Positions 1-64,000 of a stretch of 64,000 nucleotides of DNA are shown piece after piece. A program made the position numbers and the translations under genes. How positions within the stretch are numbered: position 1 is the stretch's first letter; the number at the start of each line of letters is the position of its first letter. Location: positions 64,001-128,000 of IMG/VR virus record IMGVR_UViG_3300028887_000077. The stretch is one strand, 5' to 3'. Below the pieces are notes generated by a model, which was given only the letters and a program-made list of their open reading frames with translations, searched no databases and was not told the origin of the DNA. Source of the stretch: a virus. Taxonomy: Duplodnaviria; Caudoviricetes.

Positions 1-23
1 CAAAGAAGTTGAGGTTGTTTAAG

Positions 24-458
24 ATGAAAACATACGCAGATCTTGATTTGATTAAAATCAGAGACGAGTGTGGTCTTGATTTCGCTCGTCATACATACAG
101 CAAAGGGCAGTGTACGTGTTGTTATGGGCCAACGGACATGGCGGCGCACTGGTGGGCGAAGGGAAAGAAGCCGAAAAAGATACCTCTTGACACCAGCGGA
201 AGATTCTATAAGTGGGATAGAGACATTTCTAATATGACCTATATCCTTTTTAAGAACGCGTATAACTGCGGTGGGCGCATCAAATCCCTCGACGAGCCGA
301 TAAAAGACCATACTTGTATTGGATATGTGTTCAGAGATGAAGAACAGAAACTCAAGGTTTGCCGGATGCTGCAAGATCAACTCGGCGACGAGTATAAGGT
401 AGAGGTTCCGGAAGATGATCTGACGTGCATTATTGTTAACTACAGAGGAGAAGCATGA
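24..458 (+). CDS. hypothetical phage protein
   Basis: ORF, GAGG RBS before ATG at 24, stop overlaps next start. Confidence 0.75.
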   Translation: MKTYADLDLIKIRDECGLDFARHTYSKGQCTCCYGPTDMAAHWWAKGKKPKKIPLDTSGRFYKWDRDISNMTYILFKNAYNCGGRIKSLDEPIKDHTCIGYVFRDEEQKLKVCRMLQDQLGDEYKVEVPEDDLTCIIVNYRGEA

Positions 459-661
459 AAATACCGAAGTACATTGATAAACTACTCCGCCGCAGGACAA
501 GACTCGCAAATGCGCTCATGGTCACATGCGTTGATCTTGATGATTGGCTCACCAACAATGGTGTTGATCCTGACCAGTGTTGCTGGCAGACAGGTTGTAT
601 GATCTACACCGAGCCGGATGCGGCGGAGAACGAAGTTAGAAAAGCCATTGAGGAGGCGTAA
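455..661 (+). CDS. hypothetical protein
   Basis: GAGGAG RBS, ATGA overlap. Confidence 0.75.
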   Translation: MKIPKYIDKLLRRRTRLANALMVTCVDLDDWLTNNGVDPDQCCWQTGCMIYTEPDAAENEVRKAIEEA

Positions 662-662
662 T

Positions 663-1133
663 ATGAGGGAATATCTGTTCAGAGGAAAGCGCGAAGATAA
701 TGGGGAGTGGGTGTTTGGCGGGATTCTGCCCGACGTTAGCAGTGTTGAGATCGTCGCAGTCGAATCCTTCCCGGGGTACTTCAATCCGTGTAGTGGATAC
801 GGCGAGCCTCCGTCCAGCGAGCTCTGCGAGTATCTTGTTGACCCCAACACCGTTGGTCAGTATGTTGGAAGGAAAGACAAAAACGGGAAAGACATCTTTG
901 AAGGGGATATTGTAGCGATATATGTCCCCTCTTACGATCTTTCGATTTCATCAAATCCCTACGCCGTCGAGCGTTGCTTGGGAGTGATTGAGTATGATGA
1001 GGACACTTTAACATACAAGATCGAGATGGAAGCCGTCTGTGACTTTGTGAGCGAGTTCACCTCGTGTGAGATAGAAGTTGTCGGAAACATCTTTGAGAAC
1101 CCCGAGTTGGTGAGTTGGAGGAATAAAAAATGA
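663..1133 (+). CDS. YopX family phage protein
   Basis: MREYLFRGK..NGEWV, TVGQYVGRKDKNGKDIFEGDIV and IEVVGNIFENPEL motifs; GGAGG RBS. Confidence 0.9.
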   Translation: MREYLFRGKREDNGEWVFGGILPDVSSVEIVAVESFPGYFNPCSGYGEPPSSELCEYLVDPNTVGQYVGRKDKNGKDIFEGDIVAIYVPSYDLSISSNPYAVERCLGVIEYDEDTLTYKIEMEAVCDFVSEFTSCEIEVVGNIFENPELVSWRNKK

Positions 1134-1561
1134 CTGAAGCAGTAAAAGAACTTATAAGGCTTGTGCAAGAAAACCCGGATGTCGAGGTAATCTGCATGAC
1201 AGACTCCGATGTGGTTGAAGACGGCTCGTTTGGAGCATACCTGTCTGAGATTCATTGTTGTCGTCTTGGCGAGTATGCGTGTTATTCGGAAAGATTTTAT
1301 GACGATCGCGAAGAGTTCAAAGAGGACTACTTCGACGCTAATTCCGATGAACTCTGTGAAAAATTTCACTACTCGCCACGCCTTGACACTTCTCGTCTTC
1401 CGGAGTTTGAAGTTGAGTATCACAAAAGAGCAGAGCAGAATCTTGAAAATTATCTTGACTCGCTTGCGGAAAAATATTTTAGAAAGGCAATAATTTGTCA
1501 TATTACAACACCCACGAATACGGATGTTGTAGAAGTTCCGAGATTTTTATTAAATCTTTAA
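1130..1561 (+). CDS. hypothetical protein
   Basis: GGAGG RBS, ATGA overlap. Confidence 0.8.
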   Translation: MTEAVKELIRLVQENPDVEVICMTDSDVVEDGSFGAYLSEIHCCRLGEYACYSERFYDDREEFKEDYFDANSDELCEKFHYSPRLDTSRLPEFEVEYHKRAEQNLENYLDSLAEKYFRKAIICHITTPTNTDVVEVPRFLLNL

Positions 1562-1569
1562 GGAGAAAT

Positions 1570-1908
1570 ATGAAGGCGAACGAATATTTCATCGAAGATA
1601 TTACAAAAATAAGTCGGTCCCCGTATTTGTGGATCTCGCCTACCGGTGAAGTTTACGGGAACGGGTCTCACTATCAAGTCGCTCAGAGTATCTGTGGAAA
1701 CAGTGGAATTTTTTCTGCCGATTGCGGAGACGCTTTGCTAAAACTTGGATGGATTAAATTGTCCGACAGTTGTATGGCTTACATCTATGAAAAAGACGGT
1801 ATGTACGACCATCTGACCGATGAACAACTTGCCATATGTAGAGACCTGGACGATTTGTACCCGGCTAAGTGGTTTTTCAGCACATCGTTTTTATATAGGG
1901 ATAAATAA
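1570..1908 (+). CDS. hypothetical protein (paralog of 6426..6788)
   Basis: AGGAG RBS; shared WxxPxG..H..LxxxGW/F..LT/YT..Q pattern. Confidence 0.75.
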   Translation: MKANEYFIEDITKISRSPYLWISPTGEVYGNGSHYQVAQSICGNSGIFSADCGDALLKLGWIKLSDSCMAYIYEKDGMYDHLTDEQLAICRDLDDLYPAKWFFSTSFLYRDK

Positions 1909-1909
1909 A

Positions 1910-2119
1910 ATGGGAAAAGAATTTTCTTACAAAGAAGAGTATGACAAAAAGACCGATTCTCTTCACGTCGTAAACTCAGACGGCTGTGATTGGTGCGACG
2001 GCGTAGGAGTTAACCCTAACGGCTGCTTTTGTGGCGAGTGCGATATGATTAGCAAAGAAGAGTGTTCGGCAAGAACAAGGCGTAGCGACGAGGATACAGA
2101 AGATGGAAGGGATGCATGA
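1910..2119 (+). CDS. small Cys-rich hypothetical protein
   Basis: CDWC and CGEC pairs; tiles operon. Confidence 0.6.
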   Translation: MGKEFSYKEEYDKKTDSLHVVNSDGCDWCDGVGVNPNGCFCGECDMISKEECSARTRRSDEDTEDGRDA

Positions 2120-2304
2120 AAGAAAAGGATCGGAAAGACGTGAAGTATTCTGGAAACAATGTAAAAGTTGTATCCACAATAGGGCATATTACTTTCCTTG
2201 TAATCGCTCCCCGTTATACAAAGAAACCAGTTGTAGCAGTTATGTCAAAAGCGTGCCGTCAAAGGCTTTTGGTAGCCATTCTGGAAAGAAAAGGATATAA
2301 GTAA
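2116..2304 (+). CDS. hypothetical protein
   Basis: ATGA/TAATG overlaps; competing ORF 2103..2300 exists. Confidence 0.45.
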   Translation: MKEKDRKDVKYSGNNVKVVSTIGHITFLVIAPRYTKKPVVAVMSKACRQRLLVAILERKGYK

Positions 2305-2720
2305 TGCCGAGATACATTGATGCAAATAAAATCGAGTATGAGCCAAGATATGGCTACGATGAATGGGATGTAACTAAGGCAGAAATCGAAAAAATCCCAA
2401 CAGCTGATGTCGCTCCTGTGATCCATGCGCACTGGCGTTACTTACCTGGCGTGTTTTCAAACGAAGGCAGAAAGGGCTGTGTGGAATGTTCGGCGTGTAA
2501 AAGCACTATCGACCAAGAAGTGTATCACCGTATGTACAAATGTGGTCAAACGAGAAGATGCGGAGCGTGTGGAGCACAGATGGTCGAGGAGGGCGAACGA
2601 TGCCAACTGACTATATCAGCCGAGAAACAGATGAACGAAATTAACGGACGCATGATAAAAATCGAAGAAAAGGAGAAATACGATGTCGAACGAAGCGAAG
2701 AAAATCATACAGACTATTAA
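2304..2720 (+). CDS. phage Zn-ribbon protein
   Basis: MPRYIDA..PTADVAPVIHAHW..CSAC..CGACGAQM pattern. Confidence 0.8.
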   Translation: MPRYIDANKIEYEPRYGYDEWDVTKAEIEKIPTADVAPVIHAHWRYLPGVFSNEGRKGCVECSACKSTIDQEVYHRMYKCGQTRRCGACGAQMVEEGERCQLTISAEKQMNEINGRMIKIEEKEKYDVERSEENHTDY

Positions 2721-3150
2721 AAGAGGGGAACTTCCCGAACTTCCTGATGTTGATAAACAGGGAACATACGGGTTGCAGACTATTGGAGAGTTTAAAAAAA
2801 TGCCGAGATACATCGTTGACGCAGAAAAGATGCAGTCTCTTTTGGAAGAAGAGATTGAAGAATGTGGCAATCCTACTGCCGACAATAATCCGATCGCCTA
2901 TGGGACAACGCTCGGATTAAAAATGTCATTGAGTTATACCAAAACGCTCTCGACCGCCGATGCCGCGCCCGTGATCCATGCGAAGTGGGTTAGTCTTGCT
3001 TATGACTTTTTCAGCGGCAAATTCGTCTATGCATGTAGCCGATGTGACAGGCGTATAAAAGTTTATCATAGAGAAGACACTAAAGATTATCCGTACTGCC
3101 ACTGTGGAGCGAAGATGGACGAAAGGATCGAAGAAAATGACTCGGTTTAA
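2683..3150 (+). CDS. phage Zn-ribbon protein, paralog of upstream gene
   Basis: MPRYIVDA..TADAAPVIHAKW..CSRC..CHCGAKM. Confidence 0.8.
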   Translation: MSNEAKKIIQTIKRGELPELPDVDKQGTYGLQTIGEFKKMPRYIVDAEKMQSLLEEEIEECGNPTADNNPIAYGTTLGLKMSLSYTKTLSTADAAPVIHAKWVSLAYDFFSGKFVYACSRCDRRIKVYHREDTKDYPYCHCGAKMDERIEENDSV

Positions 3151-3388
3151 CACACAAGAAGGCAACGGCGAATTTCGCTTGCAGTTTGAGACAGATGACA
3201 AGGACAAATTTCTGTATATGCAAGAGAAAGCGAGAAGATGCGTGGATAACAATATGGACGAGGAGGTTGAACAGAATCGTAATGCCGTAGACGAGACGGA
3301 ACGCGCATATAAATACATCTGTGAAAGCGAAACAAATGATTTGGAACTCATTGCCGCTGGTTTGGATCGTTTGAAAAAAAACAAATAA
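3137..3388 (+). CDS. hypothetical protein
   Basis: ORF tiles operon. Confidence 0.65.
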   Translation: MTRFNTQEGNGEFRLQFETDDKDKFLYMQEKARRCVDNNMDEEVEQNRNAVDETERAYKYICESETNDLELIAAGLDRLKKNK

Positions 3389-3456
3389 AAAAAAATTAGA
3401 AGTGCTATTTGTGAGTAGGAGTATTAACAGTGAAACAAGGCGAGCGAGGAGAACAA

Positions 3457-4128
3457 ATGATTACCTTAAAAAGGATTGAAAACGGTGTCCTATACCATGT
3501 CTACAACGAGGACATCGACGCAGATGGCTCGTTTATCGTCCCGAACGGAGTCACGAGTATAGCAGGCTGTGCATTCTGGGGATGTTTTGGTTTAACCTCA
3601 GTCACCATCCCCGATAGCGTTACATATATTGGGAGAGGGGCGTTCGGGCGGTGTTCCGAACTGACTTCTGTCACAATACCGAACAGCGTTACCAGTATCG
3701 GAGAAAGTGCGTTCTATGGCTGCACCAAACTAACATCTGTCATAATCGGCAATGGCGTTACAAGAATCGAAAAATATGCGTTCGACAACTGCATTACTCT
3801 GACATCAAAAAGAGCAAATTACAAGGCATTTGCCCTCACTAAAAGTGGCGAACTGAAATGTCGAAACGAACTTTACACTGTTGGGGAAAAATCAACTGTC
3901 GAAAATAACCTCAGACTCTGTGAAAACGGTATTCACTACTGCACAAATCTTTTCGACATTTTTAACTATTACTCTGGCGTATATGGTAAAGATTTTGTAA
4001 TTGGTATTTGCGAAGTCTCTGACAGGAACATTGGTGGTGGAGACGATTCCAAACGCTGTGCAAGATGGGTAAAACCGAAGAAAATTCTTACGAGAGAAGA
4101 AGTCATTAAAATTATGAATGGGGATTAA
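3457..4128 (+). CDS. BspA-type leucine-rich repeat protein with conserved C-terminal CENGIHYC domain
   Basis: repeats [21 protein letters not shown]; C-terminus [23 protein letters not shown]. Confidence 0.9.
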
Positions 4129-4132
4129 AACA

Positions 4133-4609
4133 ATGAAACTTAAAGTAATTCGTAAAACTGAAGAGGAAGTCAATCTTAAAATTACCGGCGCAACCCTGCT
4201 GTCCATTGAAGAGGCGGAGGCGCTGCCGTACCATCTGAGCAGGTATACTAATTGGTGGTGGCTGCGTTCTCCCGGCATTAGGCATTTATATGCTTCCTAT
4301 GTCAACTGCACCGGCTATGTTAATTTCAATCATTATGGTGAATTTGTTGAAGATACCGGATCGTCGGTCCGCCCCGCTTTGAAAATTGAGAATCTCAAAT
4401 CCACCGGTCTTAAAGTAGGAGACTCTATCATCTTCAATGATAAGGAGTTCGAGGTTATCTCGGACACCCTAGCGTTCTGCAAAACAGATATCGGGGCCAA
4501 CTGGTTCCGCAAGAACAGTGAAGCGGAAGACGCAAACGACTATGAGAAGTCCGACGTGAAGAAGTTCGTTGACTGGTGGTTCGAGGACGCAATGAAAAGG
4601 AAGGAATGA
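4133..4609 (+). CDS. DUF6273-like protein
   Basis: LLSIEEA, WWWLRSPG and VRPAL motifs. Confidence 0.75.
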   Translation: MKLKVIRKTEEEVNLKITGATLLSIEEAEALPYHLSRYTNWWWLRSPGIRHLYASYVNCTGYVNFNHYGEFVEDTGSSVRPALKIENLKSTGLKVGDSIIFNDKEFEVISDTLAFCKTDIGANWFRKNSEAEDANDYEKSDVKKFVDWWFEDAMKRKE

Positions 4610-4625
4610 AAGGGTCTAAATAACT

Positions 4626-4802
4626 ATGATGGTTTATTATCACAAATGCGACCACTGCGGAAAAGAGTTAAACGAAATGCACGACTATGTTGATAGTGAG
4701 ATCGACATGGATATGTGCAGGGTTGAAGCGGACTTATGCGAAGAGTGTGCTGAAAAACTCAAGAATATGATTACATATTTCTTGAATAAGAAAGATAAAT
4801 AA
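4626..4802 (+). CDS. small Zn-binding protein
   Basis: read manually: CDHCGK..DLCEEC, 58 aa. Confidence 0.65.
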   Translation: MMVYYHKCDHCGKELNEMHDYVDSEIDMDMCRVEADLCEECAEKLKNMITYFLNKKDK

Positions 4803-5046
4803 TACGGAACGTGACAAATAAAATCCGTCTTTTATTAAAAAACGCCTAAAACGGTGTTTTATAACCGTTTTTCAGAAACGAAAACGGGAAATTGCCCATA
4901 TTAAACTCTCAAAAACGCTTACACAGGCAACAAAAATGATGACAAATCGTGAAATGGCCCTGTTTATTAGGGCTCGTGGGACCGGACATAATGATAACGG
5001 CGCCGGTATAGAAATGAGGCCGATGTGCATTAAAAAGGAGAATCAC

Positions 5047-5226
5047 ATGGAACATAAATGCGACCAGTGTGCGTATGCGCGTCTGGTGATTTCTGAAAAC
5101 GGGCTTCATTATTCGTGCACGCTTTCGAGTAAGTCTGTCACGAACTGTATGATTCACAACTATTCGAAGTTTGTTCAGCGTGTTCTGCGCTCTACCATGT
5201 TTGAGGAAAACAAAGATGAACAATAA
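5047..5226 (+). CDS. small Cys-rich hypothetical protein
   Basis: AAGGAG RBS before ATG at 5047. Confidence 0.65.
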   Translation: MEHKCDQCAYARLVISENGLHYSCTLSSKSVTNCMIHNYSKFVQRVLRSTMFEENKDEQ

Positions 5227-5677
5227 AGAAAACGAAACATTCCAATATGCAGGAAGAATAGGAAACAAACAGTTCTTCGAAGGAAGCGACGGAAGCTTTA
5301 AAGAAGTGCGGTTGATTGACGCAAATTCCATCCCGTTTTGCTACATTACGTATCCTGTTTTTAGCTATTACGGATCCAAGGTGGACACAGAAAGCGTTGG
5401 GCCGGTCGCTAAAAAAAAGGACATCGACAGACTCCCAACCTTTAAATTCCCGGAAGCCTGGTGGGAGCTGAGGGCGTTTTGTGAGGAACCTATTGAAGCA
5501 CACAACCCAGACGGTTCGTCGTGTACCGCGGAGCATCCTATTCGCGAAGGGTGGTTTTGCTCTAGGTGTGGGTACATTGTGTCCGAAACTGGTCATCCGG
5601 TCGAGGGCTTCTGCGGCATTTGCGGATCTAAAATGATCGGGTGGAGAGACAAGAAGGGTGAGGTGAGAAAGAGATGA
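5216..5677 (+). CDS. phage Zn-ribbon protein
   Basis: RLIDAN..CSRCG..FCGICGSKM. Confidence 0.75.
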   Translation: MNNKENETFQYAGRIGNKQFFEGSDGSFKEVRLIDANSIPFCYITYPVFSYYGSKVDTESVGPVAKKKDIDRLPTFKFPEAWWELRAFCEEPIEAHNPDGSSCTAEHPIREGWFCSRCGYIVSETGHPVEGFCGICGSKMIGWRDKKGEVRKR

Positions 5678-6201
5678 AAAAGGTAATCTACGGATATAAT
5701 AAGGGCAAAAAGAAACTGGCGAAATTGCCAAGATTATATATCGTTGGGTTGTGGGAGCATTATGGCGTTATGGATCGTCCTCTTTCAAACAAAACCGACG
5801 AGCGTGGAATTCCTCTTGTTTGGGATTATGTCGACTGCAACGGTTATCAGGACAAGTGGATCCTTATTCCGGTTGATTATATTACAACAGGGTGGATTTG
5901 CGCGTGGACTGTTAGCGAAGATAAGGCGAAAAACATTGCGGAAGCTATGAACGCAAGGGACGCCTCATGGTTTGCTTACCACAGGGGTTTTGATGGATAT
6001 GTCGAATATCATAAAGAATCAAACAAGCTGGCCTGTTCTATTAGTTATGACAACCGCACGATTTGTTGTTTTGATATAGATGATACGTTTAACTATGATG
6101 TCGTCAGAAAAGAGTTTGAAGATCGTGTGGACAAACTCATTAAGGATAAAAATATTACCATGGAAAAAACAATGCTAGGCGACGTTCCTAAAAGAGATTA
6201 A
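5674..6201 (+). CDS. hypothetical protein
   Basis: GAGGTG RBS, ATGA overlap. Confidence 0.8.
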   Translation: MKKVIYGYNKGKKKLAKLPRLYIVGLWEHYGVMDRPLSNKTDERGIPLVWDYVDCNGYQDKWILIPVDYITTGWICAWTVSEDKAKNIAEAMNARDASWFAYHRGFDGYVEYHKESNKLACSISYDNRTICCFDIDDTFNYDVVRKEFEDRVDKLIKDKNITMEKTMLGDVPKRD

Positions 6202-6232
6202 AAAATGAAATAAACTTTTTATCCAAAACATC

Positions 6233-6261
6233 TTGACAAACACAAATGGACGTGTTATAAT
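6233..6261 (+). promoter_or_regulatory. sigmaA/sigma70 promoter driving RNA cluster
   Basis: TTGACA-17 nt-TATAAT with extended TG and A-rich upstream. Confidence 0.9.
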
Positions 6262-6329
6262 GTCATCGAAAGGTTGAGGCGGCCGATATAAGATGCCAAC
6301 TTAAATTGGCCGCTCCTGTAAAATCTAAT

Positions 6330-6407
6330 GGGCGCTTAGCTCAGATGGTTAGTAGCCCTCGTCTCATAAGCGAATTGTCGCAGGTTCGAGCCCTGCAGCG
6401 CCCACCA
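6330..6407 (+). tRNA. tRNA with CAT anticodon (Ile2 or elongator Met)
   Basis: GGGCGCT/AGCGCCC acceptor stem, CT-CAT-AA loop, GGTTCGAG T loop, encoded CCA. Confidence 0.9.
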
Positions 6408-6425
6408 TTTTGAAGGAGAATAGCT

Positions 6426-6788
6426 ATGATGGAAATCGGCTGGCTTGCTCCTGACGGCACCATGATCGAATGCGCACTAATGGACCATGTTGCGACAGCC
6501 GAGGAACTTGCTGAAAAAATGGGCTGGAAGGAATACGATGCAGACTTTAACAGGACTCCTCCTGACGACTTCTTGATGGAGCACGGCTTCGTGCATATCA
6601 CGAGGGGTATGTTCTTCGATCACAACTATCATATAATGCACAAGAAACATTACACGCAGGCACAGAAAGACTGGCTCAAGCCGCGCGTGGAAGACAACTG
6701 GAACGACCTCGATAGTTTTTGTCAGATGGATTGGGGTTGGGAGAACGACGAAGACTATCAAAAAGCATTTGACGAGTATAGAAAATAA
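6426..6788 (+). CDS. hypothetical protein (paralog of 1570..1908)
   Basis: AAGGAG RBS; GWLAPDG motif. Confidence 0.8.
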   Translation: MMEIGWLAPDGTMIECALMDHVATAEELAEKMGWKEYDADFNRTPPDDFLMEHGFVHITRGMFFDHNYHIMHKKHYTQAQKDWLKPRVEDNWNDLDSFCQMDWGWENDEDYQKAFDEYRK

Positions 6789-6801
6789 AACAAATCAATA
6801 T

Positions 6802-6896
6802 GCGGAACGTAGCTCAGCGGCAGAGCTTCGCTGTAAAAAAGGGGTAAAGCGCGAAACATCCTTGGTCGCCGGTTCGAGTCCGGCCGCTCCGCACTA
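6802..6896 (+). ncRNA. tRNA-like RNA with enlarged anticodon region
   Basis: acceptor GCGGAACG/CGCTCCGC, D arm GCTC/GAGC, T arm GCCGG-TTCGAGT-CCGGC; 19-nt loop between TTCGC/GCGAA; ends ACTA. Confidence 0.7.
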
Positions 6897-7180
6897 GGGC
6901 AAAGTTGTGAGCCCAGTCAGAAAATCAACGGGTGTGCACCAACGAGTTGCATGGTCTACTCGGACCCATGCGAGTACATTTCCATCGTCTAATTGGAGTA
7001 GTTAAAATGCCCGACGACAAGGGAATTAGGCAATTTGCAAGCAGATGCCATGCTGTCCCTGGCATTAGCTTGCCTTCGGCGATGGTAACCAGTCCACCAG
7101 ACCGGAGAAGTGTGACACAGACAAAGGGAACATAGAAGTGTGTCGTCCTACAGAGCGGTGATAACACTAGTCCGCTCACT
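6897..7180 (+). ncRNA. candidate large structured ncRNA, family unknown
   Basis: at least seven complementary helices and two loop-loop pairings; no RBS-led ORF. Confidence 0.5.
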
Positions 7181-7210
7181 ATAATTAAACACGGAGGGTT
7201 CACAAAGGCA

Positions 7211-7348
7211 ATGGAACAAATGAAGGACAAATTCGACTCAATCATTGACTGCCTGAAAAAGGGCATTCAACCGACGATATGCAATCAGCCAACAGTTGAA
7301 AAATCAGAAACTTGCCAATGTCTTGAAGGTTTAAGGTTGATCAAGTAA
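7211..7348 (+). CDS. small hypothetical protein
   Basis: read manually, 45 aa MEQMKDKFDSIIDCLKK.. Confidence 0.4.
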   Translation: MEQMKDKFDSIIDCLKKGIQPTICNQPTVEKSETCQCLEGLRLIK

Positions 7349-7396
7349 CACAATCGAACGAAGACAAGGGTTTTGTAAAGAGACAGGATCTTTTAT

Positions 7397-7475
7397 GGGC
7401 CCGAAAGGGGTCGACGTGCGTTAAAGCCTACACGGAAGCGTACGGACGTGGGTTCAACTCCCACCGGGTCCACCA
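7397..7475 (+). ncRNA. ssrA: minimal tmRNA: tRNA-like domain only
   Basis: GGGCCCG/CGGGTCC acceptor with G3.U70, unpaired D region ending GGTCGAC, stem GTGCGTT/AGCGTAC, GGAC then T arm GTGGG-TTCAACT-CCCAC, ACCA end. Confidence 0.85.
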
Positions 7476-7661
7476 GCAAAGGAGATTAGCGTGTTGTTGT
7501 CCAAACTCCTATCCGGCTTGATCGGAAAACAAAATGACAGGTTCAACAACGGTATGCTTAACGAACCGTTCTAGACGAAAGCAGGAACGGGCGAGATTGC
7601 AATCGGGTTGGTAAACCTCGGTCTTGTACGGCGCCGGAAGTTTCCATCAAACGGAGGAACT

Positions 7662-7976
7662 ATGGACGAAGATATTAGAGTTGGTTTCATCGATCCGACA
7701 AAGATTTGTGTCGAAGATGCACCGCTTGACATGTTTGAGGCAAAGTTCCTCGTTTTGTTGTTGTCTCAGAAATTTGATTTTGTTGACATTTCTCCGAAGG
7801 ACTTTTCTTTTAAGAGGCGTTTTGATATTTCCGGATATAAGAAGGCTGTTGACCGCTTATTTGGATCTCGCGCCGCATGGGAGCGTATGCCGTATCCACC
7901 AAATATGTTATTGCTTTCTATTGAAGCGGATGATGGGCTGATGTTTTTGTTGGTTCGCGGCGACGAACCGCAATAA
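7662..7976 (+). CDS. hypothetical protein
   Basis: GGAGG RBS before ATG at 7662. Confidence 0.75.
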   Translation: MDEDIRVGFIDPTKICVEDAPLDMFEAKFLVLLLSQKFDFVDISPKDFSFKRRFDISGYKKAVDRLFGSRAAWERMPYPPNMLLLSIEADDGLMFLLVRGDEPQ

Positions 7977-8001
7977 AACTTTAAAAAGTTTACAAAAACT
8001 C

Positions 8002-8030
8002 TTGACAAATCATATTGCATATGATATAAT
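8002..8030 (+). promoter_or_regulatory. sigmaA promoter
   Basis: TTGACA-17-TATAAT with TG. Confidence 0.9.
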
Positions 8031-8062
8031 GTATACGAAAACAAAGAAACGGAGCGGAAATT

Positions 8063-8491
8063 ATGCAGTTTTTTGATGAAGAAATGCTTTATTGCCACGA
8101 GACCAATAAGGTGTATAATGCAGAAATCTACAACGACAGATACTGTTGTGCGTGTGGATCCAAGTGGTGCACACCAGTAGAGGTTACGCGTTCTTATCAG
8201 GCAGAGAACATGTGGTACATTAAGAGGGAAGCCGATATTATCATTAAGGCTTTCGATCGCAGATTTCCTGGATATATTAAGGACCATCTATACGATACAT
8301 ATGTGCGTCTTTACGAATCAGATGTATTTATCGACTTCACCGAAGACGCAGATATCGCGGAGATTGAGCGGTTGATCGACGATCTCAAAGGGTGCGGACT
8401 GGAACCATTTTCTATGAAAAAGGTGTACCACAACGGAAAAGCGGTTTTCTGTTTGGACCTTGTTGCTTCGATTTGTGCAGAGGAGATTTAA
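8063..8491 (+). CDS. hypothetical protein
   Basis: first ORF after promoter. Confidence 0.75.
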   Translation: MQFFDEEMLYCHETNKVYNAEIYNDRYCCACGSKWCTPVEVTRSYQAENMWYIKREADIIIKAFDRRFPGYIKDHLYDTYVRLYESDVFIDFTEDADIAEIERLIDDLKGCGLEPFSMKKVYHNGKAVFCLDLVASICAEEI

Positions 8492-8493
8492 GT

Positions 8494-8763
8494 ATGTACG
8501 GAGACGATTTTAAATTTGTTGAGCCGCGCGATGTGAAGGTTTTAGGGCAAACAATGAGATCCGAAAAGAAAAACGAGTATGTTGTTGATCTCATCCTTGC
8601 TCTGGCATGGGCCCAATGGACGACCGATCGCACCAATGATGTCATTCTTTGGATGCGTGCGCTGGATATAGCAGAGGTTTGTGGTGTGAAGCTTCAATGG
8701 GTTGAGATGGCGACGTTCCGGACTTTGAATAAGAAAACGAAGAATAAAAGAGGAGTTTTATGA
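8494..8763 (+). CDS. hypothetical protein
   Basis: GAGGAG RBS. Confidence 0.7.
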   Translation: MYGDDFKFVEPRDVKVLGQTMRSEKKNEYVVDLILALAWAQWTTDRTNDVILWMRALDIAEVCGVKLQWVEMATFRTLNKKTKNKRGVL

Positions 8764-9131
8764 AGAGAAAGAACTGCGTATCAATCGGCGTAAAAGACGC
8801 CTATCAAATGCTTATTTCTGAGCTCAGATATGGATATACTCGCAACAACCATCTGATGCCGTGGGGCGCCTATGAGCACGTTAAGATTTACCTTCCCGTT
8901 ATGGAAACCATCGACCGGGATTGGGCTCTTAAAACCGCGCAGCAGGCGGCCGAAGAGTGTATCAGTGACGAGTTGAGTATCAGGCTTCGCAACGAGGATC
9001 AACACGGAAACAGAAAGATGGCCGTAGAGTTCGTCGGATATCTTGTGGACTGGATTTGCAAACAAGAAAATGGTTATAGATATATGCCGTACAATTACGA
9101 CCATTTCGTGAGCATGATCGGCGAGGACTAA
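8760..9131 (+). CDS. hypothetical protein
   Basis: GAGGAG RBS, ATGA overlap. Confidence 0.75.
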   Translation: MKRKNCVSIGVKDAYQMLISELRYGYTRNNHLMPWGAYEHVKIYLPVMETIDRDWALKTAQQAAEECISDELSIRLRNEDQHGNRKMAVEFVGYLVDWICKQENGYRYMPYNYDHFVSMIGED

Positions 9132-9132
9132 T

Positions 9133-9366
9133 ATGGGCAAGAACCGTTGGCCGAGCTGGATGCTAGATTGGATCGCAGCAGATCAACTCTCTCTTGCCGT
9201 TCTGGGCGCCGCTGTTCGTGCAAGACGAACAGAGCTTGGTTGGTCAAAGGAGGAGTTTGCTGATAAAGCCGGGGTCTCTGTTGATAAGATTGATGAGTGG
9301 GAAAGCGGAGAATACGACTTTCTTCTCTCCGAAATCTTTCATCTTGAAAGAGTGCTCGGCGAATAA
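9133..9366 (+). CDS. XRE-family helix-turn-helix protein
   Basis: VRARRTELGWSKEEFADKAGVS..IDEWESG. Confidence 0.85.
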   Translation: MGKNRWPSWMLDWIAADQLSLAVLGAAVRARRTELGWSKEEFADKAGVSVDKIDEWESGEYDFLLSEIFHLERVLGE

Positions 9367-9482
9367 TATTAGGGTGTAGATAATAGACAGGGGCGACGGT
9401 CGTCCCGGAAGGTAGCAAGGTTGGATTCCCCGACCTACAGGTTCGACTCCTGCTGGTGTGCTCTAAAACCTTACTTTTATAT

Positions 9483-9571
9483 GGAGGCATAGCATAGTTG
9501 GTATAGTGCGCCGGAAGATTGCTCGCGAACGATCTCCGGAGACATTGGTTTGAGTCCAGTTGCTTCTTCCC
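9483..9571 (+). ncRNA. tRNA-like RNA with extended anticodon stem and 8-nt loop
   Basis: acceptor GGAGGCA/TGCTTCT, D arm GCAT/GTGC, arm CCGG-A-AGATTG-CTCGCGAA-CGATCT-CCGG, T arm ATTGG-TTTGAGT-CCAGT. Confidence 0.7.
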
Positions 9572-9713
9572 GTAAGTCCACGGAAAGTCCCATGATCAAG
9601 GTAAGCGCGGTGTAAACGCGTGACTTCCGTGGCTGGCCCCAACTATCGGAAAAATAATTCGACAATCGTCGGATTATTTGCATATATACGCGTATTTAAG
9701 AAAGGAGACAAAA

Positions 9714-9971
9714 ATGAAGGTAAACGAGCTTATTTCGATCCTGCAGAAGTGCGATCCGGACCTCGACGTGCTTATGGAAGATTCTCGTACAAGCAACCCA
9801 AACAATGTGATTCCGGTTTCTATGGTGCTTATCGGTGACGACGAATTGTCTAACGCCGTTATCTTCGTGAGAGATCCGGACGAATACGACGACGAGGAAT
9901 ATATGTCCGGCACAGAAGAGCAGAAAGAATATCAGCTTTGCGAAGCCGATCTTCCCCTGGAAACAATGTGA
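9714..9971 (+). CDS. hypothetical protein
   Basis: AAGGAG RBS; MKVNELISILQKCDPDLDV phage-type N-terminus. Confidence 0.8.
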   Translation: MKVNELISILQKCDPDLDVLMEDSRTSNPNNVIPVSMVLIGDDELSNAVIFVRDPDEYDDEEYMSGTEEQKEYQLCEADLPLETM

Positions 9972-9978
9972 GGTACGT

Positions 9979-10680
9979 ATGAACAACACATTCCCTCCTG
10001 TCTCAAAAGAAGAACAAAAAGGATGGACGAACGAAGATCAGAGCCCTGAGCGCGTCGCGATCATGTCGTCTGCTATGTGGGCCGAGTATTACTGCGGCAA
10101 TCAACAGTATGAAGAGGCCAAGCCGTATGTCGAGAAGCTCAGACTGCTTCTGAATAAGGTGTCTCCGGTCGTTCAAAAGAAATGCGGAAATAGCGTGCGC
10201 GTGAACATGCTGGAACGCATAGAGAGCGAGATTGAGATCGTCGACGCGTTTTTGCCAGAGTATAAAGATATATTCCATTACGTCCCCGCAAGAATGTTCG
10301 ACAAATACAGCGACGCATGGACATCAACGCCGTGTTATGAAAAAGATATGGCTGTTTTATGCAGCGTAAAATCTAATGGATATATGAACAGAGCCACGAC
10401 CAACGTGATGTGTGTTCATTCATATCGTCCAATGCTTTATATACACGCGGCGCCAGAAGACGTTGGGAGTGTGTTTGAGTTTGGCAACAGGGAGTTTGAG
10501 ATTGTTTCTGAAAGCTACGCCTTCTGCACAACGGATGTCGGAAAAGGAGTGTACGCATATCCGGACAATGAAGAACCAAAACTGTTCGATTACGATAATT
10601 CTATCGCCAAAGTGGTGGTAGACATGTGGTTTAAACGAGCCGTCCAGGGTGACGATCTGTCTAATTTTAGGCTGAATTGA
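9979..10680 (+). CDS. hypothetical protein; C-terminus paralogous to 4133..4609
   Basis: VGSVFEFGNREFEIVS..AFCTTDVG..DYDNS..VDMWF matches VGDSIIFNDKEFEVIS..AFCKTDIG..DYEKS..VDWWF. Confidence 0.8.
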   Translation: MNNTFPPVSKEEQKGWTNEDQSPERVAIMSSAMWAEYYCGNQQYEEAKPYVEKLRLLLNKVSPVVQKKCGNSVRVNMLERIESEIEIVDAFLPEYKDIFHYVPARMFDKYSDAWTSTPCYEKDMAVLCSVKSNGYMNRATTNVMCVHSYRPMLYIHAAPEDVGSVFEFGNREFEIVSESYAFCTTDVGKGVYAYPDNEEPKLFDYDNSIAKVVVDMWFKRAVQGDDLSNFRLN

Positions 10681-10952
10681 CTACGAAAAAACCAAATAAA
10701 AGAATCATTTTATTAAATCAGATTTCCAGTAAAATCAAGGGGTTTTCGGAGGCACGTTTTATGTGATTTTTGGCAGCCCGAAGATCCGGCGAGGTTCATA
10801 TAAGCGAAAACGATACTATTAACCAAATCCGAGAATTTTGATTGTTGCGGAGTGCTTGAAAATAAGAGTGTCAAAACATCAAAAATATCGGATTTGGTTA
10901 CTTTCATTTTAATAGGGGGGGGCGTGGCGAAACCGGCATACGCATCAGACTC

Positions 10953-11339
10953 ATGATCTATACAACATATTTTGCTAACCTTAAACGACTTCATGGTATA
11001 ACACCAATCGCAATCTGTGCCAAGCCACCGGCTGGATACAACGGGCTATGTTACAGGCGTTTGGCGCCCTCATATGCGACATTAATGGCATACAAGACAA
11101 TTACCGACCAAGATGCGTACATCAAGAGTTATAACGAATCGGTTCTCTCACAACTCGATCCGGTCCGCGTCGTACGCGAATTGTCTGCTCTGTCCCAGAC
11201 AGAAGACTTTGCTTTGGTGTGTTATGAGAGGCCAGACGCTTTCTGCCATAGACATCTTGTGAGAGAGTGGCTGATTCAAAACGGATTCGAATGTGAAGAA
11301 TATCCAAATCAAACTAATAATGGAGGAAACAATGGGTAA
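10953..11339 (+). CDS. DUF488-like protein
   Basis: MIYTTYF..LAPS..LVCYE..FCHRHLV. Confidence 0.8.
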   Translation: MIYTTYFANLKRLHGITPIAICAKPPAGYNGLCYRRLAPSYATLMAYKTITDQDAYIKSYNESVLSQLDPVRVVRELSALSQTEDFALVCYERPDAFCHRHLVREWLIQNGFECEEYPNQTNNGGNNG

Positions 11340-11898
11340 TAAACTTCCGATTGTGGTAAACCTTTTCGCAGGCCCCGGAGCCGGTAAAAGCACCGGCGCG
11401 GCATACATCTTCGCAGAGCTAAAGATCGCGAATGTGAATGCAGAGCTCGTTACAGAGTTTGCCAAAGACCTTGTGTGGCAGCAAGACATGACGGCACTGA
11501 AGAACCAGATCTATGTTCTTGGCAACCAGAGCCTTAGGCTGTCTAGATGTATCGACAAGGTCGATGTGATTGTAACAGACAGTCCGTTGTTAATGAATTG
11601 TACATATTGTTCACAGGACGAACCCTATTATGAGAGCTTTCAGAATGTTGTTTATAGTGATTGGTCGAAGTATAATAACTACAATTTCTTTATTAAGAGG
11701 GTAAAGCCATATAAAAAGGTCGGGCGCCTTCAAGACGAAGAGGGTGCGAAGATCAAAGATGCAGAGATAGCAGGTTGCCTGAATAAGTTTAACGAAAAAT
11801 TTGAATATGTTCCCGGAGATAAAAACGGGTATGACTACATCGTAAAAAAGATTCTTTGCGCTGTTAACAACATTAAGAACGAGGAGGAAAGAAAATGA
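11332..11898 (+). CDS. P-loop NTPase, NadR/AAA_28-like nucleotide kinase
   Basis: NLFAGPGAGKST Walker A; ELVTEFAKDLVW; IVTDSPL. Confidence 0.85.
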   Translation: MGNKLPIVVNLFAGPGAGKSTGAAYIFAELKIANVNAELVTEFAKDLVWQQDMTALKNQIYVLGNQSLRLSRCIDKVDVIVTDSPLLMNCTYCSQDEPYYESFQNVVYSDWSKYNNYNFFIKRVKPYKKVGRLQDEEGAKIKDAEIAGCLNKFNEKFEYVPGDKNGYDYIVKKILCAVNNIKNEEERK

Positions 11899-12464
11899 AG
11901 AAGTGCATGTACTGCCAAAAGTTCCCGGATAAAAAGTGCCACTGCCTCGCATACACGAAGGCGAAAAGAAAAGACGGAATGGGCTGGCTTCACTATCCGG
12001 AGTGCTGTAAAGAAAAGTGCCCGATCGAGAACCCGGATCTTCTTGAGGGCGCCGATTTTGTGTCCGATAATAAAAATCCGATCCGCAAAAGGATGTATCG
12101 GAAGCAACTTAAAAAGTGTCGAAAGGAGCTGAAAAGAATAGCCAAAACATATGGCGCATTCGATTTTGGCTGGTTGCTCGACATGATGGAGGTTATTTTT
12201 AAAAACTGGGCGCAGTATTATACGCTTGGTTATAACGTTGCCGCCGTCGAACGTTGCGACCTGGCCGATGATTATATTAACAGCGACGACGAAAAGCAGA
12301 GGGATCTGGCAAAGAAGTTTAAAGACATTCCTCGAAGAAGAGAAGTCGCCAAAGTCCTTCTGGAAAAGGTGCGCCTTCTTAAAAACTGGGAAACCGACAC
12401 AAGAGAAAACTTCCAGTCGTTTGGAGAATATCTCGGTAGCTGGCTCCCTTACATGTGGGATTAA
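11895..12464 (+). CDS. hypothetical protein
   Basis: GGAGG RBS, ATGA overlap. Confidence 0.75.
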   Translation: MKKCMYCQKFPDKKCHCLAYTKAKRKDGMGWLHYPECCKEKCPIENPDLLEGADFVSDNKNPIRKRMYRKQLKKCRKELKRIAKTYGAFDFGWLLDMMEVIFKNWAQYYTLGYNVAAVERCDLADDYINSDDEKQRDLAKKFKDIPRRREVAKVLLEKVRLLKNWETDTRENFQSFGEYLGSWLPYMWD

Positions 12465-12479
12465 AATTTTCGCAGGGTC

Positions 12480-12508
12480 TTGACAAACATATGCCCTTGT
12501 GGTATACT
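12480..12508 (+). promoter_or_regulatory. sigmaA promoter
   Basis: TTGACA-17-TATACT with TG. Confidence 0.85.
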
Positions 12509-12521
12509 ATAGGAGGTAAAG

Positions 12522-12836
12522 ATGATTAATCAAAAAGTTAGAGACTATCTCAACGAAACAGTAAATGAATGTATTATCTTCGAAGACCCGTCGTTCGACA
12601 ACAGTATTATAGGTGTTTCTGACGATGGAAAACACGTCATATACGACTATGAGAAAATGGTCAAGGAATTTGTTAACGATAACAATATTTCAGACGATGA
12701 CGGTGAGGGAGTTATGGAAGCTGTAGATTTTATTGACTACAATACGATCCGGGCTCTTAATTATATGAGCGACGATAATAAGCCTATCGTGGTTATGGAT
12801 ACGCCGCAATTTGAATCTCTTGTCAAGGAGGGATAA
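12522..12836 (+). CDS. conserved phage hypothetical protein
   Basis: AGGAGG RBS; FDNSIIG..IYDYEKM..EAVDFIDYNTIR. Confidence 0.85.
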   Translation: MINQKVRDYLNETVNECIIFEDPSFDNSIIGVSDDGKHVIYDYEKMVKEFVNDNNISDDDGEGVMEAVDFIDYNTIRALNYMSDDNKPIVVMDTPQFESLVKEG

Positions 12837-12859
12837 TGCCGCGGAAACGTGGCGTTTAC

Positions 12860-12948
<89 letters not shown>

Positions 12949-13120
12949 ATCAATATGTCGGTTATAGTATTGGTATTAATATGGCTCGTTCTTGCTGTTG
13001 TATATCTTATTGTGAGATATGTCAACAGAAGAAAACATATCGGAAGAGCATTAAGAAGAAGACGGTATAAGAGATGAATACTGTTTTAGAGATTATTTTT
13101 GAGGATGGTGAAAAGAATAA

Positions 13121-13363
13121 ATGAGTTATCCGAAGCCTTATAATATGGATCATTGTTACTATAAGATACGAAGACGCGGAACAGAGCAAAGGGTTTGCTT
13201 TTCCGATCTTACCTATCAAGAAAGGGAACAGGTTCTTGCCAACCACGATAAGGAGTCACTGATCCGGCTCGCTTGTCATCTTGGCGAATGTTTACATAAC
13301 GCCGGAGCATCAACGGCGATCCTTAGAGCGCTTGTGTCTAATAAAACCGATGAGGAGGAATAA
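13121..13363 (+). CDS. hypothetical protein
   Basis: ORF tiles operon. Confidence 0.7.
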   Translation: MSYPKPYNMDHCYYKIRRRGTEQRVCFSDLTYQEREQVLANHDKESLIRLACHLGECLHNAGASTAILRALVSNKTDEEE

Positions 13364-14140
13364 ATGTTTCATCAATACAAAGAACATGAAAACGGAGAGG
13401 TAAAAGACGGTAAGGGCCGTTGGATATACGCGACAAAATCTTGGGCTGCTCATTATGCAGACGAAGAGCTTTGGACAATTAAAAATAACGGTAGGGGCAT
13501 TCCGTCTGGAGGGGTTGTTGGGAGACGGGTAGACTTTTGGGACGAATATGGCGAAGATTTTAATGAATATCTTGCTTGTTCTGATCGGTGTCGTACCTGC
13601 TTTTTTACGCTTCCGGAAACATATCGCAAAAAAACCGTATTAACAATTCATAATATGAACGATCTCAATGCAGCATTTGAGAAATATCAGATTTCTTATG
13701 CAAAACTGATCGTTGAAGCGGTTAATATTATGGTCTTTGACTGGGAAAAACTTTCTCAGGACTATATCGCGCTTGAGTATATTCCGGAGAAAGAAGAAGA
13801 TCTTGAGGTTCAAAATCGAACAAAATGGTTCCCGGGTATGATTGTATCCTTTGATTGGAAATCTCTTTATCCGGTAGACCTTCCCAAGGATAAGATTTGT
13901 CGGTTTACATGCGATATTGAAATTGGCGATGTTGTTTGGTTCAGGAGTGCCGGAGAAACGAAACAGATTGAGGTTACGCGAAACAATATCTGTATCGTAA
14001 AAATTATGTGGGGAAACCAATTCTATATGTCTCCACAGATGCCTGGGTCTGAAAAAGCGCCGTATCGAGACGAGTTTGGAAGAATCGATTGGTTGTTCTT
14101 TACGCCGCACAATCTCGAGCAGCTTGAGAACGCAAACTGA
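13364..14140 (+). CDS. hypothetical protein
   Basis: GGAGG RBS, 258 aa. Confidence 0.8.
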   Translation: MFHQYKEHENGEVKDGKGRWIYATKSWAAHYADEELWTIKNNGRGIPSGGVVGRRVDFWDEYGEDFNEYLACSDRCRTCFFTLPETYRKKTVLTIHNMNDLNAAFEKYQISYAKLIVEAVNIMVFDWEKLSQDYIALEYIPEKEEDLEVQNRTKWFPGMIVSFDWKSLYPVDLPKDKICRFTCDIEIGDVVWFRSAGETKQIEVTRNNICIVKIMWGNQFYMSPQMPGSEKAPYRDEFGRIDWLFFTPHNLEQLENAN

Positions 14141-14626
14141 CTTTTCAATAGAATTTTGACCCTAAAAACACAACTTTTCAAATTTTGCATAGCATAAATA
14201 CGAAAATAGTGCCAAGGTGGCACCAAAACACATATTTTTATGGTGCCAAGCGGTGATTCCGTCGCTCCCCGGCAGCGGCTAGTCATATATAGATTACATT
14301 TTTCCATGAGAAAACTGAGGTCAAAATCACATTTTTCCACGAGATAAGACTGCGGGGCGCATGCTGGGGATGTGCCTTTTATAGAACCGTAAAAAATCCA
14401 TATGGAATGTTTATAACAACCAACATATCATAAATGTTTGCGGATGGTTTAATTTATATAAAATATAAATTAAAAACTTCAGTTGGATTTGGTATTGGTT
14501 TGGGGTAGTTTTCATATGGTATATGTCGTTTTCGGGGTAAAATTGATGTCTTTTATTCTGTTTTTTATATAAAAACAGCCCATTTTGGTGGTTCTGAAAG
14601 GTTTTTGATTTTTTTCTTAAAACCAC

Positions 14627-14655
14627 TTGACAAACTAAACATCATGTGTTATAAT
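14627..14655 (+). promoter_or_regulatory. sigmaA promoter for tRNA-Leu/fMet/Pro cluster
   Basis: TTGACA-17-TATAAT with TG. Confidence 0.9.
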
Positions 14656-14711
14656 GGTCGTGCAAATGAAAGAGACGCCGGTGTGGTGGAACTGGAAGAC
14701 ACAGGGGACTT

Positions 14712-15368
14712 CAAAGGGAGGTAATTGATATCGGTGGCTGTTTATGACGGATGGGATGTTTATGGTCCGTATGTTCGGGCAGACAAAAGACAACATGTTG
14801 TACTCGTATTACACGATGAAAACGGGTCGATTGTAAAAAGGCGGACTATTAGCTATCCAAAATATCTTGTTGAAAAATATTTAGACAGATATTTAAATTC
14901 GGAAGAAACGGTTGACCACATCGATGGTGATTTTTCAAACAACTCGCTTGAAAATCTTCGTGTTGTACTAAGGAGCCTACACGCAAAAAGCCATGCTTCT
15001 AAGAGACAAACGGTGCAGGTACAATGTTTGATTTGTGGAAAAACATTTGTTACCAACAATATCAACAGGGTATGCTGCGGCGATAAGCATTGCGTTGGAA
15101 AGCTCTCTCATGTAAACGGGTATAACCTTGGATATGAGTTTGTTAAAAAATCAAACATTCTTTTACCACCAAACAGGAGCCTGATTGAAGAAATTCAATC
15201 AGTGGAGGGCGCTAATTCGGGGAAGTCGTTGGTCGATAATCCCGAGCAATAAGCAACTTGCTTAGTGTGTAGAGACTTTACACGCCCTACCTAAATCTTA
15301 AAGACAAGGTAAAGAGAAAGTCCGGACCACAAACCAAGTAATTGGGTAGCGAAAACTATAGTGGTAAG
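14712..15368 (+). mobile_element. group I intron with HNH endonuclease ORF
   Basis: exon ends in U, intron ends in G; core elements AATTCGGGGAA, AATCCCGAGC, GTAGAGACTTTAC, AAGAGAAAGTCC. Confidence 0.9.
14725..15252 (+). CDS. intron-encoded HNH homing endonuclease
   Basis: ETVDHIDGDFSNNSLENL HNH motif, C-terminal CLIC/CCGDKHC Zn motif; GGAGG RBS with TTG start. Confidence 0.85.
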   Translation: MISVAVYDGWDVYGPYVRADKRQHVVLVLHDENGSIVKRRTISYPKYLVEKYLDRYLNSEETVDHIDGDFSNNSLENLRVVLRSLHAKSHASKRQTVQVQCLICGKTFVTNNINRVCCGDKHCVGKLSHVNGYNLGYEFVKKSNILLPPNRSLIEEIQSVEGANSGKSLVDNPEQ

Positions 15369-15448
15369 AAAATCCCTAGGCTCAAAGGCTGTACGGGTTC
15401 GAGCCCCGTCACCGGTACCATATAGCAGCGCGGAAAGGAGATACTGAG

Positions 15449-15667
15449 ATGAAGTTTTCTAAGGAGAAAATGATCGAGCGAATTACCCGCGAAGGACGCA
15501 AAGAAATGATCGATGAGAATGTCATGAAAATTATGGACAATCTTGACGGTCAGGCAGCCTCAGATCTGGCTGGCCGATGGGTGCGTCATGTGATAGGTAA
15601 ACCTGTCGTGTGGGTTATCGGAAAGGACGGAAGGGGAGAGTACGTTCTCGAGGAGGATTGCGTATAA
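15449..15667 (+). CDS. hypothetical protein
   Basis: AAGGAG RBS. Confidence 0.75.
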   Translation: MKFSKEKMIERITREGRKEMIDENVMKIMDNLDGQAASDLAGRWVRHVIGKPVVWVIGKDGRGEYVLEEDCV

Positions 15668-15688
15668 TAAGTCTAAGGACGATTTTAT

Positions 15689-15764
15689 AGCGGGGTGGAG
15701 CAGTCGGTAGCTTGTCGGGTTCATAACCCGAAGGTCGTAGGTTCGAGTCCTGCCCCCGCCACCA
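15689..15764 (+). tRNA. initiator tRNA-fMet(CAT)
   Basis: 1:72 mismatch (A.C), three G-C pairs closing anticodon stem (TCGGG/CCCGA), CCA. Confidence 0.95.
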
Positions 15765-15948
15765 ATACGGAATGCCATAGCGGGCCCCGAATGCGAGGGT
15801 TTGTTGCGTGTGTGGATGGCAAATGCGACTAAGCGTGGTTGGGGTCGCCGCAGAGAGAACTGCGTGTTCTGCAGAACTAAACAAACTCAAGTTTGGGTGT
15901 ATCGACAATCGGACGCGTACTTTTGTTGGTACACCCGGATGAAATTAT

Positions 15949-16024
15949 CGAGGTGTAGCTCAGCTGGCAGAGCACCGGTCTTGGGGTCCGGGTTGCGGGG
16001 GTTCGAGTCCCTTCACTTCGACCA
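15949..16024 (+). tRNA. tRNA-Pro(TGG)
   Basis: CGAGGTG/CACTTCG acceptor, CT-TGG-GG loop, CCA. Confidence 0.9.
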
Positions 16025-16026
16025 GG

Positions 16027-16349
16027 GGCAACTATGCCTGTCGTCAAAAAATAGTAGGTTTCTCCCGTCTTTCCGTAATAAGATCGTTTTCTACATAGCG
16101 GCAGTACCGATGCCCGACGCTATGGTCTTAGTAGCAAGATGGTTGACACCCGCTAAATTGGGATCTCGGTTTGGAAGCGCCGGTAAAAGCGTAATAGTGA
16201 CTGCAGAGCTATTACGTGTCTTCCACTCATATGGGTAAGCAACGGCAACTCCGTTGTAAACCCACCAGGCCATCGTGGATAGTCGGTCCCGGAGATAGTT
16301 GGAAGGTCACGCTCTACAAATACCTTTGTCTATCGGAATAACTGTTGCC
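16027..16349 (+). ncRNA. candidate large structured ncRNA, family unknown
   Basis: closing helix GGCAAC/GTTGCC plus about ten nested helices; no RBS-led ORF. Confidence 0.5.
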
Positions 16350-16415
16350 ACGCAGGAAAACCGATGCAGGGTCCTTTTCGAAGAACCTAAAAAATAAATC
16401 CAAGGAGGCGTTGTC

Positions 16416-17615
16416 ATGAAGAAAACCACTACTCGTTATTACCTCGACAACGCTGCCGGAGAGCCGTTACGCAAAGAGGCCATTGAGGCGATGATCCTCT
16501 GCATGGAAAAGTACGGAAACGGCGAATATTCCAACCCTTCTAACATCATGGCTATCTCGGGCAATAGCGCGAGCAGGGCCATGACGGAAGCCAGAGCCTC
16601 GATTGCTTCGTGCATCGGGGCTCTTCCAGAAGAAATTACCTTTACCTCCGGTGGCACAGAATCCAACAACATCGTCATTCACTCCGCGGTTAAACAAGGC
16701 CTCGTTAAAACACACAATCCGCACGTTGTCGTTTCTGCTATCGAACACAAGTCGGTTCTTGAGGCTGTGAAAAATATTACCGCCGAGTACGAGGGGTCTT
16801 ATACGGTCGTTCCGTGCCCAGACGGAGTGGTTGACGTTGATATTCTTGCAAACGCGATCTCCGAAAACACCTGCCTTGTTGCGGTTATGATGGTAAACAA
16901 CGAGGTTGGAACTGTTCAGCCGATTAAAGAGGTCGCAAAGATTTGTTCTGCGAACAAGGTTCCGTTCCTTGTGGACGCTGTACAGGCCGTGGGGCACATG
17001 CCAATCGACGTCAAAGACCTTGGGATTACTTATCTTTCGGCATCCGGGCACAAGTTTGGTGCGCCGGCCGGTACGGGGTTCCTGTGGCACAAGAAAGGCG
17101 CCGCACTGATGCGCTTTTCATATGGCGGTGGTCAGGAGGGCGGATATCGCCCCGGCACCGAGAACCTCGTAGGTATCGTCGGTATGGAAGCCGCGCTTTG
17201 CGCATCGCTCAAAGACTATGCAGACAATTATGAGGATTTGCTTTACACAAACTCCTACATACGTGATAAGGTCAGGGCGAAAATTCCAGACTGTATCATC
17301 AACGGAGAAAACTCTCCGTGTATTCCGACGACGATCAGCTTGTCCTTCAAAGACATCGACGGACCGGGTCTTTCGCTCCGTTTAAACCTTGCCGGATTCA
17401 CCGTTTCCAACGGATCGGCGTGTAACGCGTCCTCTAAGACCGCTTCTCACGTTCTCAAGGCGATGAAGATACCGAAGGATTATATCGGAGGAACAATCAG
17501 GATCTCATTTGCCTCGCACAACATGAAAACGGCAGACCTCGCAAAGGATCTGGTAACAGAACTTACCGAATCCGTGGCTAAGCTACGGTCGTTCAAGACA
17601 AAAGGAGACAAGTAA
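16416..17615 (+). CDS. iscS: IscS/NifS-type cysteine desulfurase (PLP-dependent)
   Basis: YLDNAA, FTSGGTESNN, IEHKSV, VNNEVG, DAVQAVG, SGHKFG (PLP lysine), RPGTEN, NGSAC (catalytic Cys). Confidence 0.95.
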   Translation: MKKTTTRYYLDNAAGEPLRKEAIEAMILCMEKYGNGEYSNPSNIMAISGNSASRAMTEARASIASCIGALPEEITFTSGGTESNNIVIHSAVKQGLVKTHNPHVVVSAIEHKSVLEAVKNITAEYEGSYTVVPCPDGVVDVDILANAISENTCLVAVMMVNNEVGTVQPIKEVAKICSANKVPFLVDAVQAVGHMPIDVKDLGITYLSASGHKFGAPAGTGFLWHKKGAALMRFSYGGGQEGGYRPGTENLVGIVGMEAALCASLKDYADNYEDLLYTNSYIRDKVRAKIPDCIINGENSPCIPTTISLSFKDIDGPGLSLRLNLAGFTVSNGSACNASSKTASHVLKAMKIPKDYIGGTIRISFASHNMKTADLAKDLVTELTESVAKLRSFKTKGDK

Positions 17616-17854
17616 TGAAAAGCCAAAACTATTTTCTCCCCACCAGTCCCGACGACGAAGTTTACGTCATTCATTCCGGACTTGGCGGTATTCACATTCT
17701 TAAGGATCGCGTTTTGTGGGTCGTGATCGACAAACACGGCATCTTTTTCAACACCACATATATCTGCAACGGCACATGGTTTGTCGACGTATTTCCCACC
17801 GAGGACGACGCCCGTCAATACGCGGCCGAACACAACGTAGAACTTGACGATTAA
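17615..17854 (+). CDS. hypothetical protein (LPCxxGDxVY-type family)
   Basis: FLPTSPDDEVYVI..WFVDVFPTEDDA. Confidence 0.75.
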   Translation: MKSQNYFLPTSPDDEVYVIHSGLGGIHILKDRVLWVVIDKHGIFFNTTYICNGTWFVDVFPTEDDARQYAAEHNVELDD

Positions 17855-17871
17855 AAGGAGGAGCTTATCTG

Positions 17872-18051
17872 ATGAAAGATCTCGAAAAGACCATTAAACA
17901 TTTCGTGTCTCAGCAAAAGAGATACATGACGCAGCACGACGGGAAGCGCTGCGAGCGGATCGACGACGCACTCGAAGCTCTGAGATATTTCAATGCGGTT
18001 GTTTACGACAAGCCGAGCTTCGTTGAAGAACGGTTGAAGAAGGACGCCTGA
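17872..18051 (+). CDS. small hypothetical protein
   Basis: AAGGAGG RBS; read manually, 59 aa. Confidence 0.65.
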   Translation: MKDLEKTIKHFVSQQKRYMTQHDGKRCERIDDALEALRYFNAVVYDKPSFVEERLKKDA

Positions 18052-18069
18052 GTAATACTCGGCTAACGA

Positions 18070-18819
18070 TTGAGCGTGAAAAACGAAATTGCAATTCTGC
18101 TGGCGGCCGGCTTGGGCACCAGGATGAGTCCTTTGACTCAAAATATACCTAAACCGCTGGTTAAGGTATTCGGCAGGCCTATGATCGAGACAATGATCGA
18201 AGGACTAAGGTGTCGCGGCGTCAAACGGATCTACGTGGTCGTCGGCTACAAGGGAGAATGTTTTGAGTACCTAACAAAAAAGTACGACAACGTATCGACC
18301 ATCAAAAACGACGAGTATCAAACGGTCAACAACATTTCGTCGGTGCACGCGGCGATCCCGGTGATGGGCGACGCAGACTGCTTCATTTGCGAAGCCGACT
18401 TCTACGTATTTGATCCGTCTATTTTTGACGCCAACTTAACGCATTCCTGCTATTATGGTTTTATGGTCAATGGATATAGCGAAGAATGGGTTTTGGAACA
18501 AAACGAAAGCGGACGGGTAGTCCGGGTCGGAAAGTGCGGCGTCGATTGTTATAACATGTGTGGTATTTCGTGGTTCAAGCGAGACGACACAAAGAAACTG
18601 GCGGACGCGATCATGCGCTCTTACGAGCATACCGGCACCTACGAAAACCTGTTCTGGGACGAGGTCGTTAACAAGGAACTTGACAATATCGACATGACGG
18701 TTTACCCGGTGAAGAGGGAGCAGATCGTCGAGATCGATTCGGTCAAGGAACTGGAAAAAATAGATCCAAATTATATGGAGGAAAATTATTATGCAGAGTC
18801 TGTATCACATTTCATTTGA
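18070..18819 (+). CDS. LicC-like phosphocholine cytidylyltransferase (NTP transferase)
   Basis: AILLAAGLGTRMSPLT..PKPLVKV, VVGYK, NNISS, ICEAD, GISW, FWDE, EIDS. Confidence 0.85.
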   Translation: MSVKNEIAILLAAGLGTRMSPLTQNIPKPLVKVFGRPMIETMIEGLRCRGVKRIYVVVGYKGECFEYLTKKYDNVSTIKNDEYQTVNNISSVHAAIPVMGDADCFICEADFYVFDPSIFDANLTHSCYYGFMVNGYSEEWVLEQNESGRVVRVGKCGVDCYNMCGISWFKRDDTKKLADAIMRSYEHTGTYENLFWDEVVNKELDNIDMTVYPVKREQIVEIDSVKELEKIDPNYMEENYYAESVSHFI

Positions 18820-19228
18820 CGTTGAAACGTCTCTCGAAGACAACGACGAGATCCGTGCGCTTGTATGGACGCTTCTGAAGATCGGCAAGCAGGCTTGCAG
18901 AGAAAATCCTATGACCGTACCGGCGCTGAAAGAGATTGACGTTGAGTCCGAGTTCTGTGGCGAGCCTTATCAACCTTTCCGGCTCTTTCTGCTGCCCTCT
19001 AATAACTCCGCTGTTAAGGAAGACACGGTTCCGGCCTGCTGTTCCGCGCGCTTTCGCGAACTGTATGCCTCGATCAGCGACTATATCGCACAGGGTAAGA
19101 TCATCGCGGTATTCTACGTGCCGGAGGGTACAAAACTACTTGACGGTGAGTGCGTTTACAGCTACTCGGCTCGGTCCGGCGTATATAAGGATTATGGTTT
19201 CTTCAGGAAACATCCGGAGCTGGAATAA
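18791..19228 (+). CDS. hypothetical protein (paralog of 35681..36163)
   Basis: YQPFRLF..FFRKHPEL vs YRPFRLY..FFEEHPKL. Confidence 0.8.
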   Translation: MQSLYHISFDVETSLEDNDEIRALVWTLLKIGKQACRENPMTVPALKEIDVESEFCGEPYQPFRLFLLPSNNSAVKEDTVPACCSARFRELYASISDYIAQGKIIAVFYVPEGTKLLDGECVYSYSARSGVYKDYGFFRKHPELE

Positions 19229-19229
19229 G

Positions 19230-19466
19230 ATGCCTGAGTATTTCTGTTTTGCCGACGCCAACGGTAATCCGGTTAAAGTGCCTCTTTATGAAGAGCCAAA
19301 ACCTCTTTCAGAAGAAGAAAAGAAAGAGCTTTCCAACGCGATTCATAAGGCGGCTCAACTGTTGGAATGTAAGCTTTTAGGCTGCCGTGATCGTCGCTAC
19401 ACAAAAGAAAAACTCGAAGAGTTTGTAAGGTTCGTTTTAAGCCCGCCCGAGTTCAAACCAGAATAA
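19230..19466 (+). CDS. hypothetical protein
   Basis: ATG just after upstream stop. Confidence 0.65.
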   Translation: MPEYFCFADANGNPVKVPLYEEPKPLSEEEKKELSNAIHKAAQLLECKLLGCRDRRYTKEKLEEFVRFVLSPPEFKPE

Positions 19467-19545
19467 AAGGAGATTATCATGTCGAAGAAATACAACATTT
19501 CGTTTGTTCTTGAAACGGGCGATGATGCAAAAAGAAGCACGCATT

Positions 19546-19812
19546 ATGGCACATCCCATTAACGTTACCTTCCAATGTCGCCCGGGTGACACCGTACACG
19601 TTATCGACTCATACATTGTTGACGGTCATATCAAACACATCATCTTTCAAGACACAGTAGAGTGTGCCTGCATCAGCATCACAGATCCCAACGTTTATTA
19701 TGACACCATCAACTGTTCGGGCCTGACCTGGATGCAATCCATCTTCCCCGACCGTTCCCTCGCCATCGAGTACGCCACCCTCAATAAACTCGACTTTCAA
19801 GAAGCAGGTTAA
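19546..19812 (+). CDS. hypothetical protein (LPCxxGDxVY-type family)
   Basis: FQCRPGDTVHVI..IFPDRSLA. Confidence 0.65.
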   Translation: MAHPINVTFQCRPGDTVHVIDSYIVDGHIKHIIFQDTVECACISITDPNVYYDTINCSGLTWMQSIFPDRSLAIEYATLNKLDFQEAG

Positions 19813-19829
19813 CCTCTGCTTCTTTTTTT
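19800..19829 (+). terminator. intrinsic terminator
   Basis: AGAAGCAG/CTGCTTCT stem followed by T run. Confidence 0.8.
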
Positions 19830-19890
19830 ACCCTTTTATACCCTATTTTAATCCCTTTATATTGTACTCTAGTATTTATATCTTTTACTC

Positions 19891-20228
19891 TATATAGATA
19901 AGTATAGGTATATATATTTATATATTATTATTATATTATATTTATATATATTATATATATTATATATATATATATATATTATTATATATAGAATAGAGAA
20001 TAGTAAAGAGATAAGAGTATAAGGGTAATATATAAGAGAGTATATATAGAGGGTATATTAATGAGTAAAGATATATGGGTATATATTGGTAGATAAGTGA
20101 GTGAATATATAAGTGTGTGGGAATATATATGTGAGAATATATATGTGAGTAGATAGAATAGTAGATGTGAGTATAAATATGGGTAAGTAAATGTGTGGGT
20201 ATAAATGTGTGTGTGTGGAATATATATA
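19891..20228. repeat. 338-nt cytosine-free low-complexity tract with (TA)n core
   Basis: no C on + strand 19891..20228; only A/T 19909..19990. Confidence 0.9.
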
Positions 20229-20510
20229 CTTCTTTTCCCACATAAGAAAAGAAAAATAATAAATCTCACACACACCATTATTAATCTATCAACTTACTCG
20301 TTTAATAAAAGGACAAAACGCGTATGTGCGAGCACACACACGTACCCACACACCCGCACACGGTAATAATAATGAAGCATCCCCACATTACATCACACAA
20401 CTCAAACCGCAACGCTTTTTAATTGCGTTTGGCAAATGCAACTGTTTTTCGTTGCTTTTTAAATTTAAAACTTCTGATCCGGCTCAAAATTAAAAAATTT
20501 CACAAACTAC

Positions 20511-20539
20511 TTGACAACTTTCTCTCCATATGCTATAAT
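20511..20539 (+). promoter_or_regulatory. sigmaA promoter
   Basis: TTGACA-17-TATAAT with TG. Confidence 0.9.
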
Positions 20540-20573
20540 ATCTTCAACAAGGATCAGGAGGATACTTATACTT

Positions 20574-20828
20574 ATGATTATGAACATGAACAACAAAATG
20601 CTTTCGATTGCGATTGTGATCCTGGGGACGTTGGCCATGTTGGCCGTGTGGATACTTGTGGCTGTGCTTTTTGTCGTCCCGCAATATAAGATCGCACGCG
20701 ATGCCGGACTTGAGTCGGTGGCAGAGACTGTTAAGCTCTTAGTGTATTTTGCGTCGTTGTGCGTTGGATATGCTTGTACCAGGTTCTGCATAAATGCAAT
20801 CGACGATATTAACAAATGGGAGGACTAA
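20574..20828 (+). CDS. small two-TM membrane protein
   Basis: two hydrophobic segments; AGGAGG RBS. Confidence 0.75.
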   Translation: MIMNMNNKMLSIAIVILGTLAMLAVWILVAVLFVVPQYKIARDAGLESVAETVKLLVYFASLCVGYACTRFCINAIDDINKWED

Positions 20829-20838
20829 GGAGGATTAT

Positions 20839-21084
20839 ATGAGCAGAAGACTTCAGAATGTGTTTGTTGTGTGTGCTATGATCCTTGTGTTTGTCGCGTG
20901 GATGCTGGCGGTGTTTTTTCTAATTAAGCCATGTGCAAATCAGGTTAAAGAGGCCGGATACGAAGATGCGTGTGCTATGATCTATTTACTCACACAAATC
21001 ATTAGCTGTGTCGTCGGCGCGGTCACCGGAAGGGTCGGCTACAAGCTTCTTTCACAAATCAACGGATGGGGCAATAAAGACTAA
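20839..21084 (+). CDS. small two-TM membrane protein, paralog of upstream gene
   Basis: same topology; AGLE/AGYE and INKW/INGW motifs. Confidence 0.8.
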   Translation: MSRRLQNVFVVCAMILVFVAWMLAVFFLIKPCANQVKEAGYEDACAMIYLLTQIISCVVGAVTGRVGYKLLSQINGWGNKD

Positions 21085-21094
21085 GGAGGATTAT

Positions 21095-21442
21095 ATGAGC
21101 AAATACATTACGCTCGCAGAACTTGAAAACGTCAGCTTTTCGGGGCTTACTCCGGAAGAAAAGGAAACGGCAATCAACTGGTACTACGGCGACAAGACCG
21201 TGGTTTTGTCTACATCGGACAATACGGTGTTGACCAAGCTGAAGAAGATCGCGAAGGCGAGTCCGAGTATGATCAAGATCCGGACGTTGAACTGCCATGA
21301 GGACGGAACGCCGTATGGGATTACGGTGGAACTAGCAAAGAAGCTCGTGAAGATCGCTACCAAAGCGTCCGGAGGGCGAGAGCTGTCTCCGGAGGAGAGG
21401 GAGAAGATCGCTGCGAGGTTGAAAGCGAGCCGGGGTAAGTGA
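21095..21442 (+). CDS. conserved phage hypothetical protein
   Basis: EKETAINW..RELSPEEREKIAARLK; TAAGGAGG RBS. Confidence 0.8.
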   Translation: MSKYITLAELENVSFSGLTPEEKETAINWYYGDKTVVLSTSDNTVLTKLKKIAKASPSMIKIRTLNCHEDGTPYGITVELAKKLVKIATKASGGRELSPEEREKIAARLKASRGK

Positions 21443-21732
21443 GAAGGTCCTAGGGGTATTCTCTTATATAAAATTAAATAAATTCCCACCATAGAATCTC
21501 CGGAGAGGGGTGGGGTGGTATAACTACTACCCCCTGGGTGCATTTTACATTAAAATGGGCGCTCGAGTATTAAAACTGAATAGGGTGATCAAGTTGATCC
21601 CGGTTTTGGCATTGAGTGATCCATTAAATAATGTAGCGTGCAGCCCGGAGAGGGGTAGGGGATAGGTAAGAATACCCCTGGGAAATTTCAGAGCGAAATA
21701 GACTGTAATTTACATTGAGAAATGAGGGTAAT

Positions 21733-22044
21733 ATGAAAAAGCATAGTAGGATCTTTGAGTTCTATGATGAATGCTGTCAGGAATGCAAGTACGGGTGCGA
21801 CAACAACGTGTGCCACGGAAACTCGAGTGCATGTGGGGAGTGTGCGAATGGCCGGTACGATGAGAGCCAGTGTTTGAATCCGAACGAGTACTGCTGCGCA
21901 TGCTGCGATCCGGTAACCGACGAGGAGATCGAGAAGGGCCAGTGCAAGTACTTCGTGGACAAACACATCAAATACGACGAGGAGGATGATGAGGATGAAT
22001 ACGAATTCGACCCCAGAGACGCAGACTGCGAAAGACAAGGATGA
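21733..22044 (+). CDS. Cys-rich acidic protein
   Basis: many Cys, acidic tail. Confidence 0.65.
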   Translation: MKKHSRIFEFYDECCQECKYGCDNNVCHGNSSACGECANGRYDESQCLNPNEYCCACCDPVTDEEIEKGQCKYFVDKHIKYDEEDDEDEYEFDPRDADCERQG

Positions 22045-22045
22045 C

Positions 22046-22429
22046 ATGTGTATCTTTGGAAACTATGGCGAAGACGACAAATATAACCTATTTACATTGC
22101 CAGTGGGGCATGTGGTTTACGTCATCGACAAAGAGGACGGCAACTGGACCTGGTTCGAAGAGCACATCATTATGACCGAAGTCCAAATGGACGCGGTTTA
22201 CAGCAAGATGACCATTTATACCCAAGAGGGCAATAAGTATACGTGGGAGGTCGACGCGTTCATGACCGTACAGGGCGCAATGGCAGCGGTAGAGGAGCGC
22301 GAGGCCTTCGACATGCAGCAGCGTGATATCAAACACATGAACAAGCTAATCGACGAAAAGGACCGTGAAATCAATTTGCTCAATTTTCAGATTGACCTCA
22401 ATAAACCAAAGAGATATCCAGATGATTAA
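22046..22429 (+). CDS. hypothetical protein
   Basis: LPVGHVVYVI..WEVDAFMT. Confidence 0.65.
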   Translation: MCIFGNYGEDDKYNLFTLPVGHVVYVIDKEDGNWTWFEEHIIMTEVQMDAVYSKMTIYTQEGNKYTWEVDAFMTVQGAMAAVEEREAFDMQQRDIKHMNKLIDEKDREINLLNFQIDLNKPKRYPDD

Positions 22430-22439
22430 GGATGAACAC

Positions 22440-22688
22440 ATGAACAAATCAAAACGCATTTCATTTCCAGTCGAACCCGGCGACACGATCTGGACCCTGG
22501 AGAATCCCCCCGGAAAGCGCACCGTCGTTCCCAAGATGGTCAAAGTGACCTTCGTAATGGCAACGGCCGAAGGGAAATACCTTGGTGTTGACACAGGTGC
22601 CATTCTACGCTCTGACGACCTCTGGTTCTATACGGAGGAAGAAGCGAAGATCAGCAGCAAACAGATCAACTGTATGATCGAACCCTGA
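22440..22688 (+). CDS. hypothetical protein (LPCxxGDxVY-type family)
   Basis: FPVEPGDTIW..FYTEEEA. Confidence 0.65.
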   Translation: MNKSKRISFPVEPGDTIWTLENPPGKRTVVPKMVKVTFVMATAEGKYLGVDTGAILRSDDLWFYTEEEAKISSKQINCMIEP

Positions 22689-22694
22689 TTCCCA

Positions 22695-22723
22695 CCCCGG
22701 TACTAACTGTGCCGGGGATTTTT
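22695..22723 (+). terminator. intrinsic terminator
   Basis: CCCCGGTAC/GTGCCGGGG stem then ATTTTT. Confidence 0.7.
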
Positions 22724-22784
22724 AATGCCCTATCCGTGTAGGGAAAAAATATCCCCCGAAAAATAAAAAAAATCCCCAAAACTC

Positions 22785-22813
22785 TTGACAAATCAAGAAT
22801 AATGCGGTATAAT
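22785..22813 (+). promoter_or_regulatory. sigmaA promoter
   Basis: TTGACA-17-TATAAT. Confidence 0.9.
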
Positions 22814-22849
22814 TGTTATACTAAAAGAAAAGAAAAGAAAAGAAGGGAG

Positions 22850-23200
22850 ATGGCTCAAAAAATGACCAGAAAAGAGATCCTTGCACTCCCAGTGCGTAAA
22901 ATGACCGTGGAAGAGTCGAACCGTCCTATCACCGGCGTCTGCGGTTTGTGGCTGGTGCCCACACGCAAAAAGCACGCAAGTGGCTGGATGTGCATGCGGG
23001 TTATTGTGACCTTTAAGGACGGACGCGATCCGGTGACCGTGAGCGACATTGTCGATGACATCCAGTTTACTGGTGCGCACTTCCGCCTGGACTGCGATTA
23101 CCCGTCTGGTATCGTACATATCTGGAATGGCGGACGTGCCAATACGTTTAGGGTGCGCGAGGGCTGGTGTTCCAGCATCGATCTCGAGGAGGAAAAGTGA
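22850..23200 (+). CDS. hypothetical protein
   Basis: first ORF after promoter. Confidence 0.75.
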   Translation: MAQKMTRKEILALPVRKMTVEESNRPITGVCGLWLVPTRKKHASGWMCMRVIVTFKDGRDPVTVSDIVDDIQFTGAHFRLDCDYPSGIVHIWNGGRANTFRVREGWCSSIDLEEEK

Positions 23201-23403
23201 TGGAAAAGAATCAGGTTCGAATTTACATTGATAAAACCCTCAGCAGGTGCGACGACTGTCCGTTTGTCGATTGGGACGGAGACTTTGGTCTGTACGTCTG
23301 CCGTCGTGAAGACGCTTGGGACCCGGATGGGCCTGTTAAGATCGATCAGGCGAACTTCGTCATTCCACACAATTGTCCGTTCAGGAAGGAGAATAAACAA
23401 TGA
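23200..23403 (+). CDS. small Cys-containing protein
   Basis: GGAGG RBS; CDDCPF..IPHNCPF. Confidence 0.7.
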   Translation: MEKNQVRIYIDKTLSRCDDCPFVDWDGDFGLYVCRREDAWDPDGPVKIDQANFVIPHNCPFRKENKQ

Positions 23404-23750
23404 TTCCGAGAGAGGTAAATGTTCCCGAGTCCCGGATATTCAGACTCGTCGACGATGCCATCCAAAAGGCGCTTGACGGTTGGTTTGTTTTTATCGGCTT
23501 TGCGGCCAACGATGTTAGCGACGAGGCTCTCGACTCATTTACACAAAAGTTTTGTGACATCGTCGTTTCTCACACAGACCACGATACCGCCCTCAAGCTG
23601 GAGGTTGCCGTAGAGCCGCCCGTTTTTTCCATTGGCAGGCGTTTATTCCTTACCCGGAGAGAGACCTGCGATCTGTCTTATCGCGCTGGCGAGTCACCTT
23701 ATCGCATTGTTGGTGTGGGCAAGGACGGACTGGAATATGAGCGAGTATAA
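23400..23750 (+). CDS. hypothetical protein
   Basis: AAGGAG RBS, ATGA overlap. Confidence 0.7.
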   Translation: MIPREVNVPESRIFRLVDDAIQKALDGWFVFIGFAANDVSDEALDSFTQKFCDIVVSHTDHDTALKLEVAVEPPVFSIGRRLFLTRRETCDLSYRAGESPYRIVGVGKDGLEYERV

Positions 23751-24036
23751 GCCTATCGGCTATGCGCTGGCGCTTTACGCCCCCAACACGCCTACGAAGT
23801 ATTTGCGGCTGCTCAGCGCCGGGAGGTTTGAGTGGGTAGAGCATATCATGACAAACGTGACCGTTCCGCCCGTCACACTCTTCAGATCCTACATATCCGC
23901 CCTCTCATACGCCGACAAGCACTTCCCCATCCTTTCGTCGTATATGGACGTGGAGCCGGTTTATGAGTTTATCGGCCGCGGCTGCTTGAAATCCTATATC
24001 CCCGACTATCACTTCTACGAGGAGGCCAATCAATGA
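23737..24036 (+). CDS. hypothetical protein
   Basis: tiles operon. Confidence 0.65.
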   Translation: MSEYKPIGYALALYAPNTPTKYLRLLSAGRFEWVEHIMTNVTVPPVTLFRSYISALSYADKHFPILSSYMDVEPVYEFIGRGCLKSYIPDYHFYEEANQ

Positions 24037-24341
24037 AAAGCAACTCCAACCATAACCATATCCCCTGTGCCATGTGGGGCATTATCTACTACGACCAGGT
24101 CACCGGTCCCTTCAATATACTCATGTATCCATTCCCCGAAGACACCGACTATATGAAGTGGCACCGGCTTGCATCTGTCCCGTTCTTTATCGATGTCTAC
24201 AACGTCCCCGGCGCACCTATGCTGTTCTCCTCCAAGGATAAGGCCGCAGCCTATATTGCCAACGAGGGCTTGGACAAATTCCAGAACACCCCTCGCCCCG
24301 TTACGGTCTACGTTTATAAGGAGGTAAAGGTAAATCAATGA
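24033..24341 (+). CDS. hypothetical protein
   Basis: GGAGG RBS, ATGA overlap. Confidence 0.7.
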   Translation: MKSNSNHNHIPCAMWGIIYYDQVTGPFNILMYPFPEDTDYMKWHRLASVPFFIDVYNVPGAPMLFSSKDKAAAYIANEGLDKFQNTPRPVTVYVYKEVKVNQ

Positions 24342-24586
24342 TCTATCCGTTCCACGTTTATCGCGCCTATACCGGGGACGATTTCTTCTGGGTCGCAGCG
24401 TCCGACGTTGTTCTCGGTTGTGTCGGCCAGGGCCGCACGGCTCGCGCAGCGATCAGGGAATTGCGTGGGAATGAGAGGGCGTGGATCAAATTCGCCAAGT
24501 CCTACAAGGACGAGATCCGCATCCCCACAGTTCCGATCGTCAGTTTGGACGACGATAGTGTCCTTCAGGCGAACCCAAAAATTTAA
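24338..24586 (+). CDS. HicB-like antitoxin domain protein
   Basis: YPF..WVAASDVVLGCVGQGRTARAAIREL..W..IP resembles the HicB N-terminal fold. Confidence 0.7.
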   Translation: MIYPFHVYRAYTGDDFFWVAASDVVLGCVGQGRTARAAIRELRGNERAWIKFAKSYKDEIRIPTVPIVSLDDDSVLQANPKI

Positions 24587-24597
24587 TAAGTAAGAGG

Positions 24598-24619
24598 GAG
24601 GGCTTCGGCCCTCTTTTTT
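24598..24619 (+). terminator. intrinsic terminator
   Basis: GAGGGC-TTCG-GCCCTC-TTTTTT. Confidence 0.9.
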
Positions 24620-25172
24620 ATGCCCTCTCCCACACACACTCGCCAGGCGCCGTCTGTTAAATGCATAATACGCATAAACATGCAAATATATTGTATGGCA
24701 TCGCAGGGTATAACGCCGCACCGTTATAAAACGCCCCTCCCTACTAAAAAAAATAGCCCCCGCTTAAAAAAATATGGCCCATTCGGATAAATATGAAATA
24801 TTCGTGAACAGATTTTTGGGTCTATTTTAAGTAGAGGACGGTGGTCCACGGTCATCCACGGTCATCCAGCGGAGTTTTACCCGGGTTTTGGGGAAATGAA
24901 AAATTCCACCGGAATTTTTAGGGTGGGTGTGTGTGGGGATGGTGGGTGGGTGTGAGTAAAAAAATGGGTGGGTTAATATAAAAAATAGTTGCCCGGTGAA
25001 TTAATGGGTGGGCTGTGCGAAATAATGGGTTGGGTGTGTGTGGTGTGGATGATTAGTCATCCATCACACAATTACCTCATTTCCTTATTCTTCCGCAGGA
25101 AATAATAAAGAAGATAAAGGCAATTATGACTGCAGCAACCATTAGAATTGCCATTTTATCGCCTCCTTTTTT

Positions 25173-25433
25173 TTATTTTGACCCCATATATAGATATATT
25201 GCAATTAAAACTGCTCCACATATAGGGCAAAACAAAACTCCGCACAGCAAATAAAACCAGAAGTCTTCTTTGCCGGCGCCCATAATTGCCCACATTCCAC
25301 CCGAACATGCGGTTGCAACCAGAGCGCTAACAATGCTTCTTTTGAGTTTGCTGCGTTTGTCCATAAGCGCATAAGCGCAAAGGAATGGAATTGCCCAAAG
25401 AAGCGATATGGCAATCAGTGGTGTTACAATCAT
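25173..25433 (-). CDS. small membrane protein
   Basis: three hydrophobic segments; GAGGTG RBS. Confidence 0.7.
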   Translation of the reverse strand: MIVTPLIAISLLWAIPFLCAYALMDKRSKLKRSIVSALVATACSGGMWAIMGAGKEDFWFYLLCGVLFCPICGAVLIAIYLYMGSK

Positions 25434-26129
25434 TCACATCACCTCCTTTCCATATCTTTCGACGATCGCCTTCATCGCGTCGGGGACGTACTGGTATTCG
25501 TCCGCAGCATAAACTCCAACGAGTCGTTTGACATACTTTTCTGCCTCCTTCGGAACGCGACCGTGCTCAAATCTCTCGGTGGGTGTTCCGAGAATATACC
25601 CGAGACGCAAAGGAGCTCCGCAAACGCCGCACGTAAAGAGATGCGGATGCTCGACAGACCTGCATACGCGGAATTGTTTGTAGGTCTTTGAGCACCTCGT
25701 GCAACAAAGTGTATACGGCTGCTCGTTCGGCTTTGTCGTCAGGACTCCGCAACGCGTTACGGTAATCCCCCAGCGTTTGCCAATCTTGTCGCCAGCACGT
25801 TTCCACTTGGCGCCGTGGTGATCTCTCGGTTCGACTGCATGAGCAACCTCGTGAATGAGCGTATCGCGTATTTCCTTTGATGATCGCGAATACATGCACC
25901 TGTTGATGCAGATTGCGCTGAGAACCTTTCCACACACCACATCGTGACGACACTGGCCGAGAATGCGATGCGCGTGATTCTCGTAAAGAGTCAGGTCGAG
26001 GTTCGCCGTGGAGTTGGGATAGATATCCTCACACACACGAAGCACCTCATCCCACATCTTCAGGGTTTTTGCATCCTTGCACTTCTTCCATGTGCGCGCG
26101 ATAAGGTTGTGCTTTTTTTGTTTTGCCAT
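25434..26129 (-). CDS. SprT-like zinc metalloprotease
   Basis: TLIHEVAH..HHGAKWK followed by CTRC/CGVC Zn ribbon. Confidence 0.9.
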   Translation of the reverse strand: MAKQKKHNLIARTWKKCKDAKTLKMWDEVLRVCEDIYPNSTANLDLTLYENHAHRILGQCRHDVVCGKVLSAICINRCMYSRSSKEIRDTLIHEVAHAVEPRDHHGAKWKRAGDKIGKRWGITVTRCGVLTTKPNEQPYTLCCTRCSKTYKQFRVCRSVEHPHLFTCGVCGAPLRLGYILGTPTERFEHGRVPKEAEKYVKRLVGVYAADEYQYVPDAMKAIVERYGKEVM

Positions 26130-26608
26130 CAACTTTCACCCCGATCTTCATCGGTGATATCGCCGATCCTCGTGATGTTCTCGATCTTGATGTCGAACGT
26201 GTCGACGGCGGTTTTGTTCCAGTAGCTCGGAGGTGTGACCGCCTTCACGCTTTCAACATCGACAATGTTTCCGTCGATCTTGTAGACAGTCTTTTGGTTC
26301 GGGATCTTCGACGTCTGTACATTCAGATACTTGACTCCACTGGAAAGAGCTTCTTTGATGTAGTGCTCGTATCCAGGGACCCATTTCCACCACGCCTTGT
26401 ACTCCTTGGGAGGATTCTCTTCGCGTCTCTTGATAACGTCGGCGATGTGCGAGTACTGGCAGCCAAGACGAACGGTCATCTGCACCTCTTTGGTGATATT
26501 GAGGTCTTTGTAGGCTGCAGCGGGCTTGACTTCCGTGGTGTAGTCAATCCGGACAAACCTCCCTGATGCGGTGGACTTGATTGCCTTTTGAACATACGTG
26601 TACTTCAT
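26129..26608 (-). CDS. hypothetical protein
   Basis: AAGGAG RBS. Confidence 0.8.
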   Translation of the reverse strand: MKYTYVQKAIKSTASGRFVRIDYTTEVKPAAAYKDLNITKEVQMTVRLGCQYSHIADVIKRREENPPKEYKAWWKWVPGYEHYIKEALSSGVKYLNVQTSKIPNQKTVYKIDGNIVDVESVKAVTPPSYWNKTAVDTFDIKIENITRIGDITDEDRGES

Positions 26609-26638
26609 GACTTTATCTCCTTTCTTGTTTTGTTTGTT

Positions 26639-27229
26639 TTACCAGCCGCCTTGACATTCGTTTGCGAAGCGAACGGTCTTGGTGTATTCCTTCTTGGTCA
26701 TATATGGCTTCTCGCCTTTGCGCTTAGCTTCTTTGACGAGCTTCTTTATGCGCAGAATGATGTCTTTGTCGAGCTCGTCGGGCGATTGCTGCCTTCTTCT
26801 TTGCGAGTGATAGAAATTTTCCCAGTAGACACCGCCAACACCACGGATGCGTCGTGAAATGATCGCATATTTGAACGCATAGTAAATGCGCTTGCGAACT
26901 GCGACAAACGCTCGTTTGATTCTGCTGATTGTGTCGAGTTTTGCGCACTTTTTGCATTCTTGATATGAAATAGAGTCCCATCCGTCGATGGTGTAGAAGT
27001 AATGCGTGCTAACGTAAAGCGTCTTAAACTCTTTGTGGCAGCTTTCGCAATTGCACTTGTACCCCATTTTGGTCTTGACCAGTTGTTCGTCGGCCGGGAT
27101 ATCGAGAGCATAAAAATCAAGCTCACCATAGTCGTTTTCGGGACCTTGCAGAATGGGAAGCTGTGCGATTTCCGCAGTGGTCATATCGGAGTAGTCGGTG
27201 CGCATTTTGCGCTTTTTGGTTTTTGCCAT
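26639..27229 (-). CDS. hypothetical protein with Zn motif
   Basis: AAGGAGGTG RBS; CESC/CKKC. Confidence 0.75.
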   Translation of the reverse strand: MAKTKKRKMRTDYSDMTTAEIAQLPILQGPENDYGELDFYALDIPADEQLVKTKMGYKCNCESCHKEFKTLYVSTHYFYTIDGWDSISYQECKKCAKLDTISRIKRAFVAVRKRIYYAFKYAIISRRIRGVGGVYWENFYHSQRRRQQSPDELDKDIILRIKKLVKEAKRKGEKPYMTKKEYTKTVRFANECQGGW

Positions 27230-27230
27230 A

Positions 27231-27518
27231 TTATTCACCTCCTTTCTCTTTTGCTTCCTTTTTAACTTCGGCAATCAACCCGATACGACCACTGTAAATG
27301 CAGTCGATGGCACGTTCGCAATCGTTCTCATTCATTTGCCAAATTCGACGAAGACCAACGTAGTGTTTGTACTCATTGGTTTCGGGGGATTCGCATAACT
27401 CAACGATCTTCTTTTCGGCCTTGTTTCGCTCGTCTTTGCAGTGTATCGAATGTGCAATGAGAATATGAAGAATATTGGTAAGATCGTCGGTTTCGTGTCT
27501 CTCTTTCTCTTCGCACAT
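27231..27518 (-). CDS. hypothetical protein
   Basis: AAGGAGGTG RBS. Confidence 0.75.
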   Translation of the reverse strand: MCEEKERHETDDLTNILHILIAHSIHCKDERNKAEKKIVELCESPETNEYKHYVGLRRIWQMNENDCERAIDCIYSGRIGLIAEVKKEAKEKGGE

Positions 27519-27519
27519 A

Positions 27520-27855
27520 TTACTTCACCTCCTTTCCATTGACAGACAACACCTCGAAGACGAAGTTGTAAACACACCATCCAAACTCGTCGGACAGCAT
27601 GTCGCACACGCGTTCGTTGGCTTCGTCCCATCCTTCCCAGGTGTCTTCGACGTTAATAGTGTATTCGCGTTCTCTGGGAAGGTCTTGCACGATTTTCGCC
27701 GCCTTGTCGTCTCCGAGCTCTTCGTCACTGGTGTCCCACCAGATTTTGCTTACTCTGACGACGGCTTCGACAGTTTTTCCGGTGTAGTTCGCATGCGTGA
27801 TTTCGTTAAACTCGTCGCACCATTCGGGGTTGTAAATGCTCTTTTTGTTGCTCAT
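27520..27855 (-). CDS. hypothetical protein
   Basis: AAGGAGG RBS. Confidence 0.75.
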   Translation of the reverse strand: MSNKKSIYNPEWCDEFNEITHANYTGKTVEAVVRVSKIWWDTSDEELGDDKAAKIVQDLPREREYTINVEDTWEGWDEANERVCDMLSDEFGWCVYNFVFEVLSVNGKEVK

Positions 27856-27869
27856 GATCTCGCCTCCTT

Positions 27870-28046
27870 TCATTCATAGTTCCATTCGGTGTTGCATCTG
27901 AGGTCGCCGTTGAGCATATTGTCAAGAAAATCGTCGATATACTCTTCTTTGTCTCTGTCTGGCGGAACGGGTATCATCATGTATGCGGACGGTTTCGTGT
28001 TGTTCCCAAAATACAAACCGATTTTGACAAACTTGAAACTATCCAT
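27870..28046 (-). CDS. small hypothetical protein
   Basis: read manually, 58 aa; AAGGAGG RBS. Confidence 0.65.
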   Translation of the reverse strand: MDSFKFVKIGLYFGNNTKPSAYMMIPVPPDRDKEEYIDDFLDNMLNGDLRCNTEWNYE

Positions 28047-28047
28047 A

Positions 28048-28794
28048 TCAATTGCCTCCTTTCTTGATTCTCTTTCCGGAATGATCGTACACCGCGACGA
28101 CGTGCCCGTTGTTTTTGCGCCAGCAGATTCCGCACTTGTCGCACGTCACTCCGGTCTCGCTTCCGTCTTTGGCAATGGCGGGACAGTGCGTGACCTTTTC
28201 GAGCTCGGGGTTCGTGTGGTCGTCGTAAACAAACCGATTAAGCCCATGCAGATCGTATCCGGCCGTGTTCCCGTTCCATTCGGAAATATTCACGACGAGA
28301 TTTTCGGGAAACTTCCCGTTCTCTTTGAGATATTTCTCGATGAACGAGAACCTTTTCGTGTAGAAGTAGAAGTGGACGTTCGGAAGGTTTTTTGCGAGAC
28401 CGACCATATGCTCGAGGTACGAGTAAGACTCGATCTCTCCCGAACTGTGGTATCGCAGAAGTTTGACGTCATGTTTCGTCAATTCTTCTTTGATCTGCCG
28501 GAAAGCGCCGTCGAGATCGTTGCGAACGATCAGCGTGTTATTTCCCCACGCGGGAATGTTGACGTTGTGGTGACACTGTGCAGACCGGATGGCATAGCAG
28601 TAGCGCTCGCATCCATCGCAACAGCCGGTGCAGGTGCCAACGACGTTCGTGAGGTCCCCCTTGTCCTTCGTGGAGATAGGTTTGTCTCCTGGGAGCAGGT
28701 TAAAGTTGTAGATCTTTCCGATCTTCCTGTTCCCCTTCGAGAGCTTGATGCGCATCCCATTGGTGTAATGAAGGTCATACGGTGTTTTTGACAT
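28048..28794 (-). CDS. Gp88-like phage protein (Cys cluster, radical-SAM-like)
   Basis: GNRKIG, TCTGCCDGCERYCYA, RYHSSGE, FYFYTK, CP..CDKCGICW. Confidence 0.8.
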   Translation of the reverse strand: MSKTPYDLHYTNGMRIKLSKGNRKIGKIYNFNLLPGDKPISTKDKGDLTNVVGTCTGCCDGCERYCYAIRSAQCHHNVNIPAWGNNTLIVRNDLDGAFRQIKEELTKHDVKLLRYHSSGEIESYSYLEHMVGLAKNLPNVHFYFYTKRFSFIEKYLKENGKFPENLVVNISEWNGNTAGYDLHGLNRFVYDDHTNPELEKVTHCPAIAKDGSETGVTCDKCGICWRKNNGHVVAVYDHSGKRIKKGGN

Positions 28795-28811
28795 TGATGA
28801 CTTCTCCTTTC

Positions 28812-29009
28812 TTATTTCAAAATGCCGTAGACATCATCAACGTACCAGCCCGCGAACGGGTTGTATATCGCAGAGCATTTAACCCCGCGATACATCGCCA
28901 CATACGCGTTCTTGCCGACGTCGGGCTTTTCGAGGATGGTGGCCTCGGCGAGACCACCATTCAGCGAATGGATATGTGCTGTTACCGTCTGATTGATTAC
29001 TTGTTTCAT
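28812..29009 (-). CDS. hypothetical protein
   Basis: AAGGAGGT RBS. Confidence 0.75.
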   Translation of the reverse strand: MKQVINQTVTAHIHSLNGGLAEATILEKPDVGKNAYVAMYRGVKCSAIYNPFAGWYVDDVYGILK

Positions 29010-29311
29010 TTGTTTACCTCCTTTCTGATAATGCAGATGTCGTAGTTCGCATCCCAGTTGTCCTGATGGTCGCGGAACATCTTCGTTGTGGATATGCCAT
29101 GTTGTTCAAGATTTTGAAAAACGTCGTCGGGCGTCCTCCAGATGTCGCCCTCATCCATGACAAATCTGTTCTTTTTGCCCTTTTCGATTCTGGAATCCGC
29201 CCACTTGATGGCCCTTTCTGCGTCATCAAATACGCACAAATCGGTAATGGCGTCGATCTCGTCGCAAAGACGTGGGCAGTTGCTTTCGAAACATACATAC
29301 ACGACTTCCAT
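29006..29311 (-). CDS. hypothetical protein (paralog of 29326..29667)
   Basis: VYVC..D..V.D....A..W..YDI.I shared. Confidence 0.75.
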   Translation of the reverse strand: MEVVYVCFESNCPRLCDEIDAITDLCVFDDAERAIKWADSRIEKGKKNRFVMDEGDIWRTPDDVFQNLEQHGISTTKMFRDHQDNWDANYDICIIRKEVNK

Positions 29312-29325
29312 TGTGTCTCCTCCTT

Positions 29326-29667
29326 TCATTCAACGTTCTTGATTTCGATGACAATATCAGAATACGAATCGTAGTTATCCTGATATTCGTCATAGACGCG
29401 AATGTAAACTCCATGATTTGTATAGAGCATCATCCTAGCTATCTCGTAATAGACAGAGCCGCCCGCCTTGACACACAGGTTGTTTTCGTCAAAAACAACG
29501 GTGTAATCATTTTCTTTTGCGATTTCGAATTCGGTCTCTACCTCTTTGGTTAGCCACGCCATCGCTTTGTCTTCGTTGTCGAGCACGACCATGTCGCCAA
29601 CATAGTCGCCGTTGATGTCTGCACGCTTGCCTTGCCACTGGCGATAGCACACATAGACTTCCTTCAT
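29326..29667 (-). CDS. hypothetical protein
   Basis: AAGGAGGTG RBS. Confidence 0.75.
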   Translation of the reverse strand: MKEVYVCYRQWQGKRADINGDYVGDMVVLDNEDKAMAWLTKEVETEFEIAKENDYTVVFDENNLCVKAGGSVYYEIARMMLYTNHGVYIRVYDEYQDNYDSYSDIVIEIKNVE

Positions 29668-29669
29668 GT

Positions 29670-29906
29670 TTACTCACCTCCTTTCTCTTCGTCGTCATCT
29701 GCGTCGGGGTAGTAGCCATATTCGTCGCTCTCGGATTCCTCCTCGATTTCTACGCGCTCCAAGCACTGCGAGGCCTGTTCTGCGCGTTCATAATCTGGGT
29801 TCTCTCCATTGAGGTCAATCACTTCAACGCTTACATACTCCGGAAAGTCGGAGTAAACCGTGATTAGACCTCCTTCGAGGGTGATAACTACTTTCGGCTT
29901 TGTCAT
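29670..29906 (-). CDS. hypothetical protein
   Basis: KVVITLEGG..VEVIDL; AAGGAG RBS. Confidence 0.75.
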   Translation of the reverse strand: MTKPKVVITLEGGLITVYSDFPEYVSVEVIDLNGENPDYERAEQASQCLERVEIEEESESDEYGYYPDADDDEEKGGE

Positions 29907-29925
29907 ATCCTTCTCCTTTCTTTCT

Positions 29926-30414
29926 TCAGTTTTGAATGCAATCTGGAGTTAAGAGTTTGCAAGCGCCATAAGCAATCGGCGGAATTACTACGGCGTTCAA
30001 CTCTTGCGCGCGGCGTTCGTTTTTGATGAGATTCTTGAATTGATTTTCGGTGATATGAGACCCACCACGAACGAAAGTCTCTGCAGTCTTTTCCAGTGTA
30101 TAAAACGTTTCCATCAACTCAAGCAACTGCCAGATTTCTTTATCGGTCAAGGGCGTTTCCTCGAAAAACTCGGTAAACATCGAATGGCAGTCTTTGGGTC
30201 CATTCAAGAATAGATAGTCAAAATGCTGATGAGAAGTAATATCGCGTGAAATCGAAGGGTTAGCGTCACAGGTATAAGTTTCGACATAACCGAACCCCCA
30301 ATACCAGTCACAGTCCCACGACGGCTCTTCCAACCAGTAATGACAACCATCCTTGCCGCGGCCAAGCAAATATACCTTTTTTTTGCCAAATGCATGCGTT
30401 ACTATTTTTTGCAT
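29926..30414 (-). CDS. conserved phage hypothetical protein
   Basis: YWLEEPSWDCDWYWGFGY; AAGGAGGTG RBS. Confidence 0.8.
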   Translation of the reverse strand: MQKIVTHAFGKKKVYLLGRGKDGCHYWLEEPSWDCDWYWGFGYVETYTCDANPSISRDITSHQHFDYLFLNGPKDCHSMFTEFFEETPLTDKEIWQLLELMETFYTLEKTAETFVRGGSHITENQFKNLIKNERRAQELNAVVIPPIAYGACKLLTPDCIQN

Positions 30415-30446
30415 GTTATTCACCTCCTTTGATTTTTCTCCTTTCT

Positions 30447-30725
30447 TTAATCTTCAAAGTTGTAGTCGTCTCTTTTGCCCAGTAGATAAGCAAGAGAGTG
30501 AGGACGACGTTCCATATTAGGGCTATATTTTTGGTATATCACCCTATTTCCGCCCCCGTCGATGTTCCGCACAAGGAACCATACAGACAGACAAACGAGT
30601 CCATCGCTATCAATGTGAATTGCGTAAAACCACACTTTGTATCCGTCTAGATCGTATCTCGGAAATACGACATGACACCTGCGATTGAATTCTTCCTCCG
30701 GTAAGGAGGTCTTATTGTGTTCCAT
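30447..30725 (-). CDS. hypothetical protein
   Basis: GGAGG RBS. Confidence 0.65.
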   Translation of the reverse strand: MEHNKTSLPEEEFNRRCHVVFPRYDLDGYKVWFYAIHIDSDGLVCLSVWFLVRNIDGGGNRVIYQKYSPNMERRPHSLAYLLGKRDDYNFED

Positions 30726-30735
30726 TTTTTATTAT

Positions 30736-31038
30736 TCAACCTCCATAGTTTTTGAGTTCTTTGGTCTGCGGTTCTTCCTCGCGAGCGTAGTCCAGCCCGA
30801 ACACCCTTTTCATGACATCACATACCATCGCTCTGATCGAGTCGGCACTGACGTTGATACTCATCGACTTTTCAGGGTTGGCATTGACGATCTCGACAGT
30901 TTCCGGATACCTGCGGGCCACAGGATTCTTCTCGTCCAGATACTGAACGTCCTTGATGCCGAGCCCTGCGTTGATAAGCAGGGGTTTCAGCAGGTTGTTG
31001 ACATATGCGCGTTTTCCTTCGTGATTGTTTTCGTACAT
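30736..31038 (-). CDS. hypothetical protein (related to 34523..34834)
   Basis: KRAYVNNLLKPLLI..INVSADSIRAMVCDV vs KRKFVSKYLEPAII..VCVTLDSLTAIMLDV. Confidence 0.75.
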   Translation of the reverse strand: MYENNHEGKRAYVNNLLKPLLINAGLGIKDVQYLDEKNPVARRYPETVEIVNANPEKSMSINVSADSIRAMVCDVMKRVFGLDYAREEEPQTKELKNYGG

Positions 31039-31040
31039 TT

Positions 31041-31571
31041 TTATTCACCTCCTTCCGTTTTCTTTTTGATGCGATCTGCAAGAACCTCATCGACGTTTTC
31101 TTCGGGAAAGCCGTATTGCAGCAGGTCGCCCCGTCCCCATCCGCGTTCGCAGAGATCGTTGATGGTTTCGTGATAACCGAGTTTGTCGATGCGCTCGGCA
31201 ATCACTTGTTCGCAGAACTCAATTTTCTTGAGTTCCACTGCGTCGCAAACGTCCATGGTGGTTCCCTCAATTTCAACGCTGATGTGGTCATCGGCATATG
31301 ACCCGTCCCGGTACATCACAAACGACTTATCACCTTCTTCGATAACAACGCCGTCCTCGTCCGTGAGACGGTCGTTCTTTTTGATGTACCCGACATTTTC
31401 TTTGAAGATTCTCTTCGCTTCTTCTTCGTCGAAGCTGGCTCCGAGAACACAGGTTTCGGTTCTTCCTTCGTCCACGTACTCTTCTACGACGGCCAGAAGG
31501 AGCCCGTTTACCTTCTGGTGCTGCGGATATTTGTCACAACAAACGGATTTTAACGGATACATTTTTCTCAT
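31041..31571 (-). CDS. hypothetical protein
   Basis: AAGGAGGTG RBS. Confidence 0.75.
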   Translation of the reverse strand: MRKMYPLKSVCCDKYPQHQKVNGLLLAVVEEYVDEGRTETCVLGASFDEEEAKRIFKENVGYIKKNDRLTDEDGVVIEEGDKSFVMYRDGSYADDHISVEIEGTTMDVCDAVELKKIEFCEQVIAERIDKLGYHETINDLCERGWGRGDLLQYGFPEENVDEVLADRIKKKTEGGE

Positions 31572-31591
31572 GGTGCTTTCACCTCCTTTCT

Positions 31592-32044
31592 TCAATAACA
31601 GGTTTTGGTTGCATACTCTGGATTGCCCAGCATGTCAGAGGCTTTACGCGTCGACTGCCTGTCGAGATCAATGCTTTGTGCGTCGTTTTTGGTGATGATC
31701 ACGGAATACGCCGTCAAATACCGTAGTTTTTCGTGTCCTACCTCGGTAATGATGATGGCGTCTCCGTCGACGATCAGCTTTTGAAGCTCTTGGATAAACA
31801 GATCGTACTCGGTTCCTTCAAAATCTTCGTCCTCATCGTCGTCGTTGTTGTTTTCAACGGGACAAATCCCGATAATCGAACTGTATCCTCCGAATGCGAA
31901 AACGCGATTACCGTCTTCGTCTTTGTTTTCCCACAGTTCGATGTTTCCCTCGTCCGAAACAACGCGGCCGATGAGCTTTTTGAGCCCTTCGGGATCGTTG
32001 ACGTGGAAATAGTTGGTTCTGGTCATTCCGTAATAGTTTGCCAT
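31592..32044 (-). CDS. conserved phage hypothetical protein
   Basis: MANYY..RTNYFHV..EVGHEKLRYL. Confidence 0.8.
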   Translation of the reverse strand: MANYYGMTRTNYFHVNDPEGLKKLIGRVVSDEGNIELWENKDEDGNRVFAFGGYSSIIGICPVENNNDDDEDEDFEGTEYDLFIQELQKLIVDGDAIIITEVGHEKLRYLTAYSVIITKNDAQSIDLDRQSTRKASDMLGNPEYATKTCY

Positions 32045-32078
32045 TTTTTAATCCCCCTTTCAACTTTCTTGTCTCATT

Positions 32079-32423
32079 TCAGACGCGAATTTTGGTTGGT
32101 GCGACGAACGCCGTAGCCGCCTCGTGCGTGTTAAGCAACCTATCGCATTCTGCTTCTGCGTTGTTGATATTGATGTAGGTCTTAAACGACCACTTGCCAG
32201 AGTTAATTTCGGAATATACGACGATATATCCGTCTGCTCCGTCTTCGGGGTCGTCGTCGTCGCAAATCCATGCATCGTCGAGCTCAACGCTCTTTTCGTT
32301 GTGCGGTTCATCGGTCGCGGTGCCGATGACGCTTGCGAGATAGTCGATCGTACCGATATTGCACTCTTTGGCTTTGGCGTCGTCGACATTGAGAACGGCG
32401 ATGACTTTACGTTTTTCCTGCAT
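32079..32423 (-). CDS. hypothetical protein
   Basis: tiles operon. Confidence 0.7.
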   Translation of the reverse strand: MQEKRKVIAVLNVDDAKAKECNIGTIDYLASVIGTATDEPHNEKSVELDDAWICDDDDPEDGADGYIVVYSEINSGKWSFKTYININNAEAECDRLLNTHEAATAFVAPTKIRV

Positions 32424-32814
32424 ATTGTTTACCCCCTTTCTTTTCATTCATTGCGAGAAAATAGTCAAGCCATACGTCGAACGACTTGTCGTAGTACTGT
32501 TCGGCGCTGTCGATGCTTTTGCCGAGCTGAACGACAATCGAGTTGCAATGACAACTGAGGCTTTCGTCTTTCATTGCGATTTCGAGGGCCCTCCACAGTT
32601 TGTAATAGAAATCGTGGCAGACTCCTTTCGTTACAGGAGGAGCTTCTGGGTCGACCGCCGTATTTGACGAATCAACCATTTCTAGGTCGCTGTAGTCGAT
32701 TTCGTTTCTAGCGTTTTGCCTGTCAAACTCCTCAAGGGCGCCCTCTTCGTTTTCTGCTTCCACATAGTAAGTGCCGATCAGCTCTTCGCGATGAACAATC
32801 TTCCATTCTTTCAT
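32407..32814 (-). CDS. hypothetical protein
   Basis: AAGGAGGTG RBS; VEAENEEGA motif. Confidence 0.75.
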   Translation of the reverse strand: MKEWKIVHREELIGTYYVEAENEEGALEEFDRQNARNEIDYSDLEMVDSSNTAVDPEAPPVTKGVCHDFYYKLWRALEIAMKDESLSCHCNSIVVQLGKSIDSAEQYYDKSFDVWLDYFLAMNEKKGGKQYAGKT

Positions 32815-32820
32815 CTTATT

Positions 32821-33237
32821 TCACCTCCTTCCGATACTCGCGAGACACCCGTGCTCCATCAGAGTAATAACATCCTCTTTGAGCCTGGAAATATTCGTGC
32901 AATGGTTCGGACCACCGTGATAGTCCTTTTCGTCTTTCATCGTACGGATCAAAATGTCTGTTGCCCATTCGTCTTGCCAGTACCTGATGTCGCTGATCTT
33001 GATATATACGAATTTGCCATCGGCGCTTTTTACGGTTGCGTATAATTCGTAATATCCCTTACGAACGTCGATCTCGTAGATGCCGGACCACAGCTTTTTG
33101 AGCCAGTCGCGATATCTTCTCAGGAACAATTTTGCGTCATCGCCCCCATATGCGAAGACGTGTCCATAGTATTGTTTGAGACATAGCGGAATATCTGCGG
33201 TGTTCATTTCTCCGGCTCTTGTCCACACCTTGCTCAT
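32821..33237 (-). CDS. hypothetical protein
   Basis: VYIKISDIRYW..ILIRT..KDYHGGPN. Confidence 0.8.
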   Translation of the reverse strand: MSKVWTRAGEMNTADIPLCLKQYYGHVFAYGGDDAKLFLRRYRDWLKKLWSGIYEIDVRKGYYELYATVKSADGKFVYIKISDIRYWQDEWATDILIRTMKDEKDYHGGPNHCTNISRLKEDVITLMEHGCLASIGRR

Positions 33238-33251
33238 GTTTTCACCTCCTT

Positions 33252-33779
33252 TTACCATCCATAAACTTTTGCGACGTACGGATGCAGACTTTTGGTATAC
33301 TTTTGGATCATGTTGTCCGTCATCCCTTTGCCATCTTCAAGACGATCTTCGAGGTGGTCAACGTTGACCCCGGGCTTGATCAACCGATATGTCAGATGGT
33401 CGGTCCCGTCGTGGTGGATCATCGTGGCGCGAATGTTCTTTCCGTCCGAATACCACTCGCAGTAATCGCAATCGGAGTAGAGAATGTCGCTGAGCTTCTT
33501 TTTGCGCATGATACTAAAGCCAGTTACGCGCCCCATCCACGTCCCGAGGTCTCCGATGACGAGGATGTCTCCGACGTACTGATTGAGGTTGGCGCGCTCG
33601 TCGTCGATATAATGATCGTTGAGCTCACGCGCCCACTCGAGTACATCGTACTCGTCGGGCTCTTCCGGGACGTCTTCGCCGCTGTCCGCCATTTCCTCCT
33701 TGTAGCCGTCGACCCAGTCTTCGTACTTGATGTCGATGTTGCTCCAGATAGTGTGATGCTGTTGTTTTTTGGTTGCCAT
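33252..33779 (-). CDS. conserved phage hypothetical protein
   Basis: DERANLN..IGDLGTWMGR..HHDGT. Confidence 0.8.
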   Translation of the reverse strand: MATKKQQHHTIWSNIDIKYEDWVDGYKEEMADSGEDVPEEPDEYDVLEWARELNDHYIDDERANLNQYVGDILVIGDLGTWMGRVTGFSIMRKKKLSDILYSDCDYCEWYSDGKNIRATMIHHDGTDHLTYRLIKPGVNVDHLEDRLEDGKGMTDNMIQKYTKSLHPYVAKVYGW

Positions 33780-33803
33780 TTTTGTCTCCTTTCATTAAAA
33801 GTT

Positions 33804-34016
33804 TCAGGTGATCGCCCAGTCGATCATGTACAGGTAGTCGTTCGCGGCCTCGAACGCTTCGTCCACGGTTTTAAACCAGTGCCATCTGTTGTCAATTCTT
33901 GTGTGACACTTGTACCCGTATCTGACCGTGCCGGTTGACCATGTGCGAGCCCTGATTTTGATCCATGTCTCTCCGTGGTTTTCGACAAGTTTTTTGTTGG
34001 CCTCTTCAACGGTCAT
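33804..34016 (-). CDS. hypothetical protein
   Basis: AAGGAGGTG RBS. Confidence 0.7.
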   Translation of the reverse strand: MTVEEANKKLVENHGETWIKIRARTWSTGTVRYGYKCHTRIDNRWHWFKTVDEAFEAANDYLYMIDWAIT

Positions 34017-34033
34017 GACCGCACCTCCTTTCG

Positions 34034-34507
34034 TTAAAAATCGACCTCTGCGAATCTTTCAGGCATGAGGATGATTTCGATATGCGTGCCATTGTTGTAG
34101 GTGTTGGGCACACGGCGCTCTTCTTCCTCTCTGTACTTCTCGCTGTCTTTGGCGGCCAGCAGGGTTTTGTACAGATCTTCCGCAACCCGTTCTAGACACT
34201 CGTCTGTATTGCGAGAGTACCGTTCGAGCCTCTCCATCCACGTATTTTGCAGATCGTCCATATAGACATCGAGAGAATATCTTTCGTTAACAACCTGCGT
34301 TTTAATGTAGCGGTGTGGGAAGAATGGGTTGTCATCGATCTGAAAATAGTACATATATCCGTTCAAAACGAAGCGGATATAGTTGAAGTACGAATCGTGT
34401 TCTTTGACTTTTCCTCCGGCTTTTTCAACAATCTTTTTCAGATTGTCAAGAATAACCCTTGCGTCTTGACGGAACGTAGTCCGTTCATGCGGATAAACCA
34501 GAGCCAT
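34034..34507 (-). CDS. hypothetical protein
   Basis: AAGGAGGTG RBS. Confidence 0.75.
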   Translation of the reverse strand: MALVYPHERTTFRQDARVILDNLKKIVEKAGGKVKEHDSYFNYIRFVLNGYMYYFQIDDNPFFPHRYIKTQVVNERYSLDVYMDDLQNTWMERLERYSRNTDECLERVAEDLYKTLLAAKDSEKYREEEERRVPNTYNNGTHIEIILMPERFAEVDF

Positions 34508-34522
34508 TATGTTCACCTCCTT

Positions 34523-34834
34523 TCAGCAAATATTATCAATCACGTCGAGCATGATTGCCGTGAGTGAATCAAGGGTGACGCAGACGTAGTTTCCTTCCGT
34601 GGGATCGTTCTCGTTGTAGCCAAGAACGACATACTCGAAATAATATCCGTCTTTGAGTTTCATCAGGTAGTAACGAGCGGATTTCCATCCGCAGTTGCTG
34701 GCGATGATTGCGGGCTCGAGGTACTTGCTGACGAACTTCCTCTTGTTTTTCTGCTCGTCGGAATACTCGATTTCGTCCGCAAAAGTGAATCCGTTTTGAG
34801 TTAGCACGAATTTGGAAACCGGAACTTGTTTCAT
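34523..34834 (-). CDS. hypothetical protein
   Basis: AAGGAGGTG RBS. Confidence 0.75.
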   Translation of the reverse strand: MKQVPVSKFVLTQNGFTFADEIEYSDEQKNKRKFVSKYLEPAIIASNCGWKSARYYLMKLKDGYYFEYVVLGYNENDPTEGNYVCVTLDSLTAIMLDVIDNIC

Positions 34835-34846
34835 ATTTTCACCTCC

Positions 34847-35038
34847 TTAAAACACATTGTCGTCGAAGAGCATACCAGATTCAAAACCGAGATACTCACA
34901 CATAGCCCTGGCGGTCAATTCTTCGTCAGAGTAGTCTTGACTGTCGAATGTGTACATGGATCCGTTGACAACGACGTCGACTCCGCCATCGTCATATCTC
35001 GTGATTTTGACGTTGTATTTCGTTTCATTTTGTACCAT
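34847..35038 (-). CDS. hypothetical protein
   Basis: AAGGAGGTG RBS. Confidence 0.7.
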   Translation of the reverse strand: MVQNETKYNVKITRYDDGGVDVVVNGSMYTFDSQDYSDEELTARAMCEYLGFESGMLFDDNVF

Positions 35039-35662
35039 TTATTCCACCTCCTTTCTGTCTTCATCGCAATCAAGGACATATCCGTAGCCGAAGTGCTCAA
35101 TTTCATCATCGGTCAATCCGATGTCGTTCCGAAGATGATTGAGCGTTTCGCTCGGCATTTCGTTAATAACCGGATCTGCCACGGAAAGGTTAATCGCGTT
35201 GTCTGCGATTTCTTCTAGCCGCTTATACGACGGTTTGTTGTCCCCGACGTCATATTCGAGATTTCGCGACATCCACACAAACATGTCGAGCGCCGGAAGC
35301 CGGGACAGATGTTTTGCATAAATGGCGATGTCCTTTGCGAAATTATCCGCAATCAACGAATTGCCTCTGACGTTCTCTCTGATTTCGTCATAAGACACTT
35401 TCTTGAAGATATCGTTGCCAACATCGACCAAGTGCACAATCGCGAGACGTAGCGCCATCTCATTCTCCCGCTTCATAGCGCTAAGAATAGCGTCGATAAA
35501 CTTATATGAACCGACAGGTCCGATCTTGGCGACGGTGTTGTCATACTCTTCCGGCGTAAGGTAAGAGTACGACTTGAGGAACTCCTCTTTGTTGAGGATA
35601 AGCATGTCAAGGAGTTTCTCGACGTCGTTGGTGAAGGGGTATGCGGGTTTGTTGTTGTTCAT
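35039..35662 (-). CDS. hypothetical protein
   Basis: AAGGAGG RBS; KEEFLKSYSYLTPEEYD motif. Confidence 0.8.
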   Translation of the reverse strand: MNNNKPAYPFTNDVEKLLDMLILNKEEFLKSYSYLTPEEYDNTVAKIGPVGSYKFIDAILSAMKRENEMALRLAIVHLVDVGNDIFKKVSYDEIRENVRGNSLIADNFAKDIAIYAKHLSRLPALDMFVWMSRNLEYDVGDNKPSYKRLEEIADNAINLSVADPVINEMPSETLNHLRNDIGLTDDEIEHFGYGYVLDCDEDRKEVE

Positions 35663-35680
35663 TTTGGTTCCTCCTTTTTT

Positions 35681-36163
35681 TTATTTAAGCTTTGGATGCT
35701 CTTCAAAGAACTCTTTGTTTTCCCAGTCGACCCAGTTAGAATTTGTTTCCCCTCCGAAAAGACGACTGTATACCACAGTACGGCCTCTTAGCCCTTCCTT
35801 GTATCCTATGGGTTCATACATAACAACAACGTTCTTGTTGTAGGTGATGGCCTCACAGATATCTTCGATAAGGTCATGAAGCGTATCTGCTTTACAAGAC
35901 GGAAGCGCCGGAACCTTCATGCTCCCAACGATAAGAGGGTCTTCTTTGAACGAGCTCACATAGAGCCTGAACGGACGATAGTGGTCTGGGTTTTTGACAG
36001 ATTCGACAAGAATTTTGTCTCTGTCTGGCACTGAGATCTTCATACTAGGATCAAGCTGTTTTCCGCAACGCATTAGATATTCGATGCCGAATGCGATGGT
36101 GTCTTTGGGGACGTCTTCAAACGAATCAACCTCGAATGTGATTCTATATTTTTCGGTTGCCAT
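35681..36163 (-). CDS. hypothetical protein (paralog of 18791..19228)
   Basis: AAGGAGG RBS; shared motifs. Confidence 0.8.
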   Translation of the reverse strand: MATEKYRITFEVDSFEDVPKDTIAFGIEYLMRCGKQLDPSMKISVPDRDKILVESVKNPDHYRPFRLYVSSFKEDPLIVGSMKVPALPSCKADTLHDLIEDICEAITYNKNVVVMYEPIGYKEGLRGRTVVYSRLFGGETNSNWVDWENKEFFEEHPKLK

Positions 36164-36322
36164 TCTTATTCCTCCTTTATATATTCGATATAGGGGTCTT
36201 TTTTAAGCACTACGGTATGCAGACCATACATATACTTTTCCTGAAACCTGATCAAAAGGCAGGTCTCTGTCTCTCTTTCGATAACACAGAGACTGCCATT
36301 ATACTTGATGTAGCGCGGCATA

Positions 36323-36505
36323 TTAGTCTTCAGGCGGGAGCCACTCGTTCCAGTGCTCCCAGATCATGTTGTACTCTTCTTCTGTGAGACCACCGTCGTT
36401 CACATCGCACTGAAGGCGGATTTTAAGGCTGTAGTAATTGGCCGCCTGCCGAGCCTCGTTCTGAAATAGTGCTTTGACTTCTTCGACTCTTTTTTCTGTG
36501 ATCAT
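36323..36505 (-). CDS. hypothetical protein
   Basis: AAGGAGGTG RBS. Confidence 0.7.
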   Translation of the reverse strand: MITEKRVEEVKALFQNEARQAANYYSLKIRLQCDVNDGGLTEEEYNMIWEHWNEWLPPED

Positions 36506-37002
36506 GCCTTCACCTCCTTTGCAAGAAGTTGTCGCTCGATATCTTCTTGCACCCTTTTTTTGAACGCAAGAAACGCCGCAAGGAAGCCGAGAATATCCTT
36601 GAGGTTTGCTTGATTGTGGCGTTCATATGACGGTCCGGAAACATGAATTCTGAAGGTGTCGCAGCATCGACGACTTTCGTAATCGTACGAATACGTGCTG
36701 TGGTATATGTCTCCGAGATCGTCAATATAAAACATCCGCTCGTCAGTGATGTTGTGCTTACGCGCATACTTCAACAGCCTCCACGATTCGTCGGCACAAA
36801 TCTCTTCGCCGATCATTTTCTTGTTTCCCTTGAAGTACTCTTCGACCAGCAGACCGTTTCTCTTTGCTGCGATCAAGAGATCAATGGTGTCTTTGATGTC
36901 GTCGGCGAGATCTTTGACTGTGTTGATGGCCTTTCTGAGCGCGTCTCCGGTAATGTTTGCGGTTGCCTTCATTCTTTCGATCAGATTTTGCGTGTTGCTC
37001 AT
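36502..37002 (-). CDS. hypothetical protein
   Basis: tiles operon. Confidence 0.75.
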   Translation of the reverse strand: MSNTQNLIERMKATANITGDALRKAINTVKDLADDIKDTIDLLIAAKRNGLLVEEYFKGNKKMIGEEICADESWRLLKYARKHNITDERMFYIDDLGDIYHSTYSYDYESRRCCDTFRIHVSGPSYERHNQANLKDILGFLAAFLAFKKRVQEDIERQLLAKEVKA

Positions 37003-37005
37003 TGT

Positions 37006-37161
37006 TTATTCTTCCTCTCCTTCTTCGAGAATTTTTGTTCGAATTGAATCGGGCTCGATACGATACGCTTCTTCTTTAGCGCGTTTGATTGCATCTTTTT
37101 TATTTTTGGCTTCCACATACACGATGTGCTTTTCAACGACCTCGACGGTATATTCTCTCAT
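37006..37161 (-). CDS. small hypothetical protein
   Basis: read manually, 51 aa MREYTVEVVE..VEAKNKKDA; AAGGAGGTG RBS. Confidence 0.65.
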   Translation of the reverse strand: MREYTVEVVEKHIVYVEAKNKKDAIKRAKEEAYRIEPDSIRTKILEEGEEE

Positions 37162-37373
37162 CGGTTTTCACCTCCTTCCTCAATAGGCTCAAACGAGAAA
37201 AATGTTGTTTCGCTGCGAAGTTTATGCAATCTTAGATCTTCGATCGAAATACAGTCGTGGCATGGGACTTCCGTGGTGAGTTTGTTATGATGTTTGCATA
37301 ATTTGCAAGGCGAACGATCAAATCCGTCATCATCAACAAACCCTTTTCTTGGTTTTGGTCTCATAATTTCCAT
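37158..37373 (-). CDS. small Cys-containing protein
   Basis: CKLCKH..PCHDC. Confidence 0.65.
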   Translation of the reverse strand: MEIMRPKPRKGFVDDDGFDRSPCKLCKHHNKLTTEVPCHDCISIEDLRLHKLRSETTFFSFEPIEEGGENR

Positions 37374-37924
37374 TAATTTTCACCACCTTTCTCTTCGGTT
37401 GCTTTCTTGTTCGCGGGATGGTTCTCGTCCCAGAACGTGACGCTATCTATATATAGACCGTCTTTTCTCGCCGCGTTCATGCACCAGACGAAGAGGTCCG
37501 TGATTTCAACGAAGTTGTCTTCCTCGGTGTAATAATCGAGGTCTTCGTCAGTTTCTTTGCCGTTAATATCCCCGTCTGCGACACCATCACAGAGCCAGTA
37601 GTTGAGACAGATATCCTCGTCGTTAATAGATCTTGCAAGGAAATCCATCGCGCGTATTGCATCTGCGCGAGCGTGCATGTTGCTCGGAATTACGCCGATC
37701 TCTTTGTTTGTCCTCGCGCAACGTACGACTTCCGCGAACAACAGATAAAGCCTGTTGAGCTCCTCCGTTTCGACGTTCTTTGCGTCGTCGACATTGATCT
37801 CCGGCCAGATGACGTCACAAGACGCCGGTTCAATAATCGGAATGAGCATGGTCATATATTTGACCATATCATACCTCTCTTCGACGTTGCTTTTGATGTA
37901 TTTAAATTTTTCTTCGCAGTACAT
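37373..37924 (-). CDS. hypothetical protein
   Basis: AAGGAG RBS; NDED..WL..GVADG. Confidence 0.75.
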   Translation of the reverse strand: MYCEEKFKYIKSNVEERYDMVKYMTMLIPIIEPASCDVIWPEINVDDAKNVETEELNRLYLLFAEVVRCARTNKEIGVIPSNMHARADAIRAMDFLARSINDEDICLNYWLCDGVADGDINGKETDEDLDYYTEEDNFVEITDLFVWCMNAARKDGLYIDSVTFWDENHPANKKATEEKGGEN

Positions 37925-37959
37925 GTTTTATCTCCTTTCGTTTTTCAATGGTCCTACCT

Positions 37960-38226
37960 TCAGATTTTATAACCACAAAGCATTTGTGAAACGAGACGAT
38001 TTTCTTTCGCGGCAACTTCGAGTGCTTCGGATTCGGTTTTTGCCTCATATACACCGAGGAACATATCTCCGTTGCGGTCGATCCATGCGCCATCGTCATT
38101 GTCGAGGAAATCCCAGATATCCTCATCGTCCTCCCAGTCAATGCCCTCGTTTTCGGCGGAGAGGCAGTCTGCGATTTGGGTGTCCCTCGTGTAAACCTCT
38201 TTGATGCAAACAACATATTTGTTCAT
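37960..38226 (-). CDS. hypothetical protein
   Basis: AAGGAGG RBS. Confidence 0.75.
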   Translation of the reverse strand: MNKYVVCIKEVYTRDTQIADCLSAENEGIDWEDDEDIWDFLDNDDGAWIDRNGDMFLGVYEAKTESEALEVAAKENRLVSQMLCGYKI

Positions 38227-38242
38227 TTTCTGTTTCCTCCTT

Positions 38243-38541
38243 TTATTTTTTCAGATACTCAAGAATTGCTTTGCTCAGACAATGCCAGTGGATGTTCCAG
38301 TAGGTGTCGTAGTCGCAGAGACGATCATGAAAGTCGGAAGAGATCTTTTCGATATCATGATCGTTAAGGTTTTGATGTCAATTGCCTCGGAAAGGTCTTC
38401 GTCTTGTTGGATCAGATTGTCAATGTCCTCTTTCAGATATTTACGTTCTTTCTCGCGATAGATCACCTCCTTCTCCTCAGAAGTTAGGGTGATGACGATG
38501 TCAATGTTTACACCGTCCTGTTCGATAGTACGCTTGATCAT
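38243..38541 (-). pseudogene. frameshifted hypothetical gene (or sequencing error)
   Basis: frame change at A4 run (38370..38373); alternative frame LNDHDIEKISSDFHDRLCDYDTYWNIHWHCLSKAILEYLKK stops at 38243 right before the next RBS. Confidence 0.6.
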
Positions 38542-38786
38542 TTGAATCCTCTCCTTTCTTTTTTAAGATACTTGCAATACTTTTTACGACCGCGTTTTCC
38601 GTCGTGACCGGTAAAGTCCTTGAGGAATTTATCGAAGTCGTAATATTCCTGAATTGGTCCGTTTTCTCCTCCGATAATCCAAACGTCTTCGAACCCGTCA
38701 CCGTTTTCGATGTCTTCCTGGGACGCACACTCTTTGACGCGACATGAGTACTGTGCCCAGTATTTCTGCTTTTTCTTCCGAAACAC
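38538..38786 (-). CDS. hypothetical protein
   Basis: AAGGAGGTG RBS, GTG start. Confidence 0.7.
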   Translation of the reverse strand: MFRKKKQKYWAQYSCRVKECASQEDIENGDGFEDVWIIGGENGPIQEYYDFDKFLKDFTGHDGKRGRKKYCKYLKKERRGFK

Positions 38787-38801
38787 TTATATCACCTCCT
38801 T

Positions 38802-41033
38802 TTAATAAAGTTCAGATTCGGGAAGCGTGCAATTGCAATCACCATAGCTATGCCCTGTACACAACAAAATACTTTTGTCGCAACGGATTTTATGGTCGAG
38901 GAAATAGTGGTATGCAAACCGCATCGCGTCGGGGTCGTTACCGATCCACTTGTTGCCGAATCCGTGAATCTGTACAACGTAAGGACCATCGCCGATACCC
39001 CTGACCTCAATCGTGTAATACGACTTATCGGGGGTTTCGTTGGTGCGAAGGAAAAGGATCGTGGTTGAGCGCTCAAGATGTCTCGTCGCATATCCACCGA
39101 CGCAATGATGAAGCATCTGTCCCTCGTTCGTGATCTCGGCTTCAGTCATCGGGACGACAATTCTGAAGCTTTCGCCGATATATTCGTAGTTTTCACGAAG
39201 AAGCTCCAGCGCCTTTTTCGCCTTTCTTTCAAATTCTGCTTGTTCGGCGAGCGTTCTCTGCTTGTCATAGTATCCTCCGCGCTGATTGTAGCGAGCGTTT
39301 CGAATTTCGACAAGATGATCGTGCAGAACCTGAAAATCGTGCGGCGTACGAAGTGTGGTTGCGATACCATTTTGTCCGTAGAATCCTTCCGCGTTCCAAT
39401 GATTTTCTTGCATCCACATATTGATGGTATCTTTGAAGTAGTTTAAACGTCCTAGGGTGTGCGGCTTCCTCAATTCCTGCACATACATTTTGATGATACG
39501 CACAAGATTTTTGTATTTCTGAGAATCAGGATATTCCAAAATGTTATAATTATTCCAATACGGCATTGCGGGGTAATGGTCATCTCCATACACCCAGTCT
39601 ACGAAAATGTCAAAGTCGTTGCTTAAACGCTTTGAAAGTTCGTTGACACCAAACAGACGACGCAATATAACAACGATTGATTCGGTCATTCCCAGATTTG
39701 AGTAAGAATAACGATACTCGTTGTTGTTGCGAGGGGCCGTTCTGCGTAATTTTTCGTCGATATATTCGGCTTGTTTTCTGGAGATTCCATAGGCTTTGAG
39801 AACGCTTGTGTTTTCTTTGAGGTAGTCGATGTTGAACGCGTAGTTTGTTCTGTTGGTTGTAAACGAACCGCCGTACAAACATCCTTCTGCGGCGTATGGT
39901 AATCCCATTTTTACGAATTGTTCAACGGGATATGCCTTTTCAAGCGCTGGAATTTGATCCGGACGAATGCGCGAAAAACACGGAAGCTCCGTAATCCACG
40001 AAAGCTTGGGATGGTCTTTAAAGATCTGGATGGCGCCGTGAATGTTAATTTCGGAACTAAGTTCGACATTTTGGTTTTGCACATATTCAACGGTCTTTTC
40101 GTTTCTATCAATCAAGAACGAGGTTGTTTTCTTTCCGTTGATTAACGTCGCATATACTATTTGCCTACTATCCACGTAGACATGGTTCATATATCCACTC
40201 CACGTTGACGGCCAATAGAACATATAAACCTTTCCGATCTTTTCGGACCTCATATGGAGTCCTTCGGGATGACAAGACGACAGGATTTTATCGACGTCAA
40301 TAAGTTTTCTCATTGCGTCAATTTCTTTTTCGCGATCAGTCTTTCCCCCAGTCGGGACGGATTGACGTTGTTGCGAGATTGCAAGTTTTACCAACCATAT
40401 AGGGTATACACAGCGTCCACTCGCAACTTCTTTGCATATCCAGTCCTGAGTGGTTTTCTTATATGTGTTTGTGATAAAATTCCATAGCTCCAACATCCTC
40501 TCCGGTGCCGGACGGCAATTGTACACATTCATAGACGATAAAAGCCGCCTCATACCGCAGGTTGTCCATGCAAAATATGGAAAGTTCACCTTAGAAATCG
40601 GCTTGCACGTCCCGTCCTCGAAATATGCTCGTCCGCCCGGTCTTAGATCAATATACGCCTTGGTATATTGTGCGCCGTAAATTCCGATTTCCTCCGGTTT
40701 CAACGTGGTCCATTTTCTTTTAGCCACGTTCGGTTCGGTTTTCGATCCGGGGAGTTTCAGAATTTGTATTCTGAGAAAATCGTCTCCGACGTCGAAGTCG
40801 AGGCCATAATGCCAGGAACGAGGCATTATGTCTTTTTCCCATTGCCATCTGTAACCCTCAATTGTCGCGCCATACAGACAACAAAGATCGTCTTTGGTTA
40901 CTTCATCGGATCTCTTCCTTTTGCTGTCAATCCTCATGATGATGGGCAATTGGGAGCATCCCTTGTGCTCCCGGTCGAACTTCTTGATTTTTGCGATGGC
41001 TTCTTTGGGTGTCATTTGTGCGACCTTTTTCAT
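38802..41033 (-). CDS. PcfJ-domain protein
   Basis: C-terminal EITNEGQMLHHCVGGY..TTILFLR..YYTIEV..QIHG. Confidence 0.85.
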   Translation of the reverse strand: MKKVAQMTPKEAIAKIKKFDREHKGCSQLPIIMRIDSKRKRSDEVTKDDLCCLYGATIEGYRWQWEKDIMPRSWHYGLDFDVGDDFLRIQILKLPGSKTEPNVAKRKWTTLKPEEIGIYGAQYTKAYIDLRPGGRAYFEDGTCKPISKVNFPYFAWTTCGMRRLLSSMNVYNCRPAPERMLELWNFITNTYKKTTQDWICKEVASGRCVYPIWLVKLAISQQRQSVPTGGKTDREKEIDAMRKLIDVDKILSSCHPEGLHMRSEKIGKVYMFYWPSTWSGYMNHVYVDSRQIVYATLINGKKTTSFLIDRNEKTVEYVQNQNVELSSEINIHGAIQIFKDHPKLSWITELPCFSRIRPDQIPALEKAYPVEQFVKMGLPYAAEGCLYGGSFTTNRTNYAFNIDYLKENTSVLKAYGISRKQAEYIDEKLRRTAPRNNNEYRYSYSNLGMTESIVVILRRLFGVNELSKRLSNDFDIFVDWVYGDDHYPAMPYWNNYNILEYPDSQKYKNLVRIIKMYVQELRKPHTLGRLNYFKDTINMWMQENHWNAEGFYGQNGIATTLRTPHDFQVLHDHLVEIRNARYNQRGGYYDKQRTLAEQAEFERKAKKALELLRENYEYIGESFRIVVPMTEAEITNEGQMLHHCVGGYATRHLERSTTILFLRTNETPDKSYYTIEVRGIGDGPYVVQIHGFGNKWIGNDPDAMRFAYHYFLDHKIRCDKSILLCTGHSYGDCNCTLPESELY

Positions 41034-41050
41034 TTTAGTTGCTCCTTTCT

Positions 41051-43213
41051 TTAATCTTCGTCGGTTAATATCGATTCGTCAAGCATGTTTGTGTCATATC
41101 CCACATACCCGCTCGACGTGCGCAAAAGGATATATTTGTCACACTCCACATTATGCGACTTAAAGTAACGATACAGGAATATTGCGGCGTCAGGATCGTT
41201 ACCGACCCACTTGTTGTAGACACCATGCACCTGCGCAACTCGGTAATGACGACCTTCGTGAGCGCGAATCTCAATGGTGTAAAATGAAGTGTCGATTTCT
41301 TCATTCTTTCTTAAGAACAAAATTGTGGTCTCGTTCTTAAGATGCCTTTCGGCGTATCCACCGACACAGTGATGCAAAGAATCCCCTTCTTGCCTTACGT
41401 CGGAGAGCTTCATTGGGAACAGGACAGAGAATTTTTCATTCGAAAACTCCCATTTTTCTTTGCGCTTTTTGTTTTCCCCTTCCAGACTTTCCCAATACTT
41501 TTGTCGCTCTTCATCTCTTTTTCGTTCAGCATCTTTTGAGTTTTCTCTGCATTTTTCCGTATAAAAATCGTGCTTTCTTATGATGTCTTGATATGAGTGG
41601 ATTGTCGGCATTACCTCGAGCCAGAATTCCTTTGGTACGGCATGCGGCGCACAAACAAGAGATATATTTGTGAAACCGGTTTCTTCATATTTGAAATTCT
41701 GCACATACATGTCAACAAGATCGTATGAGATCCTGCCATATTGCTTGTCTATTAGCCTCAGAAACTTTTTCTTTTGGTCCATTATAATGTCTTGCTCAGC
41801 TTTTGTGATTGTTTCCGCGACGTAATATGGGGTTGAAAATACATTACGAAGATCTGACCAGGACCAACTGCGCCAACGACGCAGATCTTTCATACATCCA
41901 AAGATGGTTTCAAAGTCTTTTTCTTTGGAAACGCTTTCGGAAAAACAAAAGAACCCGTTAATAGTCTCGAAAAGGCTTTCAGCCGACTCCTTTGATATAT
42001 ATGTTTCTTCAAAATATTTATCAATGACCTCGGCTTGCTTTTTGGTCATCCCGTAATATTTTAACACGTTGCCGGTTTTTCGATTTCCGCCATGAAGCAA
42101 CATGTGGATGTGAAGAAGATTGTATAGCCCCATCTTTGAAAGCTGTTCGTAGAAAACATTAGATATGCTCCTCACAAGCACCACAGGATCAACCTTCTCA
42201 CTTTCGTTGTTTAGCATCTTGCTCACCCATCCAATATCAGGATCGCCGGCAAAGACAGACAGTTTTTCTGCAGTAAGTTTATATTCCTTATCAGAAGGCA
42301 CGTCGTTGATACGAATTTTTTCGCCATAATTCAAGGAGAACGCACAGTATTCTTTGCCGACAAGATACAAAACTGGGGCCTTCCATGAGTTATAAAAAAA
42401 TATTTGATAAACGTTTTTACCATCATATTGCTCGGGTATTTTATATACATACGCTCCTTTTGTTTGTTTATATCTGTTTGCGTGCGCCCACGACCAACAA
42501 AACGCGTTGCGCTTTTCAATGTCTGTTCTGGCGCCATTATAAATTGTCGGTTTCGTAAGAAAATATGCCACCATGCGTTCAAAATCATCCGTGTTTCTTA
42601 CATCGTACCAGCACGACAGATCACATCCGACGTTTCTTAGACCGCTTTTCACAACAGGCAGGTTTGAATAGCACACCTGTTTCATTTCCTTAAACGTAGC
42701 AAGCTTTCTGCGTATGGACAAGATTCCTTTGTAATAGGAGGTGTTGTTTTTTGGTTTAATGCACGGAAATATTTTGTCAGATTTCCGAACGGTGTTCCCG
42801 TTTTTGTCATAAATTTTATTGGTTAAGACATCGATGTAGATTTCAAAATCGGCCTTTTGCCAATAAACATGAGTTTTCCAATAAGCATTGTATATATTCT
42901 TGCTCCCTCTCAAATCCGGAATGTCTGCCTTGATTTCATACATGCAAACTAAGCCGATATATTCGTCAATATCGACCATCATACCATAGACGCATTTGGG
43001 AGGAATTGCATTGGACGACCAGGAGTAACTGTGCCCATTGTAACTACTGCCAAAATGCCTTTGTTCGGCCATGTATGTGATTTTTCCGTTTTTTTCCTTA
43101 ATCTCGTATTTATACATAGGGATGTATGCGCTCGGACCAAAACAGTCGCATTCGGCTTCCGGGATAGGGTGTTTTTCTTTGTACCTTTCTATTTTCTCTT
43201 TGATAGTCATCAT
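41051..43213 (-). CDS. PcfJ-domain protein
   Basis: DVRQEGDSLHHCVGGY..TTILFLR..FYTIEI..QVHG. Confidence 0.85.
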   Translation of the reverse strand: MMTIKEKIERYKEKHPIPEAECDCFGPSAYIPMYKYEIKEKNGKITYMAEQRHFGSSYNGHSYSWSSNAIPPKCVYGMMVDIDEYIGLVCMYEIKADIPDLRGSKNIYNAYWKTHVYWQKADFEIYIDVLTNKIYDKNGNTVRKSDKIFPCIKPKNNTSYYKGILSIRRKLATFKEMKQVCYSNLPVVKSGLRNVGCDLSCWYDVRNTDDFERMVAYFLTKPTIYNGARTDIEKRNAFCWSWAHANRYKQTKGAYVYKIPEQYDGKNVYQIFFYNSWKAPVLYLVGKEYCAFSLNYGEKIRINDVPSDKEYKLTAEKLSVFAGDPDIGWVSKMLNNESEKVDPVVLVRSISNVFYEQLSKMGLYNLLHIHMLLHGGNRKTGNVLKYYGMTKKQAEVIDKYFEETYISKESAESLFETINGFFCFSESVSKEKDFETIFGCMKDLRRWRSWSWSDLRNVFSTPYYVAETITKAEQDIIMDQKKKFLRLIDKQYGRISYDLVDMYVQNFKYEETGFTNISLVCAPHAVPKEFWLEVMPTIHSYQDIIRKHDFYTEKCRENSKDAERKRDEERQKYWESLEGENKKRKEKWEFSNEKFSVLFPMKLSDVRQEGDSLHHCVGGYAERHLKNETTILFLRKNEEIDTSFYTIEIRAHEGRHYRVAQVHGVYNKWVGNDPDAAIFLYRYFKSHNVECDKYILLRTSSGYVGYDTNMLDESILTDED

Positions 43214-43248
43214 GATGATGACCTCCTTTTTAATTTTGGTTTTTGTGA

Positions 43249-43278
43249 AAAGGGAGAGGCATTTCTGCCCCTCCCTTG
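43249..43278 (-). terminator. intrinsic terminator-like hairpin
   Basis: minus strand AAGGGAGGGGCAG-AAA-TGCCTCTCCCTT followed by T-rich sequence. Confidence 0.7.
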
Positions 43279-43294
43279 CTGAGGTGTGTGTGAG

Positions 43295-43762
43295 TTACCG
43301 GGCGAGTTTCACGCGGTCGATCAGGATGTTCTTGATTGCCTCGTTGGGAAGCTCGACGTCGCCGAGATCTTTCAGGTCCGCAACGACCTTCCCGCAAAGG
43401 GAGCGGGCGTTGCGTTCGGTGTAGTCGATGATGATGTCGGCGGCTCCAACCTTGATCTGCTCGAGCGCACAGGTGGCGACGAGACCGGCATCACTCAGTT
43501 TCGCAATCTGCGTGAGCTTGTCGACCGCTTCCCGGGTGGTCTCGCTTCCGTCGACGGCTTCCTGAATGGCCTTTTCCATAGCTTCGCGATCGGCCTCGGA
43601 CGTGTACCCGGCGCATCCAACGGTCTGTCCGTTGATGCTGATCATCGTGAACTTCGTGCCGGTCTCGCTGATCTTCTGGAGCAGTTCAACCGTGTTCTTC
43701 TTGGTTTCAGTCTTGGTGATGTTGATGCCCTTGTTGGTGTTGTTGGTGTTCTGGTTTGCCAT
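43295..43762 (-). CDS. hypothetical protein, probably highly expressed
   Basis: A-rich leader with AAGGAG RBS, C-ending codon bias, own terminator. Confidence 0.8.
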   Translation of the reverse strand: MANQNTNNTNKGINITKTETKKNTVELLQKISETGTKFTMISINGQTVGCAGYTSEADREAMEKAIQEAVDGSETTREAVDKLTQIAKLSDAGLVATCALEQIKVGAADIIIDYTERNARSLCGKVVADLKDLGDVELPNEAIKNILIDRVKLAR

Positions 43763-43934
43763 GATTTGTGTCTCCTTTTGTTTTGTTTTTGTTTTGTCCA
43801 AATTGTGAATCGGTGTAAGTTGTCCCTTCTGAACAACCCCACACATCCAGTCGTCTCTCTTATTTTTATGTTGCCACATTGTGTGGCCCAGAGACCGTGA
43901 TGCATGTCTTGTTTACGCCGAACGGATAACTGAA

Positions 43935-44132
43935 TTACGGAAGGATTCTACGTTTTTCTCCGCCGATATTACGACGGTTGTGGCCATCCTTCCACGGGAC
44001 GCGCTTCTTTTTGAATTCGCGTCTTTCGTACTCAACCGGATCTTTCGATCTCTTGGGGCGATCGACCTGGCTGAGACAGTCCATGCTGAGGTTTTCAATT
44101 GTCAGGTTTTCGACGATGATTTTGATTTTCAT
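43935..44132 (-). CDS. small basic hypothetical protein
   Basis: tiles operon. Confidence 0.55.
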   Translation of the reverse strand: MKIKIIVENLTIENLSMDCLSQVDRPKRSKDPVEYERREFKKKRVPWKDGHNRRNIGGEKRRILP

Positions 44133-45012
44133 CTTTCTTCACTCCCTCATTGAGAATTTTGATGACTTCTTCTCGTGTAAGAATACGTTGCGGAATAATC
44201 CAGCGAGCGCACCTTTTGCTGGAGCCCATTCCTCCCTTTTGTTCATTTGACACTTCGCATTCCGCGATTACGAAGTCCTTGCCGTATTCTCCGTAGTAGT
44301 AATCGAAGATTTCGAAGAGATTTGTGCAATAATGGAGGCCGTTTTCGCAAAGCGTAAGTATTCCTTTCACAAAAGATCTTCTTCCGACCCTGTATGTCTT
44401 GTTACGACAAACAAGACTACCGTCTGGCGACAAGCCAAAAGCTTTATAGTTTTTACGAGCGGACTTTAAATAGGTTCTATAAAACGCACCAAGGCCGATA
44501 CTCATAACCCCACTCCCGATGACGATCGTCTTCAGTTTAGAACACTCTCGGAACGCGCCGTGTCCAACGCTCACGACGCTGTCAGGAATGGCGATCGAGG
44601 TCAGACTAGAACAACCGTAAAACGCGGCGTCTCCAATATCCGTAACGCTGTTTCCAATGGCGATCGATTTCAACCTTGCGCAGCCGTAGAATGCCCAGTC
44701 TCCAATACTCGTAACGCTGTTGCCAATGGCGATTGAGGCAAGACCGCCACAACCGAAGAAGGCATGATGGCCAATACTGGTAACGCTGTCAGGGATTGTA
44801 ATCGAGGTTAGACCGTAACAGCCGCGGAACGAATGATGTTCGATACTCGTTACGCTCTCGGGGATGGTGACTGAGGTCATTTTGTAGCTGATACCGTACG
44901 CATCGAACGCCCATTCTCCGATGCTGGTGATACCGTCAGGAATGATAAATCTTCCATCTTCCGGGATATCATCATCCAATACGTTTGTGAGCACTCCATT
45001 TTTAATGTCCAT
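44095..45012 (-). CDS. BspA-type LRR protein with C-terminal CENGLHYC domain
   Basis: multiple IPDSVTSIG..AF..C repeats; GAGGT RBS. Confidence 0.9.
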   Translation of the reverse strand: MDIKNGVLTNVLDDDIPEDGRFIIPDGITSIGEWAFDAYGISYKMTSVTIPESVTSIEHHSFRGCYGLTSITIPDSVTSIGHHAFFGCGGLASIAIGNSVTSIGDWAFYGCARLKSIAIGNSVTDIGDAAFYGCSSLTSIAIPDSVVSVGHGAFRECSKLKTIVIGSGVMSIGLGAFYRTYLKSARKNYKAFGLSPDGSLVCRNKTYRVGRRSFVKGILTLCENGLHYCTNLFEIFDYYYGEYGKDFVIAECEVSNEQKGGMGSSKRCARWIIPQRILTREEVIKILNEGVKKDENQNHRRKPDN

Positions 45013-45165
45013 TTCTTTTACCTCACTTTTCGTTATTAAACAGGAGATAGTATACCCATGTGGGCATTTCTCCAATCGGTTTGTTTGCGTATTTTGCAAA
45101 TAAGTAGACCCATGCAACGACAGAGACAACCACGACGAGGACGAAAATGAATGCTACGAATTTTT

Positions 45166-46161
45166 TCATTTCTTTGCACCTCCTTCATTAAGAATTTTAA
45201 TAACTTCTTCTCTGGTAAGAATGCGCTGTGGGACGATCCAACGAGCACACCTCTTGCTGGAGTCCCGTTCTCTTTTTTGCTCCTTCGATACTTCGCACTC
45301 GGCGATTACGAAATTTTTGCCATACTCCCCATAGTAGTAGTTGAAGATTTCAAAGAGATTCGTACAGTAATGAATCCCATTAGCGCAAAGTATAAGTTCG
45401 TCCTCAACGGAAGCTTTCTCGCCGAGTTTATACGGCTTTGTACGGCAGACAAGCTCGCCATCCGGCTGAAGCCGAAAAGCCTTATAATTTTTACGAACTG
45501 ATTTCAAAGGAGTGGAGTAAAACGCATCTTCTCCGACACTCGTGACGCTATCTGGGATGATGATTGAGGTTAGCCTGTAACACCCCTTGAACGCAGAGCT
45601 TCCGATACTCGTGACACTGACGGGGATGGTGATCGAGGTCAGATTAGAGCAACAGGCGAACGCAGAGTCTCCGATGTCGGTAACACCATTGCCGATGGTG
45701 ATCTCGGTCAGCCCGGAGCAACCTTCGAACGCCCAGGCTCCGATGCTCGTGACACTGTCGGGGATGGTGACCGAGGTCAGCCCGCTACGACCACAAAACG
45801 CATAGTCTGCGATTCTCGTTCCGCTTGTAATCACGACGGTCCGCAGATTGGCTTTAGGGATCGAGAAGATCGCAGTTGAGGGAATGGTTGCCGACGTGAT
45901 TGCATAGCAACCGTTGAATGCACCACGACCGATTATCGTGACGCTTTCAGGTATGGTGATTGAGGGGAGCCCAGAGCAACCATCGAACGCAAAGTCCCCG
46001 ATACTCGTGACGCTTTCTGGAATGGTGATCGAGGTCAGATTAGTGCGGTTGGAGAACGCACAGCATCCGATGATGGTGACATCGTCAGGAACGACAAACC
46101 TCCCGTTTTTCGGGATGTCTTCGGACAACACGCTTGTGAGCACTCCGTTTTCAATTCTCAT
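45166..46161 (-). CDS. BspA-type LRR protein with C-terminal CANGIHYC domain
   Basis: multiple LTSITIPESVTSIG..AF..C repeats. Confidence 0.9.
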   Translation of the reverse strand: MRIENGVLTSVLSEDIPKNGRFVVPDDVTIIGCCAFSNRTNLTSITIPESVTSIGDFAFDGCSGLPSITIPESVTIIGRGAFNGCYAITSATIPSTAIFSIPKANLRTVVITSGTRIADYAFCGRSGLTSVTIPDSVTSIGAWAFEGCSGLTEITIGNGVTDIGDSAFACCSNLTSITIPVSVTSIGSSAFKGCYRLTSIIIPDSVTSVGEDAFYSTPLKSVRKNYKAFRLQPDGELVCRTKPYKLGEKASVEDELILCANGIHYCTNLFEIFNYYYGEYGKNFVIAECEVSKEQKRERDSSKRCARWIVPQRILTREEVIKILNEGGAKK

Positions 46162-46317
46162 CTCTTCTTTTTACCTTTCTTTTTCTTTTTGTTATTCTTT
46201 TGCTTGTGCTTGGCAAAATAGCCGGCACGCGCAGAGTTGCCCGCCATACGGAGTTCTTTTTCTATGCGGGCAAACTCTGTAATGGAATACGGTCCGGTGT
46301 TAAACGCCATACTCACT

Positions 46318-46866
46318 TCACCCCCTTCTCATTGTGAGAATTCGTTCGTACTCGAGATTCTCGGCAATTCGCTGATCCTGCTGAAGGATCCACTCGCGGA
46401 TTACCCGCTCTTTCCCATCGTCGGTCTTTTTGTCCTGCGCCTGCAGAACACCGGCGCGGACCGTGGTAAATCCGCATTGACGAATCATTGATTTGAGTTT
46501 GTCGCGCAGAATAGGGCCGAATCCTTCCACACGTCGCTCTTTGCCGCAAACAACCTCGGTGTGCCCGATTGCGATCAGATCTTCGAGAACTCGAACCTGT
46601 TCTTCGGGCGTAGGCTCCTTGTGAATCAGCATATGTTTCGCCGTGCGATACACGACGTCAAACCTGCTGTAGTCGATGTGACCATAACAGGTCTGCTTGA
46701 AGCGCAACATGCTGGGGGCTCCGGTCTTGAGCTCACTCTCGCATTGTTTTAGAATGAACTCTTTCCCGCGCTCCGAAAGGTTCTTGTCAAGAACCTTTTC
46801 GAATTCGGGTGATGTGATCATTCTCAAGATTCGTACGGTGAGCGGGGTTTCTTTTTTGCGTTTCAT
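46318..46866 (-). CDS. hypothetical protein
   Basis: AAGGAG RBS. Confidence 0.75.
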   Translation of the reverse strand: MKRKKETPLTVRILRMITSPEFEKVLDKNLSERGKEFILKQCESELKTGAPSMLRFKQTCYGHIDYSRFDVVYRTAKHMLIHKEPTPEEQVRVLEDLIAIGHTEVVCGKERRVEGFGPILRDKLKSMIRQCGFTTVRAGVLQAQDKKTDDGKERVIREWILQQDQRIAENLEYERILTMRRG

Positions 46867-46879
46867 GATGTTTTCTCCT

Positions 46880-47203
46880 TTAACAATCACATTCGATAAA
46901 TTGAACGGTGATCGGTTTAATTATTTGTGACTCTTCAAAGTTTTGTCTTTTGACAAAGTCGTTGTGTTTTTCGATCTCCTCGTTGATTTCGCTTTTCAGC
47001 TTTTCAACGACGGTTCCGGCCCTACCGATCCAGTGACCCGGAAGATTGGTGCAGATCGTAATGGTACTGTTCTCTTTGTCATAGTACCACAACGAATATA
47101 CGCGCAAGGCGCACTTCGGGGCGCTGCTGGGGTTGAAGCTTTTCGCATATCTTTTGATAATGTGATGAATAGCCGGCAGCGGCATATACGGAGACATGCT
47201 CAT
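46880..47203 (-). CDS. stand-alone type II KH domain protein, ribosomal protein uS3 N-domain-like
   Basis: ITICTNLPGHWIGRAGTVVEKLKSEI resembles uS3 I.I.T.RPG..IG..G..IE.L. Confidence 0.7.
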   Translation of the reverse strand: MSMSPYMPLPAIHHIIKRYAKSFNPSSAPKCALRVYSLWYYDKENSTITICTNLPGHWIGRAGTVVEKLKSEINEEIEKHNDFVKRQNFEESQIIKPITVQFIECDC

Positions 47204-47204
47204 A

Positions 47205-47474
47205 TCAGTTCACCTCCTCATATTCAATCCATTCTTTGCGCGGGAGCTTCACGAGCTTAACCGGCCCGCAGACTTCTTTGCGAAGAATTTTGAGATCCTC
47301 TTTGGCGTCTTTTTTGTCGTAGTATTTCCACGACCAAGAGTCGTTGCGATCGTACCACATAGGCATCAGCTTGCCGCTGATGACGTGTACGCCATGACCG
47401 CCGTAGTACCCGACGAGGTTGCCGTTCTTGTCATTATGGGCGATCATCCATTTGCGGAACACTTTCTTTTTCAT
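47205..47474 (-). CDS. hypothetical protein
   Basis: AAGGAG RBS. Confidence 0.7.
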   Translation of the reverse strand: MKKKVFRKWMIAHNDKNGNLVGYYGGHGVHVISGKLMPMWYDRNDSWSWKYYDKKDAKEDLKILRKEVCGPVKLVKLPRKEWIEYEEVN

Positions 47475-47863
47475 TGTTCTTTCTCCTTGCATTTGAAATA
47501 CACCCTTCCTTGCTGCGTCCCTTGGAAATAGAAAATCGGTATTCCGATGATCGCGAAACCGTGTTCTTTGACGATCTTTGCGATCTCTTCCGAAATAGCG
47601 TGGGCGAGTTCGCTGCTTTGTTCGCCGGTGAGTTCACGCGTTGTGCCTCGCCAAAGTCCGGCGTAACCAAATTTGCCCGTTTCTGCAACGGAAAAATTGA
47701 TTACGAATTCAGATTCTCCGTTTTCGATCTGATTAACGACAAGGGTTTCAACCATTTTCTCGTCAAGGGTGCATTTAATCCAATTGACGGCATCCTCGCG
47801 AATGGTTGCCATGTCTTTTGCTCTGCAGTCGAGCATTTCTTTCATTTTGTCGTTGAGATTCAT
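47471..47863 (-). CDS. hypothetical protein
   Basis: AAGGAG RBS. Confidence 0.75.
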   Translation of the reverse strand: MNLNDKMKEMLDCRAKDMATIREDAVNWIKCTLDEKMVETLVVNQIENGESEFVINFSVAETGKFGYAGLWRGTTRELTGEQSSELAHAISEEIAKIVKEHGFAIIGIPIFYFQGTQQGRVYFKCKEKEQ

Positions 47864-47878
47864 TGTTTTCTCTCCTTT

Positions 47879-48124
47879 TTATTCATATAAGACTTCAAGT
47901 CTCTTTTTATCGAAGTCGTCGGCAAGACTGCAACGGGTCCAGTCTCCCAGAGTGGCCCGTTCGACTTCTTCAAACTTTTTATCAGTTTGATAATCGTTGA
48001 GGTTAAACTTGTTTTTAACCTCTTGGGTCGTTTTGTCGATTTGCCGATAAATATCGACATACGCATCATCGATAATAATGTCTCCGACGGATTTTGTTCT
48101 GAGAATTATGTAGGTTCTTTTCAT
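47879..48124 (-). CDS. hypothetical protein
   Basis: GAGG RBS. Confidence 0.7.
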   Translation of the reverse strand: MKRTYIILRTKSVGDIIIDDAYVDIYRQIDKTTQEVKNKFNLNDYQTDKKFEEVERATLGDWTRCSLADDFDKKRLEVLYE

Positions 48125-48142
48125 TTTGCGCCTCTCTTTTTT

Positions 48143-48334
48143 TTATTTTTCAATGATATTTCCGCCGAAATAGATATACGAATCATTAGGGACGTTCAGA
48201 TCCCGTTTTGCTTTCCATTTCAGCGTTGCTGTGGCTCGACGAACATTTTCGGCCGTGGTTCCTCCAGACCACACGCCGAGATCGTTGTCCCGCTCGTCGA
48301 AGACGTGACCGGAATAGGTGTACGTGTGCACCAT
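48143..48334 (-). CDS. hypothetical protein
   Basis: tiles operon. Confidence 0.65.
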   Translation of the reverse strand: MVHTYTYSGHVFDERDNDLGVWSGGTTAENVRRATATLKWKAKRDLNVPNDSYIYFGGNIIEK

Positions 48335-48337
48335 CCT

Positions 48338-48796
48338 TCACCACCTTTCATTATATTCGTCGAGCATATACTCGGCGATGGTTTTACGTTTGTAGCGGAG
48401 CGTAGTTTTCTCCGCATAAACGATTGCGGCCTGAACAGAGGTGATTTCCTCCGGAACGCCGCACTTATGCGCGATTTCCATGAAGTATTTTTTAGCAAGA
48501 CCCCTCATAGAGATGTTCTTGCTATTATACTTCCTTCGGAGAAGCGCATAAAGCGCCTGGATGGTCTTTGCGTTGTGATTGCGACCATCTGCGTGTTTGT
48601 TGGTCCGGCCGATCTGCTTTGCTTTCGCCGTCGTGCTGGGATGCTTTTCTTTCCAGAGTTGACGAATAAGTTCGTCATGGCCCCAGGTGCATCCTGCGCA
48701 AGATCTGCGATAGCACGTTTCGCATTTTTCGTTAATGCGTTTAACAGCTTCGTCAGCAGTTTCTGCGGTTTCAAGAATATTTTCTTGTAGTGTCAT
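48338..48796 (-). CDS. hypothetical basic protein
   Basis: AAGGA RBS before ATG at 48796. Confidence 0.7.
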   Translation of the reverse strand: MTLQENILETAETADEAVKRINEKCETCYRRSCAGCTWGHDELIRQLWKEKHPSTTAKAKQIGRTNKHADGRNHNAKTIQALYALLRRKYNSKNISMRGLAKKYFMEIAHKCGVPEEITSVQAAIVYAEKTTLRYKRKTIAEYMLDEYNERW

Positions 48797-48864
48797 TTCA
48801 GAGGTCCTTTCTTTATCCTCGTTCTCCCCTACTCTCACTCGGGTGCGATCTCTGTTGTGCAACC

Positions 48865-49065
48865 TTATTTCTTTGTTTGTTCGCACAAACGCAAGAAATC
48901 TTCTCGGGTTTTTTCTTTGATTTCCGCCTCGACTGCCGGATCGCAAAGCTCGTGGGTAAACAGGGGTCTGCCCAGCTTTTCTTCGACATATTTGTGCATA
49001 TCGGGAAAATCACACATTAATACGCCGGTGTATGCGGAAACGATCACCCGTTCCTCTTGTGTCAT
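48865..49065 (-). CDS. conserved phage hypothetical protein
   Basis: IVSAYTGVLMCDF..HKYVEEKLGRPLFTHE. Confidence 0.75.
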   Translation of the reverse strand: MTQEERVIVSAYTGVLMCDFPDMHKYVEEKLGRPLFTHELCDPAVEAEIKEKTREDFLRLCEQTKK

Positions 49066-49093
49066 ATTTGTTCACCTCCTTCATAAGCCCGGC

Positions 49094-49495
49094 TTATGCA
49101 CGGGTATTAATCATCTTTTCGATCGCGGCTGCGGCAGCGACGAGCCCATCTTCGTCGGGTTTGACGAAGGGGACAACCTCGCCTTCAAGCGTGGTGTAGC
49201 CGCCCTTCAGCCACGCGAGGTATTCGAGGAACGAATCCTCTTCGAAGGGAGACAGGACGTTCGTCACGTCGGTACTGTCGTAGAGGTTGTCGAGCCCTTC
49301 AATGACTTTGTCGATGAGGGGTGCCTTGATCGGCTTACTCCCGTCGAGGCGCATGATCAGTCCCACGACGAGTTCGTTGCGGGTCGCTGGCGCCGTTCTC
49401 GCGAGAAAATAGTTTACGACAGTGTCGTTTTTGACCAACGGGTAGGCGCCCGTGATCGCGATGGTGGTGGTTTCGAAATCGAAAACGTTTCCCAT
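49094..49495 (-). CDS. hypothetical protein
   Basis: AAGGA RBS before ATG at 49495. Confidence 0.7.
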   Translation of the reverse strand: MGNVFDFETTTIAITGAYPLVKNDTVVNYFLARTAPATRNELVVGLIMRLDGSKPIKAPLIDKVIEGLDNLYDSTDVTNVLSPFEEDSFLEYLAWLKGGYTTLEGEVVPFVKPDEDGLVAAAAAIEKMINTRA

Positions 49496-49649
49496 GGTTC
49501 TTCCTTTCCCCACTAAGGCAGGGTACTCCATAAAATATTTGAGCTTTCGCTCTTGTTGGGGGTCTTGTCCGGGAATCCCCCTAAGCCGGTCCACTCTATT
49601 GAATGGAAATGCAGTTTTCTGTTCCCGGGATCACCGTAAACCCGGAGGG

Positions 49650-49817
49650 TCAGAGATTTACCTTTAAACCTCTAACCCTCAACTCTTTCACGATCTTCGC
49701 GATCTCGTCACAGTGTGCTTTGATCTGCGAAACTTCGCAAACTTCAATGGAAGCTTTAATCCTCTCAAGTTGTCTGCGAAGTTAAATAGCAGAAAGAGAA
49801 GAATAACCATTTTTCAT
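49650..49817 (-). pseudogene. small gene with in-frame TAA
   Basis: MKNGYSSLSAI*LRRQLERIKASIEVCEV..; AAGGA RBS; TAA at 49782..49784. Confidence 0.45.
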
Positions 49818-49957
49818 AGCAATTTCCTTTCTTTTTTTTGTAGGGTCTACCAGAAACCTCTTTTACATTTATGAGGATTCTCTTTGACTCTTATTTCTCA
49901 TTATCCGATATACCCACACACAAAAAATCAAAAAAATCAAAAAACCCCACCCCCCCA

Positions 49958-49988
49958 ACAAAAAAACCGGCGACCCAGTCGCCAGTTT
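49958..49988 (-). terminator. intrinsic terminator
   Basis: minus strand CTGGCGAC-TGG-GTCGCCGG-TTTTTTT. Confidence 0.8.
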
Positions 49989-49990
49989 CT

Positions 49991-50356
49991 TTACTCTTCT
50001 CCCAACTCATTCACCTCAAAATACGGCCTAAACGTACCATCCCCATCCGCAAAGAACGACAGCGTTTCCGAGTGTCCGATCTCCCCATCTTTCTGCATAA
50101 CGTCGAGAAGCTTCAGGAACCGCTCCATCCACCATCTGGTCATCTTACATGTGATCGTACAGGTCATCGGGTCCTCGTCTTTATCGTCTGGCCCTCTTTC
50201 GAGACCAAAATAGACGATATGCCGGACGCTCGGGCAGAAGCATATTTTCTTAATCCACTCCAAATCTCTGTTTCTCTCTTTGGGAAAATGGGCTTTGCGC
50301 AGTTTCTCTTCGTCTTCGGGCGTAGGGTATTCGGTGTCGATAAAAGTATCGTTCAT
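49991..50356 (-). CDS. hypothetical protein
   Basis: C-terminal IGHS..SFFADGDGTFRP motif. Confidence 0.75.
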   Translation of the reverse strand: MNDTFIDTEYPTPEDEEKLRKAHFPKERNRDLEWIKKICFCPSVRHIVYFGLERGPDDKDEDPMTCTITCKMTRWWMERFLKLLDVMQKDGEIGHSETLSFFADGDGTFRPYFEVNELGEE

Positions 50357-50362
50357 ATTAAA

Positions 50363-50626
50363 TTAACAATCCTTTCTTGAAAAGACCGTATTGGAGACCT
50401 TTTGGTAAGCGTCAACGTAGAACTCTTCCTTGTCTCCATCATATGTGCATTCGTAAATGTGTACGGGGCCGGGGCCGGGGATACACATAATGCACTTGTA
50501 ATTCTGGAGCGTTTTTGAGTACCAGACTAACTGAACGTCCGATGGAAGCGCGTCAACGTCAAACTCTTTCTTTGCGACGGTGAGCACGTGGTTGCGGCAT
50601 CTGGAAATAAACTCTTCTGTTGTCAT
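50363..50626 (-). CDS. DUF6275-like protein
   Basis: LVWYSKTLQNYK..YECTYDGDKEEFYVDAYQK. Confidence 0.8.
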   Translation of the reverse strand: MTTEEFISRCRNHVLTVAKKEFDVDALPSDVQLVWYSKTLQNYKCIMCIPGPGPVHIYECTYDGDKEEFYVDAYQKVSNTVFSRKDC

Positions 50627-50651
50627 GTTTTGTCCTCCTTGTTCGCTGTAA

Positions 50652-51074
50652 TCATTTTACTTCTCCTCGTTTCTGACGATCTATTTCGGCGTCTCTGGGG
50701 TCTTGTTGTTCGGTGGGCTCTGGATCCGATGGTCTGAGGCCGTTTGCGACCTCATTGCGGTACTTAAGCCTTTCTTCTGCGCGCTTGATACCTTCTTCGC
50801 TCCAGTCAATTGAGAAATTAGTACCGTTCGAATATACGGCAATGAAAACTTCGTATTTTAACAGAAGTAGGTCTTCTGTAAGCGCTTTTCGTACCGGATC
50901 TGGTAAACTGAAATCTTCATCCCATCTGACGCTTGTCAGGCCGTATTTCTCGTTTGCCTCGTTGATCTTGTTTTGGATGATGGTCATGTATTTAACGTAA
51001 TACTCGCCGTCGCGACGCTCAAGGTCTTCGACGCATCGTTTGTGGTTTGCAAGTGCTTCTTCTGCTGTAATCAT
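50652..51074 (-). CDS. hypothetical protein (tandem family)
   Basis: MITAEEA..SIDW. Confidence 0.7.
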   Translation of the reverse strand: MITAEEALANHKRCVEDLERRDGEYYVKYMTIIQNKINEANEKYGLTSVRWDEDFSLPDPVRKALTEDLLLLKYEVFIAVYSNGTNFSIDWSEEGIKRAEERLKYRNEVANGLRPSDPEPTEQQDPRDAEIDRQKRGEVK

Positions 51075-51109
51075 TTCTTCTCCCGTTCTTGTTTCTGTTT
51101 CTGCGATCC

Positions 51110-51385
51110 TCACCAACTTGCTTTCAATTTGCCGGATTCGTAGAAGTAAGCCGCGTTTGGGTTTTTGTATATCTCAGAAACAAACCCCTTGCTGATCAAC
51201 TCTTCCTTTACTTTGTTTGCACGGGCAAGTTGCACTTCGTCTTTCATGTCAAAACAGATCTCTGCAACGGCCTTCTCGCATTTCGCCATTTTTTCAATTT
51301 CTGCGCACATCTTTTCCCTGAGCTTTTTTAACTCGTTGTCACCTGCGATCTTAACCATTTTTCTTGCCTCTTTTGCCGTAATCAT
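51110..51385 (-). CDS. hypothetical protein (tandem family)
   Basis: MITAKEA..KGF..ASW. Confidence 0.7.
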   Translation of the reverse strand: MITAKEARKMVKIAGDNELKKLREKMCAEIEKMAKCEKAVAEICFDMKDEVQLARANKVKEELISKGFVSEIYKNPNAAYFYESGKLKASW

Positions 51386-51389
51386 TTTT

Positions 51390-51656
51390 TTATTGTCCTC
51401 CCCACCTAATCCATAGCTCGTGAGAGCTACTTCCTTCTTGATATTTTTTGATTTCAGTTCTATACCCACGTTTGTCGAAATAGTCTTTTACGTTCTGGAT
51501 ACACTTTACGTCGACCCAAACCGTACAAGCAGTACCGCCACGACCGGACGTATCCTTAATCTCTTGCAGGGCCTTGCGGATCGCCAGCTTTTCTTTCTTC
51601 TTCATGGCTTTCAGGTTTGCTCGGTTCGTTCTTTTAAGTGCTTTTTCTGCCCTCAT
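51390..51656 (-). CDS. hypothetical protein (tandem family)
   Basis: MRAEKA..RGY..IRW. Confidence 0.7.
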   Translation of the reverse strand: MRAEKALKRTNRANLKAMKKKEKLAIRKALQEIKDTSGRGGTACTVWVDVKCIQNVKDYFDKRGYRTEIKKYQEGSSSHELWIRWGGQ

Positions 51657-51691
51657 TGTTTATCTCCGTTATTGTTTTATTTTATTTTATT

Positions 51692-52483
51692 TTATTTTAT
51701 ATTAGTTGTGCCGGCTATATTTAACGACTTTTCGGGATTTTCCTTATAGTACTTCTGAATATAATACTTTTCTCGCTCCAAGATATTTTCGTCCTTAGGT
51801 ACGATTTCCAAAACTTCAAACTGATAATCAGTAATCGAGCTGATCGGGAATCTTTCGGTCTTCAGATGCTGCCCCCATCTAAAAATAGGCGCATATACTG
51901 TTTGACCGATGTAAAATTCTCCTGTCGACTTTTTCGAAATCTTATAGATATACCCGGCGCACTCGTTAGAAAACATGTCTCTGGTAACGAAAAACTCGGT
52001 GTCCTGATCAGGGCTTAGCTTTTTTGTTTCTCTCTGTCTGTATTTTTCTTTGCACGCATAGCAACAAAACTTTTTAGTTCTATATTCTTGGATGTTAAAA
52101 AAGTCGTACTTTACTTCGTAGTTGGCGAACTCTATATATTTTCGCAGATACGTCGTAACTTGGGACCCGCAGTTATCACAGACAAATGAAATTTTTTGAA
52201 AGTACCGCTCTGTGTCATAGCAGTGTTCACCAATTATAACACAGTACAAATCGCCAGCTTTGAGATTTTTGCTGAATCGAAAAGAAATATTTTCGCCGTA
52301 TTCGTCACGGATAATTGACTTGAACTGCTCTCGGTCATCACAAACAAGGCAGTCCATAGTCAGTTCCTTGTTGCACATTTTACTTATGCTGTTAAACCCG
52401 AAAACTTCTACCCCCGATTGTAGTGCTTTCTCCTGCTCTTCCGCAGAAGACACCTCGTAGATTCGGTACAAAACTTCAATCAT
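51692..52483 (-). CDS. GIY-YIG nuclease domain protein with Zn ribbon
   Basis: GYIYKI..FYIGQT..RWGQH..FEVLE..EREKYYI..LN; upstream CDNC/CCYAC. Confidence 0.85.
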   Translation of the reverse strand: MIEVLYRIYEVSSAEEQEKALQSGVEVFGFNSISKMCNKELTMDCLVCDDREQFKSIIRDEYGENISFRFSKNLKAGDLYCVIIGEHCYDTERYFQKISFVCDNCGSQVTTYLRKYIEFANYEVKYDFFNIQEYRTKKFCCYACKEKYRQRETKKLSPDQDTEFFVTRDMFSNECAGYIYKISKKSTGEFYIGQTVYAPIFRWGQHLKTERFPISSITDYQFEVLEIVPKDENILEREKYYIQKYYKENPEKSLNIAGTTNIK

Positions 52484-52495
52484 AAATAGTTACCG

Positions 52496-52738
52496 TTAGT
52501 CTTTGTTCTCCTTAAAATACTTGCACTTGTGCAGTAGTTTTTCAAAAAATCCGGCAGGGCACATACACACGCAATGACCGTACCTCTTAGATGTGTGTTC
52601 ACAACTGTCGCAGTCCGGGCTTTGATTGAGGCATACCTTACCTTCGTTTACCTCATAAACGCACTTTTGACATAAAGTTTTACGAAAAACAGACTCTCGC
52701 CAATTTTTAATTTTAGTCCCATTGAGGCTCTTAAACAT
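52496..52738 (-). CDS. Cys-rich hypothetical protein
   Basis: GAGGAG RBS. Confidence 0.65.
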   Translation of the reverse strand: MFKSLNGTKIKNWRESVFRKTLCQKCVYEVNEGKVCLNQSPDCDSCEHTSKRYGHCVCMCPAGFFEKLLHKCKYFKENKD

Positions 52739-53021
52739 TTTCTTTCTCCTCGTTTCTAACGATTGCGATCTGATTTGGGGTAAGCGGATGTGTCTGTGCA
52801 AGCAGGAAACGATACGGAAGTTTCTCCGGAATCGTTAGCTTCATATGTTCTATTAATCCTATTGGACGTGCGACGACCAGATCACCAAACTGTTCTTTAA
52901 AAAGCGCCTCGGCAAACGCTTTCATAAACTTTTCTTTCGTTTCGCAAACTTCTGCTTCTTTATGATATAACCCGCAGCTTTCCGAGACGACAGGTTTAAA
53001 CGGGCAATCGGTACAATTCAC
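52731..53021 (-). CDS. hypothetical protein
   Basis: GGAGG RBS, GTG start. Confidence 0.7.
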   Translation of the reverse strand: MNCTDCPFKPVVSESCGLYHKEAEVCETKEKFMKAFAEALFKEQFGDLVVARPIGLIEHMKLTIPEKLPYRFLLAQTHPLTPNQIAIVRNEEKENV

Positions 53022-53026
53022 GCAGC

Positions 53027-53551
53027 TTATCCCTCCGCAAGCGGCACCCTAACATACTTGTCGGGAGACATGGTGCGGAAGTATACACAACTTCTACAAT
53101 ATTCGGATCTCCAAATATAATAGTCGTCAGTAACTCCGTCATGTTCTCTCATATAGTTAATCTCGCTCGAACCTAATTCAACAATCTTCGCCTGTTCCCA
53201 GTCGTAATATCCAACGTCGCAGCCCTTGTCTATGTCTAACTCATGTATAATATTATCGATTGCATTGACATGATTAGCAATCTCCTCTATCTCTGGATAG
53301 AATCTCATTGTGTCGCACTCAAGAAATGGTTCGTATCCGCTGTTATGAGCGCTTTCAAAGGCGGCTTCTTGAGTTGGAAATACGTCTTCGAGCCAATGGC
53401 CGCCAAACAAGTTGTCTGTATTGATGCTAATACCGCTTTCATTCACAAAAAGGCCCCTAACCTTCTCCTTATAAATGCGCCCATCAAACCGAGACCAGCG
53501 AATATAAACCTCATCTCCGATAGAGCACGGGAGTTTTATTGTTTCAACCAT
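53027..53551 (-). CDS. hypothetical protein (LPCxxGDxVY-type family)
   Basis: LPCSIGDEVYI..WLEDVFPTQEAA. Confidence 0.75.
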   Translation of the reverse strand: MVETIKLPCSIGDEVYIRWSRFDGRIYKEKVRGLFVNESGISINTDNLFGGHWLEDVFPTQEAAFESAHNSGYEPFLECDTMRFYPEIEEIANHVNAIDNIIHELDIDKGCDVGYYDWEQAKIVELGSSEINYMREHDGVTDDYYIWRSEYCRSCVYFRTMSPDKYVRVPLAEG

Positions 53552-53813
53552 TTTCTTCCTCCTTATATTTGGGCATCGGAGCCCACGCAATTACATCGCA
53601 ACACTTGTCGTTAACGACAAACCAGCCATTTGATCCCCGGCGGTGATACTCGCCTTGTTTGACACGATAGACGGGGCGCTTTGACGTTCGAGGTTTAAGA
53701 ACGCACAGCACCGGCCTCGAGCAACAAAGAACAGTTTCATAACGCAACAAGTAATGAAAAGGTGTGTCTGGCAACCTGTCTTCAACCTTAATCCACTTAA
53801 TCTCGTTTGTCAT
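53544..53813 (-). CDS. DUF551-like protein
   Basis: WIKVEDRLP..VIAWAPMP. Confidence 0.8.
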   Translation of the reverse strand: MTNEIKWIKVEDRLPDTPFHYLLRYETVLCCSRPVLCVLKPRTSKRPVYRVKQGEYHRRGSNGWFVVNDKCCDVIAWAPMPKYKEEENG

Positions 53814-54031
53814 CTTTCTACCTCGCAAGAAATTCCGGTGTGTTTATTTGCCTCCGCAATTCTCTTTGCTTCGCATTCTTCGCATAGATAAACGGGTATT
53901 CTAAGCGGAGCAACACGGAACGGAACGCATGTTTCCGTAAAGAACTTAAAGTTGCGCCCGGCAGGTGCGAACGCTTTTCCGCAGTCACAACAACTAACAA
54001 TGTTGTCTGTAACGACATATCCGTCTGTCAT
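53810..54031 (-). CDS. small Zn-binding protein
   Basis: CCDCGK..LCEEC. Confidence 0.7.
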   Translation of the reverse strand: MTDGYVVTDNIVSCCDCGKAFAPAGRNFKFFTETCVPFRVAPLRIPVYLCEECEAKRIAEANKHTGISCEVER

Positions 54032-54487
54032 TTAACCCCATCCTAATTTACGCATTTTTTTAAGGAACAGCATGTTTTCTTTGTAAGTAAGACCAACCGC
54101 CGTGTTACCAATTCCATTTTTGTCACACAGGGTTGGGTCATAACTTTGGATCAGATGATTTCCGCTTGTTTTATGAAGAAGCGCGACTACATGCTGGTAT
54201 CCATCGGTATTGCGTTTATAAATAACACAAAGGTCGTTTTCCTCGGTTTTAACAAATCCGAGCTTCGAAATTTTTTTATCAATTCTGCTTTTCATTTTTA
54301 TTTCGTCCTCCTTATTTGTGACAATTTTAACTGTAGTTTTTCCGGTTCTAATAAGTTCATCAAACCGAGCAGCGCAGGCACGCATCTCCTGTTTACATTT
54401 CTGACCTTCTTCGGATTCCCAAAACTCGCGAGACACCTTCTGTGCTTCTTCCCACTTTTTTGCGTCTACGATAAATACGTGAGGCAT
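54032..54487 (-). CDS. hypothetical protein
   Basis: AAGAGGAGG RBS. Confidence 0.7.
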   Translation of the reverse strand: MPHVFIVDAKKWEEAQKVSREFWESEEGQKCKQEMRACAARFDELIRTGKTTVKIVTNKEDEIKMKSRIDKKISKLGFVKTEENDLCVIYKRNTDGYQHVVALLHKTSGNHLIQSYDPTLCDKNGIGNTAVGLTYKENMLFLKKMRKLGWG

Positions 54488-54815
54488 AACTTATCCTCCT
54501 TTATTCCTTTTGACATATTTCTCAATCGCGTTATAAACCTCTTTTACATTCATGACCCCGGGGCGGTTTCTTATATGTCTATATTGTACATATGTGTCCG
54601 CATTTTTGGTGTGGCGTTCAGAGTGTTTTATCTTTCTTCGATTCTCCCCCAAATGTCTCCGTTGCTTTCAACTGTTATAATTCCATCGGAAGTAACAACA
54701 GACACCCGGGCGTATTCTTCATTGGTTTCATTGTTATAAAAAACAATTCTTACGCGACGTTTCTCATCGCCCATTCTTCCGAACACAGTCTCGTTCATAC
54801 CTTTCCTCCGTTACT

Positions 54816-55010
54816 TTAATAAGTTGCTTCGGCGTTTAACTTGCCCATCTTGTAACCTTCATCGAAACCTTCATCATACGCATCTTCGATGAATTCATTG
54901 AATTTATCGCACAACTCTTTGAGCTGGTATTCTTCTTCCGGAGTAAACACAAAGGCGTTTGGTTTGCCAAAGATATCTGCGATACGCTTTTTAAATTCCG
55001 TAAATTCCAT
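54816..55010 (-). CDS. hypothetical protein
   Basis: AYDEGFDEGY motif; tiles operon. Confidence 0.6.
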   Translation of the reverse strand: MEFTEFKKRIADIFGKPNAFVFTPEEEYQLKELCDKFNEFIEDAYDEGFDEGYKMGKLNAEATY

Positions 55011-55287
55011 TATGTCCACTTGAATTTTCCTCCTGCATGACGAGCCTCTTATATTCGTCCGCAATCTTTTGTGCATTCTCGTCTTCGAGGCTCGGAACAT
55101 ATACTTCTTCCCCGCACTTCATACAATAAGCAAGGGGAAGGACAATGTCTACCCGCGTCTGATGGACGTCAAAATGCATCGGCGTATCTTTAATGCGGTA
55201 GGCGACGCGGTCGCGACAATTTGCGCATATCACTTTGTTGTTGTCGTTACAGTCGGCAACGGCGCCTTTATTGATTTGGTAGCTCAT
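54991..55287 (-). CDS. YgiT/MqsA-type zinc-finger protein
   Basis: CANC..AYCMKCGEEVY..DEN. Confidence 0.7.
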   Translation of the reverse strand: MSYQINKGAVADCNDNNKVICANCRDRVAYRIKDTPMHFDVHQTRVDIVLPLAYCMKCGEEVYVPSLEDENAQKIADEYKRLVMQEENSSGHNGIYGI

Positions 55288-55323
55288 ATCCTTCTCCTTG
55301 ACAGACGTTTTTGTTTTATCCCT

Positions 55324-55731
55324 TTACTTTTTTGGTTCGTCTACGGAGTCAACCGGTTTTTCTTTCGCAACAACCTCCGGCTTCTGCGGCTGAACAATGC
55401 TGATACCCAACTGATCCCGCAGAAAGTCGAGAGCGGTCGGAATATTCATCTTCGAAAGAAGATCGAGAAAATTAAGCTTCGGGAGTTTCTGCTTGAAGGT
55501 GGTGATTGCCTCAACTCGCCGAATGACCTGACCGTTGATCGTATTTTTCTTCTTGTTGACCTTTAAGCCGAATTGTTCGGCAATATCCATCATGCCTTGG
55601 ACGTCAATCCAAACCGGTTCAGAATCGCCGTCTTGATGATCGGCGTAAACATAAATTTCATGGGTAGAGTCGTTACAGATAGCAACCCCGTTGACGTAAA
55701 ACGTAGTGATCTGCTGGTAAAAACTCCTCAT
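55324..55731 (-). CDS. hypothetical protein
   Basis: ATGA overlap. Confidence 0.7.
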   Translation of the reverse strand: MRSFYQQITTFYVNGVAICNDSTHEIYVYADHQDGDSEPVWIDVQGMMDIAEQFGLKVNKKKNTINGQVIRRVEAITTFKQKLPKLNFLDLLSKMNIPTALDFLRDQLGISIVQPQKPEVVAKEKPVDSVDEPKK

Positions 55732-55997
55732 TGCTCTTCTTCCTCCATATTATCATATTCCTCTTCTTCGTCATCGCAAAGAGCGATGTATGGTCCGCCA
55801 TAACCCTTATTGCGTTCGTTCGCGTATGTGACCACATAGTTGCCGCAGTCTTCATATTTGAACCACACCTCTTGTTCGTTTTCGGTGTGAAAGCGCATTG
55901 CTGTCGCCACAGCTTCCCAGAATTTTTCTTCGGACTCATAGTTCTTTTTGCTCATTATATAAGATCCGGAATCCGAAGACGGGAAAACTTCTCGCAT
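55728..55997 (-). CDS. hypothetical acidic protein
   Basis: AAGGAGG RBS after promoter. Confidence 0.75.
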   Translation of the reverse strand: MREVFPSSDSGSYIMSKKNYESEEKFWEAVATAMRFHTENEQEVWFKYEDCGNYVVTYANERNKGYGGPYIALCDDEEEEYDNMEEEEQ

Positions 55998-56032
55998 TTA
56001 AATAAAACCCTCCTTTTATTGGGGCTGCCTAT

Positions 56033-56061
56033 ATTATAACAGCCCCGCAAGCATTTGTCAA
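56033..56061 (-). promoter_or_regulatory. sigmaA promoter
   Basis: TTGACA-17-TATAAT with TG on minus strand. Confidence 0.9.
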
Positions 56062-56081
56062 GTGTTTTTTAGTATTTTTTT

Positions 56082-56357
56082 TTACGATTCTTGGTTTTTA
56101 CGAGCATTAATCTTATCTTCGCGGCCCTGATTGCGCACAATCGTACGCTCTTTATCTGCGTCATAATCCATAATGTTGTCGTCGCAGTCTATATCCATGC
56201 CGAGAGCTCCCTTTTCTACAAGCGACCGCGGAGATCTCTCTGCCCATTCCGGGTGATCGTGTGTTGCGCCGGCATTACCTGTCGTATTAATATATTTTTG
56301 CATCTCCTCAGGAGAGATGGTGTTTTCCTTCTTGGCCTTTTTAAATCTGTTAGACAT
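56082..56357 (-). CDS. hypothetical protein
   Basis: AAGGA RBS. Confidence 0.7.
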   Translation of the reverse strand: MSNRFKKAKKENTISPEEMQKYINTTGNAGATHDHPEWAERSPRSLVEKGALGMDIDCDDNIMDYDADKERTIVRNQGREDKINARKNQES

Positions 56358-56371
56358 ACATTGTCCTTTCT

Positions 56372-57052
56372 TTATCCGTTTGGATTAAAATCTTTGCCGT
56401 CAAAACCACTGTATTCAAACTGAAACGATCCAGATACGGTTTTGCGAATATCGTCTTCGCTCGCCTGTGAGGCGCCAATAATAGACAACAAATCTTTCAT
56501 GCCATCTTTAGACAAATCACAGGGATTACGATTAATCTTAAGGTTGCGCCCACACGGTTTAAATTCAGTACAGACACCTCCGCGATATTCGCAGAGCGGA
56601 ACCAGAAGTCCGTCAAATTCCGGACAGACCTCGATTACCTGCCTGCACATTTCGGCCACGACTTCTCGTGTTTCTTTTGACGCTTGATTGCACAGGCGTT
56701 TATGTGCTATTGTCATAAGCTCTTCGGCGTTCATATACCACATCATGTCAACCGGTGCGTCCTGCGGAGCTTTGCGGCGGTCATAATCAGACTGCCTGTC
56801 GTTTCGCTGTGACTTAACAAATGGTGTCGCATGAACATGTCTGACCAAATGCGTTGACACCCAGTACGGCACGTCCGTGAGTCTAAAACAGAAATTCAGC
56901 GTCCGAATCGGGCTATGGCACGCAGCCAACAGCCGCTTCTTCCACTCGAGATCCGGTGGAGCAACCGGGGTTTTACCGATTGTTACGAGTGTACACTGTT
57001 TTGCTAACATCCAATCCTCATTGGTTGGATATTTAACAATTTCTACATTCAT
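56372..57052 (-). CDS. thyX: ThyX-like FAD-dependent thymidylate synthase
   Basis: HSPIR..F..VSTHLVRH..SQRNDR..RLCNQASKETR..PLCEYRGGVCTE. Confidence 0.8.
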   Translation of the reverse strand: MNVEIVKYPTNEDWMLAKQCTLVTIGKTPVAPPDLEWKKRLLAACHSPIRTLNFCFRLTDVPYWVSTHLVRHVHATPFVKSQRNDRQSDYDRRKAPQDAPVDMMWYMNAEELMTIAHKRLCNQASKETREVVAEMCRQVIEVCPEFDGLLVPLCEYRGGVCTEFKPCGRNLKINRNPCDLSKDGMKDLLSIIGASQASEDDIRKTVSGSFQFEYSGFDGKDFNPNG

Positions 57053-57267
57053 TATTCACCCTCCTGCAAGAGAGCTTTAATCGCCTTTACTGTGTCTTCG
57101 TCTTCAACATACCACATGTCGTGTACCTTAAAGCTGAGCTTTCCAACAACGTCTCCGCCAAGATTGGAAAGAAACTGCCAAAACCTCTGATCTGGGCACC
57201 TAAGCCACAGTTGTTTAACCATGTCAAGAATTTCTGGAATACGATTAGGATCGCGCATCTTATTCAT
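57052..57267 (-). CDS. DUF1040/YihD-like protein
   Basis: MRDPNRIPEIL..W..PDQRFWQ..WYVED. Confidence 0.75.
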   Translation of the reverse strand: MNKMRDPNRIPEILDMVKQLWLRCPDQRFWQFLSNLGGDVVGKLSFKVHDMWYVEDEDTVKAIKALLQEGE

Positions 57268-57294
57268 CTCCTTTATATTTAGGCCCCGGTTATA

Positions 57295-60200
57295 TTATGT
57301 TTTCCGGGGCCTATTTTTTATTGCCAATTCTGCACGAATATCTTCGACCATTTTTGCGAAGTCTTCGTCAGATATAATCTCCATTACCGGCGACTCGTAT
57401 GGCAGATAATGTCCTTCGGTTGGTTCATCCTTCTTCTCTGGTGGCTCCAAAGAAACCGGAGATAGAACATAATATCTACCAAGGAATTCAACAGCATTCG
57501 GATCGTCTGCCGTTGACTCCACGGGTGCGATCGGCATCTTTTGAGGAACACACGAAAGTATTTCCTCGTCTAAAAGCACCCACGCAAAGTCCCAGTTAAA
57601 CTTCGTGTATGATTGTGAAAGCGCATATATGTACGTGAGTCCGTCAAGAGTGTTGAGTTTAAGGTCCGCGTATTGTGCACGTATTTTTTCCGTCATAGAG
57701 TCGATCGCAGCGAACCTGAAGTCTTTATACTCATCAGGATCAGCCCCGTCGAACACGCGAGAAACCGTTTGTAGATTTTTGTTCGAACTGAATGTTCGGT
57801 ATATATCTCTCATCTTATGCAGCACATCCGGATCGATTTTAAACGAATCAAGATCGTGGTGTGGAAGCATAGATATATTATGCTTATGGTAGTTGATGTC
57901 AAAATCGACAGATTCAAATTCTTTGCATATTAGATTCATCGTACAATCGCTATTAATTACCGGTGAGAACCGCCTGTATCTTCTGATAAAAGTCCGTTCG
58001 AGTTCTGTTTTCTGCTCTTTCATTAAGAGCTTTTTAATTGGCATGCGGAACATGCACTTTGATGTCTCATTATACTTAGACTCATAACGCTTATACTTGG
58101 CATTAAGTTCTTGGTACAAGTACCGGAAGAAATATGGCTTCTTCGCTAGAACTAATGAGTTATGATAATATTTCGCTTGTCGTTCTGCGTCTGTATCGTC
58201 AGGAAGAATTTTTTGGATCTTCAACCACTCGTCTTTTGGCGGGCCCTTTGCGTCGACACCCTTGATTCGGTCGATCTCTTGCCCGTTAATTTCTCTCAGG
58301 AGCTTTTTACGCAACAGTAATTCGTTGTCCTGCGGGGAGTCCTGTGCGAAGAGAGGGCGCATCGCCTCTATAATTGTCGAATAGTTAGAATATGTGCCGA
58401 CCTTCGTACCAAACCCTCTGATGTCCGTTTCGACAAAGTTTCTGTGGCAAATTCGCTGAGATGGGACCGCTTCTTTGTCATATGAAATCGGATTCGTTAC
58501 GTCCTTCATCGAGCCCTTTAATAAAACCTCATTGTCAGAGCTCATAACTAAATCGCCATCAACCAAAACACCCTCGGTTTCCCGATATTTATTAGGGGAG
58601 TAGACTATCTCTTCGGCTTACACCCTTTTAACAAATGTAAGTCGCTCGGCACTTTGGAAATACGAGTTTCACGCATTCCCTACTCTACTCGCTTCTTTTG
58701 CGTTGTGTTTCTCAACGCATATGCTTTCGATAGTCGTTACACCTTCTCAATTAAGAGCTTGGCACGGTATTATCATTTTACAAATTTCACCGTTAGCCGA
58801 ACCGTTGGTTCGACACCCTGCTTTTGCAGGTTCACCGAGTTTACTACCGGTCGTCGCCGACCGGCGGACCCTGATCACTAGTCACTGTCTGAATGTCTTA
58901 ATGTACTCAGATCATAAATCGAGTAAATAATGCCGCTGTGTATGTGGGAGTACCACTTTCGTGCTTCGTCGCTTGAATAGAGCGTACAGTGATTCACCTC
59001 GTGCTTATCCAGCAGCGGCGAACGACAAAGCACAATCTCGTCTCCCGGACTTTTCCTCCGTTGCCAGAACTCCGAATAAATATGCTCACCGGGGATTTCT
59101 CCGTCCACCGGAAGCCGTAACGCAGCCCGGCACTGTGCGATCGGGTCAGAGATCATGAACGAGTAATTCCCTCTCACCCATATCTTACCGATTTTCGTTC
59201 GGTTAATAGTCTCTACAATATTTCGATATATTTTTTTCTGGACATATGCGTCCTTTAAGAAGTCTGGGTCTTTTACAACCGCCTTCATAGCGAGGTTTTG
59301 TGCTCGCACAAACACATCGTTGTATGTGACCAGGCGGTCTGAGGAAAACCCTCCGAGAGAATAAAGCAACGCATACACGTCATCGCCAGAACATATCTTA
59401 TTGACCCAGTCGATTGTTGGGGCAACAAGTCGCTTAATATCATCCTTATTAATATTAAGCACTTGGATGATCTGGTAGTTTGCGAGAACATACTCGTCGT
59501 CTATGGCCCGATTATATCTAGAAACACCCCAGCCGATGTTGTACTTGGTGGTGTATCTCAAATAGTCCTCATAAGACGAATAGTACTTGTACTGCTTAAA
59601 CTGACTTTCTGAAAGCAGAACGTCGATCTCGTCCACGTTGTGTGGGTTTCCCCATCGGTCGTATATGATTGATATGCCGTGCTCTTTGGCGTATGCACGA
59701 AAATCAAACGGTACCAGATTACCTTTTGTCCATATTGTTCGGACGACAAAGCTTGACGGGACATATTTAAGAGACATGTTTTCAGACCATCTCTTGGCCA
59801 TATCCGGCGAAATAAGCCCCTGCCCGTCAAAGCTGTTCATCTTAATATCTACGACGCGCTCTTCTACAAGCTTTTTCGTCTTCGTTGTTCCGTCTGCAAG
59901 CACAACATCTTTGTTGACGATCCAGTCGAGCTTCTGATCCTTTAGCGTAGTAAATGCATCCGGGATAACACAAACCCTTGGTGTATCAACCCACATAACA
60001 GAGGATGTCGCCAGCGAAAAATACGCAGAAAGCTTCGCTATGTTAATTTCCTTAACGCGGTCCGTAAGCCCACACATCAATCGCTTTTGAAGCTCTTGAT
60101 AGATCTCTGCGTTACAGAAAATAACGCAATTTCTTCGTATATTCCCGGCCGAGGCGCTAAATCTAACATACCGAACACCGTTTAAGTAAAACCCGTTCTT

Positions 60201-60554
60201 TGCCAGTCTTCTGTAGTCGGATTTTTTAAACACTTCAACGATCGCAAAGTCTTTTACATAGAGCGTCTTTGTCAAAAAGCTCCAATAAACCTTTGCGTTT
60301 TCGTTGTCCCCATCTCGTTTTGCTCTTCGTAAATTTTGCCTGATCTTTTGAACAAGAGCGAAGATTTCTTTCGGTGATCGATTGTCGCCTCTGATTTTTC
60401 GGGCTTGTGCAAATGCGATGTTGTCGCCGCACGAAACAATGCTGTTTGTTGGCGCCGCTTTCTGCAGCCCGAAACCCTGAATGTTTAAGTTGTTCTGACA
60501 GATGAAAGTAGAAGACAGTTTAACAATCTGGTATAAAACCTGTTCTTGTATCAC
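57295..60554 (-). CDS. YonO-like (RdRP-fold, double-psi barrel) single-subunit RNA polymerase; exons 60554..58880 and 58562..57295, 980 aa after splicing
   Basis: FDGQGLIS, VVR..KG, RSP and spliced DSDFDGD motifs; EIDRIKG..KPYFFRYLY. Confidence 0.85.
58563..58879 (-). mobile_element. group I intron, 317 nt, no ORF
   Basis: exon GACU pairs with intron GGUC (U.G), terminal G, core GCTAACGGTGAA, AATACCGTGC, GTGTAACGACTA, GAAGAGATAGTCT. Confidence 0.9.
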
Positions 60555-60569
60555 CTTATAGTCTTCTCC

Positions 60570-61130
60570 TTAGTTGCTGTGAAAAAGTATTTCCTCTCCC
60601 ATTGGAGACAAAAGAAATTTAGTGATCGTAGCAACATCCGTCTCCAACACGGACAAATTAAATTCGTTGTTAATAGTAAAATCTGCTTTATAATCGTTCA
60701 TATCGACCTCAGACGCATGCTTCTTTTGTTCCTCTGTTAATCCGTTGTCGAAATTCGGCCGGACCACACGACAAACCGTGTATGTAAAATCCTTAAATCC
60801 GTTAGCCTCATTTTTATATCGACAATCTGGTATTAACATATAGTCTGCGTCAGAACCAAGAGCGATCTCACGACAGATATTTACCCAGCACATCGGATTG
60901 TTTTTTCGATAAGCCGTTCCTACATTTTGAAGAATGGTTCTTCCAACAGGTCCCTTATCGCCTACAATCCATCCGTAAGATGTGCTGCATAGCATTTTTA
61001 GTGGATCTGCAAAATGGTAAATAATAACGCTTTTCCCGGCCTCTTCGAGAAACTTTTTCATAAACGAAGCGGTCGTGTCTTTTCCATGGCGAGCAGAGCC
61101 AGATAATAAAATGATTTTAGTATTTTTCAT
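60570..61130 (-). CDS. deoxynucleoside monophosphate kinase-like P-loop protein
   Basis: LSGSARHGKDT, HFADPLK, RTILQNVGT, IPDCRYKNE, HASE. Confidence 0.85.
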   Translation of the reverse strand: MKNTKIILLSGSARHGKDTTASFMKKFLEEAGKSVIIYHFADPLKMLCSTSYGWIVGDKGPVGRTILQNVGTAYRKNNPMCWVNICREIALGSDADYMLIPDCRYKNEANGFKDFTYTVCRVVRPNFDNGLTEEQKKHASEVDMNDYKADFTINNEFNLSVLETDVATITKFLLSPMGEEILFHSN

Positions 61131-61743
61131 ATGTGTCAACCCGCATTAGCTCTTTTTCCACAAGTGCGAACTCTAAAATTCTAATGATTTCTTTCCAGGT
61201 GTCAACAATATATAAATTATCCAAAACGGCGGTCTGTTTGTTCCACTGTCTATCTATTCCGCGTTTATATAAAATCTTACAGTTCGCGTTCGTAGTTGCA
61301 AGTGCGTCAAACCGGTCGTCGATTTGGATTCCGTTTGTCATATTAATATGTGATTTGTCGTAACAATTTACTTCTTTTGATAAAGCACATGGCAGGAAGG
61401 TTGCTTTTGAGAAATGCTTTTTTAAGAACGCTTCCTTCCTTTTTAAATTAAGCGGTATGCCCTTCGAGACAAAAACAAAGTTGAAATGCCGTTTGTGATC
61501 GTGATAAAAACGCTTAAAGTCCGGATCAATCTGAACAATATCCCAAAACCTCTCCGATGCGAAGATTTCGTTTACGTTATCGAAATTGGCCCCGGAATAG
61601 ATCGACCGGTATCCCCAGTCGGTAACGTCCTTTACGGTTTTATTTGTTCCGTATTTTTCGTTCATGATTTGAACGACGGCTTCGGACGAATGAAGCACTG
61701 TGTCGTCGACGTCTAAAAATAATGTAATTTTTTCTTTGCCCAT
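61117..61743 (-). CDS. HAD-family 5'(3')-deoxyribonucleotidase-like protein
   Basis: LFLDVDDTV, DKS, QIDD, WN motifs. Confidence 0.8.
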   Translation of the reverse strand: MGKEKITLFLDVDDTVLHSSEAVVQIMNEKYGTNKTVKDVTDWGYRSIYSGANFDNVNEIFASERFWDIVQIDPDFKRFYHDHKRHFNFVFVSKGIPLNLKRKEAFLKKHFSKATFLPCALSKEVNCYDKSHINMTNGIQIDDRFDALATTNANCKILYKRGIDRQWNKQTAVLDNLYIVDTWKEIIRILEFALVEKELMRVDTYEKY

Positions 61744-61812
61744 AATGTGTTAACGCATCAATATATGCCCTCCTTTATTTATAAAGGCCTTTCGGCCTCT
61801 GCTTTCGTGTAT

Positions 61813-61841
61813 ATTATATCATATACATTGTAGGTTGTCAA
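61813..61841 (-). promoter_or_regulatory. sigmaA promoter for nucleotidase-kinase-RNAP operon
   Basis: TTGACA-17-TATAAT with TG on minus strand. Confidence 0.9.
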
Positions 61842-61890
61842 GTGTTTTTTGGTAATTTTTCATGTTTTTTAAAAATTTTTTCATTTTCTA

Positions 61891-61919
61891 TTGACAAATC
61901 GAATTTGACGTGCTAAAAT
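61891..61919 (+). promoter_or_regulatory. sigmaA promoter (inward-facing)
   Basis: TTGACA-17-TAAAAT with TG. Confidence 0.8.
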
Positions 61920-61988
61920 ATTTGGGTGGCGGGAGGGAATAGATGAATAAGACGAATAATAATATAATTATAATTAGTTTAATTACTA

Positions 61989-62049
61989 TTATACCTTATC
62001 AGGTATAAAAATATAATATATATATTGAATTATACCTTATTGGGTATAA
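61989..62049. repeat. two copies of palindrome TTATACC-N6-GGTATAA
   Basis: 61989..62008 and 62030..62049 in AT-rich DNA. Confidence 0.85.
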
Positions 62050-62103
62050 TATTTATATTACTTTTAAACTCCTTTTGTTTATCTTTTCCCGCCCACCACC
62101 CAT

Positions 62104-62132
62104 ATTATAACTCGGGGAAAACGATTTGTCAA
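62104..62132 (-). promoter_or_regulatory. sigmaA promoter (inward-facing)
   Basis: TTGACA-17-TATAAT on minus strand. Confidence 0.85.
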
Positions 62133-62171
62133 GGGGTTTTGTAGAAAAAAATAAAAAATCTCGAAAAGGTC

Positions 62172-62200
62172 TTGACAAACCATAATCGATGATGTATAAT
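62172..62200 (+). promoter_or_regulatory. sigmaA promoter
   Basis: TTGACA-17-TATAAT. Confidence 0.9.
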
Positions 62201-62239
62201 AAAGACAACAAACCGGATGGTATCCGGGAAGGAGGATAT

Positions 62240-62461
62240 ATGCCAGATTTTAAATTCGGGAGTCGATTCGAGAAAGAAACGCGCGAGGAGCTGCTTGCGT
62301 ACTTGAGAATGGTAAAGAACAAAAAATCGTTCGGAGAAGTTGCTGCGTGGATTGTTGGATTTTGGCAATCCGCAACAGCAGAAGAAAACGAAATGTTCAT
62401 CAGTGCGCTCGGAGACCGATCTTTCTGGGAGGAAATCTTAAAGGAGAATGACGATGCGTAA
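62240..62461 (+). CDS. hypothetical protein
   Basis: AAGGAGG RBS before ATG at 62240. Confidence 0.75.
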   Translation: MPDFKFGSRFEKETREELLAYLRMVKNKKSFGEVAAWIVGFWQSATAEENEMFISALGDRSFWEEILKENDDA

Positions 62462-62999
62462 CAAAGAGATTGAACAATTAAAAGAGAGGTTTTATTCAGT
62501 TAAGAGCCCCAACGACCTGAAGGCCCTTGCAAACGAATTCTTCCTTTTTATTGAAGACACGCTCATGCGCGAGGAAATGATTTGTCGCGCATACGAAGAG
62601 TTCGAGGCAGAACAAAAAGAGATGCATAAGTGCGTGCCGGTGTTCGCAAGGGAAATCGAATTCCTTAAGAGGATTGACGACAAAACCGACCGGCGCCTTA
62701 TGTACGGACTGCTCTTTGCTCGCAAGTATAACTATCACAAATCGGGATGGATCAAGCTCGACATGAACGAGCTTCGGTATCTTACGAGAATGCCGAAGCT
62801 GAAGTCTGAGGATTTGTCCGCGCTTATTAAATACAGAATTGAGATGCGTGTCATCGGAAAGAGAGATTCGACCGTTACCTTTATGGATCCTGACATTCTG
62901 ATCTACGGGTACACAGAAGAAACCTATGACGATGATTCCTTCGGATTTCTGACGAAGGCGGATTGTCCGTACAAATTTGAGGATTTATGCTGCCAATAA
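62448..62999 (+). CDS. hypothetical protein (possible DNA-binding)
   Basis: AAGGAG RBS; tiles operon. Confidence 0.75.
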   Translation: MTMRNKEIEQLKERFYSVKSPNDLKALANEFFLFIEDTLMREEMICRAYEEFEAEQKEMHKCVPVFAREIEFLKRIDDKTDRRLMYGLLFARKYNYHKSGWIKLDMNELRYLTRMPKLKSEDLSALIKYRIEMRVIGKRDSTVTFMDPDILIYGYTEETYDDDSFGFLTKADCPYKFEDLCCQ

Positions 63000-63757
63000 A
63001 CAAGTCCGATGTCTGTAGGCGTATGCTGGACACCGGTAAATACCAGTTGTCTTCCAGCAAGATCGTTGAGGACGTATGGCTGATTGCGTGGCTGAAGTCA
63101 AAGGGTATCGGGTATGATGATGCGTTTGAAAAGTGGAAGCGTATTTACATCACCCGACACCCGGATGACGAAACTGCGAAGTCTGTGTTTGACAAGCTAT
63201 GGATGAACTCGCGCCGAACACGGTTTATCAATAAGTATAAGCCAATCGTTTTCTATCAACAAGAGATTGACGATATTGTTGCCGCCAACATTCCGGTGTG
63301 GCAAAAAGAAGCTATTGCGTTGATGTATGCAGTAGCAAAAACGGTTGGATCATCTGAGTTAGATGTTTTGCCTATGTCTGACATTGTTCGTATGACATCT
63401 CTTGTATGTTATCATCATGGATATGAAATTGACAGCGTATTAGAAAATGCACAAAAATTTGGTTTCGTGCGTTTTAAGACAACAAAGCTGTGGGATAACG
63501 CATCTGGGGAATACGATACATTTCTTCGTTATGCATTTCCTCATATACAAGTATCCGGAGACATATATAAAGAAATAAAGTCTGTATTAGATGTTCCAGA
63601 AAATATTTTCGAAGCGTTGTCTGTGTCTGTATGTGTAGACTGTGGTAGGTTGTTTAAACAAAAAATAATTGGCAGAAGGCAAAAAGAGCCAAGATGCCCT
63701 GAATGTTATGTACAATATGTACAAATAAAAGAGAAAAAAAGATTATCTCATTGTTAA
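62987..63757 (+). CDS. hypothetical protein with C-terminal Zn ribbon
   Basis: CVDCG..RCPEC; GAGG RBS. Confidence 0.8.
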   Translation: MLPINKSDVCRRMLDTGKYQLSSSKIVEDVWLIAWLKSKGIGYDDAFEKWKRIYITRHPDDETAKSVFDKLWMNSRRTRFINKYKPIVFYQQEIDDIVAANIPVWQKEAIALMYAVAKTVGSSELDVLPMSDIVRMTSLVCYHHGYEIDSVLENAQKFGFVRFKTTKLWDNASGEYDTFLRYAFPHIQVSGDIYKEIKSVLDVPENIFEALSVSVCVDCGRLFKQKIIGRRQKEPRCPECYVQYVQIKEKKRLSHC

Positions 63758-63847
63758 AAACACAAAACAGAGCATTTACCCTAGATGGATATAGAATGAA
63801 TAAATATCATATATATCTATTTGACGCTGCAATAGCGGCGTCTCTAT

Positions 63848-63923
63848 GCTTCTTTAGCTCAGTTGGCAGAGCAACGGTCTGTTAAACCGTGGGTCGTAGG
63901 TCCGAGCCCTACAGGAAGCGCCA
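63848..63923 (+). tRNA. tRNA-Asn(GTT)
   Basis: ACGGT-CT-GTT-AA-ACCGT, G73, CCA; T loop reads TCCGA. Confidence 0.9.
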
Positions 63924-64000
63924 GATAGAACCAGACAAGCCTCCTAACAATGCTCAAATCGTCTGGTCTTTCACCAATTACCCCAAAGGCCAAGGGGTCG

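Follow-up and report, generated by a model that had tools for sequence, protein, structure and literature searches.

Between positions 6233 and 16349 of a 64,000-nt stretch of viral DNA (IMGVR_UViG_3300028887_000077:64001-128000, hereafter the window), tRNAs, a tmRNA reduced to its tRNA-like domain (TLD) and long spacers lie behind strong promoters, which raises the question of whether they form one RNA system. A preliminary description had taken them for a phage array of RNAs acting as a single coordinated toolkit. The reading we favor instead, with a probability of roughly 0.7, is a patchwork in which small early ORFs and tRNA-type genes, a mini-tmRNA and a split tRNA-Leu among them, behave as independent cassettes. 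The window is part of a phage record of 150,027 bp that is complete and has direct terminal repeats, and the standard genetic code fits, with stop-free frames of at least 100 codons covering 94% of the genome. The source is a gut phage of the large lytic type, represented here by its early region. Since the promoters are of the extended -10 kind and the Shine-Dalgarno sites are strong, the host is probably of Gram-positive type.

Promoters, gene content and turnover of the span

The four near-consensus sigmaA promoters proposed at 6233, 8002, 12480 and 14627 are all present (Table 1), sharing the layout TTGACA, 17 nt, TGnTATAAT, with 11 or 12 of 12 hexamer matches and the TG extension in each. 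From such very strong host-type promoters mixed transcripts would arise, with small early ORFs and tRNA-type genes in alternation, and RNase P and 3' processing enzymes would cut the RNAs out of them. The promoter type is found genome-wide, in 14 units, whereas 100 dinucleotide shuffles gave 0.03 on average, and by our own reading only five of the 12 on the + strand have a tRNA-type gene downstream. By adding up the ORFs with ribosome-binding sites, we found that about 6.8 of the 10.1 kb are protein-coding and that the RNA genes lie dispersed between some 18 small ORFs. The span is no RNA array, since small protein genes make up roughly two thirds of it.

Four ordinary tRNAs were confirmed, and the one at 15689-15764 looks initiator-like by our own reading, its first acceptor pair being mismatched and its anticodon stem GGG/CCC. 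The block of protein genes from 9678 holds a 272-nt gap (10681-10952). The desulfurase gene noted downstream is there as well and is of NifS/IscS/DndA type; its scores (NifS 327, DndA 267, IscS 255 bits) all fall under the equivalog cut-offs, and those for the DNA-phosphorothioation enzyme DndA and for IscS are about equal. A part for it in tRNA thiolation, as suggested in the preliminary description, is not supported.

Table 1 Features of the span and its downstream flank, in window coordinates.
Feature	Position	Strand	Remarks
Sigma-A-type early promoter (TTGACA, 17 nt, TGtTATAAT)	6233..6261	+	12/12 hexamer matches + TG
tRNA, CAU anticodon (Met or Ile2 type), CCA encoded	6330..6407	+	50.3 bits
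120-aa ORF, GAAGGAG ribosome-binding site	6426..6788	+	no family found
tRNA-like gene 1	6802..6894	+	RF00005 37 bits
Spacer, 316 nt	6895..7210	+	z -1.8, within coding-control range
45-aa ORF	7211..7348	+	no family found
TLD-only mini-tmRNA, 79 nt	7397..7475	+	RF00023 62.7 bits (gathering score 47)
Spacer	7476..7662	+	z +0.4 (7476-7660 folded)
92-aa ORF	7663..7941	+	
Sigma-A-type promoter	8002..8030	+	12/12 hexamer matches + TG
Four small ORFs, the last an HTH_3 protein (9133-9366)	8063..9366	+	
Degenerate tRNA-like remnant	9375..9465	+	T-arm-like hairpin CAGG/TTCGACT/CCTG, near 9436-9450
tRNA-like gene 2	9483..9568	+	Rfam 44.7 bits; missed by ARAGORN
Two stable hairpins	9569..9677	+	z -3.1 to -3.3
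Protein genes	9678..12464	+	include DUF488-N3a (10953-11339) and P-loop kinase-like protein (11293-11898)
Sigma-A-type promoter, -10 = TATACT	12480..12508	+	11/12 hexamer matches + TG
tRNA-Ser(UGA)	12860..12948	+	58.4 bits
Sigma-A-type promoter	14627..14655	+	12/12 hexamer matches + TG
tRNA-Leu(UAA) 5' exon, last base U34	14677..14711	+	
Predicted group I intron, 657 nt, last base G	14712..15368	+	RF00028 39.1 bits, E 2.5e-8
HNH homing-endonuclease ORF	14725..15252	+	PF13392 at 1.5e-6, phrog_14913 at 2e-20
tRNA-Leu(UAA) 3' exon: A35 onward, long variable arm, T arm, CCA	15369..15420	+	
72-aa ORF	15449..15667	+	missing from contigs of three relatives
tRNA, CAU anticodon (tRNA-Met)	15689..15764	+	62.4 bits
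Structured spacer, 184 nt, exactly between two tRNAs	15765..15948	+	z -2.9 to -3.1
tRNA-Pro(UGG)	15949..16024	+	
Leader or spacer before desulfurase gene, 391 nt	16025..16415	+	z -1.0 (16025-16400 folded)
Class-V PLP enzyme, NifS/IscS/DndA cysteine desulfurase group	16416..17615	+	PF00266 at 1.6e-61

Relatives at about 90% identity gain or lose pieces of the span individually, as separate indels (6795-7183, 13076-13358, 15421-15685 and 15765-15946); their contigs are metagenomic, with at least 80% likeness, and some of the tRNA joints in them may stem from other organisms. Five more distant relatives, found via a 558-aa protein at 67-68% identity, share no DNA from the span except promoter-like stretches.

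These results bear directly on the idea of a coordinated early decoy toolkit, in which the mini-tmRNA would sequester SmpB, the non-decoding tRNA bodies would sequester anticodon nucleases or tRNA-sensing regulators, and the spacers would be large structured RNAs released by tRNA processing. All of the pieces do lie on one strand downstream of four strong early promoters, and the mini-tmRNA does exist, as does the pair of non-decoding tRNA bodies. However, the protein-coding share, the genome-wide promoter type, the single-piece gain and loss among close relatives and the absence from more distant ones all speak against coordination, and we regard such a toolkit as very unlikely.

A family of mini-tmRNAs

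The claim of a TLD-only tmRNA was borne out, and the element is a complete small gene. Its acceptor stem has G3.U70, A73 and an encoded CCA, and its body consists of a GGxxUCGAC D-loop analogue, a 7-bp P2 helix with a small hairpin cap and a T arm; with 12 nt where the RF00023 model has 306, it has neither a tag reading frame nor pseudoknots. In a family search, the pattern matched 93 viral stretches, 59 of which had a 5' acceptor strand no more than 30 nt upstream with at least six of seven positions paired. Among the resulting 51 unique sequences, five were dropped, four lacking G3.U70 and one not starting with GGG, and 46 were kept. The family therefore comprises at least 46 distinct viral sequences besides that of the window.

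All seven acceptor positions are paired in 47 of 47 sequences in an end-anchored parse. G3.U70 and A73 likewise occur in all 47, although the G3.U70 count is partly circular because the kept sequences were those with a GGG start and acceptor pairing (before dropping, G.U was present in 47 of the 51 unique sequences). Each of the first five pairs of P2 is formed by 37 to 46 of the 47 sequences and shows five or six pair types; with the partner shifted by one, 34 to 60% pair. The window element scores 71.6 bits with the family covariance model (R1), and covariance-model scores are at least 50.9 bits for the family versus at most 46.4 bits for other tmRNA 3' ends. The alignment fitted by the model gives a covariation score of 0.459 compared with 0.111 in shuffles, none of 500 of which reached that value; P2 is 95.4% paired, with both sides changed in five of six pairs, and pairing of the acceptor helix drops to 70.9% owing to rows in which the model sets its 5' strand one base off. 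The inner module, i.e. the P2 helix with its small hairpin cap, measures 25-31 nt in 39 of 47 sequences.

The mini-tmRNA appears to keep the alanyl-tRNA synthetase charging set (G3.U70, A73, CCA) and the usual SmpB-binding elbow, and no SmpB gene was found in the phage genome. Its most likely action would be to rival the host's tmRNA in binding host SmpB and stalled ribosomes, with the consequence that trans-translation would be dampened or redirected during infection. By analogy, SmpB titration is plausible: the hypothesis is already in print for the TLD-only tmRNA of mycobacteriophage DS6A, and a form of the DS6A type is described as inhibiting tmRNA strongly when expressed in E. coli (PMC4131195, PMC11915505). 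DS6A was the only printed precedent for a TLD-only phage tmRNA that our literature search returned, and a mini-tmRNA family with a regular inner module appeared in none of the publications found.

Since none of the five more distant relatives gave a tmRNA match, the mini-tmRNA is no conserved trait of the phage lineage. Its tie to tRNA genes, which a toolkit would lead one to expect, is seen in 13 of the 46 other viral loci, where a tRNA lies within 500 nt, whereas 28 of the 46 have no tRNA in the fetched DNA.

Split tRNA-Leu, odd tRNA-like genes and spacers

A further T-loop element had been listed as a loose part of the array. The hairpin itself (15392-15408) is there, but it belongs to the 3' exon of a tRNA-Leu(UAA) that, judged from its sequence, is split at U34/A35 by a group I intron, which the preliminary description had missed. 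As a loose decoy T-loop the hairpin was rejected, because joining the exons in silico yields a sequence that is recognized as a canonical 87-nt tRNA-Leu(UAA). One supposed decoy is thus a predicted functional tRNA, a further point against the toolkit.

The RF00028 match lies below the gathering score of 50, and the core of the ribozyme occupies 15153-15348; the HNH ORF begins just past the 5' splice site and extends into this core. The junction GACTT/...G/AAAATC recurs in 19 of 19 tRNA-Leu genes examined, and the core alignment of 16 sequences has 19 pairs, seven of them with compensatory changes. Among 84 viral stretches matching the same intron core, 62 were called as tRNA genes by ARAGORN. 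The intron is 79% identical to a tRNA-Leu(UAA) intron in a 735-kb phage record, and three further tRNA-Leu introns of viral origin contain ORFs with 40% identity to the HNH ORF. For P1, only a 4-bp pairing was found by eye (GGAG beside P2). One relative's contig has the exons joined without the intron, and in that of another the HNH segment shows three differences in 276 nt, compared with 4 to 11% in other pieces; relatives of the phage have one to four group I matches each. The intron would self-splice and restore a normal tRNA-Leu(UAA), and the HNH endonuclease would spread it to intron-less alleles of co-infecting relatives. According to a 2014 review, all phage introns seen till then were in protein-coding genes (PMC3984707).

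Two tRNA bodies with abnormal anticodon arms were also confirmed, and both exceed the gathering score for tRNAs, which is 29. Each has normal acceptor, D and T arms. Gene 1 has a 5-bp anticodon stem with a 19-nt loop and a 12-nt variable region; gene 2 has an anticodon stem of about 10 bp (one bulge) ending in an 8-nt loop, a region that the Rfam reading renders as a 19-nt loop. Both anticodon loops, so read, are exactly 19 nt against the 7 expected. Neither gene can decode normally, and both keep the parts that RNase P, RNase Z and the CCA-adding enzyme would recognize. We think that they serve as processing punctuation or as mimics for tRNA-binding host factors, with decay as the main alternative.

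If decay were the general explanation, the odd genes, the remnant near 9440 and most spacers would be functionless leftovers of tRNA-gene turnover and mobile-element traffic, and what matters to the phage would be limited to its ordinary tRNAs, the split tRNA-Leu and possibly the mini-tmRNA. The remnant fits well: it has a T arm, yet a search by eye found no pairing acceptor strand, Rfam gave no match, and its z is -0.35. Relatives have other tRNAs at the same places, as in contig X3, which departs after 9379 into a different sequence resembling a tRNA 5' half and has a different tRNA-like sequence before 6408. Gene 1 is missing together with 6895-7183 from contig X2, as dispensability or decay would predict; the two odd genes are no more stable than shuffles (z -0.04 and -1.16), spacer z-scores are unremarkable, and in the more distant relatives there are different tRNA-like genes, whose anticodon loops have 6 nt or lack U33. 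On the other hand, the odd genes score as they do with intact arms and despite the loop penalty, their loops agree at 19 nt, and the extra bases of gene 2 form a regular 5-bp stem extension, unlike a random insertion. Both genes, moreover, lie within stretches that X3 contigs cover at about 89-91% identity, gene 2 being kept with 229 nt inserted just after it. We consider decay on this scale possible but doubtful.

Punctuation could also be the main role of every tRNA-like element, the mini-tmRNA included, as RNase P/RNase Z cut sites that separate and stabilize small early mRNAs and leave the anticodon region free to drift. The layout agrees with it, because an ORF adjoins every tRNA-type gene: gene 1 begins 14 nt past the stop at 6788, 19 nt separate the end of the tRNA at 6330-6407 from the ATG at 6426, and the distance from the stop at 12836 to the start of tRNA-Ser is 24 nt. 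No convincing + strand terminator was seen between the promoters and their RNAs, and the intact arms are those which RNase P and RNase Z need. This role leaves unexplained, however, why all 47 family sequences retain G3.U70, A73 and the D-loop analogue specific to tmRNA, and why 28 of 46 members lack a tRNA in the fetched DNA, and as the main explanation it seems improbable.

The spacers had been described as helix-rich. We folded seven non-coding stretches against six coding controls (z +0.6 to -2.6, + strand), and only 9569-9677 and 15765-15948 folded better than the controls; the other five, including 9367-9482 (z -0.4) and 14141-14626 (z -1.8), folded no better than coding DNA, which again tells against the toolkit. 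The spacer at 6895-7210 has a possible 42-aa ORF (7007-7135) behind GGAG and no match in Rfam, PHROG or blastn, and that at 7476-7662 has a possible 27-aa ORF (7491-7574) behind AAGGAG. No spacer matched an Rfam family at E up to 10, and the suggested parallel to large noncoding RNAs failed, as no element resembling GOLLD or ROOL turned up when the span was searched against Rfam. The strongest candidate for a separate RNA set free during tRNA processing is 15765-15948, whose exact flanking by two tRNAs and better-than-shuffle fold count in favor of a toolkit: its z is -2.85 with none of 200 shuffles as stable, and -0.9 on the opposite strand. One relative has 9 nt in its place and two others have the spacer. 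Most spacers are probably leaders, small-ORF carriers or insertion debris, with the 184-nt one the only fair candidate for a structured RNA.

Overall, the promoters, the tRNAs, the TLD-only tmRNA and the non-decoding tRNA bodies of the preliminary description stand, while the array character, most of the structured spacers and the coordinated toolkit do not; the patchwork of independent cassettes is the reading we retain.

Comparison with known systems

The TLD-only tmRNA of DS6A (tmRNA Website; PMC4131195, PMC11915505) resembles the mini-tmRNA in being encoded by a phage and consisting of hardly anything besides the TLD, but host type and sequence differ, and the window element has a family of at least 46 members. 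The CDS-less tmRNAs described from jakobid mitochondria and some plastids (PMC11915505) are similarly reduced and lack a tag reading frame; they are organelle genes with imported SmpB, whereas the mini-tmRNA is viral and its host presumably has a full tmRNA. With standard bacterial tmRNA (RF00023) it shares the acceptor with G3.U70, A73 and CCA, the D-loop analogue, the T arm and the initial pairs of P2, among them the model's GAC/GGA contacts, and it differs in having no resume codon, tag reading frame or pseudoknots.

Phage tRNA clusters offset host tRNA-cleaving defenses. The span resembles them in its several tRNA genes, predicted early expression and large phage genome, but nothing ties its tRNAs or non-decoding bodies to a particular nuclease; one example of phage tRNAs acting against such a defense is reported in PMC13096335.

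As for the intron, its insertion between U34 and A35, its final G and its conserved P7/P3/P8/P9 core sequences are those of the cyanobacterial and plastid tRNA-Leu(UAA) intron. The latter belongs to subgroup IC3 and is not known to carry an ORF, whereas the phage copy has an HNH ORF directly after the 5' splice site. The introns described from large Bacillus and Staphylococcus phages (PMC3706429) likewise combine group I with an HNH homing endonuclease in a large phage, but they sit in protein genes such as those for DNA polymerase and ribonucleotide reductase, and that of the window sits in a tRNA anticodon loop.

Early promoters, coding content and conventional genes

The full virus record, of which the window covers bases 64,001-128,000, comprises 150,027 bases with direct terminal repeats and is rated complete, and near-identical DNA is present in runs labelled bovine gut or gut metagenomes (8 runs listed). 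The standard genetic code fits this genome, with stop-free frames of at least 100 codons covering 94 % of it; stop-codon recoding was rejected, the longest frames being hardly longer when TGA or TAG was read through.

The preliminary description had read the span 6233-16349 as a coordinated array of RNAs expressed from four sigmaA promoters. All four promoters are real, but the same form is found genome-wide. A strict pattern for it has 14 genomic matches, where 100 dinucleotide shuffles give 0.03 on average, and 12 of the 14 lie on the + strand, all in the 32-85 kb part of the genome. Judged by position, a tRNA-type gene is located within about 1.5 kb downstream of five of these 12, and the remaining seven lead to protein genes only, which makes the form a general early signal of the phage rather than one special to RNAs.

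From the ORF list read against the sequence, the span holds about 18 small + strand ORFs, many of them with clear ribosome-binding sites (examples are the ATG starts at 6426, 7663, 12522, 15449 and 16416), and the summed ORFs account for about 6.8 of its 10.1 kb. Few could be assigned to a family, namely an HTH protein, a DUF488-N3a protein, a P-loop kinase-like protein and an HNH endonuclease. The tRNA-type genes are interleaved with these ORFs, often 14-24 nt from a stop or start codon. Two intergenic stretches were also noted. The 272-nt gap between ORFs at 10681-10952 contains a long inverted repeat (about 10820-10902) and a 28-nt stretch (10803-10830) with 79 % identity to the intron-3' exon junction at 15348-15375, and a relative carries about 410 extra bases at its edge (10953). 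The 486-nt intergenic stretch at 14141-14626, upstream of the fourth promoter, is AT-rich (GC 0.35) and contains a 22-nt direct repeat with copies at 14293 and 14326, 33 nt apart.

Coordinates and scores of the features annotated in and next to the span
Feature	Position	Strand	Characteristics
Four promoters	6233, 8002, 12480, 14627	+	TTGACA, 17 nt, TATAAT (TATACT at 12480); TG before each -10
tRNA (CAU)	6330-6407	+	ARAGORN and Rfam agree
Odd tRNA-like gene 1	6802-6894	+	RF00005, 37 bits (gathering score 29)
TLD-only mini-tmRNA	7397-7475 (79 nt)	+	tmRNA model RF00023 end to end, 62.7 bits (gathering score 47)
tRNA-like remnant, T-arm-like hairpin	9375-9465	+	z -0.35; no acceptor pairing by eye; no Rfam match
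Odd tRNA-like gene 2	9483-9568	+	RF00005, 44.7 bits (gathering score 29)
tRNA-Ser (UGA)	12860-12948	+	ARAGORN and Rfam agree
HNH endonuclease ORF	14725-15252	+	PF13392, 28.2 bits (cut-off 24.8); phrog_14913, 2e-20
tRNA (CAU), mismatched first pair	15689-15764	+	ARAGORN and Rfam agree
tRNA-Pro (UGG)	15949-16024	+	ARAGORN and Rfam agree
Cysteine desulfurase-group gene	16416-17615	+	NifS/IscS/DndA group, under every equivalog cut-off

Four normal tRNAs were found by both ARAGORN and Rfam, in line with the normal tRNAs of the preliminary description, and the second tRNA (CAU) looks initiator-like. Outside the span, at 63848-63967, the abiF RNA motif (RF03085) is matched with 49.9 bits (gathering score 37) 8 nt after a tRNA-Asn (63848-63923). 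Large RNAs of the GOLLD or ROOL kind, which had been invoked beside the tRNAs, did not appear: Rfam covariance models gave no match to these or other large phage-associated ncRNAs at gathering score, and narrower searches with E limits of 5 or 10 gave none either.

The supposed IscS gene directly downstream scores within the wider cysteine desulfurase group, but it falls short of the IscS equivalog cut-offs (243-255 bits against 548-643), with NifS and DndA models giving 327 (cut-off 531) and 267 (480); on these scores it belongs to the wider group only. Its neighbours in the early region (10953-11898 and 16416-18819) encode a MobA-like nucleotidyl transferase, the DUF488-N3a protein and the P-loop kinase-like protein (phrog 'thymidylate kinase'). 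They would be as compatible with nucleic-acid modification as with tRNA thiolation, and together with the desulfurase they may form a nucleic-acid modification set.

For the span, megablast and blastn against GenBank phages returned only tRNA matches and one intron match. Protein-anchored scans yielded one viral locus at 41 % identity, which lacks tRNAs, and 75 metagenome loci, all at or below 41 %. Five more distant kin phages, found through a 558-aa protein, have no DNA in common with the span except promoter-like stretches and no homologue of a 233-aa early protein; judged by the 558-aa protein, five other contigs that have RNA elements of a similar sort are no kin. Relatives of about 90 % identity were represented by contigs from four DNA runs, which were read for indels and overall identities.

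A mini-tmRNA and its viral family

The claim of a tmRNA reduced to its tRNA-like domain (TLD) held up well, since the element aligns to the tmRNA model over its whole length, above the gathering score, with 12 nt in place of the model's 306. It has a 7-bp acceptor stem with G3.U70, discriminator A (A73), encoded CCA and a T arm, and a D-loop analogue with the UCGAC/GGAC elements replaces the D arm. The P2 helix folds as 7 bp capped by a 2-bp hairpin only. In this 79-nt RNA the mRNA-like domain (resume codon, tag reading frame and stop) and the pseudoknots PK1-PK4 are absent, and ARAGORN finds no tmRNA or tag peptide. The virus thus encodes the tRNA-like domain in full, with a short P2 hairpin closing it, which is the TLD-only type described for mycobacteriophage DS6A. 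An SmpB gene is absent from the phage genome.

A scan of IMG/VR, limited to the pattern TCGAC, 15-45 nt and then a GGAC-T-arm motif, gave 93 matching stretches. A 5' acceptor strand at most 30 nt upstream, pairing at 6 or more of 7 positions, was present in 59 of them, corresponding to 51 unique sequences, and the remaining 34 apparently represent standard tmRNA genes at their 3' ends. Five unique sequences were left out (four without G.U at 3:70 and one not starting GGG), so the set comprised 46 viral sequences plus that of the window (n = 47). In an end-anchored parse, the acceptor stem pairs at every position in all 47, with 3 to 5 pair types at positions 4-7. G3.U70 and A73 are invariant in this set, from which the four sequences without G.U at 3:70 had been removed. 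Each of the first five P2 pairs is present in 37-46 of the 47 sequences and shows 5-6 pair types, whereas shifted partners pair in 34-60 %. The length from TCGAC to GGAC falls at 25-31 nt in 39 sequences of the 47, suggesting that the inner stretch has a fixed architecture rather than being a product of random deletions.

A covariance model built from these 47 sequences scored the family at 50.9-79.8 bits and everything else, namely other tmRNA 3' ends, at no more than 46.4; the window element reached 71.6 bits, its sequence being part of the training set. In the model-fitted alignment the covariation score was 0.459, compared with 0.111 in shuffles (0 of 500) and 0.06-0.13 with slid partners. 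There P2 is 95.4 % paired and the acceptor helix just 70.9 %, since some rows of the model alignment have the 5' strand one base out of place; the clean acceptor counts come from the end-anchored parse. A tRNA lies within 500 nt of the mini-tmRNA at 13 of the 46 viral loci, and at 28 there is none within the fetched DNA.

A probable group I intron in tRNA-Leu(UAA)

Downstream of the fourth promoter, a probable group I core (RF00028) was detected at 15153-15348, with E 2.5e-8 in a narrow Rfam search; its 39.1 bits fall short of the gathering score (50). With introns allowed, ARAGORN calls a tRNA-Leu over 14677-15420, placing the splice sites by the archaeal rule with a poor stem. When the intron is set at 14712-15368 instead, the 5' exon ends in U and the intron in G, and the computed exon join gives a predicted functional product, called a canonical 87-nt tRNA-Leu(UAA) with a long variable arm and CCA.

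The 3' core of this intron is matched at 79 % identity by a 735-kb record of an uncultured phage, whose own tRNA-Leu(UAA) contains a 205-nt intron in precisely the same insertion site. The shared core motif occurs in 84 viral stretches, some of them near-identical sequences, of which 62 lie inside intron-bearing tRNA calls by ARAGORN (37 Arg(UCU), 16 Leu(UAA) and 9 others) and 22 were not called tRNA. The tRNA-Arg(UCU) calls, among loci L204-L283, have introns of about 197-220 nt, many near-identical across contigs of different metagenomes. In all 19 tRNA-Leu genes examined, the 5' exon ends in GACTT and the intron-final G is followed by AAAATC. Across the window intron and 15 other tRNA-Leu introns (n = 16), which have near-invariant core columns in common, 7 of 19 predicted pairs show compensatory changes. 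The HNH endonuclease ORF shares 40 % identity with ORFs that occupy the equivalent position in three further tRNA-Leu introns. A further homing-endonuclease-like ORF lies on the - strand at 51692-52483 (phrog_314, 6.7e-7), and the five kin phages (G001-G005) have 1-4 group I intron matches each, above gathering score in three of the five.

Two contigs from relatives bear on mobility. In contig X5, 14715 is linked to 15391 by 17 different bases, giving an intron-less gene, and contig X7 covers 14721-14996 with 3 differences in 276 nt, other X7 pieces differing by 4-11 %. This is consistent with a mobile intron, although the contigs may belong to other phages in the sample. In X5, CAAA follows the 5' exon where the spliced window gene has AAAA, and the resulting CTTCAAA anticodon loop would present UCA (reading UGA) on a Leu-type body rather than UAA; the depth is 4, and the contig may come from another phage. 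No sign of recoding was seen in the phage genome that holds the window.

Odd tRNA-like genes, spacers and overall interpretation

That two tRNA bodies could not decode normally was borne out. Both fit the tRNA model as a cloverleaf through their acceptor, D and T arms, and the anticodon-stem strands are separated by 19 nt where a 7-nt loop with U33 is expected; presenting an anticodon in normal geometry is not possible for either. Forced ARAGORN models are poor, and neither gene folds better than shuffles. In gene 2, extra bases lengthen the anticodon stem by five pairs after one bulge, leaving an 8-nt loop. One relative's contig (X2) lacks gene 1 along with 6895-7183, and both genes lie inside stretches covered by contigs of another relative (X3). 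They may have a function, as processing signal or mimic, or may represent decay.

Other tRNA-like genes with unusual anticodon regions were seen elsewhere. In more distant kin these have 6-nt or U33-less anticodon loops, as in G002:C1:78591-78658 and 79326-79393 (a 6-nt loop and a 7-nt loop without U33; 31 and 24 bits). Among the viral stretches fetched in pattern scans, L264 (6074-6191 and 9640-9761), L260 (244-359) and L221 (5065-5185) carry 26-38 extra anticodon-region bases, and the two L264 genes have one inserted module of about 40 nt in common. With short introns forced, ARAGORN gave intron-bearing models alone across the fetched loci, some of them apparently long-arm tRNAs that had been misread.

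Helix-rich spacers had also been described, and 9569-9677 and 15765-15948 do fold better than six coding controls, but the other five of the seven non-coding stretches do not. Spacer 15765-15948 lies exactly between two tRNAs and is strand-asymmetric in stability, and one relative's contig has 9 nt in its place. The spacers gave no match in Rfam, GenBank phages or PHROGs, and a PHROG comparison at E up to 0.1 found nothing for five ORFs in or across them, on both strands; small ORFs (27 and 42 aa) preceded by ribosome-binding sites may exist in them. The spacers after odd gene 1 and tRNA-Pro begin similarly (6895-6902 and 16025-16031) and have the 10-mer ATGCCCGACG in common (7004-7016 and 16109-16121), which begins a possible short ORF (MPD...) in each. 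The remainder does not align, and 6895-7210 and 16025-16415 were rejected as copies of one element, the alignment sharing only this 10-mer and the similar first 8 bases.

Taken together, the preliminary description was partly right in what it observed, and its system-level interpretation as one coordinated RNA toolkit is not supported. The span is an early-region mosaic, where three RNA genes stand out as known kinds in new settings, alongside unexplained tRNA-like bodies. This negative outcome also matters, as a dense-looking RNA array turned out to be mostly small protein genes with independent cassettes.

For these RNAs, we infer every step from transcription to function. A broader joint reading, to which we give roughly one chance in five, is that phages widely encode a dedicated mini-tmRNA, a chargeable, SmpB-binding TLD with a conserved short P2-hairpin module, which would enter stalled ribosomes without a reading frame and disable or redirect host ribosome rescue and dependent defences early in infection. 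Its partners in this phage would be two tRNA mimics lacking an anticodon and the structured 184-nt RNA between tRNAs, with tRNA processing freeing them all from the early transcripts. As a separate part of the same reading, group I introns inserted into phage tRNA genes (Leu-UAA and Arg-UCU) would make up a class of mobile element that is common and has been overlooked.

In two papers (PMC4131195, PMC11915505), the DS6A tmRNA is described as 'TLD only' and as inhibiting tmRNA in E. coli, and a similar molecule is reported to inhibit tmRNA strongly, perhaps through SmpB titration. We found no other TLD-only phage tmRNA in the literature, and tmRNA database tables may list further viral forms. 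Beyond DS6A, the only case we found in print, a single pattern-limited scan yielded 46 further distinct viral sequences with covarying helices and invariant alanine identity elements, which points to recurrent viral interference with ribosome rescue. For the intron, a 2014 review (PMC3984707) places all phage introns known by then in protein-coding genes, and no later published report of a phage tRNA intron was found in the literature. The phage tRNA-Leu(UAA) intron and the core motifs inside tRNA calls bear on how the tRNA-Leu intron spreads: the classic site of the tRNA-Leu intron of cyanobacteria and plastids is used in a complete phage, here with a homing endonuclease.

Follow-up and report, generated by a model that had tools for sequence, protein, structure and literature searches.

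A probable homing-type group I intron within the catalytic DFDGD motif of a YonO-like phage RNA polymerase gene

Mobile intervening sequences described in phages include the introns and intein of bnrdE/bnrdF in SPβ and an RNA polymerase gene intron of 201phi2-1, located between gp273 and gp274 (PMC8270828, PMC2919709). Phage IA2-like introns and their nucleases are described in PMC11878797. In phage PhiPA3, the gp210 intron lies in the gene for a β-like subunit of the virion RNA polymerase, and its HNH endonuclease cleaves the homologous, intron-free site of a co-infecting phage (Birkholz et al. 2024, PMC11620839). The single-chain RNA polymerase YonO of SPβ transcribes the late operon of that phage, and mutation of its aspartate triad abolished activity (Forrest et al. 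2017, PMC5467207). Our literature search, which covered yonO, two-barrel polymerases and introns at DxDGD but few subscription journals, found no published intron in a yonO-like gene.

Here we analysed a 64,000-nt stretch of DNA (the window) from a complete gut phage genome of 150,027 bp with terminal repeats. On sequence grounds, it is very probable that a YonO-like RNA polymerase gene in this window is interrupted at DFDGD by a 317-nt self-splicing-type group I intron, and that this intron is a selfish, homing-type element (Table 1).

Table 1. Exons and intron elements of the interrupted polymerase gene, in window coordinates
Feature	Coordinates	Strand	Detail or basis
Exon 1, YonO-like RNA polymerase gene	58880..60554	-	GTG start at 60554; final base U 58880 is the first base of the DFDGD Phe codon
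Group I intron, 317 nt, without endonuclease ORF	58563..58879	-	RF00028 match, covariation, MFE z-score, length missing from relatives' DNA
Exon 2	57295..58562	-	Opens UU GAU GGC GAU (remainder of F, then D-G-D); TAA stop 57297-57295
Internal guide sequence	58867..58875	-	GGUC 58870-58867 is the P1 strand, AUCAG 58875-58871 the P10 strand
P2 hairpin, GCGA loop	58847..58864	-	100% paired; 2 of 7 pairs changed on both sides
P3 5′ strand, CUCGGU	58834..58839	-	Partner GCCGAG 58650-58645; a compensatory change replaces G-C by A-U in 6 relatives
Two additional hairpins between P3 and P4	58830-58817, 58814-58796	-	Each 100% paired, 2 pairs changed on both sides
P4 around short P5	58764..58793	-	ACGGUG 58793-58788 with UACCGU 58769-58764 (P/Q elements); alignment with L005-L007 and pair counts
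P7	58603..58735	-	GACUAUC 58735-58729 with GAUAGUC 58609-58603 (R/S elements); R and S consensus matched in Rfam alignment
Inside P7: P7.1; P7.2; P3 3′ strand; P8	58719-58699; 58680-58656; 58650-58645; 58642-58616	-	Covariation helices
3′ module	58563..58621	-	P7 3′ strand, P9 (UCGG-GAAA-CCGA hairpin) and terminal G 58563

As the DNA stands, the gene appears as two minus-strand ORFs, an upstream one of 558 aa (58878..60554) that closes in ..HSDSD before a TAG and a downstream one of 423 aa (57295..58566) that opens L-V-DGDLVMS. Deleting 58563..58879 by script joined 1,675 and 1,268 nt into 2,943 nt with a sole, terminal stop. This in-script joining confirmed the initial annotation, which had read the intron as splitting the DFDGD codons of a 980-aa ORF: the spliced junction translates as ..YSIYDLSTLRHSDSD-FDGD-LVMSSDNE.., and the motif arises only once the exons are joined. 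Both exons are supported by their translations. Exon 1 is a single ORF with matches to the Pfam RdRP family PF05183, to positions 75-550 of PHROG profile 8308 and, by tblastn, to SPβ yonO (2e-18), and exon 2 matches positions 551-725 of the same profile, which passes from position 550 in exon 1 to 551 in exon 2 with no gap. The boundary TAG consists of the last base of exon 1 and the first two of the intron, so the full-length enzyme requires splicing.

The host gene is predicted to encode a YonO-like single-chain two-barrel RNA polymerase. PF05183 scored 27.8 bits (cut-off 23.8), and blastp of the in-script spliced protein against SPβ YonO gave 6e-41 with 27% identity over residues 83-623, an alignment that crosses the junction and places the window's aspartate triad on the D-N-D-G-D of YonO. 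A profile match to YonO reached 2.1e-104, and blastp against Bacillus phage BUCT082 UAW07825 extended end to end (3.9e-115). A profile search of the PDB returned RDR2 and QDE-1 at 4e-5 to 3e-3. Structural comparison with QDE-1 had been proposed for the spliced protein and was carried out on P0003, an intron-less homologue that shares 48% identity with exon 1 and is distinct from the window's own protein; its fold model had a pLDDT of 87.3 and a pTM of 0.83. Foldseek matched this model to the two-barrel fold of QDE-1 (E 1.9e-16, TM 0.45-0.52), followed by RDR2, the RNA polymerase of crAss-like phage phi14:2 and P74 gp62. Residues D550, D552, G553, D554, R502, P504, K270 and D236 (P0003 numbering) are invariant in 59 full-length relatives; eight universal residues of two-barrel polymerases are named in PMC2919709. 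The PF05183 match, the YonO alignments by blastp and tblastn and the P0003 fold thus uphold the YonO-like, DxDGD two-barrel identity first suggested from the sequence. Late-gene transcription by this enzyme would be an extrapolation from SPβ YonO only (PMC5467207).

The splicing elements that the initial annotation had listed, namely P1 with its U.G pair, P10, the terminal G and the P, Q, R and S elements, were all located at checked coordinates. P1 pairs exon GACU (58883-58880) with the guide, with U.G at the 5′ splice site; it is only 4 bp long and does not vary among the 7 related introns. P10 pairs the guide with exon-2 UUGAU (58562-58558) over 5 bp in the window alone and 3 bp in the other six introns. 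U precedes the intron at all 29 junctions examined, and the final intron base is G (ωG). The core comprises P3-P9, with P7 in a pseudoknot with P3, plus P7.1/P7.2, by which the periphery is judged to be of IA type. Across seven related introns, 81 pairs in 14 helices were paired in 95.9% of cells and 22 pairs had changed on both sides; none of 500 shuffles was as good, and slid controls were 32-42% paired with at most two both-side-changed pairs. Pairing was 81-100% in P3, P4, P6, P7 and P8, with at least one both-side-changed pair in each of P3, P6, P7 and P8 and none in P4. The MFE z-score of the intron was -4.0. A 551-nt search with Rfam RF00028 gave 27.6 bits (E 4.6e-5), short of the gathering score of 50, and a scan at the gathering threshold listed no intron; scores were similarly low in relatives (21.3 bits in L008, 25.4 bits in Clostridium phage c-st).

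Several other assignments were considered and rejected. Rfam's P3 (GUUCGGC/GCCGAGC) cannot be formed by L022-L029, whereas CUCRG/CYGAG covaries, and the MFE pairing of CUCGG with the 3′-terminal CCGAG was discarded because the terminal copy is unchanged when the 5′ strand changes. A 5-bp alternative P1 inside P2, found by a best-helix scan in the window and in L018-L029, was set aside in favour of the 4-bp GACU/GGUC conserved across the set. An intein reading was rejected given the in-frame stops (boundary TAG) and the RNA core in the insert. The hairpin pair between P3 and P4 occupies an unusual place, where a short joining strand is usual in group I introns.

A survey of homologues for intron-minus alleles, proposed at the outset, found them in three of four DNA runs and at 53 of 80 related IMG/VR loci. 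In the three runs, which come from three studies, contigs of near relatives join 58560 to 58903 through 25 other letters and are 317 nt shorter on balance; the fourth run contained a matching loose end. No RNA run was found to contain the stretch. The intron-less allele translates as T-L-R-H-S-D-S-D-F-D-G-D, and the phages that carry it are ~95-97% identical to the window in the exons. Nine of the 25 junction letters differ from the window, all synonymously by hand translation; elsewhere the same contig differs at 65 of 1,266 and 48 of 1,652 positions. The last 30 exon-1 bases of the window match the distant intron-bearing loci L014/L015 at 28 of 30 positions, and farther upstream the agreement is 14-16 of 30. 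The exon flank of the insertion looks co-conversion-like. The junction is beyond chance, given the continuity of PHROG profile 8308, the E value of the RF00028 match and near-relative contigs short by exactly 317 nt. With the ribozyme core, its covariation and these shorter alleles, the group I intron is confirmed on the minus strand at exactly the coordinates first assigned to it.

The 80 related loci were found by a search seeded with a 10-sequence alignment. Automatic classification called 59 loci contiguous and 17 split and left 4 unclear; HSP inspection revised this to 53 contiguous and 27 interrupted in the motif. For junction calls we kept only solutions in which the rebuilt motif held the register of the protein alignment; automatic enumeration gave many false ones. 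L075 and L079 are without a placed 3′ junction, and L026 runs off its contig. The insertions occupy four sites, all within 9 nt of the DxDGD motif, and the introns contain three kinds of homing-endonuclease ORF: HNH_3 with NUMOD4, LAGLIDADG_3 and NUMOD3-bearing. In L011 and L013-L015 the endonuclease ORF was placed in the P5 loop enclosed by P4. In the ORFs of site-2 introns NUMOD3 alone matched (19.7-25.5 bits, cut-off 20.4) and Pfam GIY-YIG gave no match, so that 'GIY-YIG-like' here denotes motifs seen by eye. Intron-less, ORF-less and ORF-bearing states are all present among contigs of one metagenome.

The 5′ intron halves of different relatives are unrelated. By megablast, 198 phage records match the window's intron only at 58566-58621, and among the matches listed, introns of other phages share stretches of 44-52 nt of this 3′ module at 88-100% identity; in Staphylococcus phage phiSA_BS1 (Twortvirinae) the match sits between two CDS pieces annotated as DNA polymerase I. 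The module is single-copy in the window's own 150-kb genome. A comparison of intron and exon identity gave no clear sign of recent transfer, the intron being only slightly more similar to its nearest sampled relatives (65-81%) than the exons (61-69%).

These data can be set against other readings of the insert. The initial annotation had suggested that late transcription depends absolutely on splicing, as a possible timing switch, and a regulatory intron of this kind would gate the polymerase through splicing efficiency. One part of that suggestion stands, as the boundary TAG precludes a full-length enzyme without splicing; the use of YonO for the SPβ late operon (PMC5467207) and the location of the polymerase gene amid nucleotide-metabolism genes, as for an early or middle gene, would also suit a switch. 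The timing role itself did not hold up. The intron is dispensable, because relatives ~95-97% identical in the exons lack it and 53 of the 80 related loci are uninterrupted. Moreover, unrelated 5′ halves, four insertion sites and endonuclease ORFs form a pattern of repeated invasion, not that of a conserved regulator, and no condition-sensing element was seen in the intron. We consider a regulatory role very unlikely.

It is also highly improbable that the gene is truly split or dead, with an insert that no longer splices and halves that are either expressed separately or no longer yield the enzyme. A TTG (58566) does open the second ORF behind a GAGG-like stretch a few bases upstream, but this GAGGG belongs to the 3′ module common to the 198 phage records, and the cut would fall inside the three-aspartate metal site. 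Compensatory changes have maintained the pairing of the ribozyme core, and both exons have remained intact through all 980 codons and match uninterrupted homologues along their whole length. Misassembly or a chimeric contig might have placed an intron-like piece in the gene, since conserved intron pieces of 39-46 nt recur across many unrelated contigs from samples of this kind and could mislead assemblers. We give this next to no credence: one run, which may be the source of the DNA, contains all sampled words of the stretch, and the same architecture and junction recur both in IMG/VR contigs obtained independently from other samples (L087, L018 and L032) and in the finished genome of Clostridium phage c-st.

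A selfish, homing-type intron therefore remains our preferred reading, given the homing-endonuclease ORFs of its relatives. It interrupts the Phe codon of the Mg-binding D-F-D-G-D behind the first base. In the primary transcript, guanosine would attack between GACU and A, and ligation of the exons after the terminal G would restore the single 980-codon frame; on an unspliced transcript, translation would halt at the boundary TAG. In its closest relatives the P5 loop contains a GIY-YIG-like ORF; the window copy is ORF-less. Because it has no endonuclease ORF of its own, the window's intron would be movable only by an endonuclease acting in trans. Presence of the intron disrupts the DNA site expected to be the target of such endonucleases. 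More tentatively, the nine bases around the first two Asp codons may be a contested site, at which introns with HNH, LAGLIDADG and GIY-YIG-like endonucleases at four positions would cut the intron-less catalytic-site DNA of co-infecting gut rivals, as that of PhiPA3 gp210 does; the window's ORF-less intron and its 23 recoded upstream bases might then serve mainly as immunity. This possibility we hold to be less likely than not to be correct.

The location of the intron also affects annotation. Automated annotation had been expected to yield two unrelated fragments, and indeed, among 144 database representatives spanning the motif, 35 terminate within it, PHROGs contains separate families that each match one half only, and the 2005 record of c-st labels the pieces 'YonO N-ter only' and 'C-ter only'. 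YonO-like polymerases are thus systematically under-called by gene callers. With four insertion points within 9 nt of one motif and three kinds of endonuclease ORF, these loci offer a compact natural setting in which to study homing, shifts of insertion site and the exchange of endonucleases. Structural studies of the phage IA-type class, and of the odd P3-P4 hairpins, could draw on a natural variant set made up of this short ORF-less ribozyme and the relatives that covary with it.

The closest known counterparts of the window's intron are found in Firmicutes phages that we take to be Twort-like/K-like and SPO1-like (for example, phiSA_BS1). They share a near-identical 3′ module of ~45 nt (the P7 3′ strand and a P9 with a GAAA loop) and P7.1/P7.2 between P7 and the 3′ strand of P3, and they too are optional and lie within conserved codons of an essential enzyme. 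The window's intron differs in its host gene, in a 5′ half that is unrelated at the megablast level, in its two extra P3-P4 hairpins and in the absence of an ORF, whereas the others often bear HNH or GIY-YIG ORFs. SPβ YonO is a homologous single-chain two-barrel RNA polymerase, but yonO is uninterrupted and encodes 839 aa, compared with 980 aa in the window. The PhiPA3 gp210 intron, as described, is likewise a putative group I intron in a phage RNA polymerase gene and follows directly on conserved aspartates; it bears an endonuclease, which the window's intron does not, and interrupts the multisubunit polymerase of a jumbo Pseudomonas phage at a β-like subunit site rather than in the DxDGD loop (PMC11620839). 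The bnrdE/bnrdF and 201phi2-1 elements are also mobile and occupy conserved enzyme genes of large phages, one of them an RNA polymerase gene, but their host genes are others, and in the accounts of these elements none interrupts DxDGD in a single-chain enzyme (PMC8270828, PMC2919709). The intron at this motif is best regarded as an ordinary kind of selfish element.

Two minus-strand reading frames meet at the catalytic motif of a YonO-like RNA polymerase gene, and the proposal of the initial annotation, that a group I intron divides them, agrees with what we found. Deleting 58563..58879 in silico joined 1675 and 1268 bases into one frame of 2943 nt whose sole stop is terminal, and the product reads SDSD-F-DGD across the junction, with the Phe codon divided U/UU. 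Every RNA element claimed was present at its given position: P1 (exon GACU with intron GGUC, and a U.G pair at the splice site), P10 (intron AUCAG with exon-2 UUGAU), the P/Q (ACGGUG/UACCGU) and R/S (GACUAUC/GAUAGUC) elements, and G as the last intron base.

Reading frames, insertion points in related loci (L-numbers, mostly IMG/VR) and other elements of the window
Feature	Coordinates	Strand	Size or count	Details
Upstream ORF	58878..60554	minus	558 aa	C-terminal ..LRHSDSD, then TAG (ORF listing and translation)
Downstream ORF	57295..58566	minus	423 aa	N-terminal L-V-D-G-D-L-V-M-S (ORF listing and translation)
Insertion before first Asp codon			2 loci	L075, L079 (without placed 3' junction)
Insertion after first Asp codon			3 loci	L069, L070, L086
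Insertion one base past first Asp codon (the window's site)			15 loci	L011, L013-L016, L018, L022-L024, L027, L029, L031, L032, L062, L087
Insertion after second Asp codon (fourth position)			7 loci	L012, L019, L020, L026, L071, L074, L076
Second RF00028 match	15153-15348	plus		39.1 bits, local E 5e-8
HNH_3 ORF	14725-15252	plus		Extends into second RF00028 match
GIY-YIG ORF	51692-52483	minus	263 aa	C-terminal GIY-YIG catalytic domain
tmRNA-model match	7397-7475	plus	79 nt	62.7 bits; only tRNA-like ends of model retained
abiF RNA match	63848-63967	plus		49.9 bits; immediately follows tRNA gene
ThyX-like ORF	56372-57052	minus
dNMP kinase	60570-61139	minus
NT5C-like nucleotidase	61117-61743	minus

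The host gene proved to be a YonO-like two-barrel polymerase, as had also been suggested. The in-silico spliced protein matched YonO at 6e-41 over residues 83-623, spanning the junction, and a 924-aa protein of Bacillus phage BUCT082 end to end (3.9e-115). PHROG 8308 is continuous over the junction (profile position 550 closes exon 1 and 551 opens exon 2), two further PHROGs are half-specific (phrog_25339, exon 1 only; phrog_35857, exon 2 only), and the family profile aligns sDfDgD with D-N-D-G-D of YonO. Exon 1 scored 27.8 bits against Pfam RdRP (PF05183; cut-off 23.8), tblastn found 40 phage records, among them SPbeta yonO at 2e-18, and a PDB profile search returned plant RDR2-type enzymes and QDE-1 (4e-5 to 3e-3). 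A structure model of P0003, an intron-less homologue (987 aa, with 48% identity to exon 1; 59 aligned sequences; pLDDT 87.3, pTM 0.83), folds like QDE-1: Foldseek ranked QDE-1 (E 1.9e-16, TM 0.45-0.52) and RDR2 highest, and next the polymerase of crAss-like phage phi14:2 and P74 gp62. In published work, Mg is bound in the beta-prime barrel by the universal motif DxDGD (PMC7598289), and YonO, whose catalysis depends on its aspartate triad, transcribes the SPbeta late operon (PMC5467207); similar activity is presumed here. The gene is flanked on its own strand by ORFs for nucleotide metabolism and is thus placed in such a block, not among structural genes.

At Rfam gathering thresholds no intron was reported in the window; a permissive scan gave an RF00028 match in 58450-59000 (E 4.6e-5; 27.6 bits against a gathering score of 50), whose alignment places the R and S consensus with high posterior probability. 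By folding alone, the intron reached -101 kcal/mol (z-score -4.0). Its 3' module, comprising the P7 3' strand, P9 with a GAAA-loop hairpin and the terminal G, recurs in other phages: in a megablast search of 50,697 phage records, 198 matched 58566-58621 and no other part (44-52 nt, 88-100% identity among those listed), and none reached a query coverage of at least 80%. In Staphylococcus phage phiSA_BS1, two CDS pieces annotated 'DNA polymerase I' flank the match, which comes after an intervening ORF and therefore marks the 3' terminus of the sequence interrupting that gene.

The strongest argument for a group I ribozyme is comparative: the intron aligns with six ORF-less introns (313-314 nt) from related IMG/VR phages. 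On a hand-written structure of 81 pairs in 14 helices (P1, P10, P2, P3, two extra hairpins, P4, P6, a pseudoknotted P7, P7.1, P7.2, P8 and P9), 95.9% of cells were paired and 22 pairs had changes on both sides; none of 500 shuffles attained any of these measures. Slid controls, with partners moved 1-3 columns, fell to 32-42% pairing and at most 2 both-side-changed pairs, a comparison favouring the 81-pair structure in that it was derived from the same aligned sequences. Covariation sets P3 as CUCGGU/GCCGAG (58839-58834 with 58650-58645); with this assignment two hairpins, both well supported, fall between P3 and P4. The P3 pairing of the Rfam alignment was without covariation support and was rejected.

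A survey for intron-minus homologues, proposed at the outset, was successful. Contigs of four DNA runs with relatives were compared over the stretch, and in three of these (three studies) one contig each connects 58560 to 58903 through 25 other letters, a net difference of exactly 317 nt; in the fourth, a loose contig end starts with identical letters. By hand translation on the gene strand, this allele encodes T-L-R-H-S-D-S-D-F-D-G-D, in agreement with the predicted spliced product, and the 9 of 25 bridging letters that differ from the window are all synonymous. Elsewhere the same 72.9-kb contig showed 65/1266 and 48/1652 differences. Because near-identical phages lack it, the intron is dispensable; the difference may reflect gain or loss. 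The window's final 30 exon-1 bases are 28/30 identical to those of the distant intron-bearing loci L014 and L015, compared with 14-16/30 sixty bases farther upstream. Such a pattern resembles what co-conversion, or recoding of an endonuclease site, would leave, and part of the similarity may come from the conserved peptide alone.

Interruption of the motif is recurrent. With exon 1 as query, a full HMMER search yielded 1288 proteins at E ≤ 1e-3; among the best 150, the motif was covered in 144, of which 35 end inside it, 108 read through and 1 is cut later. The ratio 35/144 is not a frequency, since each entry represents a cluster and fragments fall into other clusters than full-length proteins. 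The script tally of stops was 33, to which P0134 and P0136, extending a few residues beyond the motif's first residues, were added. Among the 108 read-through representatives, 25 have F, Y, L or M in place of the DxDGD Gly (as in DFDFD and DFDYD), and 8 more have S or A there. Across the best 80 of 197 confirmed IMG/VR loci (five duplicating earlier-fetched contigs, many from one metagenome), the motif was interrupted in 27 and uninterrupted in 53, with four insertion positions within 9 nt. Insertions with both junctions known span 255 to 1174 nt; U precedes 29 of 29 examined junctions, and at 26 of them a helix of 4 bp or more is closed by U.G. Only 5 records of the phage collection allowed the C-terminal half to be placed: BUCT082 and PMBT24, both uninterrupted, and MT835481 (fourth position) and the two c-st records, all interrupted. 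In Clostridium phage c-st (L093, AP008983.1), whose genome is finished, a 317-nt insertion follows D-M-D (RF00028, 25.4 bits), and the YonO homologue (613-4546) is annotated as three CDS: CST179 'YonO-homolog (N-ter only)', CST178 'hypothetical' and CST177 '(C-ter only)'. The group-I-like insertion (L093:2284-2600) parts CST179 from CST178; CST178 and CST177 overlap at 3716-3722.

Further insertions were seen in the polymerase gene of more distant relatives (L071, L074, L075, L076, L079, L086 and possibly L085), at two other invariant motifs, KIGxITN (near residue 605 of the spliced protein) and IDxxKG (near residue 650). They share the 3' module at their ends, and L071 has three insertions in a single gene.

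The window intron is the ORF-less counterpart of that in L005-L007, which holds an ORF in the P5 loop. Other intron ORFs matched HNH_3 and NUMOD4 (L001, L071), LAGLIDADG_3 (L012) or NUMOD3 alone (L013, L015, L031, L032, L069; GIY-YIG-like by eye), and that of L086 had no family match; their endonuclease specificity is putative. Elsewhere in the window, the 263-aa GIY-YIG ORF may be a free-standing homing endonuclease, and the polymerase intron's 3' module is absent at 14725-15348 (plus). In L005, L006 and L008 the polymerase gene is followed, about 60 nt downstream, by a 370-aa ORF that by eye alone resembles an IS605-type TnpB; nothing comparable occupies that place in the window.

These results are best explained by a selfish, homing-type intron, presumed to self-splice, whose endonuclease is missing from this copy. 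Full-length polymerase can be made only by splicing, and from this dependence the initial annotation had derived a possible timing switch. Nothing beyond the dependence favours such a regulatory role; near-identical phages manage without the intron, and many different introns at shifting sites point to invasion, not regulation. That the gene is simply split and no longer splices is unlikely, given a cut inside the aspartate triad and ribozyme pairing that has been kept up, and an interruption created during assembly is excluded by the recurrence of the architecture in independent contigs and a finished genome.

It is textbook knowledge that group I introns interrupt essential phage enzymes at conserved codons. 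In the searchable literature, mostly outside subscription journals and supplements, we found no published account of one in a yonO-like gene; the intron type is thus already known, and its occurrence in this gene is without a description that we could find. Most useful are the hot spot, with its multiple sites and multiple endonucleases, and the consequences for annotation. Published parallels in other phage RNA polymerase genes include the PhiPA3 intron, which lies directly past conserved aspartates of a beta-like subunit and whose endonuclease damages a rival phage (PMC11620839), and an intron at 201phi2-1 gp273/274 (PMC2919709).
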